NCBI GenBank assembly: GCA_964252035.1 | Contig: CAXUOO010000178.1 | Length of the DNA stretch: 61,777 nt | DNA from: Podarcis erhardii | Lineage: Eukaryota | Direction: 5' to 3' (one strand) | Shown: positions 1-61,777 of the stretch, piece after piece | Position numbering within the stretch: the stretch's first letter is position 1 | Layout: every line of letters begins with the position of its first letter | Notes under the pieces: model-generated | Databases searched by the model: none | What the model saw: the letters and a program-made list of their open reading frames with translations, nothing else | What the model was told of the DNA's origin: nothing | Made by a program: the position numbers and the translations under genes

Positions 1-9
1 TGCTTGCAG

Positions 10-3000
10 GCGTGAGAGACCAGCTGCAGATGCTGCGCTGCAGTCGTCAGCATAAAAATCAGCAGAAACACTCGCTTTACGAGCAACAACAGCAGCGTCG
101 CTTGGAGGAATGGGACTGGCGAGTTGCGCAGCAGCAGTTGCAGCACGCTTTGAGCGCTGTTCTCGACAATGCAGTGGAGCGTGTTTCGGCTGCTTTGCAG
201 CAACTGGTGATGTCGCGGCTGCAGCTTGCGCAGCGATCGACGAGCAGAAGTTCACCGCAGACAACTACTGAGTCTGAGCAGACAAGAAATCATCAGTTCC
301 GAAATTTGAGAGACTTGTCAGACGGGCACACCAGCAGAATGGAAAGCACTTTCTTGTTCCTCACCGAAGACGTTGCAGTCGCTCCGGTTGTTGACGCAGC
401 AGCAGCTGCCAAAGATGCCGAAGCAGGTGCAGATTTCTGCAAATTCTCCACATCCGCAGGAGCTGCGCCGCGACTTGTCGGAGAAGCAGCAACTGGCCTA
501 GACGAGCGATATTTGAGAGGACTTCTGCTGTTGGTGCAGGAAATGCGTAGGAGAAATGCAAAGCGCGCTTATCTTTGCGTCGAAGCTTTCGAAGCGGATG
601 TGTTACTGTTGCTGCTCGTGTTGCAGCGCATGTTCGCTAATGTCCGGAGCCCTGGAAGCAACATTAGCGGAGAAAGTAGTAGAACCAGCGAAGCGGAAAA
701 CGCTGTAAAAGGGGCGACAACAACAGTGTTCCAGACGGAACCTTTCGTACGTGCTGAAGCTGCTGCGGCTGTGCTGTCTGCGCAGTGTGACAAACAGCAA
801 GGCTACAGTAGAGAGCACCAGCAAACTGCAACAGTTGCTTCACTCACTGAAGCGGCCGTTCGTGTTTGGCAACTTTCCACAGGGAGAACACGGCAGCTAA
901 TTTTTGGCGGACCTGCGATGGAGCGTCTAGAGCAGCAGCGTTCCATCTTCCGTTTCCTCTTCTTGCGAGAACTACTGCGTCGAGCTTCTGCACACCAGCA
1001 CCAGATACAACAGCAGAATCAAGTTCCAGAAAATCCATCTGTTTTGCAGTCAAAAGGCACGAGAGTTGATAATCGTATTCGACTGGTGTCTCGCAGGTGC
1101 GTGCGTACGCTCCCTTTACGATGCATCATCTGGTGATGCTTTTTTCGTATACATACATGTGGAACAGTGAACTTATGAGCGGTTGGTTGCGTACGCGTGT
1201 TTTGACATGCGGCATGCACAGAAAAAAGCTACTACTCTTCTCCTTTTTGTTCCTCCAAGATTTCTTCTGAAACACTTCTTTGTGACGCACTTCCTTGAAC
1301 ACTTTTGTGTGCATATACGTTTGTACTATCCTTCATTTTGCCTTTCTGGGTTTTTTTTCTATGTCTTTTCTTCTCAGTCGATTTGGTATTTATTTGTCTA
1401 TCCATTAAGTTTCCTGGGTAACTTTACGTACTAACAACACACTACTGATGTCTCCCACCTTAGACCTACTAGAGAGTGTCTCATACGTGTATTTATCAGC
1501 TGCATGCAAGGAATAAAACTGTTTTTCGTTGCCGCTTGCGACTGCCTACATGTTCGCCCATGCCTATATAATTGCAGACTCGCATTCAAGTTTCCGGTAG
1601 CTACTTTTTGCTGCTTTTTAGACTGGAGCTGCCGCTTTCGTTGTTGGCGCCACCGATACAGACAAGAATGCAGAACCTGCTTAAAGGAAAAAGAAAGGCA
1701 GCAGCTGCGGCTGCTTCTAGATGCTTCAGTACAGAAGCAGCGGCCGTATCATGCGAACAACGTGCGCCAACTTACTACCCTTACTGCGCTGCACCTCATC
1801 ATCAAAGCAGCGAGATCGCAGCTACTGCTGCTCGCTTCTCAGCTAATTCTGCTTCTGTGGAAACGATAGGAGGACGTGGAATAGTCTCATCGAGGCAAAG
1901 CGATGAAACCGAGCCAACAAGGTGCTGTTCATCAGTCAGTCCTGATGACAGCCGTGAAACAGGTGCTGAAGTGAACTCTCCTTATGCTGTTGGTGCTGCT
2001 GATTCTGCAGCTGAAATTTCCTCTTTGAGATCTTTTTCCGCACCAGCAGGAACCGTGATTTCCACAGCAGAAGGAACGGTCGATAATATGTCTGATCACA
2101 CACTATCACCAAATGACAGTATTCTTCCTTCGGGGTCTGAGATGGAGAAACGACCAGAAAGCACCAGGATGAGGAAGGGCAGTAGGAACAGCCGTGTTTA
2201 CTCGTCTTTACAAAACGGAAAGCAGCGATTGGAAGGCAATGAAGAATTCAGCGCAAGCAGCATGGAGAGTGAATTGGTTGCTGGTTTACAGCATTCTACT
2301 CCATTTCCGCCAGGAATACCGCATACCAGCCTCACCTGCGGTGACTGTGAATCCCCCCCCCGCCCCGCAGTTGATGTAACAGCACAATCGGAAGCGATTT
2401 CTCTTGATATGATCCCCGACATAGACGCAATACAGAGCACTTTTGCTGAGCGAGTGCGGACATCGACAGCGTTGAAAGAGCTGTTGCTGTACGTAGAAAA
2501 AGCTTACACTTACTGCACGGAGATTATTCGAAAATATCAATTGCTGTTGCAGAGAAAATACTTTCTTTCTGTGCAGTTGCAGGCTCTGCTTTTTCTTACC
2601 GCTGCTGTCTCGCATGCAGTGGTTCACGGGCATCATCGCGCAGCAGCAACTCTCGCCTCTTCCTCAAATTCACTGTTTGCTGGTGCCGCTGCTTTCCACT
2701 CGTTGCGTGACGCGACCGCGGCTGCGTGTGCTGAAACTGGTGTTGCTACAACTGTTGCTGACGACGTAGCAGCGTTTGGCGGTTCTGTAATTGAAACTGA
2801 GGTGTTTTTTGGCAAGGAAAAGCAGAGTCATTTTATTCCTTCAGATAACGCAACGCAGAACGGAGGTAACGGAGGAACAACACATGCATTACCGCACGGA
2901 GTAGACGACAAAAAATCAGAAGGGCCCACCAGCGCTGACGTTGGAGCGGAGGTGCACTGCTTATCTGCGAGACGAGCACAGCCTGCGCCGAGGCAAACTT

Positions 3001-4302
3001 TTCATGAGAGCAATGCCAGCTGCACGCAAAAGAAGGATGGCAGTAGGAAACGGAGTTCTGCGTCATTCACAGCTGTTCCTGTAGAAGATGTTGAGGACTC
3101 CTGCATGAGCGAGGCATTTTCCAAAGCTTCTTTGAAGCCCTCGCTTTTCCGTGATCCAATTTCTTCTTCCGAGAAATCCTTTTCAACAAATACAGTTTCC
3201 GACTCACTTTCTGCGCCGCCTGACGATATGTGTCATCATGTTCTTGAAGGTGCTGCTGCGGATCACATCAATTCTTCAAGCGTTTCATTTGACGCAAATA
3301 ATGACTGTGTCTCTCCCGCTCCTGCTGCTGCTGCGTTCCTACCTCGCTGGATTGATGATTTGCCGTCTGTCATGTTCGGAGTAGCCTCCTTGTTCTTCGA
3401 ACCTTCTGCGCTGCTGACGCTACCGCGGGCCGCGTGCATGTTTGAGTGTGAAAATCCACTAGCAGCAGCTGAAGCACCGAATCCAATTGGGCTGCAACAA
3501 GCACAGCTGAGAAAATGTCACAATCCTAGCGGCACGTTATACGCAGGGTGTGAGGAGGACAAAATGAGTCTGGTCGCTGCGCCTCAACAGATACATGAAG
3601 GCAAGCGCTCTTGTGCCAATGAAAATATGCAGAAGAGCAGGAATGACAGTCGTTGGAGAATTCAGGAGAAACAATCACGCACTCGGGCGCAGCCGGCATT
3701 TGATGCGGATACCGAGACGAGGAGATTAACAGAGTGTGCACGAACTGTGAGTGTCCGGAACAACGTGTTATCACCGAGCGAATCAGCGTTGCCAGCAAGT
3801 ATTTGTGCATTTAAAAGGCAGCGGTCATTCAGCAGATTTTTATGAGAAAAGCAGCCTTGTCGGATTTCCGTGTGTGTCTGAACAGAAAGTAAGAGCGGGC
3901 TTGGAAGATTGCTGCCACGCCAACGAGAATAAGAAAACAAAGTGTCCAATCTGCGTGCCCGCGGCAGAGCGCGGAACAGAGACACGCTGTTTCGTATGCA
4001 TGGAAGCAGCGGGAGAAGTGACAGACGGTTTCGCCTGCTTAGAGGAAGTGGCCCAGGAGTGGGTTTTGGCGCACGCGCATACGTCGGCGGCAAGGCTGAC
4101 CCGGGTAGAGTTTCTGTCACGCTGGGTGCAAGCTGAAGTAAAAGGACGTGAAAACGAAAGGAAAAGACTCTGCGGTGAGGATAAATTATCGCTTGAGAAA
4201 GAAATACCCTCAGCTCGTGGCGAGGCGCCACGATTCTCTGAGAAGCGTGATGGAATTCTTCAGAAACTTCTGTATGTGCTAAGCGCCGTGAGCGCCATGT
4301 AA
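10..4302 (+). CDS. Large hypothetical protein (5'-truncated, >1200 aa); N-terminal coiled-coil-like Q/L/E region, long S/A-rich linker, C-terminal Cys cluster
   Basis: Three long ORFs join in consistent phase through canonical sites. Exon ~10-1096 (acceptor ttgcag at 4-9; donor AG|GTGCGT, phase 2), exon 1622-3746 (acceptor ttttag|A; donor ACT|GTGAGT, phase 0), exon 3886-4302 (acceptor gaacag|AAA; stop TAA). No family recognised. Confidence 0.65.
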
Positions 4303-7139
4303 AGCTGACAAGAGACAAACAATGTAATGTAGAATGACCGGAAGTGACGTCCACAACCGTCACACGTGTACTAGTCGACCCAAGTATATGAAAGTGCAGA
4401 CATAAATATATCCAAGTTTGTGAGGCATATAACTGAGCGTACAGGTGGGACTAAACATATTCAAATTTATGTTTTTCTAGGGCTCTACTGGCGGAACATC
4501 AACGTTGTTCAATATACCTCTATCTGAAGAGAGAGAGAGAGGGCAGATGGAATTATCTAAACCGTCGCAATGTACGCTTGTACATTCTAAATGAATATCT
4601 TGCATGGTACAGTTGTGTAGAAATTATCTGCGTGGGAAAAATCGTTTCAATGGGTATAATTGCACATTGCTTACGGAAAATTCAAGAAAGATGTGCGCAG
4701 GCAAACTCAAAGGGTTTTCGCTTCAGCTCTCTTCGTTGTCATGAACTTTTGTCAAACGGCAGCCTTCTGATGCGTTTCTCTCGAATTGTTAACTGTGGCG
4801 GTTTGGAGACTTCAACAAATGCAAATTCATCAAGGTGCGCTGCCTTTTTCTATCTTTCATAAAGGAAGATAATTTTTCGCATGGCCGACAGTGTATGCTA
4901 TTTGTAATTTTAAAAGGCGTTTTAGTCCTTGTGTGATAATTTGACTGAGGCCATCGATCAACTCTGTTTCAACGGCTCTGCGACAATAATTCCTTCATGA
5001 CTTTTCATGTACGTACATATGCATTGCAGAAAAATAATGTATGTTCTGTTCAACGGTCAGCAGTGTTGAGTTTGTCAATAGCTGCAACAGGGCTGCCTTT
5101 CAGGTTTGTTCTCCATTTTATGTTTCTCCCCAGTGTCACGCTATACGTACACCAGATCCGCGTGTACACAGACGTATACGTATGTAGTTTTACTATATAA
5201 TAATCAATCAGTGCATTTCATCACACATAATTACCCGCATACTACATCCATCTACAAAAATACTGCTCTAAGTCCTCTAGGCTGGAAGCTCTCTTCTTGC
5301 TGTAATAGTGTATATACTTCTAGGTCAGCACAAGTTTTGGAAAAATCGAATTTTTGGTTTCAAGCTTCACGAGTCCTTCACTGAGAGCTTTATGTTTTTG
5401 ATATCTAGCTCACAATGCGTTGCATATCTGCTTTTGCGCGCGGCGTCGGGCGGTTTTTAAGACACTCTGGCCGTTCTTTCTAGAACAACGATTCAGGACT
5501 GATTGAGACTAGTAAGAAATTCTCTGGGTGTTGAAAGAAGAACTTTGGAGGTGCAGTCTTAATCACATTTACACATAAATCATGCTGACACCTTATATGT
5601 ATTCTAAGAAAATCGAAGCATTCAAGCCGTCGATAAGCTTTAGAAAAATTTTTGGGATATATAGATTCCGGTTGATGAAATGAGAGAATATGACGCTGTT
5701 GTATGCGTCGAAGGAAGACAGGTGTTATAAAGCATTGCGTCTTGTCTTGCACAGTTTTGAACGCGGATGTCAGCTATAAACGCATGTCCACATTACTTTT
5801 TCACGACGGCAAATGCGGTCAAACTCTGTGACATACGTCTTGCACATTTTGTTAATGGTTGAAGACCAGCAGCAAGCACATGCCAAGTTATATAGCCAGA
5901 CCCTTTGTTTAACTCGTAAACAAAGCAGTATTTTCTCTGAATATACCTACAGAAGTATCATCCTGACGCTACGAGCCCATCGTGGAGCGGTATTGCGTTT
6001 CAGAATCCGATATAGCTGCTAGTATGTACATCAACTTTTTCGTATAGCTTCTCAAATACTACCTTTGCAAGTCTGTTTTGGCCAAGCTATAGATGCTTTA
6101 CTAAATTTGTGAACGCAGATGTGAATATACGTTCGATCATACACTCGGAAAAAAAAGTCGACGAAGCCTATGCCTATACTTGCATGAAATACACATGATC
6201 ATGTAAATCAAAAACGAATAATATTATGGGAAACTCCGTATCGTGCGCTGATGCTACAGACGGAACCGAAAACAACAGTTATTGACTAGTTTAGCACAAG
6301 TTTACGTATGGAACAATGGCGACCGCGTGTCAACGCCTCTTTGTCACATTGAGCCTTGATACATAATTTACTCTCTAAATTTGCAAAATTGGGTATCTTA
6401 CATTTGCTTTTTACAACGACATACATATGGATATGAATGTCTTACCTTATTTTGTATTTAGAAGTGAGTAGGGACGCATTATGAAACGTGACATTTGGAT
6501 TAGGCCGTGTCGCGCAGATAAAAATAAAAAAATGTATTGTCCGATAACGTAGCGTGGTGAAAGAAAATTTCTGTGAGTTTTATTCAAGAGCAGTCTTTAC
6601 CCGCGTACCAAGCTTTTATATCTGCGTAAACTCGAGTTTTATAAGGTTGGGCTGGCTTGCACTTCTCAGAATTTGATGACGTAAAAATATGAAGTCACAT
6701 TGTCAGCAGCATACGTTCCAAGATTGGACTGCAATCCTGATGTGCAACTTGTGAAGGTCTATACGTGTATGACACACGTAAAAAAAGTTAACATGGATGA
6801 TAACCAAGGGGATTGAAAATCAATGAGCATGACGTCATATTCGTATTTAATACTATGAATATATAGAATCCCTTGTTGACGTAGACACTATATCTACGTA
6901 CAACGTGATAATCACTACTCATTAACTATCAGAAAAAAATTGAAAATCGCGACTATTATTTATTGTAGAAGACGAAACAGCATAGCACACAAACAGTCAA
7001 CCAACATTAGTGACAACCAAGCAGCAGATTTGTGTGAATGTTGTGGCTTCCGCGTGGTTGCTGTTGTTGCTTCACTCCAGTCCTTGAAAACTTTGGCTAC
7101 TATTTTATAGTGTGTTACCCTAAGCCTTGCACATTAAGA

Positions 7140-9840
7140 AGATGAGTGAACTGAGGGCAGTATAAAGGAGACAGAAGTAGATCATGCATCACCGAAATCC
7201 CCATGAAACATGCCGCCCTCTCATTACGTCGAATCGGTATAGCGCAGGTATGCGAAAACAAAAAGCCTGAGTCTGCTTCATGGTACGGATTGTGAGACAT
7301 TCGCTATCAACAGGATTGACGGGAATATTTCCTCTACAGCAGAATGAGAATTTCACTTCGTCAGAGCTTCGTAAGTGAAGTACCTGCTGTTAATTGTTTG
7401 ATAGTGTACTTCGTAGTGCAAATGAAGGGGAAGCTGTTTACATAGGCGGGCAGAACTATGAAAAAGACGCGCATCGTTGTTTGTAGTAACCTCGACATTC
7501 TCTCCCGCTCGTCAGCATCAGGACTCTTCACCAAATATACTCCTCTTTATACAACAAATTCACACGTGCAGCAAATTTATGAGCTATATCGACTGTTTTA
7601 ACAGCGCATCATCGGCGTTTAATAAAGTTGTACTGGAGCTTCCATTATGCAGCAATGGCAAGTTGGTCTTGACATGATACCTGAAGAAACTATTTGGTCC
7701 ATCCTGACTTGGTGGAAAGTTCCTCAAATTAAAAAAAGGAGTTTTAGCTCACAAAAACTTCTTTTTCAAAAAAAGGACCTGTCCTATGTGCGGAAAGAAC
7801 GTCTCAAACAGAGAGTTTCAAGTGAACACATTGAAGCGAAATCGAATTTGGTGTTTCCCCACGTTCTGAGCCTTACTAGTACAAAGGTTGTGTGGGAAAG
7901 AAATCGCTGCATGACACCCTTTAGAAGATAAAACAAATCAGGTAAAAGTCACTCGTACGCATCTTCAGACGATTGCTATTTTGAAAAGGTAGGCCTGGAC
8001 CTGCATTAGCTCGGTTTACGTTATTTTCACAACATAGAAGTAAATTTTTCTTGGTCACGGAGGTAATGTCGAATAAGCATACCTCACGCAATGTCCAGTA
8101 ACGAAATTACAGCATATGAGAGCGTATGGCGGCTGATTTGACATCAAAAACTGGGTCATAGCGCGTTCCTACGTTTTCTGAGCTTCTGTTCAAAGTACCC
8201 TTGCAGAAAACGTTTGAACTAAAACTACCAACTTTGATTCATCTCTGAACTATTGAGATATGTGACTTTCTCGACCTGAACAGGTTACCAGATCTTAAAC
8301 TCATATAATCACGTCCTGAATATCATTCATTAAGGCTAAGTCAGATCATTATGCGCTCTCGCAGGGTGTCCAGACAAGATTCAAAAACTTTGTGCATAGG
8401 CTTGTGCGCTCGAAATAGCATAACTTTGAAAAGTTTTCTGTAGGTGAGGCTCCAAGAAATTTTTTTGTAGGTGAGGCCTCGTTAACTTGCTTTTCATTTT
8501 CTTCCATAAAGATAGAATGAGTTATGTGTGCAGCGCCGTCAACGTCCGTAGCGGCGTGCACGGCCGTTCATATCTTTCACTAGTCCTTCAAAATTTTCTC
8601 ATTAAACAGGAAAAAAGACATCATCCGCGACAGGCACCAACTGTGGAGCAAAAAAATGTGCGAAGCTGTATATTCAAAAGGTTACAAAACAACGTAAATT
8701 TTTCAGAGCAACGTGTGAATACACTGCAAAGGTCTGAGTTCTGGTGAAAAAAAAAGGTTGAAAAGAGGATAGTTTGAGAATCAAGAAAAATTGCGCACTA
8801 GCAACTGAATGCGATACGCTCGACGCTGCTGCTAACGGGCAAATTAATTACTGGTAAACACTTGGCTCGAAATTGCTCAAATACAATACTTGATCTACGA
8901 ATGATGCAAAATCTAGGTCGTGTTTTACAAATCTACATATCTTTGCTCGTATAACTACATTTCACCTGCTTTTTGGAGAATTAAGAAATCTAGAAATTTT
9001 AGCAGCGGTGTCTATATATTGGTACGGCAATTATTTCATGGCGATATTACTCTGAAAAACGACGACGAATCAGTACTGCGGCTCCGCACCTCAGCTCCAA
9101 CGCCTTGTGGAGATGCACACACAATCTAAACATGGAAGATCTGTAAGTGTTATAGTCAATGGAGATTCTGACATCAGCTGTACAAGGAAGGGCGTTTCAC
9201 CGGCTGTCTCTCTTCAATGTGTCTTGGCAAGTGCAACAAAAAAGCTTTTATCGCCACCCAAATACAAATGATAACATTCACACTCACAAAATATTCCGAT
9301 GACAGCGCTCCGCCTACTCAATCACATGCAAACAACTTCAAGGAAAATGTGAAATTCTACTTTAAGCAAAGGTCTTGCCAATAAAAAAACTGTACGTGAT
9401 TGAGTACGACACGACTACAGAATCGCCACAGCAGGAAGACAGAGGATCTGTTGATAGTTCGCGCAAAATCAGCAAACGGACAACGGTTACATAAAGGACA
9501 AACCTACCAACCCTAGCACAAATATATATATTTGTATGTAGTCAAGACTTAGGATAGCAACAACTCAACTGTGCCTAGTCAACGACGCCTTGCAACAGCA
9601 TTTATGGATATTTAGTAGCTGTCAGCGCCAGAACTAATGCTGTTATTGGGAGCGCGGCTGGCTGATGGCGCTGCTGGCTTTGCGAATGCTGCTGATATTG
9701 CGAGAGCTGCTGCCGAGTCTGGGAAAATATCACCCCAAGGTGCTTGCACTAACACACGCATGATTGCTACTCCAATCTAAGAAAGTATCGTTGTGCTCAT
9801 CGCTCTTCATCTGATCCTTGGAGTGTTCATTAGTCACTTT
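7140..9840. other. Probable fragmented multi-exon gene, structure and strand unresolved
   Basis: No long ORF, but several short open segments are bounded by splice-like signals. Plus-strand examples: KKDIIRDRHQLWSKKMCEAVYSKGYKT (~8591-8692), QRCLYIGTAIISWRYYSEKRRR...NMEDL|GTAAGT (~9003-9142), LSAPELMLLLGARLADG...SPQ (~9619-9739). Antisense frames are often open too, so this is weak. Confidence 0.3.
8434..8480. repeat. Short tandem duplication, period 27 bp
   Basis: gtaggtgaggc at 8440 and 8467, each preceded by a T-run. Confidence 0.6.
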
Positions 9841-10308
9841 CCGTGATGAGTTTTTGGAGCAGATGTATACAATTCAAAGTTAACCGGAACAGAGCTTTCG
9901 TTTGTCAACGCTCTGTATAGAGGATCGGAACCTAGCGCGATATCGTATTTTGGTGAGGAAAAAAGCTGTGAGTGAGACAAAGAGTTGACCAGAGAGACGA
10001 ACCCCTCAGTGCGGCTGCAAATTATCACCATAAAAAGCGCATCAACACGCTGGTCACACCAGCCAGAACAAGCTCAAATAGCCACCATATATGCACGCTG
10101 TTAGAGCCAGGTAATACAGAAAATATATAATTCGCTCTTTACAGAATGCTGTCAGTCCCTTGATGCTTCCCGGTTGGCGCTATTTCTGCCGCCAGTACGA
10201 ATGTCGCTCTTTCAGTTGACTTTACTGTTAAAGAAGCGGGTATTGCTGCTAGCAGTTATCCTGCCTCCATCCATCAGTCATTTTCCTGATGACCGCACGA
10301 AAGCCGTT

Positions 10309-12241
10309 TCAAAATCTGTACTTGTCTTGTCTGAGAAGTGCAGAACGAAGAAAATACAGCCCACAGCACAAAACTTTTGCACTTTCTACTGTAATCCACG
10401 CTGCAAGTTTGACCGTTCAAGGCATGGCATAAGGCATTCGTTGCTGCTACGCATGATATATGTTTCCATGCCATCAACGAATACTATCAAGATTAATCGT
10501 ACATATTGAACAAAAAGGCAATATCATATAGCACCGTCTTTGACAGCAGTCTATTTCTGAGCACCTACAATCTGCCTTGGTGAAATGATATTCTAGTGAA
10601 CAGAAACTCATAAAAGCTATCTCATACGCCGAAAGCAGCATATTTCTGAGCCTCCCTATCGCTACCATGCACACGTAGTTGATTATACGAACAAATATAA
10701 AAACAAAAAGGGGGAAAAATATAAGCGAGAGAGTGTACGACACTTACACTGGGAAACCGATTACCGGTGAATCGACACATTCAAATTGTACACATTTACC
10801 TGAGAGCTCGGCAGAAGATGGAAGCCGGCGCACTCACAACTCCGCCGATACCTCCCATAATAAAAAGCTGACAATAAACTAAAGACGAGATCAATGAATG
10901 CAGCAACACAATGACCGTCTATTCGAAGCACAGACACCATGAAGCAGCGATAGCACAAGTGCCACAAGCATATGCTGAAGCACCACCTCCACACAAAGTA
11001 AAGTTCGAAGAAGAAGCAGTAGCTACTCTTTAAACGAAACAACGCTGTTCCAGAAAAAAATAACTTCAACAGTATGCTAAGTAGAAGACTTACAGAGGCT
11101 TGAAGGGAAGACGAGTGGCAACAGGGTCGTATTCAGCTACAAGGTTGGTGATGTAACCAGCTGCAAGCTGCTCATCCAACTCTCTCAGAAAAAGCTCTTG
11201 TTTCTCGGCGTAGCGCAGCCTTGACTGCAATGCCACAGATTCGGTGTCGAAGAAGTACAGTTTTACACCGCGGTACACGTAGTAGCAACCATATGCACAC
11301 ACCCCTGAACCAGTAACACAACGACATGGAGATATACGTCTACGAAGAACTATGAACATCTATAAATCATTTGAGATAATACAACTATTCAAAGATCGCT
11401 TCAATAGAAAACCGTACTAGCAGGGACACAGATGCGATAACTCTATAATTTGAAGGGGTCAATATACATGATTTTCGTGTCATAAAGTACGCCCTTCACC
11501 CGCATTTGTAGTTACTAGTTACATATAGTAGTGTAACACATGCTCTTTTCGTTATACGAAGACACCGATACAGCTCTGAAATCATATTAGTTACTTATAA
11601 GCTTTAAGCTTGAGTCACTGATTCTCGTAAGCACCTTGGCAGGAATTTTTCCTACAATGATGACGGAGAATAGCAAGGTGGTGAAAGGAGAGATGTGGTA
11701 CAACGCGTAAACGCACGTGCATGAGTGATTTGGTAGACAAATGCATGTCGGTGCAGGCCTACATCAACATCAAAAAATGGGTGCATACTGCCTCTGCACG
11801 AATATGCTGTGTATACTTAAGCTGGATAGTTAAGCAGAGGGAGAAGTTGCTTATGCCATGCCACACACGGCATACCCTATTTCAGAGATTCGCGCATACA
11901 AGTATAGAAACGCAAGTGGGAGATAGACAACGCCAGTTGAACTACATATGAAGAAGAATATACAAGTGCCCTACTTTAAGTGTTATAATACATACACATT
12001 CAACTGCAAACATAGACAAGCCTCCATATTTAACTATAGAGTGCAAGCAGTAGAAGCATATGTGCCAGTTCGCCTTCTTATACGTAATATAAGAAAATAA
12101 TTTAGGAATTCACAGACCTGCCGCTGCTCCAAAGAGAAGAGAATGAGAAACGCTTGGTCCACGCAAAGCTCGCGCCGCCCAACCTTTCATCTGCTGTGCT
12201 GCGCGTGTCCCCCGAGAAGTAGCAGCAGCAGCAGCAGCCAT
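10309..12241 (-). CDS. ATPTG15: Mitochondrial ATP synthase apicomplexan-specific subunit, ortholog of Toxoplasma ATPTG15 (118 aa, 3 exons)
   Basis: Exons 12241-12118 (MAAAAAATSRG...ALRGPSVSHSLLFGAAA G|GT), 11304-11094 (GVCAYGCYYVYRGVKLYFFDTESVALQSRLRYAEKQELFLRELDEQLAAGYITNLVAEYDPVATRLPFKP CT|GTAAGT) and 10330-10309 (ctcag|A CAA GAC AAG TAC AGA TTT TGA = LQDKYRF*). All phases match, total 357 nt. Matches my recollection of T. gondii ATPTG15 (...KGPSVPHSILFG...FFDTESVALQSRLRYAEKQ...VAEYDPVATRLPFQPMQDRYRV). The subunit number is from memory. Confidence 0.88.
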
Positions 12242-14557
12242 TTGTTCTGCTTGTGCTGTTGCTGCAATGCAGACAGCAGCAACAGTAAAGGTAGCACAAA
12301 GCAAAAATTATTCATCTGTGGGTTTGATCAAAGTGTAAGATAGAGGTATGATTTTGATACGCAGATACAATTTAAGAATAGATAGTGTATTATGTGTAAG
12401 TTTTATCTACACATGTATATGAAATGTATGCATAGTCAGGTAACCACCTACGTGGAGGAAAACACACATGTATGCCTGTCTGAGACACTGGGAGGCTTCT
12501 GCACGGCAGCCGGAAGGGAGCAGACGGAGAAGACTCACGGTTTAGAGCACAGCATTGACTGAGGTGTGCTTCACACATTTACTCGCGCATACGAACATAC
12601 ACATAAAATTCTTTGTGGATAACTGGCAGCCTGTATAAATCAGATACTTCCGTTAAGATACACGTGTATGTACAAAATATTTGAAAAAAAGGTTTTGTAC
12701 ATAAGGCACAGCGTGCAATGAACCCTCATGCTTAAATATAATTTAAATGCAACAACAGTCTTAACTAGCAGTGACAATTGATGCACAGGCAGCACACTGG
12801 AGCAACGGCAGTTGCTAGCAAGTAGCAGCACCAACAACGGCTGCCGCGCGACCAATGCAACAGCAGCAAAGAAACAACGAAATGACACAAGCATAGAGAG
12901 GAAAGGTAGTAAAAGTACTTGTACTGGCACAAGTAACGACTGCCGCAGAGAAATCAGCAAGAGCATGAGAAGATACATTTTCACACAGCCACGCTACGCC
13001 CGAAAGCTTTATTGCTAATATCAACTTGCAAAGGCAGAAAACTATTTCACCCAGATCCTAAGTATAGTTGTTTTGCGCGTGAAGAGCCACTTATAAAGCG
13101 CAACCATCAGGCTGATTCACAGCATCTGTGTTTGTCTAATAAAACGTCACATGAAATCGAGGATTTCTAGCAGCATCAGTCATGTACGTCACGTGTTGCC
13201 TGTCTTTAAAATTTTATATACACAGGCGACAGCGCCGCCAAGTAGAGGGCAACTGACGCAGCCTTTTCCTGAGTGATATTACCCCATAAAACACATCGTG
13301 AGACAACACATGGAAGCCCTGCAATCAACAGGGCTTCAGGCATAGACGTCGCGTACAGCACAAGTGAGTCAAAGCAGACGCAGCAGCAGCAGCCTTCGAG
13401 AGCACCTGCGTCGTCGCACAAATAGGCGTAAAGCAATGACTGCAGCAATTTCTCGGTAGTGCACCCGCAAAGGTGTGCTGACTGACAAGATGATAAAAGC
13501 TGTACATTACTAACCGAATCAGTTGTAACAGTGACACACAAACAGGCTATTCATAGACGTACACTACATGCACAGCACAATGCCCCCATGTGGTAGACGA
13601 CCGGAACAGCAGAAAACGCACCATTTGCCTACCTGCAGCGACTGAAGTGGAGGCAGGTACAGCGCCGCCAGGTGGCGCAGTCGAGGCCGTGTTCATCAGG
13701 TGCATCGAAGCTAATTTGTTATCTCCTACGCTAGTTGTCCAGTCTATACGCTGAAGCTGCTGCGTGAATGGAAATAATCAGCAGAAGATGGCACAGTTGC
13801 TGCTCAAAGTTTGCAGGTGCTGTATGATGAATGTACAAGATCATGCCACTTCTAGTCGAAAAAGCTACCAGGACCTCAAATGCAACGCTCAAAAGGAAGT
13901 GCTGGTGTCCCAATAGTAGAAAGCTAGTTGAGAAGGGGCTTATATTAGTTGTAGCCGAAGAAGAAAGAGAGCTGCTGCAAAGTCATGAGCAAAGATGCTA
14001 CCAGTTGCTCAAAGATAACCAGCAGCTAGTGAGTGAATGTAAATTTGTGGGGGCTTCAAAAAAACAGTAAAAGCAAAACAAGGAAAAAGAGATCAATACA
14101 AAGGAAAGCGAGGATTGAAAAGATCTCGAAAGAGTGAGTGTGACGAAGAACGAATGAAGCGGCCACCGAAGGCAAGGAAGAGAGCAGACGAGGCCAATGT
14201 GCTGAGCAATCGAACAAGTGGAGGCCTGAAAAAAAGGAACACACGATGCAGAGAGTTGAGAAAAGCAGATAGGTGAGGTGAAAAGGGGACAGGAAAGAAG
14301 GAAAAAGCCGAACCGATATGGAAACGAAAAAAGGAAGCGGACGTGGGAACGCTGTATCGCAGAAACGGCAGCCAGCTGAAAACCGCTGTAACAGCACGCC
14401 AATGCACGAGATTTGCCGCGACGTAGCGAAGCAACCACGGAAGGGGACAGAGTGTCTGAGCGAGAGTATAATGGAAAAAAAATAAAAATAAAGATGAACT
14501 GGCGGTATCCTTAAGCAGCTGACACAAAAAAAGAGTAAAATAAATTTACATTCTGAA

Positions 14558-14660
14558 TGGTTTGAAACACCACTGCTGCGTCATTACCAATTGAACCTAC
14601 ACTGAGTGGTTTGGAAACAACACTGCCGCGGCATTACCAGTTGTAACTAAACACTCCGAG
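14558..14660. repeat. Imperfect tandem repeat, period ~49 bp x2 (copy A only)
   Basis: tggtttg(g)aaac..cactgc.gcg.cattacca.ttg at 14558 and 14607. Copy B has a single unit near 35122. Confidence 0.8.
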
Positions 14661-17600
14661 CCCCTTCCTACAAAAAAGTGCAGAATCAGCTTTTCCTTGG
14701 ATTTGCGAAGAAGGATTAAAACGGATTGAGAAAACTACAAAAATGGACAGTCGGATTGACAGAATTACAAAGATGGACATTCAAAACTGCGCATATACCG
14801 CCGCTTATTCCACTGTGCTGGTATTGGGATTGAATACTTTACGTGTGTATCTCAGGCACGAGTCCTGCGTTATCCCTGTCCATACTTCCTGTTGGCTCGG
14901 CTGTCGTAGTACTGGTGCTCGTTGTTGTTTGGTCATTGAGGTTGCTGCTTCGCCAGATGCTTGTGTGAGCCGAGCAGCAGTCGCTAGTGCTGCTATACTT
15001 TCGAGGGGGGAGGGAAATGGTTGTCGTTGTCGGTGTGGTTCTCGAACATTCTCTGCTGTGCCAGCAATCAGTGCCACTGTTGCTGGTGCAGCTAGTTGCT
15101 GTGTGGTATCAATAGTAAGCTGTTATCTTTACAGCGGCAACGACTGAAGTAGCAAAAGAGAAAAAACGGTATACAGAAATTACATTATCGCAGGGAGGCT
15201 TACTGACGAGGCCTGTACTTCAGTTTAAATGCAATCTGCAGTTGCTGGGCTTCCAATGAGGCGGTTGATCCCGCAGCTCCAAGTGTGGCTCTCTCTCTGT
15301 TAGCTACCTGGTAAAAAATGCTGCCGCATCACTCGAAAATGGCTGACCATGTTGCTAAGTTCTGGTCACTTTCCACCACCACGTGCTGCGTGGGTTCGGA
15401 ACTATCTCGCTCTGCGCGGCTACATAAGATCCAACGCGTAATTGGCTACACCTAGGGAGCATTCCGACCGCCGGCTAGGCTGTACCCACAGGGCAGCCGA
15501 CTACGGTTAGAGGGGCGAGAGACATTTTACTCATGAAGGCTAGCAACCGGCACCCACAGCCAAAAAGTGGTCTATGAAAGAGAACCGGCATTAAACTCTT
15601 TCCTTTTGTTGTAACCTTTCAACACGTGCGTCCTCTGATCTGACCATAATCACGTTACATATGGGACAACGGCAAAAATTTGCAGCTCCGCGCGCCGCTG
15701 AGCAGCTCAGTTGACGAATCGGCTATGGTACTCCTTTTTCCTCAAATCTTCTTCTCCTTGGGAGATGCGCTTTCAACTCAGTAAAATCGAAGTTTGAACA
15801 CGCGAAGTGAGTGAGATAGATTAGTAGCTTTCAGTTTACTAACAAGAAATTACGAAGGAGCCTTGCTGCACATTTCGACTAAAAGAGTGGAAGTTATACG
15901 ACACTACGGCTATCTAGGTTTTGTTGTGCACATTTACTTTGTCACCCTTGCATTCTTCCGCAAGCATCTCTGGCACTTCGATCGTCTCAGGCCAAGAAAA
16001 CGCCACTATTGGCGGTTTAGTTATACCGTATGTGTTCGTGCGTGTAGGCGAAAATACATAACATGGCATAAAGATCTTCAAGCTCACGTCGAACTTTGTC
16101 ACAATTTGTGTAATGTATAGTGTTCTTGTCCCAGGTATTTACCACGTATTCGGGTGGATATGCGGCGGCGCAATGGCTGCCGCGACGGTTATTTTCAACC
16201 ACTTTCTGGCGTCCTGCTCCTGTGCCCATACTACCGTTAGCATACGGCAGTAATATGCAAGTAGAAAACTAAACTACATTAACTACGAAAAGTCGAGATT
16301 TTCTCCTTGATAACTTCTACCTTTTTAAGAGCGCTGCTGATTGTGTACCGTAAAGCTAATCAATCACCGGTATTATAGTCGTCTTCCGTAGTGAATAACC
16401 TTTATGTACAAATATACACATATTTTGACAGTATACATAAAGCGTACATACAGTTCGATCTTATCAAAATGGAAATAACACTGTGCATTTGAGTGGACTC
16501 CATTAAATATATGTCTATGCTTCTACGACTTGATGTTTACATTTCATTCCTCCTAGAAGTGCGTTCATTCGGCAGCTTTGTCCGAGTAAAGGTGACTAAG
16601 TTTCCATGCATATACTGATTTTAAAAACCTTGCAGGTTTTCAATGTCATACCTGCCATAGGGGAACATCTAGACACGAAAGCACCCTTGCATCTGGTGTT
16701 CGGCCGGAAAAATCGCTGTTCCTTTACTGCGCATCCAGTCCTTCTCACTGGTAGTCATCCTGCTTACAAACGAATCTTCTTTGCAATTTTGTGTGACTGG
16801 TCAGCCTCTCAATAGACCTACATTGAGGGTGTCTACAAGCAGCTTGCAACTCATAATGATGGTACGCGTATATAAGATATAAAGGCCAGATTTTTGGGTA
16901 TAGAGTACCAGTTTTATTGAACTGACACCATGTTTTATCATTGGGGATCTATTTTGGAATTCATCTGTCCTGTATTTTCTGCTAAGCTGTTTCCTATTCC
17001 CTGTTTTTACCAGACTCATTTGTACTACAAAGGTTTTTCCACATCGCTTTCTCTCTGACTGGCTCACACGTATGTCCACTGTGTGTGTCTTCTTCCTGTT
17101 TGGTTTGTTTTAGCTGTCCCTTGTTTGTAAATTACTTAATACCTGCAATAATGTTTCACACCACTGCACAACCTGCAATCACTTTTCTTTGTTCCCAAGC
17201 GCTCGGTAGCGTTGCGTTGCTATTGGGTGATTTTTTGCTTCACGATTGCGCTCTTCCTATCGCGAGATGGCGGTAAAGGTGCTATCGCAGTTCTTGTTCA
17301 TTTTGCGGGTGGTTCTCAGTCTTATGCGTCGGTAATTTTTTTCTGTAACAGCCACTCCACGTGCGCGTATAGCCTCTCCTACTTGCATGTTTGTGCGCAT
17401 TAAAATATGGACTATCTATAAACGGGCATAGACATGCGCAAAAATGAGCAAGGCCCTTTGATTCAGTGTGTATTCTGTCTCGCCGCATCTTCACGTACAT
17501 AAACACTCGAATTCGTATCAACTTGCACTTGTTAGGATTAGATAGGATTTCTTTACATCGGTTATAAACGAAGCTTTTTTATAGCAGCTTGAACTAATGT

Positions 17601-18254
17601 CTACCGTCACTCAATTGAACGGTCACAAAGCAACCAGTTCCTCCAGCTGCGCTGCTGCTGCTAAAAAAGAAGAAAGAAACACGTAGACCTACATATGCGT
17701 AGCCGTGTTTCAAATCACTCAACCGTATCACACACGTACTTGTTCAGATTCGACTCCTAAACAGACGTGCTCTACACCTGTAATTTTCCGTGAGAGCAGG
17801 CCTCATTTCCATTTCAAGTTCATACATATACGTATGCGTATTTTCTATGCACATACGTATATGCATATATACATATTTTTTTTTCAGTAGTATTTTCGTG
17901 GAGTTGCCTGTACTGATACATGTGCACCTTTGCATACGTTCACACACATATGAGTATCTATGAAACGTGCAAGCCTACTGCTGGGCGTAGAGCGGAACCA
18001 TAGACATTAGCAGTGTAGAGAGTTCACATCTAGCTGATCTGTTTACACAGCTCAGATTTACGTGAAAATTGCAGCCACATTGTTTCTGAAATATTTTTTG
18101 GTGCTGCTTGTTCAGTTGCGCAAGTTCGCAGGCAGCTCACTAGCTGAACACAAGAACGACGGAGGCACACTAGCCATCGCGGCTTGTAACTGTAATAGCC
18201 GCAACATCAGCTATTTTTCGCTTCAGCAGCAACTTTGGCAGAAGCGGGGTTATA

Positions 18255-21200
18255 ATGAGGCAGTCTTACGCGCTCCGCCGTACAGCAATGAACTCAGCCA
18301 AATGGGATACCAATAGCAACAGCAACACCCCCAGCACCAGTCAAAGCGCGAAACGCAAACACTTTAATGTATTTAGTAGGGTTGGACTCTATGACTGCGC
18401 GTATTTTTCGAAGTATTCATGCGGGTACGCGTGGAATCAAGCGGACACACAGAAGCGGCCACCGCAGCAAAGTCTATTACTGGTTTTCATGGTGCTACTG
18501 GGCATGCTGCTGATGCTGCAATTCAGCGTCTTTGTTGCGCTGCTGACAGGCAGTCTACTGCAGGCTGACGCTAAGTAAGTGATTCTACACAGTAGCTCAA
18601 GCCAAAATGAGCAATAATGAGGTCCCGGGCTATATTTTACCAGCAGCATCGAAAAGCCGCAGGAGTGACATGAAAGACGATCGCAATAACAATGGCAGTA
18701 ACTGCAGCACATTATCACACTTAGCACCCAGTACAAGCGCTTATTTTGCAGAAAAACGAAAAGGGAAAAGCGATCGAAACAGCAAAAGGATTAGCAGTGA
18801 AGATGCCCACAGCAGCAGAAACATCGCTATCAACAACCGCAACACTAATGTAGACTTATGCATCAATCAAACCTTTAGCAACTTTTGCTGCAACTCTTTC
18901 CATTTTGTGAGATATTATGCCACGTTGGTGTTCGTCAAGCAGCTCTATGTACTGTTGCTGCTGATAGGTTGACCACTGTGTTTTCCACGAGATGTGGAAC
19001 TTGGAAGGAAAAGTGTTGACCCAGCACTACAGCTTACAATCTGTTGCTGTTGAGTAGTCACTATATATGCATGAAAAACATAGTAGTCGAGGAAACTGTG
19101 ACGAGAAATTAGCCGTTCTCATTTATCGGTGTGTTTTGTGAGTCTGCACGTTGTCTCAGAAGCACGGGTCCTGCATAGCTTCCGTCTGCTTGTACGTTTG
19201 GCATTATAAGTATCCAGCTGAGTGTTAGGTAAATATACTCAATTCAATTCACAAGACACTTGCCTCAAATTATAACTCATTTGAATGCTTCTCGCTCTGC
19301 GTAATGGAAAATACTATGCTCATACTTTGTACACTAGTCTCTGAAGGAAGTTCTCGTAAGCTTGTTCTGAAAGTCAGGCGTTGATCACATTATTTTTACG
19401 TGTTAGAGAGAGAGTATAACAAAGAGAGAGAGAGTAACAAGAAGCAAGTGTATATACTGCGAATACTTAGAAGGAGCGGGTCATAGGTGCAGCCACATCC
19501 GTTACTACTCAAACATTACGTCTAGCCAGCTTCAGTCCGCTCTGAATCTCTTTGTCGGCTGTTCGAACTTTCAGGCTTTCGCGGCAAGCGGAATTTGGCA
19601 AGCAAACGTCCGCGCTAGCGGATAAGCCAAAGACAGACGTAGCAGTACCGCAGTCAGCGACAGCGGCAGCAGAAGGATCCACTGCGCATACACATTTGTC
19701 AGAAGAAGCTGTAGCAGAGATTTTGCAAGAATCTGTCTTCCCGTATGCGTATTCATGCCTTACAAGCCTAGCAGCCACCATACCTCTCGCGCTCGTAAGG
19801 AAACGCAGCAGCTTCCTACCGTATCCACACGAGACATAAGTACACCATCTACAAGAAGGCAGCCGCGCTGATAGCTGCGAACGCATCAGAAGCAGCAGAA
19901 CGCTCCCCGAAACAGACAGGAGCAGCGCAACATCACTAGCATTCTGCGGTGGCCGCATTGAAATGCAATAAGCATGATGGCAGAAGCAGGTTCTGTACCG
20001 GTAGCCAGAATAGTAGGATCGAATAGCCATAAGAATCCTTTAGCATAGTTTAGAGTGCCTTGCCTGGCTTAGGCGGTAGAACAAATGTGGTTATAATGAT
20101 GAATATTCAGTGGAAAAGAAACAGCGTTTGCTAGCTTCGTGTATTTGCAGATGTAGTGGAAGTATGAATATGAACTTAGTAGACTATTGAAATTTTTCGC
20201 TGCACGAGACTCGGCTAGTGCATGCGCACGCGACCGTGGCGTATTGTCTCCAAAATAATTATGCATATGGACACTATATATATATATATATATATATATA
20301 AGCACATGTGGATACTTGTATATACTTCTGCAGCTGGAAACAATGACAAAAAAATGGTTAGACCGACAGGAAAGAATGCAAAAGCACAGAGGAGTATTGT
20401 GAATCGATTCAATTTGCGTTCACGCATACTCATTCGCTCGATAAAAGATGATGAAGTCATAAAGGCAAAATGATTTTATACACCTGCAGCACATCATCCA
20501 GTTCACTTGCGTCTGGGTATACTATTGTTGCTGCAGATAATTCTGGTCTGTTTCACGTCGTACAGCAGTACATCTGTGAAGGAGAAAACCTCTTCTACTA
20601 CTTTGTTAAGCGTTCGACCACTAGCAGATGGTGCTATCGCCGCCCGAGCGCTACGGTACAGTCGTGGGTGCGGTAGCAGCGAGAGACGGAGCTGGAGCAG
20701 CAGAAGCGACAGGCCGTGCGAAGACGTTTTTTGCCATACAAGACTTAAAAGAAATGAGCAGCAGTCTTTGGAGTCGCCTGCTGCTGTGCAGAAACGCATT
20801 CTGCAAAGGCAGCTTAAAAAGACAACCTCAGTGCCTCTAGCACACCAACCAATGCGGCAACAAGAATACCAGCAGAGACACCAAAACAGCGACAGTAGCA
20901 GCAAACAAAAACACATGACAGCAGCAGCCGATCAGCAAGTACACTTAACGAGCTGCTGGGAGAACATTTCAACAAGTTCTGCTGCCCGACGCACCTTGAG
21001 CAGCTCCAGTAGATTAGGAAACTTGACACGCTTCCGCATGAGCAGGGCGGCAAGGGGTGACAGCAGGCGGCGCCGAAATCGCGCAGCTATTGCAGGGTTA
21101 AAGGCAGAAGCTGGAGAAAAAGCGACTCCAGTGCGAACACTAATGTTCGCGTGTTATCTAGTGGGATTTTGCGTCTCGATCACTTTTTTTGCAGTTGCAA

Positions 21201-24200
21201 GAGTACCTCAAGCCGCGGTAAGCAAACATATATGTGTACAGTTTTCAGTAGCCTACGCTCATTCAAGAAGTATAGAAAACTTTTAGGCATGTTTATATCA
21301 GAATACTTTCTCTCTAGGTATCTGAGCTTTTTCCGTGCTTGACGCAGATTCCTACATATCATTCAGCATCTCTACGCATTCCTTCGCAACTGCTCTAATT
21401 CTTGTGCAGGCTATTTCTGGATTAAAAAACACGCATTTGTCAATTTTTGAAGCTGCTGATATCACGGTTTTTGCTACTATGTTGTACCCCTCTCGCGACT
21501 ACAGTCTCCTTTTTGTCAACTTGCGCGTTGCTTAGACCATGTTTTCCATTAGCCAGACTCAGCACATAACCAAGAATGGCATACAGGACAATACACTGAT
21601 ACATATACATATATATACATATACATATATATATATATGTTTTTAGGTAAGTGCATTGAATATAGGTGAAACTATTTACATAATTTCGTATGTGTATGCA
21701 GAAAGAATGCACATACATGTACATATAACTCAGATATCATACTGAGAAAATTGCAATATGACAGCCTCATATAACTCTGTCGCTACAACATGAATTTGGT
21801 GCGTCAATCTTATACGTCTCTATCTGTTTTTGGTGCGGATTGAGCTGCAGTGTGGAAAAACATGCCCAATACACTGGACAAGTATGCACAGCGCAGCAGA
21901 ATGGCTTTTCTTGTTTTTATTTCTTTTCTGGTGGAGCGGTGCGCTTCTTGCACTGCATCTCTACATTTTAAAACAAAAACACCCGCCAGTATATTATCTG
22001 CGAGGAGTCCTCACGCGCACAAGCCGAGACCATCTCGCACCACAAAACCGGCAGCGACTAACGCCCCAGCACACAACCCGTCAAACGCAGTTTTCCCAGT
22101 CAGAACAACAGCTGGAACGGCACCATCCCCAGCTTCACCAGCAGCAGATGCACCAGAAGCAGGAACAACTTGTGCAAAAGCAGCAGCAAGATCGAAAGGC
22201 TTTAGACGCTCCTCCTGCTTTACCTGTCCCTGCAACGGCTTGCGGAGAAAGCGGCGTCAGTAGAGAGTTGCCTCTATGCTCTGGACTCTGCGACACCAGC
22301 GAAGTATTACGTGCTTTACAGTGTGATAGCAACGACAGCATTAGTGCATTCGACGAGAGTCACACACGCAAGGACTGCAGCAGCGTTGGCAGCTGCAGCA
22401 CTAGGAACAGCTTCAGCTCCACGAGATCCAAATCCGATTGTGTGTCAGATGTTTCAAATGCCTCCCGGCTCTCTAAACGCTCTTTTTCCGAAACAAGTCT
22501 GGACTCATGTGGTTCTCACTCGCGTGGACAGATGCAGAGTCTCAGTTCAGGGTCTCCCTCATTTGGTGCTGCTGTTCATCCAGATCCGCACACTACGCAG
22601 AAACAGCTACTTCACCAAGCACACGTGTTGCCGCTACTTCAGCGCAACTGCAGCAGCACCGCAGGAAGCAGTGAACATTATTATGCGGAGTGCAGCACTG
22701 AGACCACCTGCTGCACCACTAGCAGCAACAGCGAATTTAGTTCGCCTCTGTCTTCGGAAGACCGCAGCCCTGAAGAAAGAAACACCATCGATCTGCAACA
22801 GCTAACACGCGACTCTCCACAAGGTTTTGCCTCTCTAGCGTCTTTTCTGGCAAGAGCAGCAACAGCAGCAGACGAAACACCCACCGGAGCACTATGTGCA
22901 CCTAGTTTGCCAAGCAATTCTTGCGGCCACTCGATAACAACGCAGGCAGCGTCTGCCATATTTGAATCCGAAATTCACACTACAGCAGAGGCTACTGCTT
23001 TGGCAGATGGCAGTTTCGTGGTGCCGCGTACAGAGGAAGCTTCCAGCAGCAGACACGCTAAAGAATCAGAGGCTCCTCGAGCACCATCAAGACCAGTTCG
23101 CCCAAGCGTTGTTATTTGCAATTCTACGGTTTTAAGTGAAGGCCATTGCGTGCAACGAACACCGTGCAATAGAAATTTGCATGCATCCACGCCGCCAAAT
23201 CATCAGGAGTTAAGTGGTGGAAAAACTTTTAGCAACGAGCGTGCCGACAGAGAAAGCAGGCTTATTTAGACCTCCCCCATCAGCTGCACCAACGTGAAGA
23301 GCAGCAGACTCAACTACAGGTATCTTATACGCAGTCTAACCAGAAGGAAAGTTCTCCTTCTCTGCATCAACAGCAACAAGAACCTCCGTTCGCTAACCGA
23401 CAGCTGCAGCCAGTACCGATATTGCAGCTATCCCCTGCCGACTATCAGAAACAGCTCCAGCAGCGGCTTCATGAGTTGTCCCAGCAGCGTTTGCATCAAC
23501 TGGATGAGGCCCATTTACAGGAATCACGGCACCATTCACTTCAGCAGCAACTGCATACAGGATTCACTGCAGGAGAAAAGAGAGTCGGGACAGGACTAGC
23601 ACAACAAGATTGCGGGAAAGATGCTGGATTGCTGCAGGTGTTGTGGCCGCTTGCTGGCGAGCAGCAGGCAACGTTGCTGCAGCGAGTTTTTGGTAGAAGA
23701 ACACCAAAATTGGCTGCTGTACTCCCACGGAAAAGAACTTCCACTCTGGGGAAGCTTTATCACATAAGAGGAGTTTACTCGCGTCGACAGTCTACACCGG
23801 ACTCGTTCAGACATGATGCAGCTACTTTCGGCAATTTGCTTCAGCAGCAGCACCAGCTGCATGCGCCGCTTCCTGTCGTGAGAGGGCGCCAATCACGTCA
23901 TAGTCTCAAGGAAAGCATGTAAATTGCAGCAGCCGCCCCGCTGTGTGCTTTGTTTTTTTAAAGCTGCGGTGAAGAATACCTCGTTTGTGTTGTGGCAGAA
24001 ACAACTGCTAATAATGTTGTGTCTCATCGCCACACATTTGGGGAGAGTCAAAAACGCTGGCAAAAAAGCGCATAGGCAGCTTAGCAGAGCACTTGAATCG
24101 ACAAAGTGAGATGTTCGATCAGCCGTATGAGTGATAATACGTGATGGGTGAAGTCTTATAGCAAACCATCACAGGCACTATAAGCAGAGCCAGCGGCAGG

Positions 24201-24457
24201 ACAATTAGAGCTTGTCCAGCTGCAACGGCAGCAGCAGCGATGTCAAAGACGAAGCCGTTAAGCAGACAATATATGCGCAGTCGGTGTGCGGCGCAGCTGG
24301 ACGGCTTGCCCAGGTAGAAGCGTCACCATTGTACGCGCAGCAACAGGAGAACGCGAATATTCACGTTGCATGTAACCATATATCCTAAGAATTACCCCCA
24401 CCTGGGCACTTCCAGAGGCGCACCTTCACCCAGCTGCAAACGTGGAACAAATCATGA
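18255..24457 (+). pseudogene. Copy A of the multi-pass membrane protein gene, disrupted (+1 frameshift and premature TAA)
   Basis: Exons 18255-18574, 19575-19794, 19940-20000, 20490-21217, (optional 21410-21526), 21851-23918 and 24220-24457 use the same splice sites and phases as copy B. A5 at 23221-23225 versus A4 in copy B truncates the frame at 23269. TAA at 24386-24388 aligns with GAA in copy B. The A-run could be a sequencing error. Confidence 0.7.
20275..20300. repeat. (TA)n microsatellite, intronic in copy A and absent at the matching position in copy B
   Basis: Read directly from the sequence. Confidence 0.95.
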
Positions 24458-26879
24458 CTCGTGAACAGAGAGAAAAAATTGAAGAGAACGTGTACTACCT
24501 GAAAACAGCGTAGTATCCTGCTTAGGATCGACATGCTCTCGTGCCGGTCAAAATGTGAAACAGATAGCGGCTGAGAAATCCAGATTTTACTGATCCTTCA
24601 AAGAATTAGCAGTTCAAGAAGACAAACAGTGCACTGTATTGTTGATAGGCTTTGGTGCTCTCAAATGGTGAAGTAAAAGTTGAAGATGGCTACGCAGAAC
24701 GACACGTCAATCAAAGCCAGGCTGCATTTTGACCGGCAATTTTTTTTGCGATATTGCTAGCCTGACAGCAAGACGAAGCGGAACAGAAGCCGTGATCCGT
24801 CAATTTCAAAAGTTTGATGCTTTCGCCTCTTAGTGCATAAGATGCAAAAGCCGCAGAAATTGTACAGTGCAAAAACCCACACTGGTCAACGTTCTTTAGC
24901 TTGGAACTTATACGTGTAGAGGCTTTTCCAGTGCTGATCAAATATACATATACAAGTATATTCATTTTTGTTATAAGGCAATGATATCAGAATGTGTACC
25001 ATTTTGATATGACACGGGAATAAGGTCTTGCGTTCCGTTAGAGGCTTTGTTCCATAGTGTTACGCATTCCGCAAGAGGGAGATTTCCTCTCATTTCCTCT
25101 CGCTCATATCGCTTATTCCGTGAGGACACCCTCAGTCCTATACGTGCACTATATCGCTGCTTTCAAATACAGCGTGGTAGGACAGCAAATTGCATTTGCC
25201 GCTGTAAAGGTACAAATCGGTTCAATATATTTTAGGCGAGCACCACGAGATTTTACAAATGTAGTTGCTGGTGCTCAGCGCGTCAGCAAGGTCCAAATGG
25301 TCTTTTTCAACTATCGATTATAGCGCAAAAGGATAGGGAAGGGAAACTCCGAACCGTGTATGCATATATGGTGGTCCTAAATCTGCGTGCTTCCCGCTGC
25401 AGTTTAGACAGAGTTACAATATGCATTGCTGCGTGGAAACGGCATGTTGCGTTTGGAACAAAGGACGTTCTACACTAAAAACAGCTGCAGCAGCTCATCA
25501 TGCGCCGCTAGCACACTAACAGACGTCGAATATCTGCTGTGGCTCGACAACGCATGCACTTGTACAGCTGTAAATCAGTTTGTTTACTTTACGCGTCTTG
25601 AAATGAGAAACAACTAATCGCAGAATAACACTTATTTACATTATGAATAGTCTTATGGAGAATCTACTATGTGCAAAGACTGTGAGTAGAGCGGTTCTAT
25701 GGCTGAATTTCAGCGTGGAATATACATGGGAAATGGGAGAACTACTCCGCCAGTGTTGCACAGCATGTGCAGGTAAACAACACCAACACCTGGAGAAAAC
25801 TAGTACCAGTGTCGCACAGCACGCGCAACTGAAGTTCCCCAGTTGTTATGGGAAGGTCAACGCAAATAAAGACAGCGCAGCCTCGAGAACAGAATCACTA
25901 TATTCTGAACCGCTGGCTACTTCCAAAGTTTTCGTTTTGAAGTCTAATATAAAGCATGATTTCTACAAAGACTACCTGTCATGGTTTTTGCTGTGAAGAG
26001 TGCTAAAACTTTCACTACATCAAGAAAAAGCGGTAAAAAATGTTTCAAACAACTGTGAGTACACAATTTCTAATTTGCAGTGTTAGCATCTGAGTCACAA
26101 TAGATCACGTTTTCTCGGCTTGAACCTGGAAACCAACAACTACTATATATATATATACTATATTGCAGCCAGGAAATCATAAAGTGACAGCGCTTCACCT
26201 GACTTGCCACATGCAACGAGTTTGCTAGAAATTATATGAATTCTTGTGCAAAATTGTTTCCAACGTAATCGCAAATTGAAGCGAACATCGTATGATCATA
26301 AAAATCCCTGCAAATTCGTGAAGCTTTTGCTTGCAGACTACTCATTGTCAAACTCAGCTGAATTCCTTCACAAATCACATATTCTCTTTTATGCGTAAAT
26401 ACGTATGGCTTCGTATACATGGCATATACCGGACACAAGTAGGTACAAATATATATATCTACCTACGTACATCCATATGCTATCCAAACCTCACTGCAAA
26501 CATCTTTGACAGCGTTTACAATTTTTAGAACTCCAGTGCGTAATTAATGAGTCCATTCGCGAAAATGTCAAAAGCAGGGAACCAGCTTTATATGGGTGAC
26601 CGTTTCTGCCTTAAGGTCTTCTCCGGCAGAGAAAGAACTCTCCTTCCCACACCTTTGAGTGAGATAAAACCCTCATGCTGTGTCCAACAGAGGAATCACG
26701 CAGCTGAGGGGTCAGCCTTCGCATACAGCTTCACACCACTGACCTCGGCAGCAACACGTGGAAATTCTATATATAAAACTGTGAGATGTCATGAAGCATC
26801 CTGCACTTCAAAGTTGAGTTAACATCCATATGTTGTTCTTCATATAGATCTTGCAAGACGAGACAAGTTCAATAAAATA

Positions 26880-29800
26880 GTACTTAAAAGTAAGAGACGT
26901 ACTCACCTACACAGCATATCTGAAGCGCCCCCGTCAAAACCCAAGGAGAATTCGGCTCGCATCCAGAAGGTCTGGATTATTGTTGTAGTCGTCGCCTGAA
27001 TTGTATATACCGTCGCTTGCATATGGCGGAACGTGTGCGAAGAAAGGTCGCATCAATGGGTTCTGTGGTATTGTCGCCGCGCAGGTGCCTCAGGATGGCC
27101 TATGTGATAGTAAAGTTGTAGAGCAAATCTTATAAACGTGAGTTTGAATTAGTTTATACATTCCCAGGTAAAATCACGGTTAGTAGTCCTGAATTAATCA
27201 AAGCTGTTGGATGCTGTGCAGCACTTGTTTTCGGTGGTAGGACAAAGAGTACGCTGACATACGCATCAGCCACGCCGAGGCATCAGAACACATGTAGTCA
27301 CCGAGTAATCTTTTTTGTTTGATTGTGCTGCAAAGGCGCTCATTCACTATAGCCCATTATGATATCACGCTGATCTGGCACCTAGGTGCTGTACGTGCGC
27401 CGACAGAATTTCAATAGACCGTCACTACTTTTACACATATAATACTGTCGCTTGGATTATATAACTCCATTAAAGCAATGCAATATTTGTATCGTTAAAC
27501 GCAAAGCTTTTCTTAGCCAGTGGAGAAAGACAAATTTAAAATGTGTTTTTTACACATTTTGGTAGCAGCCCCGTTTAAAAGCCAAGTACTGAAGCAAAGT
27601 AACAATGAATTGCTGGAGAGTTTAACTTTTCTCGTCTATTATCTGAAGTACGTTTCCTGTTAGAATTCAAGAGAGGAAGAAGAATATACTGTGCGAGAAT
27701 AAAGTACGAATCTTTCTGCAATGTGCTACGTTATTCTATGCATTGTGTGGCTGAACATATGCCATACTTTCTCTCTGCCATAAATCCAGAAGACTACGAA
27801 ATTGAAACTTCTTCCATTACCGCTACATTTCACATACTAGTTTCGTCTCTCGATCAACAGAGGATACGCACGTCTGTGTAAAACACCCATCCATTTGCAT
27901 CAGCAAAGTACAGCAATAAAGAGGCTATCAGCAACTTGTATCGTGGACAAACATTTAACTTAGAAATCTGACTTTTTTCATAGAACGATACCACCTCTTC
28001 CTGCTACCCGTCATAGAATGCGCAGGAAGTAAATTGATTACGCTACGGCGACATAGCTGCTGCTGTTCTCTCGACCCTTTGACTGCGCAGACATGAATAG
28101 TAGGCTTTATCCTATTAGCAAAAAAAGACAATAATGTTCGAACAAACGTGAAAAGGAGTATGATACTGCCGTTCTTGCGAAGTACCTCACGTACTGAAAC
28201 CTCGGTATGATTAGCAGGCGAGCATTACGTACTTGCGAATACTCTTAATTGGAGTGTCAGAGAAGATGGTAGTAGAAAGCTGGACGAGGGATTAAGGACG
28301 AGTCTCGCAAATTGATGCTTATATTTATATATACATATATATTTGACTCGCCGCACAGGAAGACAGTCCTGACTGTGCCGGTCGCTCGTCATCCGGTCGG
28401 TCAAAATGTTCAATCAAATCAAGATAGAGCTGACAGCGACCAGGCTCCCTCAGTTGCATATACAGTTATGCAATTATAAGGAGTAAATATACTACGTTTC
28501 CAATGATTTCTGCTTTTATGAGCTGGTTGATACAATCTGAAAACGCTGCGTTCCCAGCAATTACTGAATTTTTGAAAGATTTGATGCTTGGCAATAATGG
28601 TTTTACGGCGCACGGGAAAGAATTCGTAATGATCAAAAGTCACAGCCTGCTGGATTCTGAAGACTTCTCTTCTTGAAGTTCCCACCAAAGAATGGCGAAA
28701 CAAAGAAATATTTTTGCCGATCAATAAGCAAACGGTGAAAAATTATTGCTATTGGACTTCGCTTGTAGAGTCATTCCATTTATCATCCCGTTTTGAGTAC
28801 TATTCTTCGTCAGTTTTCCTAGTAAGACGAAAAGCAATGGTTGTTTTCAAATTCGAGTTGTTCATAGCTCCCCAGCTTATATTTTCTTATATACTAAAGC
28901 GCCGTCGAATGAATCAAAATCTACGATATATCGCTCATTAACATTATTGCGTTTGGGATGGTAACGCGAACTGCTTGTCGCAGTCAAACTCTTACATTTT
29001 TTTTTTGCAAACATCAGCTTCAACGAGGAACAAAAAGCTTGCTACGCATTTTGCGACTCTTTTGTATGCACCTGCGCTGTTCCCAAAACGCCTAAGCAAG
29101 AGATACGCACGGTATTGAGGGAGCGGCCAAGTCTACAGTACACCGTTTCAGCCATTCATTTCTCCATTTGAGTTGTTATAACGAGTCATGTTCTTCCTTG
29201 CTTTGATCTCTCTACTGTGCGTTTGTCCGTGTGCAGTCGATGCTTGGATACCGAGCTTGTATGAGTACTATATGTTGTCTGTGTGATAGTAGTCACCCAG
29301 CGATCCCCATTTAGACCACATGGCAAACACTATGCAAGATCAACTGTAGGTGTGTATATACCGCGTATTCGAGATATACACACTTGTAAAAGAGTCTCTG
29401 CGGAGGAAAAATTGTACACGTATACCATTATTTTTAGCTTGTCTAAGTATAAATATGGAGACAAATGCCTACTGTATAACTGTTCTAAAGTGAATAACCT
29501 GTAGCCTGCAGGAAAACTCAAAAACGCAGTTGTGTCAAGGCAACGCTTGGCGGTATCCCATTAGAATCTAGATTTCAACTCCATCACCCTGGAGTCCTTC
29601 GACAGGCAATCTCTTACTCGCAACGAGTAAACCCTTTGAGTTTATATTTTGGACAAAGTGCAGCTTCCATGCCTTTAAACCTTGAGTACATGACTTCTAA
29701 TATGCTGCATCGAATTATTTTGCACAACCGTCTTACCTGCGTATGTTTACATACATGTGTAATTTGTTCTGCAGGGGCACTCATAAAGAACTGTGTGTGT

Positions 29801-32700
29801 GCTAGGATGTACGTTTTCCAAAGTACGCTAAGGGCTGTAACTCTAATGCAACTGTTTCTAAAGGCGGAACATTTCAGAGACTTCCCTCTACTATGACGTC
29901 TGCCTTAATAATATATACTACACACAAAGATGTAGTACAGTGTCTAGTGTGTTTCAAAACGTTCCTTGGTATTCGGCATTACTCAAATGATATAGATTGA
30001 ATGCAGGAGAAAATATACGACATAATGCCAATGATTCAACGTCTTCTGCAATCCACGTCAACACCCAAAACAGTTAACCTGGCATCCGATTAACAGGACA
30101 TGACCTAGACCTACATATGTACATGAATGAAGTAATGATGTATCACTAAGGGCTTGCGGCCGACAGTGTAGACAAGTCTTCTTTTAACTAATTGCTAACA
30201 TTTCAATCTAGGCATGGTGCTCAAAAGAGACTTCATCCGCACAAACTGTCTAAGTCAGAACTTTTATAAGTCAACACCATGGCGACGGTAGCAGGAGCTG
30301 AGTAATATGAAAGCCAACTCATAGAAGAAAAAACCTTACACCCGTTATCATCGTGATTCATAGAATGAAACACAATTATCCTGAGTAATTTCTTCATTCA
30401 TTTGCTAGCGTTACGTAATCAAGCTTTTCTGATCATGACGTGTGTACGATAATGAACAGCAATACCACCACCGCTAATATATATGTGCATTTGGGCACAC
30501 CACAAGTGAGCTGGAAGAACACTCTTTGCTCAGATATTTGAGATTGATATGAGTCTACCTACAGTCATACGATTGTCTCACATGCCAATCATTTCTTTGA
30601 CTCGTGCCGCACATGGCACGCTTTCTTGGCGTATTTCTTTTTTTCAGCAACTTTTGTCAGTTGATTTTTTCAAAATTGTGACTGGCAAAATGGCCAAAAG
30701 CTGTGATAGTTGTAGAATTTTGTTATTTAGAACCTGATCGCCTACTAGACAAGGCATGTGTTGATATCAGTGGGCTCTGCCTGATGACGTTCGAGAAACT
30801 GGAAGTCGGATTTTTCTCAAAACTGCAAATACGCAAGGACTTGGCGTATTAGTTGGAGTGATGTAGAACTGAGCCTATCAGTCTTACACAAATCGAGAAT
30901 CTCTGGAACTTGACATCACAGTTAAAGTATCCTAAAAGTTTGGGGGTTTTTTGACTCATGCATTGTTGTCTTTCCCTAGATTGCTGTCCCGCGCCTGAGT
31001 GTCATTGGCCACCAGCTGTACAAGGTACTACTTACAAGGACAATTACACCGTCACAGTATCAATGACGTTCGATTCAAAAGATTTCATTGGGAAGAGTCT
31101 GAAAAAGATACGGAGTCGTCGAGGAACCTGCGAAAAGTGAATGTATCTTACCTGGCAGTGTCCGCCGTGGTTGGTATTTTCACAAACTGGAGAAGCCTCA
31201 CAACTGAACTGAAAGATAAGAACGTCTGAGCTGGTACGCATAGATATACCACGTAAGCAATACGAAGCGTGCATTATGAGGTGAGCTACGGTATATTTCT
31301 GCATACCCTCATATTATATATATTGTAACTCCGCGAGTCAGTGCTTGTATCATATCATTCAGAGGCACGGTGGTCATTTATTTTGCGACAGCTTAGCATG
31401 GATCCTTCACTGCAGTCCGCGAAAGACACCACATCAACGTCTGCAAGACTGGTGGAATTGCTTCAAAACGGAAAAAATGATCTCTACAATTTTTCTACCT
31501 TATGGTCTACGAACATCATAGGGGCGCACCGTGAACGCTGTAGAAATTTAGAATTGGTAATTTCGCTTAGATTCGTTCTGGACTCCTTCGTTCGAGGTTT
31601 GGCTTGGCAAAACTGGTAGTTTTGCTGGGGATCGTCTTTACCTCCGTCGTTCAAAGCCTCACATATATGCCTAGTGCGAAACATAGATTAGCTTTTTATC
31701 GGAAAAAAAATTTCAAGATGCAGCAAATTTGTATGAGAAGAAGCGCAGCGCACTATAAATCCTCAACAGAAAAGTATACCCCTCATCTAATCCGCCCAAT
31801 TTTCCAGGAGAGTATAAAGGAAAAAATACGATCTGTGTACACAGTACGTCCTTCTCTCGAAGCACACGCCCTACCTGTAAAAGATGCGCTTCTGGGACGC
31901 ACTTCGAAGTAACAAAAAAAAGCTTCTCACGTAGCTTTCAATCTTCTACTTCAGGGAGACTGGGATTTCACATGTTGGACTGTCTTCCAAAACATAAGCG
32001 CGCATCGGAATACATACGTCAACATATTCTACGCTCCCTGAAGGATAGAGAGCAGGCGGTGCAGTCAGAATCTTCTCACAAACTGATGGAAGTACCTCCA
32101 GTCTAATTTGGAATTGATTTACAGACTTTGACGTTCTTTGTGGATAGTCGTCAATTTACACGCATTCCCGCCGAGAGTGTAAATGTACCAATAACAGTTT
32201 TCATGTTTGTTTAAAGCGAATCGAAATGAGCGCAACTCCTGGGAGCATGACGCTGTCGGAATTTCAGTACGTGGCCTTCTTCTATATCGGGCTCATTTTT
32301 CTCTCTTTATACTGTGCGAATCCCCACGTTTGCCCTGAGCACCTGTCCGGATATTACTGGCACGGTTTATATGTTAGTGAGTCTTCTCACTGTTTCCGCG
32401 GCCTTTATCTTGACAGCCCTTCCAATCCCTCAAAGTGTTTTTTCTAGCTAATTTGATCTTTCCTGTGGTTTCCGCTGGCAGTAGAGCTAAACGTTGCATA
32501 CACATCTTTTCTCTGTCACTAGAGTGCAGCTTCTACTCGAAACCTTCCACATGTTCCGTGAGAGTTACTACTTGCGCAACATTCCAGATTCTTCTCTTCG
32601 TTTCCACCTTGTCAATATTCGAAGAACTCTGTGTGAAAATAACCCGCACAAGATTTTCAGGCGTGTTACATCTACAGACACATGATATGCCGATCCTCAA
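26880..32700. other. Unique spacer between the duplicated units containing exon-like segments (probable multi-exon gene, unresolved)
   Basis: A phase-compatible minus-strand pair (LKAWKLHFVQNINSKGLLVA|GTAAGA ... ttttcctgcag|SYRLFTLEQLYSRHLSPYLYLDKLKIM, ~29680-29425) and a strong minus donor at ~26906. Plus-strand candidates also exist (e.g. ISAFMSWLIQSENAAFPAITEFLKDLMLG ~28505-28595). No family recognised. Confidence 0.3.
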
Positions 32701-33928
32701 ATCCCCACATAAGCACGCATACACAGCATGATGCAGATGTTATGCATCTATACGTACATATATATATATATACATATATATATGCGTAAGTATATGAGTA
32801 TGTAGCCTATGTTGGCTGACAGACAACTTGTTCATCTATATATATGTGAGACCCTACATTAAGATGATTTACGAGTAGTCTTCGCAATTACATGAATGTA
32901 AACAAAATGACGTATCAAGGACACAGACTGCACCGCAGATGCCTTTGGATCCCCACAACTCCATACTTAGTCATTTTGACTGGTACGAAACTATGTGCAA
33001 GTATACACATTTTTCAAGGATACATATTTTTCTGAGTTTATGTCGTTTTTACATTCTGTACGAAAAGGAAACGCAGCATATACTCAAATTTGCATCGAGG
33101 CCTGTAGTGCAATGGTATGGCGAGTTCGTTGGCAAGTAGAGTGTGGCATGCGAGAAAATAGCCAATATCAGAACAGTCTTATAAGGCCACAACTGTTTGG
33201 AGCAGCACATGCAGCATAGGAGGAAGCGCACAGGCTCTTAGCGACTGCAGCAGTAACAGCGGCCAAACACCACCGAGCCACTCGTGCAACAGCAGCATGA
33301 ATGACGAGTGCCGCAGAACAAAGGGCACGAGCAGGAGCAGGTTGCAAATGTTAACGGCTGATAGTCAGCTTTAGAAGTTCTAAAATGGAAAAGCTACAAC
33401 CCATATATATTGTGCTTTCCTCTTGAAGTGACCCATCTGAAGCGCTAGTAGCAAAGGTGAAGGACTGTAGCATAGCTATAATACAAAAAAGTTGACTTTG
33501 GGATAATCAGTGCACACCATAGCCGCAAAATGACTTAGAGAATAGCTAACAGCATCACGTAGGAGATGGGTTGTTTCTTCGAAAAGATTTCACACACATA
33601 AGCGACAGCAACAGCAGTTAGAGCGCAACATCGTAAACCTACACCCTTAAGTAAAAGGATTGCAAAGCACACATCGTGAGACAGAAAAAGAAGCCGCACG
33701 AGCAGTAGGGCTTGAGTCGAAACACTTGTTACAGCAGACAACAGGCGCAACAGCAACACAGTGTTTGAGATTGCCTGCATTGTCGCACAAACGGGCATAA
33801 AGCAGTCCTTGGCTTCACTTACCGATATAAAATCGACAAAATGTGTCTACCGAACAAGATGATTGAAGCTTTGAATTAGCAGCAGAATAAGTGGTAACTG
33901 TGACGTAGACCACAAGATTTTCAAATAG

Positions 33929-34139
33929 GATAAAGCTTTCAAATTAGCCGCAGAACCAATGGTAACACTGTCATACACACAAAAAGCTATCTGAAAATGT
34001 TCTCTAACCTTAAAATGCAAATTTAGCATAGTTAAAAATGATAAAGCTCTGAAACTAGCCGCAGAACCAGTGGTTACACTGGCATACACAAAAAGCTATT
34101 TACAAATGTTTTCTAACCTCAAAATACGAATTCAGCACA
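33929..34139. repeat. Imperfect tandem repeat, period 111 bp x2 (copy B only)
   Basis: gataaagct...tagccgcagaacca.tggt.acactg.catacac...aaaagctat at 33929 and 34040. Confidence 0.9.
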
Positions 34140-37100
34140 TGGCCCGATGTGGTAGATCAGCACAGCAGCAAAAAACGCTCCGCATCATCTGAGCAACCGA
34201 CCGAAAGCCACTGGAGCAGAAGCACGTACAGCGTCGCTTACTGGCGCAGCCGAGGCCGTGTGCTGCTGGTGTGTCGCAGCTGTTTCTACACTGGTAGTCC
34301 AGCCGATAAGCTGAAGCTTCTGCGTAATTAGTCAGCAGAAGGTGTCGCAGTTGCTGCCCCACGTTACAACAGGTGTTCACTAGACGTACATGCTTATGCC
34401 TTTCCTATTGCTACAGCAGCCAGGACCCCAAATTGGACGTAGGAAAAGAAGTGGTGATGTTTCAGGTTTCTGCCCTCAGCTGGGCCCATCAGTGGTATTG
34501 CGAGAAGGAGAAGTGCTACAAGCTAATTGACTCAGCAGAGATGTGACCAAGAGCTCGAAGAGTAGCAGCTATTGAGTGAATGAAAATGGATGTGGGGTGA
34601 TGCGGTTAGGGAAAGCGACTGGCGAGGAAAATACGCTAAAGAAGACAGCAAGGACTAATTGAAAGTGGAAAGAGTATGGTGTGATGAACAAAACAATACA
34701 GCCGCTAACGGAGGGAGGGGAGAGAACAGTTGAGGCGGAATAGCTGAAATCATCGAAGAAAAGGCTAGGAAAAAAGTAAACTGACCACGAGGGCGTTGAG
34801 AGAAAGAGATCCACAAGGGAGAGGGACAAGAAAGGCGCGAATACTCCAAAGTGAATTGAAAAAGGCAAGAAATGGAGTAGAAGCGGAGGTTGGAATGCTG
34901 TATTGCATTAAGGGCTCCTGAAGGCTCTGTACGCCAATGCACGAGGCTGCCGCGAAAAAGAGAAGCAGCCTTCGTGGCTGCATCTCCTATGATAAACAGG
35001 AGAAGAGGACAGGTCTTATAAAAAGTACTATAATACGAAAATATAATATCAAATACGGGAAGCCAGTATCATCAAAAAGCTGACACAAAAGAGAATGAAC
35101 TAAAGTCGCTTCCAAATCAAAGCGGTCTTGGAAACCTCACTGCCGCGGATTTTTTTAAAAAAGGACTTTGAACTCAAAAAATATTCCAAATAAATGCAGA
35201 GTTCGAGAAGGAAAACGAAGAGGGATTGAGAAAGATTCGGAATTGGACGGGCGAAGACTCTATTGCGTATAAAATGTACTGTGGTTTCCTCCAATGAATA
35301 AAAATTTCTCTACTGGACGCGTTTGCGTGTGTGTCTAATGCGCGAAACCTGCGGTACCACTAGATCAGTACATCGTGTTGCCATGGCTGCCATGATTCTC
35401 GCGCTGTTGCTCCTTCAAGTCAATTGTTGCTGCTTTAGTGTCTTTTTTTGTGATGCAGCAGCCGCTGTTGCCACTGTCAAGCTTGGGCAGTTGACGGCTG
35501 TGTTTACACATCTCTTATTGGTGACGTTATTCCTACCAATGCTCAAACTTGTTTTGCTGTGCCTGCCGTTCGCTGCTGCTACAGCTGTATAGACATCCGC
35601 AGTAGAAGGCAGCTATTAGTACAGCAGCAACGACTAAACTGGCAACAGAGGAAGACCGTATGGAAAACTGCTTTTGTATGCGCGTCAACCGGCGAGGTTT
35701 ATATTTTACAGTATTGATGTTGTTGCTGTTGGCTGGATTTTTAATGAGGCAGTTCTAGGCTACAGCTGCTGCCGTGACTCTGTCTCTAATCAATATCTAT
35801 CTACTTGAAATTGTTGCCCGAAGCAGTTGAAAGTGGCCGAACGTGATTTAGAGTTCTGCTCACATACTGCCCGGTGCTGCCTGTGTTGGAAACTCCACAC
35901 CTCCCTCCGGCTACCTACATAAAGCTATGCTATTGGCTGGCTGCACGTAGGCATCGTTCCGACCGCCGGTCTGGCCGTATCTACACAGCAGCCGACTACG
36001 CTTTAGAGGGCCGAGGGGAATTAGAACCCATGAAGGCCAGCAACTGGCACTCAGGGCGAAAAGGTAAGTTTATGATGGCAAGAAGCCGCTAACTCTTTTC
36101 CTGTTGGTTTGACAGGTTGAAAGGGTGTGTTCCGTTTTTTGATCTGTCATTCGTACCAACTGGGACTGCGGAAGAATCCTCGGCTCCGCGCACCGCTGAG
36201 CGAGTCGGTCAACATATTGACTGAGGTATTTTGATAATTTGATTTTCATTTTTTCTCCTCTTTAGCATACGATCTGTCGACTGTGTAGGATTTGGGTTAG
36301 AATAAATGAAGTGAATAAAATAGAGCGGTAGTTTTAATTTATATGAAAGCTCATGCAGAGGCTTTGCAGCACATTTTGAGTGAAAAAGTGCTAGTTCCAT
36401 AGAACCGGAGAAGACAATATGGCTATCTTGATCTAGTTCTGCATATTTCTTCGTCAAGGTCAGATATTCTTGTTTTTCTTCGTAAGCAATCGACCGCATA
36501 ATCCTTGTCTAGTCCAAGGAATAAACAGTACTGCCGAATGTATTAACTTATATGTGTTTGTGCGTTCATACAGAAAAACAAGGGCTGAAATCTTCGTCAT
36601 ACGCTGTAACGTTTGCTGTACAGGATAGTGGAGCTTGTCTTAACTCTAATTAGCACGTATTCCGTTGAAAAAGCGACGACAGCGTCTGAAAAACCAGCTC
36701 TGATTTTTCAGCCGCTGCGGCATCCTTTTTACTGTGCCTACACTTCCTTCGTATACCGCACCGATATTGTAGTAGATAATTTGACAAAATAAATGATAAA
36801 AATCCAGATTACTTCCCTATTTGAAATCTCTTAGGTTGTCTAGAGCACTTCTATTGCGGTCCGCTTAGTTACCCATCAAATCTGCTAGTCGGTTTCCGAA
36901 GGAAAGTATACGCTTACGCAGAGTCAGTTTCATAAAAGTGAAAAAAGTACTGTCGGATAAAGTGGATGCATTTAATTAGATGTGTGGTTATGCGTTCACA
37001 CAGTGTTATTCACATATGGAACGCCGGCAGTTCAATTGTTCAGCTTCATAATCACATGTTACTTGTTTTATATTGTTTGCTCATTCGACAGCATTGTTTG

Positions 37101-38221
37101 AGTGAAGGTACCTAAGAAGCTATGAAATAGAAGATCGAATAAAGCTTGCAGGCTGAAGTTGTCATGAACGCATTTTTGAAGGCGATATGAGCCAGACATT
37201 TGCTGTCCCTTTACTGCGTCCTCCAGTTCCGTCTTTCTTACAGTCGTCCTGCTTGAAAACGGTTCTTCTTTGCTATTTGTGGTTGGTTACCCTCTTAGTA
37301 ATTTTTAATGGACCGTGTCTACAAGCAAATTGCACCTTTGATCCTTGAATACGCGTAGGTGAGTTGTAATGGTCGGAATTTTGCTGTATAAAATACCGTC
37401 GTTTCATACCTTTTTCCACTTGCAATCTGTTTGGGTGTCTGTTTTTGACTCCTTCTCTTCTTGTGTATTTTCTGGTTTTTATAGGACGTGTTTCATCTAT
37501 ACGTCTATTAATCGGTTTTTCAAAGTCTCTTTCGCCATGGCTGACTCACAGCTTCATCCACTGTGTGCCTCTTCTCCTTCTTGTTTTAGGCTGGTGTCCG
37601 TTTTCCGGGATGCCTTGATTCCTTCAATGAGGTTTTACGCCCCCTTCCCACCCGCAATGGGTTTTTCCGTGTTCCCCTGCCCCCAGTACTGCCGTCTTTT
37701 TGTACCAAGTATAATTGTATACAAAAGTTGTTTGATTGTCCGCTTTGCGGCTGCGATTGTGCGCTCCCGTCGTTATGTGGTGGCAGTGGATGTGCTGTCG
37801 CTATCGCTGTTTAATTTTATCTTTCCGCAACTTCTTTGCGGGTCAATCTCGATGTTATGCTCTAATAGTTTTTCCTCTGGCCGCTTTTATGCCACAGGCA
37901 GCGAGAACACGCAGAAAATAACGTCTCCTTCTAGCACGTTGTGCTCATTGAATTCTGTGAACTACCGCTCGCTTAGGCACGTGCATGGTGAGCAGGGCTT
38001 TTTGACCCACTTTTGATTTTCTTTTTAGTCGCCCGTTCACATATGTATACTTCAACTTGAACCTCTTTTATAGAAACTTCAGATATAGCATCAACAACGA
38101 GTACTCGCTAGGTTACATGTCACATCACACACATGTCTATTGAGATATCGATGTATAGAAAGCGAGCGTACAGTTCATATGTATTTTTACGTAAAAGCAA
38201 GCTCCTGTTTTTATTCAAAAC

Positions 38222-38322
38222 ATATATATATATATATATATATATGTATAAACATATATATGTATGTCTGTTCATGCGTAAACGTAATGCATATGTAAAT
38301 GTATATATATATATATATATAT
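38222..38322. repeat. Two (TA)n microsatellites upstream of the copy B gene
   Basis: Read directly from the sequence (38222-38245 and ~38302-38322). Confidence 0.9.
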
Positions 38323-38693
38323 ACGTATATATGTTCACCTCTCAGCGTAGTATATCTTATGAGACATACCCAAACTCTACGGCGGCACCATAGACACCAG
38401 CAGCAGAGTGCTGCAACTGCAGTATAAAGGAATCGTATGTTTTGCTAGTGTATCTGTACAGACCAGTTTCGAAATCGCAGCTACATTCTCTCAAGAGCGT
38501 ACGCTGATGCTGCTGCTTTTTTTGGTGCATATACTGGCAGGTATTTGGAAGCAAGAGCCACGGCGACACATTCAAATGTTGCAATTGCGGCTACGGTAAC
38601 TTGAACTGTGACTCCAACAGCACAACATTCTCTTGGTGCATCAAATACAGCAACATCAACTTTGGCAAGTTGAGATTAGAGGTACTATTGAAA

Positions 38694-41600
38694 ATGAGGC
38701 AGCAACATTACACGTCTCACTGTTCAAGAATAAGAACAGCTTCAGCTAAAGTGGACACCAGTAGCATCAGCAGCCCTCGCAGCCCGGGTGAAACCTCAAC
38801 ACGCGACAGAAGAGTTGGGGCAAGCAGCAGTTGTAGGGGAAAAGCTTTTCAGCGCTCGAGAGAGCAGCCGCCTCCTTTTGCTGCTGCAGAGCGGCCACGT
38901 ATCAATAACAAAATACCCAGCGAACGTAATAGCGTTGGCACCAGGGGCTTCTCTTTCGTTTCAAAGTATTTATGCGGTTACGCATGGAATCAGGCAGAGA
39001 CGCAGATGCGGCCGCCCCAGCAGAGACTTTTATTGGTTTTCGTGGTGCTACTGGGCATGCTGCTAGTGCTGCAATTCAGCGTGTTCATTGTGCTGCTGAC
39101 AGGCAGTCTACTGCAGGCTGACGCTACGTGAGTGACTCTGTACAGTAGCCTAAATCATTCTGAGCAATAGTAGTGACGAGGGTTATGGTTTTTACCAGCA
39201 GCGTCGGTATGCCACAGAAGCGACATGAAAGACGATCGCAATAGCAGCGGCAGCAATTCTAGCACGTCAAAACACCCAACGCCCACTACAAGCGCTCATT
39301 CTGCAGTAAACACGACAAACGGAAAAAGCACTCTGAATAGATGATGATTGATGTAGATGTCCGCAGCAGCAGCAGCAGCATCGTGACCAAAAGCCGCGAC
39401 ACGAGTGTAGACCCGTCCATCAGATCTAACCATCAGCACCTATCGTTGCAGCTCCTTCGTTAGTGTGAGACTTCATTTTGTGTTGGTGTTCTTCGCGCAG
39501 CTATATGTACTGTTGCTGTTGGTTGGTCAACAACGGCTTTCACCACGAGAAGTGGAACTTAGAATGAAAGGAGTCAACCCACCACTATCGCTTACGACAT
39601 GCTGCTGTTAAGTAGTCACTACATATGCATAAAAAACAAAAACAAAAAAACAGAGTATTCGTGCAAACTGTGACGGAAAATTGGCTGACCTCGCTTATGC
39701 GTGAGTTTTAGAATTATCTACGTCATCTTGTACGTTTGGCGATTAAACTATATTGTTGAGTTTTAGATCATAATAATCCACTCCATTTACAAAAACTTGC
39801 CTCTTATCACAATTCATTTGCGTGCGTCTCGTCTTGCATAATTGAAAATTATCATGCTCCTACTTCGTACACTGTTCTGTGAAGACAGTTTTCGTAGATT
39901 TGCTCTAAAAGTCAGGTGTCGATAACATGAGAGGAAGAAATTTACTACGTTTTTTTCGTATTGAAGAGAGAATGAAAAAAAGCAAGTACATATATTGCAA
40001 ACAGGCACATCCGCTTCTACGCAAACATCACATCTAGCCAGCTTCAGTACTCTGAATTTCGTTGTTGGCTGTCTGAATATTCAGGCTTTCGCGGCAAGCA
40101 GCATTTGACGAGCAAACGTCCGCGAGAGTGGATAAGGCAAAGACAGAAACAGCAGTACCCCAGCCAGCGACAGCGGCAGCAGAAGGATCGACTGCTCATC
40201 CACATTTGTCAGACCAAGTTGTAGCAAAGGTTATGCAAGAAGCTGTCTTTCCCTATGCGTATTCATGCCTTATAAGCCTTGCAGCCACCATACCTCTCGC
40301 GCTCGTAAGAAAACGCTGCAGCATCCTATATTCCGAAGCAACCGTATTCGTTGGGACGCGAGCACAGAGTACACCATCTACAACAAGCCTGCCGCGCTGA
40401 TAGCTGCAAAAAGATCAGAAGCAGCAAAGCGGCAGTGCCCAAAACAGACAAGCGCAGCACAACAATTCTAGCATTCTGCAGAAGCCGCACTAAAGCGCGA
40501 TAAGCATGATGGCAGAGACAGGAGAAGCTGTCTCGGTAGTCAGTATAGCAGGATCGAATAGCCGTACCACTCCTTTTGTGTAGTCCAGAGTGGCGTGCCT
40601 AGCTCAGGAGGGATAACATATGTGGATCTGATGATGTTTCCCTCAGTGGCTTAGAAAAGCGTTTGTTAACTTTTTAGATTTGCATATGTAATGGACGTAC
40701 GAGCATTGTCAAAGTAATCTACTCAAATTTGTCGATATATGTGCAACCGCGAGCGTCGCTTATCGTCGCCGAAATGAACATACACATATAGCTACTAGTA
40801 TATACATCTGCAGCTCGACACAATGACAACAAAATAGATAAGACAGGAAACAATGCAGGAGAACAGAAGAGTATTGTGAACCAATCTAATTTGCGTACAC
40901 GCATACGCATTCGCTCGGTAAGAAGATGATGAAGTCATAAAGGCAAAATGATTTTATACACCTGCAGCACATCAACCAGTTCACTTGCGTCTGGGTATAC
41001 TATTGTTGCTGCAGATAATTCTGGTCTGTTTCACGTCGTATAGCAGTACATCTGTGAAGGAGAAAACCTCTTCTACTACTTCGTTAAGCGTTCGACCACT
41101 AGCAGATGGTGCTATCGCCGCCCGAGCGCAACGGTACAGTCGTGGGTGCGGTAGCAGCGAGAGACGGAACTGGAGCAGCAGAAGCGACAGGCCGTGCGAA
41201 GACGTTTGTTGCCATAAAAGGCTTAAAAGAGATGAGCAGCAGTCTTTGGAGTCGCCTGCTGCTGTGCAGAAACGCATTCTGCAAAGCCAGTTTAAAAAGA
41301 CAACCTCAGTGCCTCTAGCACACCAACCAATGCGGCAACAAGAATACCAGCAGAGACACCAAAACAGCGACAGTAGCAGCAAACAAAAACACATGACAGC
41401 AGCAGCCGATCAGCAAGTACACTTAACGAGCTGCTGGGAGAACATTTCAACAAGTTCTGCTGCCCGACGCACCTTGAGCAGCTCCAGTAGATTAGGAAAC
41501 TTGACACGCTTCCGCATGAGCAGGGCGGCAAGGGGTGACAGCAGGCGGCGCCGAAATCGCGCAGCTATTGCAGGGTTAAAGGCAGAAGCTGGAGAAAAAG

Positions 41601-44600
41601 CGACTCCAGTGCGAACACTAATGTTCGCGTGTTATCTAGTGGGATTTTGCGTCTCGATCACTTTTTTTGCAGCTGCAAGAGTACCTCAAACCGCGGTAAG
41701 CAAACATATATGTGTACAGTTTTCAGTAGCCTACGCTCATTCAAGAAGTATAGAAAACTTTTAGGCATGTTTATATCAGAATACTTTCTCTCTAGGTATT
41801 TGAGCTTTTTCCGTGCTTGACGCAGATTCCTACATATCAGTCAGCATCTCTACGCATTCCTTCGCAACTGCTCTAGTTCTTGTGCAGGCTATATCTGGAT
41901 TAAAAAACACGCATTTGTCAATTTTTGAAGCTGCTGCTATCACGGTTTTTGCTACTATGTTGTACCCCTCTCGCGACTACAGTCTCCTTTTTGTCAACTT
42001 GCGCGTAGCTTAAACCATGTTTTCCATTAGCCAGACTCAGCACATAACCAAGAATGGCATACAGGACAATACACTGATACATATACATATATATACATAT
42101 ACATATATATATATATGTTTTTAGGTAAGTGCATTGAATATAGGTGAAACTATTTACATAATTTCGTATGTGTATGCAGAAAGAATGCACATACATGTAC
42201 ATATAACTCAGATATCATACTGAGAAAATTGCAATATGACAGCCTCATATAACTCTGTCGCTACAACATGAATTTGGTGCGTCATTCTTATACGTCTCTA
42301 TCTGTTTTTGGTGCGGATTGAGCTGCAGTGTGGAAAAACATGCCCAATACACTGGACAAGTATGCACAGCGCAGCAGAATGGCTTTTCTTGTTTTTATTT
42401 CTTTTTTGGTGGAGCGGCGCGTTTTTTGCACTGCATCTCTACATTTTAAGACGAAAACACCCGCCAATATATGATTTGCGAGGAGTCCTCACGCGCACAT
42501 GCCGAGACCATCTCGCACCACAAAACCGGCAGCGACTAGCGCCCCAGCACATAACCCGTCAAACGCAGTTTTTCCAGTCAGAACAACAGCTGGAACGGCA
42601 CCATCCCCAGCTTCACCAGCAGCAGATGCACCAGAAGCAGGAACAACTTGTGCAAAAGCAGCAGCAAGACCGAAAGGCTTTAGGCGCTCCTCCTGCTTTA
42701 CCTGTCCCTGCAACGGCTTGCGGAGAAAGCGGCGTCAGTAGAGAGTTGCCTCTATGCTCTGGACTCTGCGACACCAGCGAAGTATTACGTGCTTTACAGT
42801 GTGATAGCAACGACAGCATTAGTGCATTCGACGAGAGTCACACACGCAAGGACTGCAGCAGCGTCGGCAGCTGCAGCACTAAAAACAGCATCGGCTGCAC
42901 GAGATCCAAATCCGATTGTGTGTCAGATGTTTCAAATGCCTCCCGGCTCTCTAAACGCTCTTTTTCCGAAACAAGTCTGGACTCATGTGGTTCTCATTCG
43001 CGTGGACAGGTGCAGAACCTCAGATCAGGGTCTCCCTCATTTGGTGCTGCTGTTCATCCAGATCCGCACACTACGCAGAAACAGCTACTTCACCAAGCAC
43101 ACGTGTTGCCGCTACTTCAGCGCAACTGCAGCAGCACCGCAGGAAGCAGTGAACATTATTATGCGGAGTGCAGCACTGAGACCACCTGCTGCACCACTAG
43201 CAGCAACAGCGAATTTAGTTCGCCTCTGTCTTCGGAAGACCGCAGCCCTGAAGAAAGAAACACCATCGATCTGCAACAGCTAACACGCGACTCTCCACAA
43301 GGTTTTGCCTCTCTAGCGTCTTTTCTGGCAAGAGCAGCAACAGCAGCAGACGAAACACCCACCGGAGCACTATGTGCACCTAGTTTGCCAAGCAATTCTT
43401 GCGGCCACTCGATAACAACGCAGGCAGCGTCTGCCATATTTGAATCCGAAATTCACACTACAGCAGAGGCTACTGCTTTGGCAGATGGCAGTTTCGTGGT
43501 GCCGCGTACAGAGGAAGCTTCCAGCAGCAGACACGCTAAAGAATCAGAGGCTCCTCGAGCACCATCAGGACCAGTTCGCCCAAGCGTTGTTATTTGCAAT
43601 TCGACGGTTTTAAGTGAAGGCCATTGCGTGCAACGAACACCGTGCAATAGAAATTTGCATGCATCCACGCCGCCAAATCATCAGGAGTTAAGTGGTGGAA
43701 AACTTTTAGCAACGAGCGTGCCGACAGAGAAAGCAGGCTTATTTAGACCTCCCCATCAGCTGCACCAACGTGAAGAGCAGCAGACTCAACTACAGGTATC
43801 TTATACGCAGTCTAACCAGAAGGAAAGTTCTCCTTCTCTGCATCAACAGCAACAAGAACCTCCGTTCGCTAACCGACAGCTGCAGCCAGTACCGATATTG
43901 CCGCTATCCCCTGCCGACTATCAGAAACAGCTCCAGCAGCGGCTTCATGAGTTGTCCCAGCAGCGTTTGCATCAACTGGATGAGGCCCATTTACAGGAAT
44001 CACGGCACCATTCACTTCAGCAGCAACTGCATACAGGATTCACTGCAGGAGAAAAGAGAGTCGGGACAGGACTAGCACAACAAGATTGCGGGAAAGATGC
44101 TGGATTGCTGCAGGTGCTGTGGCCAGTTGCTGGCGAGCAGCAGGCAACGTTGCTGCAGCGAGTTTTTGATAGAGGAACATCGAAGTTTGCTGCTGTACTC
44201 CCACGGAAAAGAACTTCCACTCTGGGGAAGCTTTATCACGTGAGTGGAGTTTACTCGCGTCGACAGTCTACACCGGACTCGTTCAGACATGATGCAGCTA
44301 CTTTCGGCAATTTGCTTCAGCAGCAGCACCAGCTGCATGCGCCGCTTCCTGTCGTGAGAGGGCGCCAATCACGTCATAGTCTCAAGGAAAGCATGTAAAT
44401 TGCAGCAGCCGCCCCGCTGTGTGCTTTGTTTTTCTAAAGCTGCGGTGAAGAATACCTCGTTTGTGCTGTGGCAGAAACAACTGCAAAGGTATATTTGCAG
44501 CTGCTAATAATGTTTTGTCTCATCGCCACACATTTGGAGAGAGTCAAAAACGCTGGCAAAGAAGCGCATAGGCAGCTTAGCAGAGCACTTGAACCGCTAA

Positions 44601-44953
44601 AGTGAGATGTTCGATCAGCTGTATGAGTAATAATAAGTGATGGGTGAAGTCTTATAGCGAACCACCACTAGCACCAAAAGCAGAGCCAGCGGCAGGACAA
44701 TTAGAGCTTGTCCAGCTGCAACGGCAGCAGCAGCGATGTCAAAGACGAAGCCGTTAAGCAGACAATATATGCGCAGTCGGTGTGCGGCGCAGCTGGGTGG
44801 TTTGCCAAGGTAGAAGCTTCATCATTGTACGCGCAGCAACAGGAGAACGCGAACATTCACGTTGCATGTGGCCATGTAACCGAAGAATTACCCCCACCTG
44901 GGCACTTCCAGAGGCGCACCTTCACCCAGCTGCAAACGTGGAACAAATCATGA
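38694..44953 (+). CDS. Unrecognised multi-pass membrane protein (~1249 aa, ~5 predicted TM helices, long Q/S/C-rich C-terminal region); intact copy B
   Basis: Exons 38694-39127 (MRQ...TM1, AC|GTGAGT), 40085-40304 (..IPLAL|GTAAGA), 40472-40535 (ttctag|CAT...G|GTAGTC), 40968-41695 (TM3, TM4, GCG|GTAAGC), 42329-44394 (CGKTCPIHW..TM5..AT|GTAAAT) and 44716-44953 sum to 3750 nt with all phases compatible. Splice sites are conserved in copy A, and exon 1 shows mostly synonymous or conservative substitutions between copies. The 3' end and optional exon 41888-42004 are uncertain. Confidence 0.78.
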
Positions 44954-46020
44954 CTCGTGAACAGAGAGAAAAAATTGAAGAGAACGTGTACTACCTGAAA
45001 ACAGCGTAGTATCCTGCTTAGGATCGACATGCTCTCGTGCCGGTCAAAATGTGAAACAGATAACGGCTGAGAAATCCAGATTTTACTGATATTTCAATGA
45101 TTCAGCAGTTCAAGAAGACAAACAGTGCACTGTATTGTTGATAGGCTTTGGTGCTCTCAAATGGTGACGTAAATGTTGAAGGTGGCTACGCAGAACGACA
45201 CGTCAATCAAAGCCAGGCTGCTTTTTGACCGGCAATTTTTTAAGCGATATTGCTAGCCTGACAGCAAGACGAAGCGGAACAGAAGCCGTGATCCGTCAAT
45301 TTCAAAAGTTTGATGCTTTTGCCTCTTAGTGCATAAGATGCAAAAGCCGCAGAAATTGTAAAGCGCAAAAGCCCACACTGGTCAATGTTTCTTAGCTTGG
45401 AATCTATACGTGTAGAGGCTTTTCCAGTGCTGGTCAAATATACATATACAAGTATACTCATTTTTAATATAAGGCAATGATATCAGAATGTGTACCAGTT
45501 TGATATGACAGCGGAATAAGGTCTTGCGTTTCGATAGAGGCTTTGTTCCAAACTGTTACGCACTCTGCAAGAGCGAGATTTTTCTCTTAGCCATTTTCCT
45601 CTCGCTTATATCGCTTATTCCGTAAGGACACCCTCAGTCCTATACGTGCACTGTACCGTTGCTTAAATAAACAGCGTCGTAAAAGAGCAAATTGCATTTG
45701 CCGCTGTAAAGGTATAAATCAGTTCAATATATATTAGGCGAGCGCCACGTAACTTTATTAATGTAGTTGCTGCTGCTCAGCGCGTCAGCAATATCCAAAT
45801 GGTTTTTTTAACTGTCTAGTACCGTACAGAGAAGCAAGAGAATCGTTTATGCGTTTAAGGTGGTGTTAATCCGCATGCCTTTCGCTGTAGTTCTTGATAG
45901 AGTTGCACTAGGTATTGCTGCGTTCGAAACAAAAATCGTCCCTCACCGGAAAAAGCTGCAACAGCTCATGTGTTGCACGCACATTAAGAGAATGTCAATT
46001 GTCTTATGTGGTTCAAGGAT

Positions 46021-46530
46021 GCATGCGTGTGCAGCAGTAAATCAGTGTGTTTGCTTCGTGCTTCTTGGAATACCTTGTATAAGGAATAGTAAGTTTTACG
46101 TACTCATTGATCCTATGGATGGACCATTAACGTTTTGACGGAGAATACTGCTATTTGCAAAGGTTGTTAGTAGAGCAGAACTACGACTGAACTCTAGCAT
46201 CACATATATCCAAAAATGTAGAAGAATTAAAAATCCCTCCCACATTGTCGCACACTATATGTATGATTCAAGAACGCATGCCTGTGTACAGCTGTAAATC
46301 AGTGTGTTAGCTTCATCTTCTTGAAAGAGAAACATTTTATGTCCTGAATAGCGCCTTCTACGTACTCAATAATTTTATGGAGGGAACGCTGATGTTACAA
46401 CTGAGAATCCTGCTGTGCAAAGGGTGAGTGGAGCAGAACTATGGCTGAGTTCTACTATAACATATAACTAAATGTAAAAGATAAAACACTCCGCCCCCAC
46501 TGTCGCAAACCATGTGCAACTGAAGCAACC
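46021..46530. repeat. Diverged tandem duplication, period ~257 bp x2 (single copy at ~25550-25830 in copy A)
   Basis: gtaaatcagtgtgtt at 46037 and 46294. gagcagaacta and tgtcgca recur at the same spacing. Confidence 0.85.
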
Positions 46531-47071
46531 GCACTTTTTTTAAATTTTTGGCGTATAAGGACAGCGCAGCCTCTGATTCAGAGCCACTGACTTGCTGGGG
46601 CGATAAGCTCGGTTTTTCATCCAGACATTTGTAGAGTACAATATACAGCCTTAATTCTACAAGTATTACCGGTGAAGCTCTGAGATGTGACATATGCTGA
46701 GGTTTTTTGGTACATAGGGAAGAAAGCAGTTTGAGAGCGAATATGTCACTTTGTTATCCACGCCCTCTACCAGGACAAAAACATTCAAAAGTGAGAAACT
46801 GCTTGTAACATTCAGATTGTGGGACAGCAGAGCAGTGCGCTGTCAAAAGTGCTTGAACAAGTAGAGTAGCACGGATGAATAGGATGCACAGGCGACGGAA
46901 ACCTAAAGAAATATGGCGGAATCATTAGTGGCGATTGGCAAACAAACAGAGAGAGACACGAAATATACGCTACACATATGTACATAGCTATTTTGTATGC
47001 ATGTAAATATGGAATTTTCTGGTTATGTACGCTTGCAAAATACATATAAAGATATATCAATCCCTTATTCA

Positions 47072-47239
47072 CGTGTATAGCTTCTGTAGATCTCATCAAT
47101 GTAAATACCAGTGTGCACATCAATAGGTGTCTTCGTAAAACGGGGGCGCAGCTCGCGTGTATAGCTTTAGTAGATCTGCTCAATGTAACTACCAATATGC
47201 ACATTTGAAGGCGCTTTGGTAAAACGGGGGCGTGTTGCG
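47072..47239. repeat. Tandem repeat, period 84 bp x2
   Basis: cgtgtatagctt..gtagatct..tcaatgtaa.tacca...tgcacat...gtaaaacgggggcg at 47072 and 47156. Confidence 0.9.
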
Positions 47240-48987
47240 TATCAGTGTTGGGGAGTGAAATGCAGCGTAGACGCATTCGCTGTAACTGAAAGGTTTTCCT
47301 TGCTGAATACACAGGGGAAAGGGAGAGCAGACTATATTCAATTTGTGGTGCTGCGGCACTTCGCCACCATTGGATATTATGTTTGCTACTGTAGCTGCAT
47401 ACTGACAAAACTGTAGTTTATCAAGCTCGCGATGGATTGCTTTTTATTAACGATGACGCGCAGCGCACACGAAAAGCAATGGCTAGAAGTCGGCTTTTCA
47501 ACCGATGAGCAATTCTGATGAATATTCGGCAATTTAATAGAAACCTAGCTGATTCTGGAGCGTTTGGGGCACGAAGCTGCTAGCACAATAGGATTCGAAA
47601 TTTTCCCGACACGCAGATTTTACACAATTACTGGGGGTAAGGCGAAAGAAGTTAGTTTTTTTAATCGCAACCACAGCATATTATTTTTCTACAAACTTTT
47701 GGCTCACGCATACTACGCCATCTAGAGTCCGAATAATGGAAGACCATTTTCCAAACTATCAGGCCTACCTTTTAAGTTAGGGTGGCAGAGTTCCATTGGT
47801 GAGACATTAGTAATCAATATCGCTGAAGTTAGTCGTTCTAAGTTTCGCAGACCAGTCTTGTCAAAGAATATGAAGGTCGCAACAAAAGGTCTTGAATGAA
47901 GGGTACATTTTCTCCTGGTACAAGCTCAGATGAAACGGCTTTCTTTACTTGTTATCATCAAGAAGAGGTCACGAGTGCGGATGTATATGTAGGTCTTTCT
48001 TAAAATCAACGAGAAGATTGTAACAATGGGTCTAGATTAGAATGTACTTATTCCCCTAGTATAACCTGTTAAAAACTTTCCATTTTTCTGTTGTAAGTTT
48101 GTCAAAGAGTCCACATGATGAGTTTTAATTTATGTAGTTGTTCGGGGAAAATAAAGCAACCTGTGCGTGTATGTGTGCATCTATATGTATTATTTGATGT
48201 TTCTCCCGTAATGACAATTTGAAGAAAAGAAAACTAAGCAATCTGTTTCTGTCATTCATGCTTGACGTCTTCATTTTTCAAAACCTTGCTGTCACTAGCG
48301 CCATGGTGGACCATATAAAAATTCACATAGTTGATGAATTCGTTCATATGATGACTATTGGAAGTAAAGAAAACTAAACCGTCTGAATTTATCTTTCGTC
48401 CGCCACGTCTTCCTCTTCATAAATTTACCGGCATGATTCACACCTGATGTGCTTATCAGGCTCTCTACCTGGGAAGTTATAAGAAGAGATTTCAAACGTC
48501 AAGCCATATATCTGACAACGAATTGTAAATCCTCAATTTGTTTGCTTATTTGAGGAATTCTTGTGAACTCCAAATGCGCGCATCACGATTTGTCGAAAAC
48601 AGCTTCCCAAACTTGTCGTCTAGGGGGGCTTTACTTGTCACACAGGCGAAAGAATGGTCTTGTTAAATCTTTATCACTGTAACTAATCAAAGGTTTGGGC
48701 GCTCATGATGTTCCACATGTGCACGCTTGCTTTTGCGCATCCACATGATTCTGCAGCATTGTAAAATTTACACGCTTAGTGGAGACAGTATACATTTTGA
48801 AGGCAGAAATATACTTATACTCTAGTATACAAGCATCTATGTGGAAATATCTAATCGGTTCTTCCGCTTCGGGAGCTTCTCAGATGGTAGAATGTGCACG
48901 CTTTTGAAATTTTACATGCTCTTACATATACACTTTTAAGAATATATAGACACCATGTTCATAGATGTGATTATTATCAAAAATGCA

Positions 48988-48990
<3 letters not shown>

Positions 48991-49026
<36 letters not shown>
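48991..49026. repeat. (AT)18 microsatellite
   Basis: Read directly from the sequence. Confidence 0.95.
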
Positions 49027-49029
<3 letters not shown>

Positions 49030-52007
49030 ACTAATTACACGTATATTGAATGAATGTAATATCTAATCGTGCTTAACAACATTTATACATATATCAATAT
49101 ATGATACAGTATACGCGGTAATTCGCTACTTCACAGTTTGCAACGGAAAGATTTACTACTCATCTATTTGACGGAAATTCATGCTAAGAGTTGAACGCTT
49201 GAATGCACTCAGTTTGCTCCCATCATGTACAAAACGAGCAGCAGTTATAAATACGTAGCGCTGATATCCTTATTCTTTACCTGCTTATGCCGATGTACAC
49301 TAGTAAAATCCGGGTTCAAACTCAGAAATAAATAGTGAAAGGCAAGCCTGCTGCTTTGTGCCCACTGCTTTGAAGGTCATTCCTCGAGTCTTTGCATTAC
49401 AAAAACTACAGATATCGAATGTGCATGGACTGGTGTTAGTATAATAAAAGAAACGCGACTACGTTCAGGAATCTCCATGCCGCAGATGCATCTTCGTGGT
49501 TCTCTCGTCTGACTGACCAAAAAGTTACAAAGAACCCTCATCCAGTTGATTGTGACGTAGCTGATGCACGTTGCGAATGCAGCTGCACACATGCACACTT
49601 CGATTTATAATCCTATAGCCTTCACATCAACAGCATCCCCGGAAGGTGCGGTATGTGTAATTTCACGTTCGCTTTATTTTGTTCCACTTCCGCCGTCAAG
49701 CAACACATATTTCTTAACATAGGGCTGATGAGTGCCAGCGAGAGAGTCACTTGCTCTTGTCGCAGCTTTCCGGCAGGCTGTGCTATCACTTCTCCACTAT
49801 CTGTAGCTTTCGATACAAAGTCTCGATGGAAACTTTGAATTTGCTATATTGCAGTTGAAGCGCTTGACATGGTGAAATATTTGACGCTAGACTTCTGAAT
49901 TTTCGCTGTTAGACCTCGTCCAATTGGCCCTTCGGCACCGTTTCCTGCAGCGTCTACGCCGTTGACAAAAATCTGGCTTGTAGAGAGCATTTATGTGAGC
50001 TAGAGTAAACTACGACATTCACGCAACGGAACTGCTAAGGTGGGGGAGTTTCCACGGTGCAAACCTAGAGATGAAGCACGAGTGCTTGAAGTTAGCCACC
50101 AGCTACATATGCTGAGATTGTTTTTGCTACCACGCTGAGTGTTACGCATGTTAGACGTCACATTCTTGCGTTGTTTCTTTGTGGCTGGTATTGCTAGCAG
50201 GCGATGAATTTCCATTCGAATCTGCTAATAAAAAGTTTTTTGGGGGCGTCAGCTTCACCTTTAAAATGCCTTTTTAAAACGCTCTTGCACTGCCGGCAGC
50301 AGCAGCAGCAGCAGGGACGATTGGCAGCTTACGCACGGCAGGAGGTGCTGCAGTCGGAGTTAAAACTGCTTCAACGTTATACTCAAACAAGTCTCTCAAA
50401 AAAGAACGGCTCGCAAACAACGGCGAGAGAAGAAAAGTGTGGAAAACTTTTATTAGTGTTGGACGCAAGAGTCCGTGCATAACATACAGATTTAACGTAT
50501 GTCCTTATTATGTATAGCTCCTATCAGCAGTAGGAAACAACTTGTTCACGCATCAAATTTCAGAAGCTAAAGAGAACTGACAGAGTTGCCCAGACAATTG
50601 TGTGGACGTTCTTGACGTGAAACGAGTCCCCTACTTTATATATTGCAAGATAAATTATCGATCGATATGTGATTCGGCGAGAATCCATATGCTGCGTACA
50701 GAAGCGGTGGAGCGAATTTCTCACATTAACGATTTCTTACTTATCGACATGATACACAGAGGCAACTCATTAGAGTACAACGTTGTATTACACCACTGCA
50801 ACAATAAATTCTTCCCTTTTCATTTAGCGCGAAAGAAAAGGAAGTCATTACTGGTCTACAGTATCAAGTATTGACTTGTGAAGTACGCAGAGCTGACTGC
50901 ATAAAGACAACGTATGGTAAGCTATATTATGTTCTACAAGTTCGTACACTAAGCTACCAGTACGACCGTGGCACACCACGCAAAATAATGTCTGTTGTCG
51001 CACCCTCGTCAGGAAAAAAAACTCCATATAAACGATAGTCACTGCATTGATAGTAGTAGGCGTAGGCTTTTTTTGCATTACAAGTAAAGGGAGTGACTGC
51101 ATCCACTTAGCGAAACAGCAGAGATAGTGGCAGCGCTACACAAAAGAGAAGTTGGAAAAAAAAAGCAAGTTGCGAAACGACTACGCTTACATGTCTAAAT
51201 CTTCTGCTTGCTATGCTTCTGACAATGTACACTATACCTGGATCGATATTTATAATGCTCTATTGATAGATCAATAAAATATAAAAACTTACACACCGGA
51301 ATATATTTGTATATTATCGGAACTAGTATATATGAAACGTGACGTTACGATCCTCCATCCATATAGAGATGCACCATTGTTAAATAAATCTGTACTTGAT
51401 GGCAGTGATGTCGCACACACAGACTTTCAAACTTGGCAGGACTTACGGACCTGGATGCAAGATAACACATACACTTCAGATTCGCGGATTCTTTTAATCT
51501 TGCATGTTCATTACCTTTACTCCTTCATAGTGGCCACCATCGCTAAGCAGGATTGAGGAACAATGTATTTTCCTGCAGCTAAGCGCAGTCGATCTCAAAG
51601 AGATACTGCCTTTTATAACAAGACAAGTATAGTTTTCTACAAATAATTTGAGTTGCTGCCCTCCAGTTGCGGGCAAGCGGGATTAGCAACAGCACCTGCA
51701 CTAATGACCCTACTGGCATAAGTCTACGTGAGCAGCGACAGCGACGGGAGCGCATGCCACGCCCGCACAAACACCCATACAATTGTGGCACCAGGTAAAA
51801 TGTTACGGCATAGCTTTTGTACACTCTCCAGGTGTATATCCTTTTTGTGTAACAAAACTGAAAAACTAGCGGGCAGCTCTGCTGTAATAGGAGCCGGTCG
51901 CCACGTTCCGCTGTGCCTCCATCATGAGGCGATGTATGTGTACATTATATTCGCACTATTCTGTTGCTTTTTTTCGGATTTCGCTTCCTTTCTTTTACTT
52001 TAACTTC

Positions 52008-53554
52008 ATGCCCCTTCCAATACCATTGTTGCCAATCATTGCTTTTTCTGCCAAAGATGTCACCATACAGCAGACTTTGACGCCGAAAACAAATGGCTCA
52101 GCTCGAGGATTGCTGCGCCATGGGATCCTTTTTTTTTTCTGGTTGGTCGCGCTTCACAGCTCATACACAGCTTTCAGTAAACGCGATTGGCAGCACGGCA
52201 CTGTCAGGGCTACTGCTGTTGCAGATGCATCTGCAGGAGGGCGCCGCAATGATTCGGCAACACGTCCACGGCATCGTCTGCAGCGACTGGAGAGCTTAGC
52301 AAGTAGTGACAGTTCCTCTCTGATACGCTTGGACGACGTGAATTACGCTTCTCTAGTGCTAAGGTCTCTTCCGCAGGCGTCATCGGTTGAACAACAAGAG
52401 CAGCACCGAATACAACGGAGCAATAGTAAATTCAATTTTTACAGCAAACAAGGGCCGGCTCGGCCCTATCATCTCTTTATTCTGTACACGCTCGGTGAGA
52501 GAGCGCCGCAGTACGCCTCTTGCCTCGAATGCAGCGACGCCCTCAACGCTTATCAAAAAGTCTCAGAAGCTTTTCGCAGAGCAGGTACTCATATTGCTTT
52601 CGTGCGTTTACGCACATGCTTACATATTCCGGATTTGGATAGATATGTTCCCAAAGGGTTTCCTAACAATCACCACACTTCTTCCCTAGTGAAATTGGAC
52701 TGAAAACTAGATGATATGCGCAGATTGCAGTATACATCTGTACGCATGTGTCAGTAAGATATATATACGTACCGTTACCAACGTAACTGCACAACGCAGC
52801 AGCAGCGTTCTGGTTGTGCTTTCACTTGTTTATTCCATTATTTTTACATCGGAAGCGGACGGATAAGACTTTTGTTGTGGTCGCATTGAGCTTTCGTCCA
52901 TGTGCCAGTCCAACATAAGTTTCTACTACGTAGTCGTATTTGTAAGTATTAACTTACACACGTGAGGACGCAGGCAATTGGAGTACTGAGATATCTGGTT
53001 TTGTTGAAAACTTTATCAGTTATATCCTTTATACATATATATATATATATATCTGTATTCGTGGCTGCCATTCTGAGAATAAATTTGTATGTATGTGCGC
53101 AACGGCATCTAAATGAATCCGTGAGCTAACATGCTGTGTTTCAATTTCAGGCGCCCACAAGCAGCGTTCTTCCCGAGATTTGAAAAATGAAGGTGCTCCG
53201 CTTTCCTACTGTGCCCGAAGTCCCGTGTTTTTCGCAGTTGTGGATGTTGCTGCGCTTAATCATACACCTGCACTGCATGGCCTTCCATCTTTGCCTGCTG
53301 TGGTCCATTTGCCACCTGCGTTGCCGCATCAACTCCAGCAAGAAGTTAGTGAAGAGGAAGAAGAGATTGCAACGGACGAAGAGTTGCCTTACGTTGCATC
53401 GAGAGTTGAAAAAGCGGATTCTTGGAGTACGATGGTCAAGAATGCTCCATTGCCATATCCCAAAGAAGAGCTGCTGTTACTTCAGAGGGCGCTTAACGAC
53501 GCTGGCGTCGAGCGTACGATTTTGGAATGGGCCAACATGAAAACATTAAGGTAC

Positions 53555-53595
<41 letters not shown>

Positions 53596-55254
53596 CTGAT
53601 AATTGATAGCAGCTGTATGGTCTGCGCGAAGAAGTTGTTTGACTGAAAATAAATTTTTCAGTGAACTGTGCTGTAGCTCTCAGAGCATGCTTGATTTGTT
53701 CCCCGCTTTCTTAGAGATAGTCTCACGGAGTGACAGATTTGATCTAAGATAGCCATAAGACCTGCTACACAGTTCAGTCCCTTCTTCTAGATCCATTGTA
53801 CATATATCGGTGGATAAGAGGGCATTAACGTCTAAATGATGCGACTCTGTTTCTGTTTAGTGCTCGTTAGTCTGTATAAAAAAAAGAGTTTTTATCGTAT
53901 GCAGTGAGTCAAGGTCGGTTTAGTTTTAGTAAATGCTGTAGTTCAGACATATCAAACAATATATCGTTTCGGTTTGTTCTTGCGTACATTTTGAAAGCAA
54001 GAACATGTTTTATTAGCGAAATTTGCTGCTACGTTTGCATGTAAATAGCGCTCACGAAGATTGTTTCTCCGTCGGCGCTATTACGGAGTGCCTGCTGCTG
54101 AGGAATAATTTCTAAGAGGAACGAGTTTTAGCATAGCCAACCACAATAATGCTCTACCGCAGCATAGTGTCTACGATGAACTCTGTTGACGCTTTCACTG
54201 GCAAACTCATTACTTTTCTATGCGATTTTGCAGGAGAGTGAAGGTGCCGACCTCCGCTTTGATGGATGCTTCTTCTCTATGCATTTTGCTATCTTTGCTT
54301 GTCGTGCTGGTGCTACTGGCGAGCGCTGCGCTGTCGCTGGTGCCGCGCTATCCGTGGTTGATGCCATTGGGCGGTTGCACCTTTTACTGGTTAAGCACGA
54401 GTGGCTTAGTCTTTTCATTATACAATCGCGTCCCACTTGTTGGCTACGAGAACATTTCGCGCCAATTGGTACTCATTTCTCGCTCTATGAGATCGCAGTT
54501 TCTTCTCGAAGGATTTCTCATGAGTGCGTGTTGTATCGTTGTAAGTTTAGCGGCTGCAGTGCTGATCATTCTGCCAGACGCGTTTCTTCGTACGTGGCTA
54601 GCGTGTCAGAGGAAAAAGAAATTCCCATCTAATCAGGCGTTGTTGAAGCGCTTGTATCTCACTCACAGCGTTAGCGGCAGCTCTAGTGGGCATGTTTCCT
54701 CAAGTGTCTCTGATTTTACCCATATATTATCCGAGGATGGGATCCTTCGCCTCAGAAAATTTGACGACGGTGTGGTGTCGGTGACTGCGCCGATATATAT
54801 GGAGAAGAGGCAAAAGTTTGATGTGCAGGACACAACGCACAGCGATACCGTGGTCAGAAGCGCAGAATGTATGCCACACAGTGAGAGTGCACATCTTTCA
54901 AATAAGAACGGCATTCACAGTAGAAGATCGTGCGTCGATCCGCGCAGATCACATCGAGCTTTACATGAGTTTGTGCCGCTACAGTTGGAACAGGCAATAG
55001 AAGAAAAGAAAGCCCTCCTGCAGTGGGTCCAAAATGAGAAGCAGGAAAACGCGGAAGCAGGCTTTGTTGCTTTTCTCGGGGCGCGCCTTTGTCTTCTTCT
55101 CTGTCTCATGCTCGCTGCTTTCCTCTCGACAGCGTAGAATTGTGCTCTCATAATGTTTCCCTAGCTTAAATCTCCTTGGTACAATGCGACTTTTTTTCCT
55201 CCATCATCGTATATGACTGGACCAATACGCGTAGATCGTGGAAATACATTATAG
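52008..55254 (+). CDS. OST3: Oligosaccharyltransferase OST3/OST6 (TUSC3/MAGT1-like) subunit: signal/TM, thioredoxin-like domain with CxxC, 4 TM helices
   Basis: Exons 52008-52584 (RPYHLFILYT...SCLECSDALNAYQKVSEAFRRA G|GT), 53151-53550 (FFAVVDV...LPAVVHLPP...ILEWAN..AG|GT) and 54234-~55134 (WLSTSGLVFSLYNRVPLVG, QFLLEGFLMS, TM3, TM4) are phase-compatible. A tail LKSPWYNATFFPPSSYMTGPIRVDRGNTL* lies at 55165-55254. These motifs are typical of the OST3/OST6 family. The junction to the tail is unresolved (see findings). Confidence 0.88.
53562..53594. repeat. (AT)n microsatellite just inside OST3 intron 2
   Basis: Read directly from the sequence. Confidence 0.95.
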
Positions 55255-56317
55255 GAAATTTTATGTGATCTTTGCACACACACAATTCTACGCTGTCGAG
55301 AGGAAAGCAGCGACTTGCAGCCAGATTTTATCAACTTCGCATTCTTATGCAAACGCCGAGACTTTATGAAACGAAAAATCTCTCATATTTTCTCCTTGTA
55401 TGCTACCCGGGGTGTGAGCGCTCTACATTGCGGATATCAGAATATAAAGTTGAGTAGAACTTATTTAAACAGAAGACTTGATTGAACGCGAGAAAAGACC
55501 GCGAGCATGCAGCGAGTCGAAGAGCAAAGAGTCCGACCGGATATGCTCTGCCGCTTATTCAACGAAAAAGCGCTTGCTATTTGTGTTACCATGAAAAGTC
55601 ACCCCCTAGCTTCAATCGGCAATGATATCCCTCAGACTTTCCGGAACACTCCTTTGCCTCTTGAGAGCAACTCTTTGTATAGTTCAGAGTCTAAGTCAAC
55701 GATTTCAAGTAATTCAAGTAGCTCATTAAAGACTAGCGTATGAGAAGGGCGGCACCATATGTCACTCACAACCGCGGAATCTCTCATTTTTTCAACAAAT
55801 CACATTTATATAATATATATAGACATGGCGAGCGCTTAAGCGTCAATAGTGTTTGCAGAGATGCAAATATGCACTCGCTGACTACATATGTGCACTGTAA
55901 ACTTGTGCGTAAAATTTCTCTCACCCATCCTTCACTTGACTGGAATTTCGGCATCCTTTCACACTGCTACCGAACTTGTGCAGTTCTTCTCTCGGATAGC
56001 ATAGCTTCCTGGAAAAAAACTCTGATTTAACGGGATTTTGCGCAGTCCTATATTTTACGCATGCTTCAGAAGGCCAGTGGTACCGTACCATACGTACGAG
56101 TGCATTAATGAACTATGCATTTCTGGCATTAGACCGCGCAAATCTTATCCAGAACTATACACTCGATAATGTAAATGTAGATCTTGGTTGATGATATATT
56201 GCTCGCACACTACCGTTCTTTTTCGCTTTCTTCCACCATTACCAACTTCGCACACAATGGAAGAACTGTGACTTCTCGGGATTCATTCGCATTGCATGAG
56301 ATGGACGCAATACTGAC

Positions 56318-56788
56318 TCAGTCAACCTGCAGTGGATCCTGCAAGGGTAATGATTCCGTTCTTTCGTCTGGCAGTGATGTATCCGAGTCTGGTTCAATCA
56401 CAACAGGTTCTACAGCAACGGTTGGGGGAGACAACTCATTGGGTCTTTCAATGGAAGCTTGCGACTCGGCGCGTTCCATCCCTTCAAGTTGCCTTTCTCT
56501 AGCGCTTGTGTCTGCTGAAAGAGGAAGAGCGGACGTTTCAGGCCGTGGGGTTTTTACACGAAATTTTGATGTAGAGTTTTCGGTTGCGTTCGACTCTCCA
56601 TAAGCCTCATTTGGTTCCGTGTGAATCACAACACGAGGCAAATCCTCTTGTATAGAACGGGCTCGCTTGCGTAAATGGGGTTCTTCCGTAGAGGGCCTTT
56701 TACCTTTGGCTTTCGCTTCCGTTTCATGCTTTTGCGGAGTGGCCACGGATATAGTAGGGTAATCTTCTTTACTGTTAAAGCACCCCAT
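56318..56788 (-). CDS. Small (156 aa) predicted N-myristoylated/palmitoylated protein (MGCFNSK...), E/P/S-rich and probably disordered
   Basis: ATG at 56788 inside the 211-aa ORF begins MGCFNSKED, the MG-C-x-x-S-K dual acylation pattern seen in apicomplexan proteins such as CDPK3 and PKG. It may continue through a further intron. Confidence 0.7.
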   Translation of the reverse strand: MGCFNSKEDYPTISVATPQKHETEAKAKGKRPSTEEPHLRKRARSIQEDLPRVVIHTEPNEAYGESNATENSTSKFRVKTPRPETSALPLSADTSARERQLEGMERAESQASIERPNELSPPTVAVEPVVIEPDSDTSLPDERTESLPLQDPLQVD

Positions 56789-59639
56789 GGTCTCTGCGTA
56801 AAAGGTAATCAGCAAACAAAAACGGGAAAGACGAGCGAAGCTATTACGCCTGTACAGATGACTTAGATACATACATCGGAAGTCAAAGTGTGTACGTTGC
56901 TGTGCTGCATAAAGTTTTTCATGTGCGATAGTCGTTATTGAAAATTCTTGCACGGGCAGCAGTTTCTTGTGTGCTCTTGAAATGACTTACTAGAATATAT
57001 GCCACAAACGGTCTGCTTTCACAACTCACTGGATGTGCAGAGCAGAAAAAAAAAGCTACTTCTTGCTTCTCTGTATCATGGATTGGGTTAAAAGGGCGAT
57101 AGTAAGTACTGCTGTAGACATATTAGATAGATTTAGCTGCTAAATCACCTGCGATCCTCCACTACTGAGCTTGAAGCCTACATATAAAAATATGTGTTTT
57201 ACATATATATGAATATAGTACATATAATCGTATATTTTTACGAAATTCATGAGCCGTTAAAAAAGGCACACAGCCATGACCTCGACAAAATATTCATCAT
57301 AATGAGATCAGCTCTACGAAGATAGAGCATGCGCAGCTTAAATGCTGGCCACTAAGCGGAAATAGGCCATGCACTCTTCCCCGCATGAAGACGTGCTCCT
57401 GTGTCATAAGACATGTTCGGAGCAGCTTCAATCGTACACGATTGAACACTTACCTACTATTCTGCGCGATGTGCTGCCAACAGAGGCACGATTGTGTTAC
57501 CTTAATTTGATCCAGGCGGGGAGGTCATCGTTACACTGGGATTTTTGCGTCTCTGTAGAAGAAATCAAATTTTTGTGAAACCTCAAAAAGTGAAAGATAA
57601 ATTGCATACAGGTGGATAAATATTCTACAGAGTTTCAAAATCACAGAAGTTCAATCAAAACGTTAGTGAAAATGACGGGTATTTCAACACTCGTGTCGTA
57701 AAATTAGCAGCCCTAACCATGGCTAGCGAGATACACTAGAATTCGACATCGCTCGATCCTCCATTTTTCGCAAAGATACATGATATGACGTAAACTAGGA
57801 CATGGCACAAGCCCAAAATCTTCATTTTCAGCGAAGAAGAAAAACGTTGCGGGGTTCTGACTTTTTGTACACTCTCGTAGAGGGCTGTGTACGAGCTTCG
57901 ACACGAGAGTACATCACAGATGCACGTTTTAAAAAAGTTCATGCGCTACATGTCGCGCAAAAACACTGAAAACAGTGTGCGAGGACGATAGCATAGATAA
58001 AGGCAGAGCAGAACTAGCCCATACCTGTGGCCTTTTGTTCTGAAGTAACATGGGAGCATTTGCCAACATATAGTTTTTTTCTTTGTGCTTTGTATGAATT
58101 TAGAATTGTACATATGTTCACGTGTATAAATACGCGTTTTCGATTTTCTGCTCTCAATGTAATCATTGCCGAAACCTGTAAATCATGAAACTTTTTGATC
58201 TAATTGTATACAGCCACTCAGCGCAGATACATAAAGATGCTAGATTTTGTAGAACGCATGTATGGAGTGAAATTGATTATAAGCAAACATAATCCAATAT
58301 AGTTGACAATACACTCCAGATGTATTTTCTTTGAATGGAAGCTTATGCGTGTGTGCACAACACTGTATACATTTACCTTTTACCGTCCACTAAACTTTCC
58401 ATTTCGATCCAATATTCTCTTTTTTTTATAAATTTTACATCCACTGGGTACAGACGCACGTGCGCTAGTACGCTTTTTACTAAAACTTGTGTTACCAGTT
58501 CCCATTTAGGAGGCGCACATAGACGTCAAGTGCAGCATCAGCTTCAACAATACTTCTGAACAAGGCGCGCGGATGTAAATGGTTTCCGCAGCTCTAAGAT
58601 TACTTTCAATTTGTAGATTTCGACCTTTTCCAAACGTAACTTTCCGTTAAGCACCGCGAACTAATTTGCTTGACTAAAATTAGTGCAGTTGTGTGTGCCT
58701 ATCTATATTTAGTACTTCAAGCCAGACTTACCTGAAAGGATACTTATTTGAAAGAAAACGAGGCCGGCTTAGATTGAACCACCACTTCATGATATTGACA
58801 TAATTCGCAGTCATTTTGATATAGAGGGAGCACATATACTTTTTATCTCAATGTACACAAATCTTGCAGTCGAGCATGGGTGCTGTTCACGCAATCGTTG
58901 TTCTCCGTCAGAGAATTTCCAAATTGCAAGCCAGACCCACTCCAATTGGCCTTCCGTTGTACGTAAGCATACGCCTTGACTCGCGATTTAGCTCTGCTGC
59001 TGGATAAAGCTTGACCATCTAACGCCTCCTAGTGTTAATTTACAGCATATCTTATGAACTCTATCTGCGCAATAGGGCTTGCCAGATTTTTTTTAAAAGT
59101 GATTTTCTTCTCACTTCAAGTTACAAAAGAGCCAAGCCATGTAATTTGTACATCAGCATATCTGCAGACAGTGAAAGCGAATTTTACAAGAAGAACAAAC
59201 TATACATCACGTAGCGACGTTCAGCTTGACGAATGGCGTTGACCAGTAACAGCATTTGTTTCAAACGTAATATTGTTTATGATATGATGAGGAAAAGGTC
59301 TGATTAAAGCTGAAGGTGTTTGCTACCATGTTATTAGTTTCCCTCGAGGAAAAAAAAAAAAAGCGCACAGTAAAAAGTATAGTCATGGGTTGTTGGCTTG
59401 GTTCAGATTGATAGATGTCAACAAAATGATTAGTTTTTAGAACGAACCTACTGTAAAACTTCAAGCTTTCAGCGAAAACACACTACTAGCAAATGCAAAT
59501 ATTACATCTTTGGACATGACCTTCATCAACTTGATAGGATATGTCGCTATACATGTATACTGCGTGCATCTAATTTCAGAAATGCTAGTTGTGAATGACG
59601 GCTCAACGGGTTGCAGATTGGATCCTTTACATACATGTA

Positions 59640-59642
<3 letters not shown>

Positions 59643-59672
<30 letters not shown>
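59643..59672. repeat. (AT)15 microsatellite
   Basis: Read directly from the sequence. Confidence 0.95.
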
Positions 59673-59675
<3 letters not shown>

Positions 59676-61777
59676 CCTTAGTGCATAGCATATGCATGCA
59701 ATGCCAGGTATTCAAGTAATGCATATAAGATATACGAATATATACACACAGATATGCAAGACACATATAGTAATTTTACTCTCATAAGACAGATGTAAGG
59801 ACATGTGATATCTGCTTCATCACTCTTTGTTTGCATTTAATGGCAGTTAGTATTTAGTGTTCCGACGCACTCTCTGAATCACGCCTGTATTGCTACTATG
59901 ATGTCGGACATTCTCTATAAGCTACTCGGCAGGAATACCTGTCGAAATTCAGCTGCACTGAGGTGAACTGTGCTGTACAGATCCAATTATTCTAGCGGAT
60001 GACCTCTACGCCAGCCAACGTGCCACTGCTTACAGTAGTGCAGACTACACAGCGAGGGAAGCGTGGTAACTGCACACGCTGGCGCAGCTGCAGCAACAGC
60101 ATGCAGCAGTGCTAGAACAGAAGCTCGGACTGTACAGCAGAAGTAAAGATCAACTGCAGCACTTTAATGGCAAAGTAGTTCGTTTGAAGCAGCTTATTGT
60201 CAGCGGCTTTCAGCGGCAGCCGGGCTATGACACTCAGCTCCTGCGAACGTTGAAATAAATGCGACAAGAGAACTCCGGAGCGATGCGCATAAGCATTAGT
60301 AGTAGGGCCGCTCATTGGATATAGCAAAAAGAAACGAAAATTTAAAAGAAGCGTAAACGTATCAACAGTAAACCTGTACTGCCGCATCAGCAACTGCAGC
60401 AACACCACTAGCAGCAACGCCAGCAGCTCCAACGGTAGCAACACGGAATACGGGGAGCGACAGCTGGCAAGGTGCGCGACACCGTTGGATGAAGAATTTC
60501 ATCTCTCCTGGTGATTTTTTTTCATTTCTTCGTGGTAGAAAAAATTATGGAAATTATTTTCCCAAATGCCTTCTCCGTTCCGCGCACCCATTGTCAGAGC
60601 CTGCACTCGTCGCGACAGCGGCAGCATCGGCCACGACAGCAGCAACCGCAGTGGCAACACCAGCACGGGCTCCGTAATGCGAGTTCGAAATACAAACTCC
60701 TAAACAGAAGCTATAATGCTTTTGCATAAGTCCTTCGTATGTGTTTCTTATTTTGCAGTAAAAGTGTTTTTCTTTCTCTTCCCGTGCTGCTGGCGTTGCA
60801 GCTGCTGCTGCGGTGGTGCTGCAGCGTCCCAGTACTCTCTCCGAAAAAAAAAACCATTTGTGCGTTTTGTTGTCACCATTTCTGCTAATGCTAGCGCTTC
60901 TTTGAGGCACGGAGCGCTGTTCCATGAGCTGGTAATAAATTCCTTTCCGTTTTCCTTGTTTGAGATGAAGTAGTTGCGTTGTCTCGTCTCGCTTATATGC
61001 TCTTTCCTTCTCTTCTAACTGCAGTAGCCCCTGCGACAACAACTCAGGGTAAATGTCAGCAACAACACCCGCAGACGTAGCGGTTGAGTCAAAATTTTAC
61101 TGAAGCGAGCAAGGAGCCAAACATTTGTATTAAACGCCGCGCCGAACTGGATTAGCTAATATATAGTTTTTGTGCATATATATATATATATGTTTGTAGT
61201 TAGATGTATTCTCATAAAAGGTTGTAGCTAATCTTCAATACCATCAGTTGATTCAGTTATGTGTATTCCCAAGTGTACAGTTATAAGCTTGTACACGCTA
61301 CCTACCTCCACGAGATTCTCTACTTAACTACATTTTCACATATATGTATATAATATATGTAGATATCTGTGAAAGCACAATAATGGCTCTCTGTGGATCT
61401 ACTAGAGAATGTGCATACTTGAAAAATGAGGGGGGCTGCTAATATAGTTTCATGACTGTGTAACTTAAAGAGGAATCAACTCGTCACCTTGCGCAGTCTC
61501 GTCAATAAGTGCATTCCTCTCATACTGTTAGCGCTTCTTGCTATTCCTTTTTGTTCGGTTCAACTTTCTTCTTTTCTGTTTGCTCTTCCTGGCCTTCACT
61601 CTGTCTCGTGTACAGCAATTGCAATGATCTTTTTTGAAAAAGATTATATTTATTAAACACTGATAGTAAACCAGATGTGCTCGCACTAAACTCATGGGTA
61701 GTTGTTATTCCAATTAGGGAGTAACGCTGTTTCTTATGCTCCCGTACATCACAGATTCATATAAATTTATGTACTCG

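What the first reader, a model, noticed from the sequence alone, without database searches (positions are those of the whole stretch)
20447..23640. Mosaic identity: old paralogs with a freshly homogenised core (gene-conversion tract)
Seen: coding exon 2 differs at 27 of 220 nt (hand count), while intronic 21541-21840 differs from 42019-42318 at only 1 of 300 nt and keeps an identical (TA/CA) microsatellite. Identity jumps abruptly at ~20447/40925, just before exon 4, and falls off after ~23640. Small mismatch clusters occur at 21930-22050 and 22380-22560. Inference: recent or recurrent ectopic gene conversion that homogenises TM3-TM5 and the tail while the N-terminal half (TM1-TM2 and loops) stays paralog-specific. 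This pattern is typical of receptor or antigen families under diversifying pressure.
Basis: partly seen in the sequence, partly recalled or inferred. Interest (0 to 1): 0.7.

Follow-up and report, generated by a model that had tools for sequence, protein, structure and literature searches.

The report
Gene-conversion mosaic between two tandem paralogs
Two old neighbouring copies of an orphan membrane-protein gene, probably from a parasite assembled along with a lizard genome, have recently and repeatedly copied their 3' halves onto each other; this is a clean but ordinary case of gene conversion.

Summary
The two gene copies lie 20.5 kb apart. They differ by 23.6% over 18365-20444, by 1.6% over 20445-23640, then by 4.5%, 11.8% and 33% further 3'. 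The 3' edge is a staircase that ends near 25312, not a fall at 23640.

Ectopic gene conversion is well supported.
- Introns, synonymous sites and a microsatellite are homogenised as much as coding sites.
- Read-derived contigs reproduce both copy types with the assembly's difference counts.
- Related lineages lie about 8% from both copies where the copies are identical, while the flanks differ 24-33% between copies.
- The differences sit in short islands of old-level divergence, so conversion was patchy or repeated.

The reading "receptor or antigen family under diversifying pressure" is not supported. dN/dS is 0.29-0.9 in the 5' exons. The last exon has no relatives among 1.84 billion protein representatives.

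The scan has noted conversion mosaics before on other DNA of this assembly (lizard CBR1-like and ZIC1/ZIC4 genes), not at this locus.

Two 1-bp frameshifts in copy A look like homopolymer assembly errors.

The parts
20445..23640 (+). Copy A, youngest homogenised core. Its partner in copy B is 40923-44116. 52 differences in 3196 columns (1.6%), and only 0.5% over 22547-23640.
40923..44116 (+). Copy B, youngest homogenised core (offset 20478, falling to 20476).
   Evidence: X1 contig r2 links the copy-B-specific 5' flank to this tract.
23641..25312 (+). Copy A, 3' staircase: 23641-24864 at 4.5% and 24865-25312 at 11.8%. The partner is 44117 to about 45814. It consists of near-identical blocks broken by ever denser islands of old-level divergence, and it runs past the stop codon at 23919.
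18406..20444 (+). Copy A, old paralogous flank (about 23% diverged, many indels). The partner is 38959-40922. It holds putative exons 1-3.
19490..19819 (+). Block of intermediate divergence (about 13.5%) covering putative exon 2 (19576-19794) and about 85 nt of upstream intron. The partner is about 40001-40328. It may be an older conversion layer: dS is 0.146 here against 0.48 in exon 1, and the differences show no codon periodicity.
18255..18573 (+). Putative exon 1 of copy A, from the ATG to a GTAAGT donor. In copy B it is 38694-39126, with a GTGAGT donor. The conserved hydrophobic segment lies at 18474-18530. Differences over 18406-18573 fall 15:3:4 by codon position, and dN/dS over 18381-18572 is 0.29.
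   Evidence: The splice sites are inferred from sequence only.
20491..21217 (+). Putative exon 4 of copy A, from a CAG acceptor at 20488-20490 to a GTAAGC donor at 21218. In copy B it is 40969-41695. Hydrophobic segments lie at 20501-20557 and 21131-21187. There are 13 differences between the copies, 11 of them amino-acid changing.
   Evidence: The splice sites are inferred.
21851..23919 (+). Putative last exon of copy A, with a hydrophobic segment at 21905-21961 and a long low-complexity tail. In copy B it is 42329-44395, inside an uninterrupted 708-codon open frame (42272-44395).
21599..21638 (.). Intronic ATACAT/TA microsatellite, letter-for-letter identical to 42077-42116 in copy B.
20275..20300 (.). 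(TA)13 microsatellite found only in copy A, 145 nt upstream of the sharp 5' edge. It lies in a stretch of indel heterology (20207-20299) that could block heteroduplex extension.
21928..22022 (+). Largest island of old-level divergence inside the core (10 differences in about 95 nt). Smaller islands lie at 22387-22419, 22519-22546, 23693-23712, 24098-24181, 24301-24386, 24595-24607 and 24865-24908.
23221..23274 (+). Two single extra bases in copy A, both in homopolymers: A5 against A4 at 23221 and C5 against C4 at 23274. They break the last-exon frame in copy A only and are probably assembly errors.
   Evidence: The X1 contig r4 has no substitution against copy A but has two gaps, and the one listed is 23221 left out.

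Best explanation
The window holds two old copies of one spliced gene in the same orientation, 20.5 kb apart. The gene encodes an orphan protein with several hydrophobic segments that is otherwise mostly low-complexity. The copies have diverged to 24-33% at unconstrained sites.

Non-reciprocal homologous recombination between them (interlocus gene conversion) has overwritten the 3' half of one copy with the other. The overwritten stretch runs from 46 nt upstream of putative exon 4, through the stop codon, to about 1.4 kb beyond it. Conversion happened more than once or patchily. The youngest layer (20445-23640) is 1.6% diverged. Older layers, or layers converted less often, give the 4.5% and 11.8% steps towards the 3' end. 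Short islands of 17-98 nt keep old-level divergence.

Shown here:
- the mosaic itself and its edges;
- that it does not depend on coding status;
- that read contigs carry both copy types;
- that the copies are closer to each other in the core than to homologues in related lineages.

Inferred:
- the molecular route (double-strand-break repair or synthesis-dependent strand annealing using the neighbouring copy as template, with patchy mismatch repair);
- the direction of transfer;
- the reason for the sharp 5' edge. It may be the end of the most recent event, possibly stabilised because the indel- and microsatellite-rich, 24%-diverged intron just upstream no longer supports heteroduplex.
For: 1. 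Abrupt change of divergence from 23.6% to 1.6% at 20444/20445, with stepped decay on the 3' side.

2. Homogenisation ignores function. Putative intron 21218-21850 has 8 differences in 633 nt (1.3%), against dS of 0.012-0.030 in the converted exons. Differences in the tract show no codon periodicity (4:6:3, 9:11:8, 2:5:6). A 40-nt microsatellite is identical in both copies.

3. Read-derived contigs support the assembly.
- X1 contig r2 runs from the copy-B-specific flank into the tract and differs from copy A at 20 sites over 20445-21590. The assembly has 20 differences there.
- X1 r7 shows 49 differences and the assembly has 49.
- X2 r9 shows 3 against 3, and X2 r11 shows 6 against 6.
- X1 r3, r4, r5 and r6 are copy-A type with no substitutions, and r6 continues into copy A's unique 3' flank.

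4. Rough outgroup test.
- X4 contig r28 is 8.1% from copy A over 22637-22945, where A and B are identical.
- X4 r24 and r31 are copy-A-type flank homologues at 9.5% and 7.5%, where A and B differ by 24-33%.
- X3 contigs are 3-6% away.
- The implied order is: duplication, then the lineage splits, then homogenisation.

5. Differences are strongly clustered. In the core, 17 neighbouring pairs lie within 10 nt (p = 0.0002). The longest clean run is 544 nt (p = 0.004). The two-state hidden Markov model (HMM) gives near-identical blocks (1.5% on average) interrupted by islands at 12.5-29%. B-type island alleles at 24098-24181 are shared by X1, X2, X3 and X4, so the island variation is old.
Against: - All four runs were available only as low-depth (3-6x) de Bruijn contigs, not raw reads.
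- In X1 no region of the core is covered by both copy types at once. The A-type contig for 20311-21590 and the B-type contig for 21650-24097 are absent.
- X1 may be the sample the assembly was built from, so it is not fully independent.
- Orthology of the X3 and X4 contigs is inferred from difference counts only. Their sequences could not be retrieved, so no per-segment tree or GENECONV test with an outgroup was possible.
- Donor and recipient are unknown.
- A third paralogue elsewhere in the genome, as the source of the islands, cannot be excluded.
- The gene model has no RNA support here.
Confidence: 0.85

Rival explanations
1. Assembly artefact. The near-identical core was produced by collapse, by consensus cross-polishing between the copies, or by a false duplication, and the real copies are as diverged there as in the 5' exons.
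For: - The contig is present at low depth in the runs examined (3-6x).
- The assembly carries two probable homopolymer errors in copy A, so polishing was imperfect.
- In X1, only one copy type is seen per stretch of the core.
Against: - X1 contig r2 physically links copy B's diverged flank to a tract that differs from copy A at the same number of sites (20) as in the assembly.
- A-type contigs (r3-r6) match copy A with no substitutions and run into its unique 3' flank.
- X2, from another study, gives B-type contigs in the core with 3 of 3 and 6 of 6 expected differences.
- Cross-polishing erases differences. It would not leave islands of 10-29% divergence that other runs reproduce.
Confidence: 0.04
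2. A single recent replacement event, followed only by point mutation. The event could be one long conversion, a double crossover, or a template switch that copied about 4.8 kb once. There would be no recurrent or patchy conversion.
For: - One sharp 5' edge.
- The youngest blocks have a fairly uniform low divergence of 0.5-1.5%.
Against: - Differences are far from Poisson (coefficient of variation (CV) of spacing 1.7-1.9, p <= 5e-5).
- The 3' side has three distinct divergence levels.
- Island alleles are shared with the more distant X3 and X4 lineages, so they are older than the homogenisation.
- One event with patchy mismatch repair could still explain the islands, but not the steps.
Confidence: 0.08
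3. Purifying selection or a locally low mutation rate keeps the core similar, without any sequence transfer.
For: The core holds most of the coding sequence, including three hydrophobic segments.
Against: - Intron and synonymous divergence are as low as non-synonymous divergence.
- dN/dS in the core is 0.6-1.7.
- There is no codon periodicity.
- A microsatellite is identical in both copies.
- The same stretch is about 8% diverged in X4, as much as the flanks, so it is not slow-evolving.
Confidence: 0.01
4. A young mobile element inserted independently into both copies.
For: - Long open frames without known domains.
- A sharp 5' edge.
Against: - The tract sits at the same colinear position in both copies, inside a gene, and continues exon structure from the old flank.
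- The 3' edge is a gradient, not a terminus.
- The window holds no further copies.
- The contigs listed for X1 over the tract all match one of the two copies.
- No terminal repeats were noted.
Confidence: 0.01

Closest known systems
Gene conversion between neighbouring paralogues of Plasmodium falciparum: DBLMSP/DBLMSP2, and RH2a/RH2b as cited in PMC10919680
   Same: Both involve two neighbouring paralogues of an apicomplexan parasite that exchange sequence non-reciprocally, giving stretches of near-identity next to deeply diverged stretches. PMC10919680 documents conversion between DBLMSP and DBLMSP2. It also notes that conversion between RH2a and RH2b was seen in a cultured isolate.
   Different: - Those genes have known surface or invasion roles and population data. 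Here the protein is an orphan with no relatives and no evidence of diversifying selection.
- From my own memory, not tested: RH2a and RH2b share most of the 5' part and differ at the 3' end, the mirror image of this locus.
Classical concerted evolution of tandem duplicates, such as the human fetal globin genes HBG1/HBG2 (recalled from the literature, not checked here)
   Same: Both are tandem duplicates with a converted block that includes intron sequence. In both, a sharp edge lies in an intron close to a simple-sequence repeat, and older divergence lies outside the block.
   Different: The organism and gene are different. Here the block is about 4.8 kb, with a stepped 3' gradient and many unconverted islands. 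The role of the (TA)n repeat near the edge is only a guess.
Conversion mosaics already noted by this scan in the host part of the same assembly (lizard CBR1-like paralogues, ZIC1/ZIC4)
   Same: The same kind of pattern: old neighbouring duplicates with sharply bounded homogenised segments (notes not checked by me).
   Different: Those are vertebrate host genes of known function, and their converted parts are exon segments. This locus appears to lie on a co-assembled parasite contig, and here the conversion takes in introns and downstream DNA.

Membership tests
Interlocus (ectopic) gene conversion / concerted evolution of tandem paralogues | Mosaic identity: divergence between paralogues changes abruptly along a colinear alignment. 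| tested here: met
   23.6% to 1.6% at 20444/20445. The five-segment model beats one segment by 432 log-likelihood units.
Interlocus (ectopic) gene conversion / concerted evolution of tandem paralogues | Homogenisation is independent of function: introns, synonymous sites and fast-mutating repeats are as similar as replacement sites. | tested here: met
   Intron 1.3%, against dS of 0.012-0.030 and dN of 0.018-0.020. No codon periodicity. Identical microsatellite.
Interlocus (ectopic) gene conversion / concerted evolution of tandem paralogues | In the tract the paralogues are closer to each other than to orthologues of related lineages, and the reverse holds in the flanks. | tested here: met
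   X4 r28 is 8.1% from both copies where A and B are identical. X4 r24 and r31 are 7.5-9.5% from copy A where A and B differ by 24-33%. Caveat: only difference counts of low-depth contigs were available, and orthology is inferred.
Interlocus (ectopic) gene conversion / concerted evolution of tandem paralogues | Both copies exist as such in the reads, not only in the assembly. | tested here: inconclusive
   Both copy types are seen with the expected difference counts, and both junction types are bridged (X1 r2 and r6). But no single run covers the core with both types, and only contigs were available, not raw or long reads.
Interlocus (ectopic) gene conversion / concerted evolution of tandem paralogues | Direct observation of transfer: tract polymorphism among strains, or events in crosses or cultures. 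| not testable with these tools
   X2 contig r15 seems to switch from B-type to A-type between 24747 and 24824, but that could be a de Bruijn chimera.
   Conserved part of exon 1: 0.29. Exon 2: 0.90. In the core, exon 4 gives 1.68, but from only 11 replacement and 2 silent changes.
   No Pfam family. No hit for the 708-residue last exon in the word search or in phmmer against 1.84 billion representatives. Only two copies in the window. The 5' exons were not searched separately, and the joined protein was not searched.

The most novel reading that the evidence does not exclude
The locus may hold a fixed initiation site for recombination in the intron just upstream of exon 4. Repeated, one-directional and patchy conversion would then spread 3'-wards from that site. 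This would explain the knife-sharp 5' edge, the stepped 3' gradient, and the islands that get denser with distance. If so, it is a natural recorder of conversion-tract length and mismatch-repair patchiness in a coccidian-like parasite, where such parameters are essentially unmeasured.
Probability: 0.15. Interest if true: 0.45.

Novelty: new member of a known kind. Interest (0 to 1): 0.3.

Why it matters
It is a tidy, well-bounded example of concerted evolution in an unstudied parasite genome.
- Annotators should expect the two proteins to share a nearly identical C-terminal two-thirds while their N-termini differ.
- Short-read mapping to 20445-25300 and 40923-45814 will be ambiguous.
- Trees built from this gene will mislead unless they are split at 20445.
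- The layered structure could give rough conversion-tract statistics for this group of organisms.

It does not reveal a new mechanism, and it says nothing yet about what the orphan protein does.

Tried and rejected
- Pfam on nine open frames of both copies gave nothing above noise.
- The word search with the 708-residue last exon of copy B found no hit among proteins of 389-1239 residues.
- phmmer of the same exon against 1.84 billion representatives found no hit at E <= 0.001.
- I tried to place the organism through the neighbouring OST3/OST6-like gene (Pfam E = 1.6e-10). Two word searches and one Atlas search were blank. The statement that this is a coccidian co-assembled with a wall lizard therefore rests on earlier scan notes. 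It also rests on indirect signs: introns, an OST3/OST6 domain, no close relatives, and low depth in runs whose contigs total 1.3-1.75 Gb.
- Rfam over 18000-26000 gave only a sub-threshold mir-297 match, which is the (TA)n repeat.
- The findings look-up by sequence was blank, which means nothing.
- I considered unequal crossing-over and rejected it. It would make the whole intergenic spacer identical, yet homology ends at about 25600.
- The joined (spliced) protein was not built or searched. Exons were handled one by one by reference.
Full report
**What is in the sequence**

The window has no N runs and is 44% G+C. Self-BLAST finds one long direct repeat, 18406-25604 against 38959-46071, at 87.7% over 7.3 kb. 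Two weak matches lie further upstream. tblastn of copy-B open frames against copy A adds faint exon-like islands back to 13544/34104. So the duplicated unit is larger than the alignable DNA and is old.

**Checking the observation**

In a MAFFT alignment of 12000-27000 with 32500-47500, identity is at noise level before 18365. It is 70-86% up to 20486 and 94-100% from 20487 to 24866. It then falls to 91%, 86%, 76% and 67%. The list of differences shows the last old-level difference at 20444 and the next at 20497.

A change-point fit with free segment number (best BIC at five segments) gives:
- 18365-20444: 23.6%
- 20445-23640: 1.6%
- 23641-24864: 4.5%
- 24865-25312: 11.8%
- 25313-25700: 32.9%

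After 23640, however, the identity only takes a first step down. The homogenised region is about 4.8 kb.

- 27 differences in exon 2;
- one difference in 21541-21840;
- an identical microsatellite;
- mismatch clusters at 21928-22022 and 22387-22546.

**The gene**

On the + strand both copies have long open frames:
- 270 codons at 20474-21283 and 40952-41761;
- 708 codons at 42272-44395 in copy B.

Hydrophobic segments lie at 18474-18530, 20501-20557, 21131-21187 and 21905-21961. The rest is low-complexity, rich in Q, S and R.

Several points support coding:
- The conserved end of exon 1 shows a 15:3:4 distribution of differences over codon positions and dN/dS of 0.29.
- Both copies have GTAAGT/GTGAGT donors and CAG acceptors at matching places.

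The exon model rests on sequence alone, because no RNA run was on offer.

No relatives were found:
- No Pfam family matches.
- The last exon has no relative in the word search.
- It has none in phmmer against 1.84 billion representatives.

An earlier follow-up on the sister finding reached the same view, an orphan membrane protein that has been duplicated. I did not build or search the joined protein.

**Not selection**

Inside the core:
- The putative intron 21218-21850 differs at 8 of 633 sites.
- Synonymous divergence is 0.012-0.030 and non-synonymous divergence is 0.018-0.020.
- Differences show no codon periodicity.
- A 40-nt microsatellite is identical in both copies.

**Not an assembly artefact, as far as contigs can tell**

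One run (X1, organism A) holds 87% of the stretch's sampled words. Three others (X2 and X3 from organism B, X4 from organism C) hold parts of it. All four are kept as low-depth de Bruijn contigs.

I laid them on 19700-25600 and compared their difference counts with the assembly's.
- X1 contig r2 runs from copy B's diverged flank across the edge. It differs from copy A at 20 sites over 20445-21590, and the assembly has 20 there.
- X1 r7 shows 49 differences against the assembly's 49.
- X2 r9 shows 3 against 3, and X2 r11 shows 6 against 6.
- X1 r3-r6 are A-type with no substitutions, and r6 continues into copy A's unique downstream DNA.

So both copy types and both kinds of junction exist in read-derived sequence.

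The limits are these:
- No run shows both types over the same part of the core.
- X1 may be the assembly's own sample.
- Raw or long reads were not available.

**A rough outgroup test**

- Where A and B are identical (a clean run of 544 nt, 22547-23089), the X4 contig r28 is 8.1% away.
- X3 contigs are 3-6% away.
- In the flanks, X4 has copy-A-type homologues at 7.5-9.5% (r24, r31), where A and B differ by 24-33%.

The implied order is: duplication, then the split of the X4 and X3 lineages, then homogenisation. The core evolves at a normal rate between lineages. That is the signature of concerted evolution.

**Patchy or repeated conversion**

A two-state hidden Markov model splits 20446 to about 25200 into two kinds of stretch. 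One kind is near-identical blocks of 13-1490 nt, 1.5% diverged on average. The other is islands of 17-97 nt at 12.5-29%. The islands get denser towards the 3' end.

Spacing of the differences is far from random:
- 17 close pairs in the core, p = 0.0002;
- coefficient of variation (CV) of spacing 1.7-1.9, p <= 5e-5.

B-type alleles of the 24098-24181 island occur in X1, X2, X3 and X4. A-type alleles occur in X1 and X2. The island variation is therefore older than the homogenisation.

A block of intermediate divergence at 19490-19819 covers exon 2 and adjacent intron. Its dS is 0.146, against 0.48 in exon 1. It may be an older conversion layer.

**Mechanism**

The most likely process is non-crossover homologous repair between the two direct copies, with patchy mismatch correction, repeated over time.

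A simple unequal crossover is excluded. Homology ends at about 25600, and the 8.5-kb spacer is not shared.

The sharp 5' edge may simply be the end of the youngest event. It lies 46 nt upstream of the putative exon 4 acceptor and 145 nt downstream of a copy-specific (TA)13 and indel patch. That patch, together with 24% divergence, could stop heteroduplex extension. This last step is inference.

**What is not supported**

Nothing shows a receptor, an antigen, or diversifying selection.

**Comparison with known cases**

Gene conversion between neighbouring paralogues is well known, including in apicomplexans (PMC10919680). The scan has also noted it in host genes of this same assembly. This is a new, clean example and not a new kind of thing.

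**Organism**

I could not place the organism myself. Earlier scan notes call these contigs a coccidian parasite co-assembled with a wall lizard. What I saw fits that:
- a spliced OST3/OST6-like gene;
- no close relatives for it;
- depth of 3-6 in runs whose contigs total 1.3-1.75 Gb.

Noticed in passing
window 23221 and 23274: Copy A has one extra A (A5 against A4) and one extra C (C5 against C4) relative to copy B. These split its last-exon frame into 21794-23266 and 23233-23919. The X1 contig r4 has no substitution against copy A over 22023-24097, yet it has two gaps, and the one listed is 23221 left out. So these are probably homopolymer errors of the assembly and not a pseudogene.
   Followed up: partly
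window 24657-24907: X2 contig r15 has 6 differences from copy A. That count equals the 6 copy-B-type sites at 24672-24747, yet the contig is copy-A type at 24868 and 24875. It is either a de Bruijn chimera across a 76-nt identical stretch or a polymorphic tract edge in that isolate.
   Followed up: no
window 20311-20993: Two distinct X4 contigs (r25, r26) both cross the 20445 edge. They share four lineage-specific letters (20449C, 20454G, 20581A, 20621G) and the copy-B-type letters 20430G and 20441G. They could be two strains of the copy-B orthologue, or independently homogenised paralogues in that lineage. This is unresolved.
   Followed up: no
window 51891-55134: A spliced OST3/OST6-like gene (Pfam PF04756, E = 1.6e-10 on the 54190-55134 frame). 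It found no relatives in two word searches and one Atlas search, so it is very divergent.
   Followed up: partly
window 24004 / 44481-44500: A 20-nt insertion in copy B, downstream of the stop codon. The X3 contig carries a variant of the same insertion with two changed letters, so the insertion predates that lineage split.
   Followed up: no
window 13544-17186 and 34104-37665: Faint protein-level similarity islands (36-68% over 22-78 residues) lie upstream of exon 1 in both copies. The original duplication was therefore at least 12 kb and may include further exons or another gene.
   Followed up: no
window 46009-46516: A local tandem repeat of about 253 nt (46009-46261 against 46264-46516, 72% identical) lies just past the 3' end of copy B's homology.
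   Followed up: no

What the first reader, a model, noticed from the sequence alone, without database searches (positions are those of the whole stretch)
38694..44953. Unrecognised ~1250-aa multi-pass membrane protein family, best candidate for a novel system
Seen: a six- to seven-exon model with TM1 (LLLVFVVLLGMLLVLQFSVFIVLL), TM2 (FPYAYSCLISLAATIPLALHSA), TM3 (LRLGILLLLQIILVCF), TM4 (TLMFACYLVGFCVSITFFAAA) and a Cys-containing loop (CGKTCPIHWTS). TM5 (WLFLFLFLFWWSGAFFALHLYIL) is followed by ~730 aa of Q/S/C-rich tail. In the exon 1 core I counted 14 synonymous versus 10 mostly conservative changes between copies, including the conserved CGYAWNQA motif. Inference: a receptor- or transporter-like protein with large loops and a signalling tail. 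The C-P-I-H-W loop before TM5 loosely recalls GPCR ECL2, but no family can be assigned. Together with duplication, conversion and truncation of one copy, it looks like an evolving receptor/decoy pair.
Basis: partly seen in the sequence, partly recalled or inferred. Interest (0 to 1): 0.72.

Follow-up and report, generated by a model that had tools for sequence, protein, structure and literature searches.

The report
Orphan coccidian membrane protein, duplicated
A parasite contig assembled along with a lizard genome carries two tandem copies of a real, spliced gene for a membrane-anchored, mostly disordered protein with no detectable relatives; nothing points to a receptor, a transporter or a decoy pair, so it is an ordinary lineage-specific gene.

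Summary
The sequence features are real. Every quoted peptide is at the stated place. A 5- or 6-exon model (about 1170 or 1248 aa) reads through with no internal stop. All its splice sites are kept in the paralogue 20.5 kb upstream. The open run of 708 codons far exceeds chance (maximum 329 in 500 resamples). The exon-1 core around CGYAWNQ and TM1 is under purifying selection (14 synonymous : 9 non-synonymous, dN/dS 0.17, p = 9e-5).

No relatives were found. A full HMMER pass of the 696-aa exon over 1.84 billion proteins gave 0 hits. Word searches of three exons, Pfam, NCBIfam, PDB, the ESM Atlas and two metagenome scans were also blank.

Four hydrophobic helices are strong and the fifth (TM2) is marginal. 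AlphaFold models most of the two largest exons as disordered. The linker and tail evolve at about the neutral rate.

The "truncated copy" is probably an assembly error. Its two frameshifts are +1 insertions in A5 and C5 runs. A short-read contig carrying all 36 copy-A variants lacks both.

No RNA data were available, so the exon joins are inferred.

Verdict: a lineage-specific membrane-anchored disordered protein, tandemly duplicated and partly homogenised by gene conversion. The receptor/transporter/decoy reading is unsupported. Earlier scan notes on other pieces had already identified this genome as a lizard-borne coccidian.

The parts
38694..39127 (+). Exon 1 coding part. The ATG is conserved in both copies. 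A variable S/R/P-rich N-terminus is followed by the conserved CGYAWNQ motif and TM1. Donor is TAC|GTGAGT, phase 2.
   Evidence: Both copies stay open from the shared ATG to the shared donor although copy B is 38 codons longer, so the indels come in multiples of three. The core 38958-39125 has dN/dS 0.17, Fisher p = 9e-5.
39027..39098 (+). TM1 (LLLVFVVLLGMLLVLQFSVFIVLL), the strongest hydrophobic segment and the likely signal-anchor
   Evidence: Kyte-Doolittle peak 2.89
40085..40304 (+). Exon 2. An A/T/E-rich stretch followed by the marginal hydrophobic segment 'TM2' (40242-40298). Acceptor TTCAG|G, donor CTC|GTAAGA, phase 0.
   Evidence: dN/dS is 0.90 overall. The TM2 part has 3 synonymous changes to 1 non-synonymous. 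Kyte-Doolittle peak is only 1.53.
40472..40529 (+). Small charged exon (HSAEAALKRDKHDGRDRRS). An alternative donor lies at 40535. This exon is needed to bring exon 2 (phase 0) into frame with the next exon (phase 1).
   Evidence: Enumeration. The AG acceptor, the GT donor and a length of 1 modulo 3 are all kept in copy A. The donors are weak (GTCTCG / GTAGTC), so this is the least certain exon.
40968..41695 (+). Exon 4. Contains TM3 (40979-41035), a ~195-aa S/R/Q-rich linker and TM4 (41618-41674). Acceptor CCTGCAG|, donor GCG|GTAAGC, phase 0.
   Evidence: The AlphaFold model has helices at residues 2-32 and 212-237 plus an R-rich helix at 175-210. 156 of 264 residues have pLDDT below 50.
42329..44398 (+). 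Exon 5. Contains the Cys loop CGKTCPIHWTS (42329-42361), TM5 (42380-42448) and a ~650-aa Q/S/L/A-rich tail. TAA stop at 44396-98. A possible donor CAT|GTAAAT lies at 44394/5.
   Evidence: In the AlphaFold model the TM5 helix has pLDDT about 90. Helices lie at 82-124 and 535-587. 542 of 696 residues have pLDDT below 50.
44716..44953 (+). It may instead be 3' untranslated region.
   Evidence: The frame is consistent with the donor at 44394. Copy A has an in-frame stop here and dN/dS is 0.73.
18255..24457 (+). Paralogue copy A, with the same exon structure. All start and splice signals are conserved.
23221..23274 (+). Two +1 insertions in homopolymer runs of copy A (A5 at 23221, C5 at 23274). They break the tail ORF in the assembly.
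   Evidence: Both are absent from the short-read contig X1 record 6. That contig is 2073 nt long and carries exactly the 36 copy-A variants and the 20-nt deletion.
40926..45500 (.). Recently homogenised tract, 94-100% identical to 20448-25000, with blocks at 100%. It sits inside an older duplication that is 60-87% identical further 5'.
   Evidence: Identity profile; blastn

Best explanation
The locus is a real, spliced, taxonomically restricted gene of a coccidian parasite whose DNA was assembled together with a wall-lizard genome.

The protein is about 1170-1250 aa. It has four firm hydrophobic helices and one marginal one, and most of its two largest exons (about 950 of the residues) is modelled as disordered. 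A basic N-terminal arm of about 110 aa leads into a very hydrophobic signal-anchor (TM1). TM1 is preceded by the only clearly constrained motif, CGYAWNQ. TM3 and TM4 are separated by a disordered loop of about 195 aa. TM4 and TM5 form a hairpin around a short loop that holds a Cys-x3-Cys motif. A Q/S-rich tail of about 650 aa follows a basic RRKH stop-transfer signal, so the tail is most likely cytosolic. It holds two long Q-rich helices that could pair as coiled coils.

The likely mode of action is inferred, not shown: a membrane-anchored scaffold or spacer of the secretory pathway or pellicle. Its function would depend on anchoring, length and bulk composition rather than on a folded catalytic, ligand-binding or pore domain.

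The gene sits in an old tandem duplication (exon-1 dS about 0.44). The 3' two-thirds of the two copies has recently been homogenised by gene conversion. Both copies are probably intact.
For: Gene reality:
- The open run of 708 codons compares with a maximum of 329 in resamples.
- The GT/AG model is phase-consistent with no internal stops, and every signal is conserved in the paralogue.
- Exon-1 indels between the copies come in multiples of three.
- The exon-1 core is under purifying selection: dN/dS 0.17, p = 9e-5.
- In a related parasite from another host species, exon 1 differs at 2 of 270 positions, against 60 of 1063 in the tail.

Architecture:
- AlphaFold models show helices only at the TM segments and at two or three amphipathic or Q-rich stretches, with 156/264 and 542/696 residues below pLDDT 50.

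Weak constraint on linker and tail.

Orphan status:
- 0 hits at E <= 1e-3 among 1.84e9 representative proteins for the 696-aa exon.
- Blank word searches for three exons.
- Blank Pfam and NCBIfam, PDB and metagenome scans. Atlas scores of 0.76-0.89 are below the 0.9 lead level.

Duplication and conversion.

Copy A intact.

Eukaryotic parasite context: an intron-split OST3/OST6 gene lies at 51.9-55.1 kb, and earlier notes s1-263147 and s1-254774 describe the genome.
Against: - No RNA run holds the locus, so no junction, start or end is verified.
- The small exon has weak donors.
- Only the 696-aa exon received the exhaustive HMMER search. Exons 1-4 were searched only with the length-limited word index, Pfam and one Atlas look-up, so a distant relative of the membrane core could have been missed.
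- The joined protein was neither searched nor folded, so a helix bundle formed across exons cannot be judged.
- The topology is ambiguous. With five TMs and a cytosolic N-terminus the tail would be lumenal, which conflicts with the RRKH signal. With four TMs the highly basic small exon would be lumenal.
- Near-neutral evolution of two-thirds of the protein also fits decay or diversifying selection.
Confidence: 0.6

Rival explanations
1. A fast-evolving host-interaction or surface/secreted antigen family. The two paralogues are kept similar by gene conversion. The loops and tail are under diversifying selection, and only the membrane anchor is conserved.
For: dN/dS is about 1 or higher in the linker (2 synonymous: 11 non-synonymous between copies). 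Against the related strain the count is 22 non-synonymous: 6 synonymous. The tail diverges as fast as intron sequence while the ORF stays open. Tandem duplication with conversion is typical of parasite contingency families.
Against: The counts cannot be told from neutrality (p = 0.41 and p = 1.0). Only part of the strain differences was listed. There is no signal peptide at the N-terminus. The tail follows a basic stop-transfer signal that predicts a cytosolic location. Only two copies are seen.
Confidence: 0.15
2. The model merges more than one gene, or includes non-coding pieces. For example, exons 1-3 could form a short separate transcript, with the 259-aa and 696-aa ORFs forming another gene.
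For: There is no RNA support. The link between exon 2 and the 259-aa ORF depends on a 58-64-nt exon with weak donors. Exon 2 has dN/dS 0.90. The 5' exons lie in the old, diverged part of the duplication and the 3' exons lie in the converted part.
Against: All phases close without any stop in both copies. The 259-aa ORF has no in-frame ATG upstream of TM3 and starts right after a good acceptor. No other coding conservation or rival ORF was found on either strand of the duplicated unit.
Confidence: 0.15
3. One reading: a receptor- or transporter-like multi-pass protein with a signalling tail, present as a functional receptor plus a truncated decoy.
For: Several hydrophobic helices and a Cys-containing loop before TM5. 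Copy A is broken in the assembly.
Against: No 7TM or transporter profile hit. There are only 4-5 helices, separated by long disordered loops. The tail is unconstrained. The copy-A frameshifts are homopolymer insertions that are absent from the short-read contig of that copy.
Confidence: 0.04
4. A decaying or very young locus: ORFs that are open by recent origin and Q-codon-rich composition, not a maintained protein.
For: Neutral-like substitution in the linker and tail. No relatives anywhere. No expression data.
Against: A 708-codon open run cannot arise from composition alone. There is purifying selection and in-frame indels in exon 1 across a duplication with dS about 0.44. Splice signals are kept in both copies.
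Confidence: 0.06

Closest known systems
Taxonomically restricted 'hypothetical' membrane proteins of Apicomplexa with long low-complexity or disordered regions, for example the many unassigned transmembrane proteins of Toxoplasma and Eimeria and the homopolymeric-amino-acid-rich proteins of Eimeria (my own knowledge, not tested here)
   Same: A few hydrophobic helices embedded in Q/S/A-rich disordered sequence. No Pfam domain. A multi-exon coccidian gene. Rapid sequence turnover.
   Different: No sequence similarity to any of them was detected. Whether a positional orthologue exists in sequenced coccidia could not be tested.
FAM174-like membrane proteins (Pfam DUF1180, PF06679)
   Same: An N-terminal low-complexity region followed by one TM helix. 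Exon 1 gives a weak match (E = 0.04, 14.8 bits).
   Different: The score is far below the curated cut-off of 27.7 bits. The match is driven by low complexity plus a TM helix. FAM174 proteins are small and single-pass.
G-protein-coupled receptors
   Same: A cysteine-bearing loop ahead of a TM helix.
   Different: There are not seven helices. No 7TM profile hit was found. Loops of 50-200 disordered residues lie between the helices.

Membership tests
GPCR / 7TM receptors | Seven closely packed transmembrane helices recognised by a 7TM profile | tested here: not met
   Four strong hydrophobic segments and one marginal one. No Pfam 7tm family at E <= 1 for any exon.
GPCR / 7TM receptors | Conserved disulphide between the TM3 top and ECL2 | not testable with these tools
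   Only a CGKTC string lies before TM5. There are no homologues or reliable fold to place it.
Membrane transporters or channels (MFS, ABC, SLC, ion channels) | A recognisable transporter or pore domain (profile hit, or a compact bundle of six or more helices) | tested here: not met
   Pfam and NCBIfam are blank. PDB sequence search is blank. The helices are separated by disordered loops. The fold of the joined protein was not attempted.
FAM174-like (DUF1180, PF06679) | Score at or above the Pfam gathering threshold (27.7 bits) | tested here: not met
   14.8 bits, E = 0.04, exon 1 only
Receptor/decoy paralogue pair | One copy truly truncated | tested here: not met
   The copy-A frameshifts are +1 insertions in A5 and C5 runs. 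They are absent from a 2073-nt short-read contig that carries all 36 copy-A variants. Exons 1-4 of copy A are intact.
Transposable element or repeat-borne ORF | Transposase, RT or integrase domain, terminal repeats, many copies | tested here: not met
   No such Pfam hit. There are two tandem copies only, with no terminal repeats around the unit. The high-depth loose ends are short CAG/CAA-rich stretches.

The most novel reading that the evidence does not exclude
The two paralogues could be a previously unseen coccidian family of membrane-anchored host-interaction or antigen proteins. Their exposed disordered regions would evolve under diversifying selection while gene conversion keeps the tandem copies in step. 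That would be a small contingency locus in a lizard-borne coccidian carried by several host species.
Probability: 0.12. Interest if true: 0.45.

Novelty: new member of a known kind. Interest (0 to 1): 0.25.

Why it matters
It is a membrane anchor plus disordered, fast-evolving sequence, with no sign of a new molecular machine.

The useful by-products are modest:
- a phase-checked gene model for an unannotated lizard coccidian;
- a clear case of old paralogues partly homogenised by gene conversion;
- a warning that homopolymer indels in this assembly can fake pseudogenes;
- evidence that near-identical parasites occur in sequencing runs filed under three organism labels in four studies.

If the protein later proves to be surface-exposed or secreted, the pattern of a conserved anchor with free-running loops would make it a candidate strain marker or antigen.

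Tried and rejected
- Word-index protein searches of the 696-aa, 176-aa and 259-aa ORFs found nothing. The first was swamped by Q-rich words: 8000 candidates were scored.
- The exhaustive HMMER search of the 696-aa ORF gave 0 hits.
- Pfam at E <= 1 gave only sub-threshold DUF1180 and DUF2116 matches on exon 1, rejected as low-complexity/TM noise. NCBIfam was blank. PDB gave one E = 0.58 chance hit.
- The ESM Atlas by features gave best scores of 0.89 and 0.76, below the lead level.
- Two metagenome scans with CGYAWNQ, CPIHWTSM and similar patterns gave pattern matches but no relatives.
- Sequencing runs gave DNA contigs only, with no RNA and no splice joints. The two listed joints lie at CAG/CAA-rich low-complexity spots with sides of 20-21 letters and were disregarded.
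- A mini-exon ending at the good donor at 40917 was rejected. It has an in-frame TAA at 40887-89 and no AG after it (my reading).
- tblastx of the upstream halves of the duplicated unit (12.0-18.4 kb against 32.5-38.9 kb) found no coding conservation, so there are no extra upstream exons or a second gene there.
- Tandem-repeat and Rfam scans of the locus found only an intronic (TA)n-like array.
- No fold search was run. Both models are mostly below pLDDT 50, so any match would be meaningless.
- Two paper searches for the host-parasite assembly found nothing relevant.
- The spliced (joined) protein was not searched or folded. The join was used inside a script only to count length and stops.
Full report
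**What the window is.** The window is eukaryotic and intron-rich, with 40-50% GC. It carries an intron-split OST3/OST6 gene at 51.9-55.1 kb. Earlier notes on other pieces of the same assembly describe a coccidian parasite co-assembled with a wall lizard (s1-263147, s1-254774; s1-254775 calls it Eimeria-like). I did not test the taxonomy further. It fits what I saw.

**Check of the observation.**
- The region is one of two tandem copies. Copy A lies at about 13.5-25.6 kb and copy B at about 34.1-46.3 kb, with a 7.2-kb core alignable at 87.7%.
- Identity is mosaic. It is 60-87% in the 5' part, with gap-free blocks of 83-87% exactly over exon 1 and exon 2. It is 94-100% from 40926 to about 45500. 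This is an old duplication whose 3' two-thirds was recently homogenised, in agreement with the sibling note s1-259115.
- The upstream halves of the duplicated unit show no coding conservation on either strand. The unit therefore holds this one gene.

**Gene model**.
- Exon 1 runs from the ATG at 38694 to 39127 (donor GTGAGT, phase 2).
- Exon 2 is 40085-40304 (donor GTAAGA, phase 0).
- A small charged exon is 40472-40529, or to 40535. It is needed to reach phase 1. Its AG, GT and length class are kept in copy A, but its donors are weak.
- Exon 4 is 40968-41695 (donor GTAAGC, phase 0).
- Exon 5 is 42329-44398, ending in TAA.
- Optionally, a GTAAAT donor at 44394/5 joins to 44716-44953.
- The 5-exon form is 1169-1171 aa and the 6-exon form is 1247-1249 aa, with no internal stop. 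Every start and splice signal is present in copy A.
- I joined exons only inside a script, to count length and stops. All searches were done exon by exon, by reference.

**Is it more than chance, and is it coding?**
- The longest stop-free run in the locus is 708 codons. In 500 first-order Markov resamples the mean was about 145 and the maximum 250-329.
- In exon 1 both copies remain open from the shared ATG to the shared donor although copy B is 38 codons longer, so the indels come in threes.
- The 56-codon core (SKY.CGYAWNQ...TM1...TGSLLQADA) has 14 synonymous and 9 non-synonymous differences. That gives dS 0.44 and dN/dS 0.17, with Fisher p = 9e-5.
- In exon 2 the overall dN/dS is 0.90. The hydrophobic end has 3 synonymous changes to 1 non-synonymous.
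- The TM3-TM4 exon and the tail exon give 15.5 synonymous to 38.5 non-synonymous differences between the copies. That is dN/dS about 0.75 and not different from neutral (p = 0.41).

**Evidence from sequencing runs**.
- No RNA run holds the locus. All four runs laid were DNA contigs, so no splice junction could be verified.
- Runs from a second host organism (X3, X4, a different study) hold a close relative of the parasite. Its exon 1 differs at 2 of 270 (X3) and 2 of 151 (X4) positions. A stretch spanning the end of exon 2, the intron, the small exon and more intron differs at 22 of 512 positions plus 10 gap letters. The tail differs at 60 of 1063.
- Of the 28 listed X3 differences that fall in the linker and tail, 22 are non-synonymous and 6 synonymous. 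That is the neutral expectation. Only a subset of the differences was printed, and X3 may mix the two paralogues, so this is indicative only.

**The "truncated copy".**
- In the assembly, copy A's tail ORF is broken by two +1 insertions, both in homopolymer runs: A5 against A4 at 23221 and C5 against C4 at 23274.
- The short-read contig X1 record 6 spans 42501-44593 on copy B. It has 36 other letters and 20 gap letters and is 2073 nt long.
- The copy A to copy B alignment over the same span has exactly 36 mismatches, the 20-nt deletion and the two single-base insertions.
- The contig is therefore copy A throughout, but without the two insertions. The simplest reading is a consensus error in the long-read assembly, so copy A is probably intact.
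- Mixing of graph paths, or heterogeneity in the parasite population, cannot be fully excluded.
- Exons 1-4 of copy A are intact in any case. The receptor/decoy idea loses its basis.

**Architecture.**
- Kyte-Doolittle 19-residue peaks are TM1 2.89, TM3 2.18, TM4 2.15 and TM5 1.95. 'TM2' reaches 1.53 and is marginal.
- Single-sequence AlphaFold models are low in confidence and are used only for secondary structure and disorder.
- The TM3-TM4 exon has helices at residues 2-32, 175-210 (R-rich) and 212-237, with 156 of 264 residues below pLDDT 50.
- The 696-aa exon has the TM5 helix at pLDDT about 90. It has Q-rich helices at 82-124 (pLDDT 70-80) and 535-587 (pLDDT 74-89). 542 of 696 residues are below pLDDT 50.
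- There are no tandem repeats in the coding sequence and no Rfam match.
- The charges flanking the helices suggest that the TM3-TM4 linker and the tail are cytosolic (RRRRNR before TM4, RRKH after TM5). The TM4-TM5 loop with Cys-x3-Cys would then be lumenal or external. This favours four true TM helices with a cytosolic N-terminus.
- The very basic small exon argues the other way, so the topology is unresolved.

**Relatives.** None were found.
- Full HMMER of the 696-aa exon against 1.84e9 representative proteins gave 0 hits at E <= 1e-3.
- Word-index searches of the 696-, 176- and 259-aa ORFs were blank. Those see only proteins of 0.55-1.75 times the query length.
- Pfam gave only sub-threshold noise (DUF1180, 14.8 bits against a cut-off of 27.7).
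- NCBIfam, PDB and two metagenome scans were blank. The Atlas gave 0.89 and 0.76, below the lead level.
- The membrane-core exons did not get the exhaustive search, because the cap is one job. A very distant relative of that part cannot be excluded.

**Interpretation.**
- The best-supported reading (about 0.6) is a lineage-specific coccidian gene for a membrane-anchored protein that is modelled as largely disordered.
- Selection is visible on the reading frame, the splice signals and the motif-plus-TM1 core. It is not visible on the amino-acid sequence of the loops and tail.
- That pattern fits a protein whose role depends on anchoring, length and composition, such as a scaffold or spacer. The two Q-rich helices are possible pairing elements. 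This mechanism is inferred, not shown.

**Novelty and score.** A protein family with no detectable relatives is formally new. However, orphan low-complexity membrane proteins are commonplace in Apicomplexa (my own knowledge), and nothing here indicates a new kind of system. I file it as a new member of a known kind, with interest 0.25.

Noticed in passing
window 23221 and 23274 (copy A): Single-base insertions in A5 and C5 runs break an ORF in the assembly. They are absent from a short-read contig of the same paralogue. Homopolymer consensus errors in this assembly may create false pseudogenes elsewhere too.
   Followed up: yes
window 51924-55137 (+): An intron-split OST3/OST6-family gene (an oligosaccharyltransferase subunit or magnesium-transporter-like protein). 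Pfam PF04756 scores 41.3 bits on ORF 54220-55137 and gives a weaker piece on ORF 51924-52703.
   Followed up: partly
window 38700-44699, runs X2-X4 and X6-X8: DNA runs filed under two other organism labels (B and C) and three other studies hold parts of the stretch. X3 and X4, the two I laid, match at about 94-99%. The parasite or a close relative therefore seems widespread in these host samples. Its tail differs more from copy B (5.6%) than copy A does (about 1.4%), as expected if gene conversion acted after the lineages split.
   Followed up: partly
window 13486-13546, 33855-33915, 33923-33983, 34034-34094: A 61-nt repeat lies once at the upstream edge of copy A and three times at the upstream edge of copy B. 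It may mark the duplication junction.
   Followed up: no
window 12-1136 and 1572-3845 (+): Two long ORFs of 374 and 757 aa have no Pfam family, apart from a sub-threshold chance hit on the first. They may be exons of another unassigned coccidian gene.
   Followed up: no
window 47069-47232: Two adjacent 80-nt direct repeats at 80% identity, just downstream of the duplicated unit.
   Followed up: no
window 39361-39380, 41346-41387, 42650, 43329-43350: Short CAG/CAA-rich stretches attract many partly matching contigs from elsewhere, at depths up to 126. They produced two spurious 'joints' in the read table. This is low-complexity cross-mapping, not splicing.
   Followed up: partly
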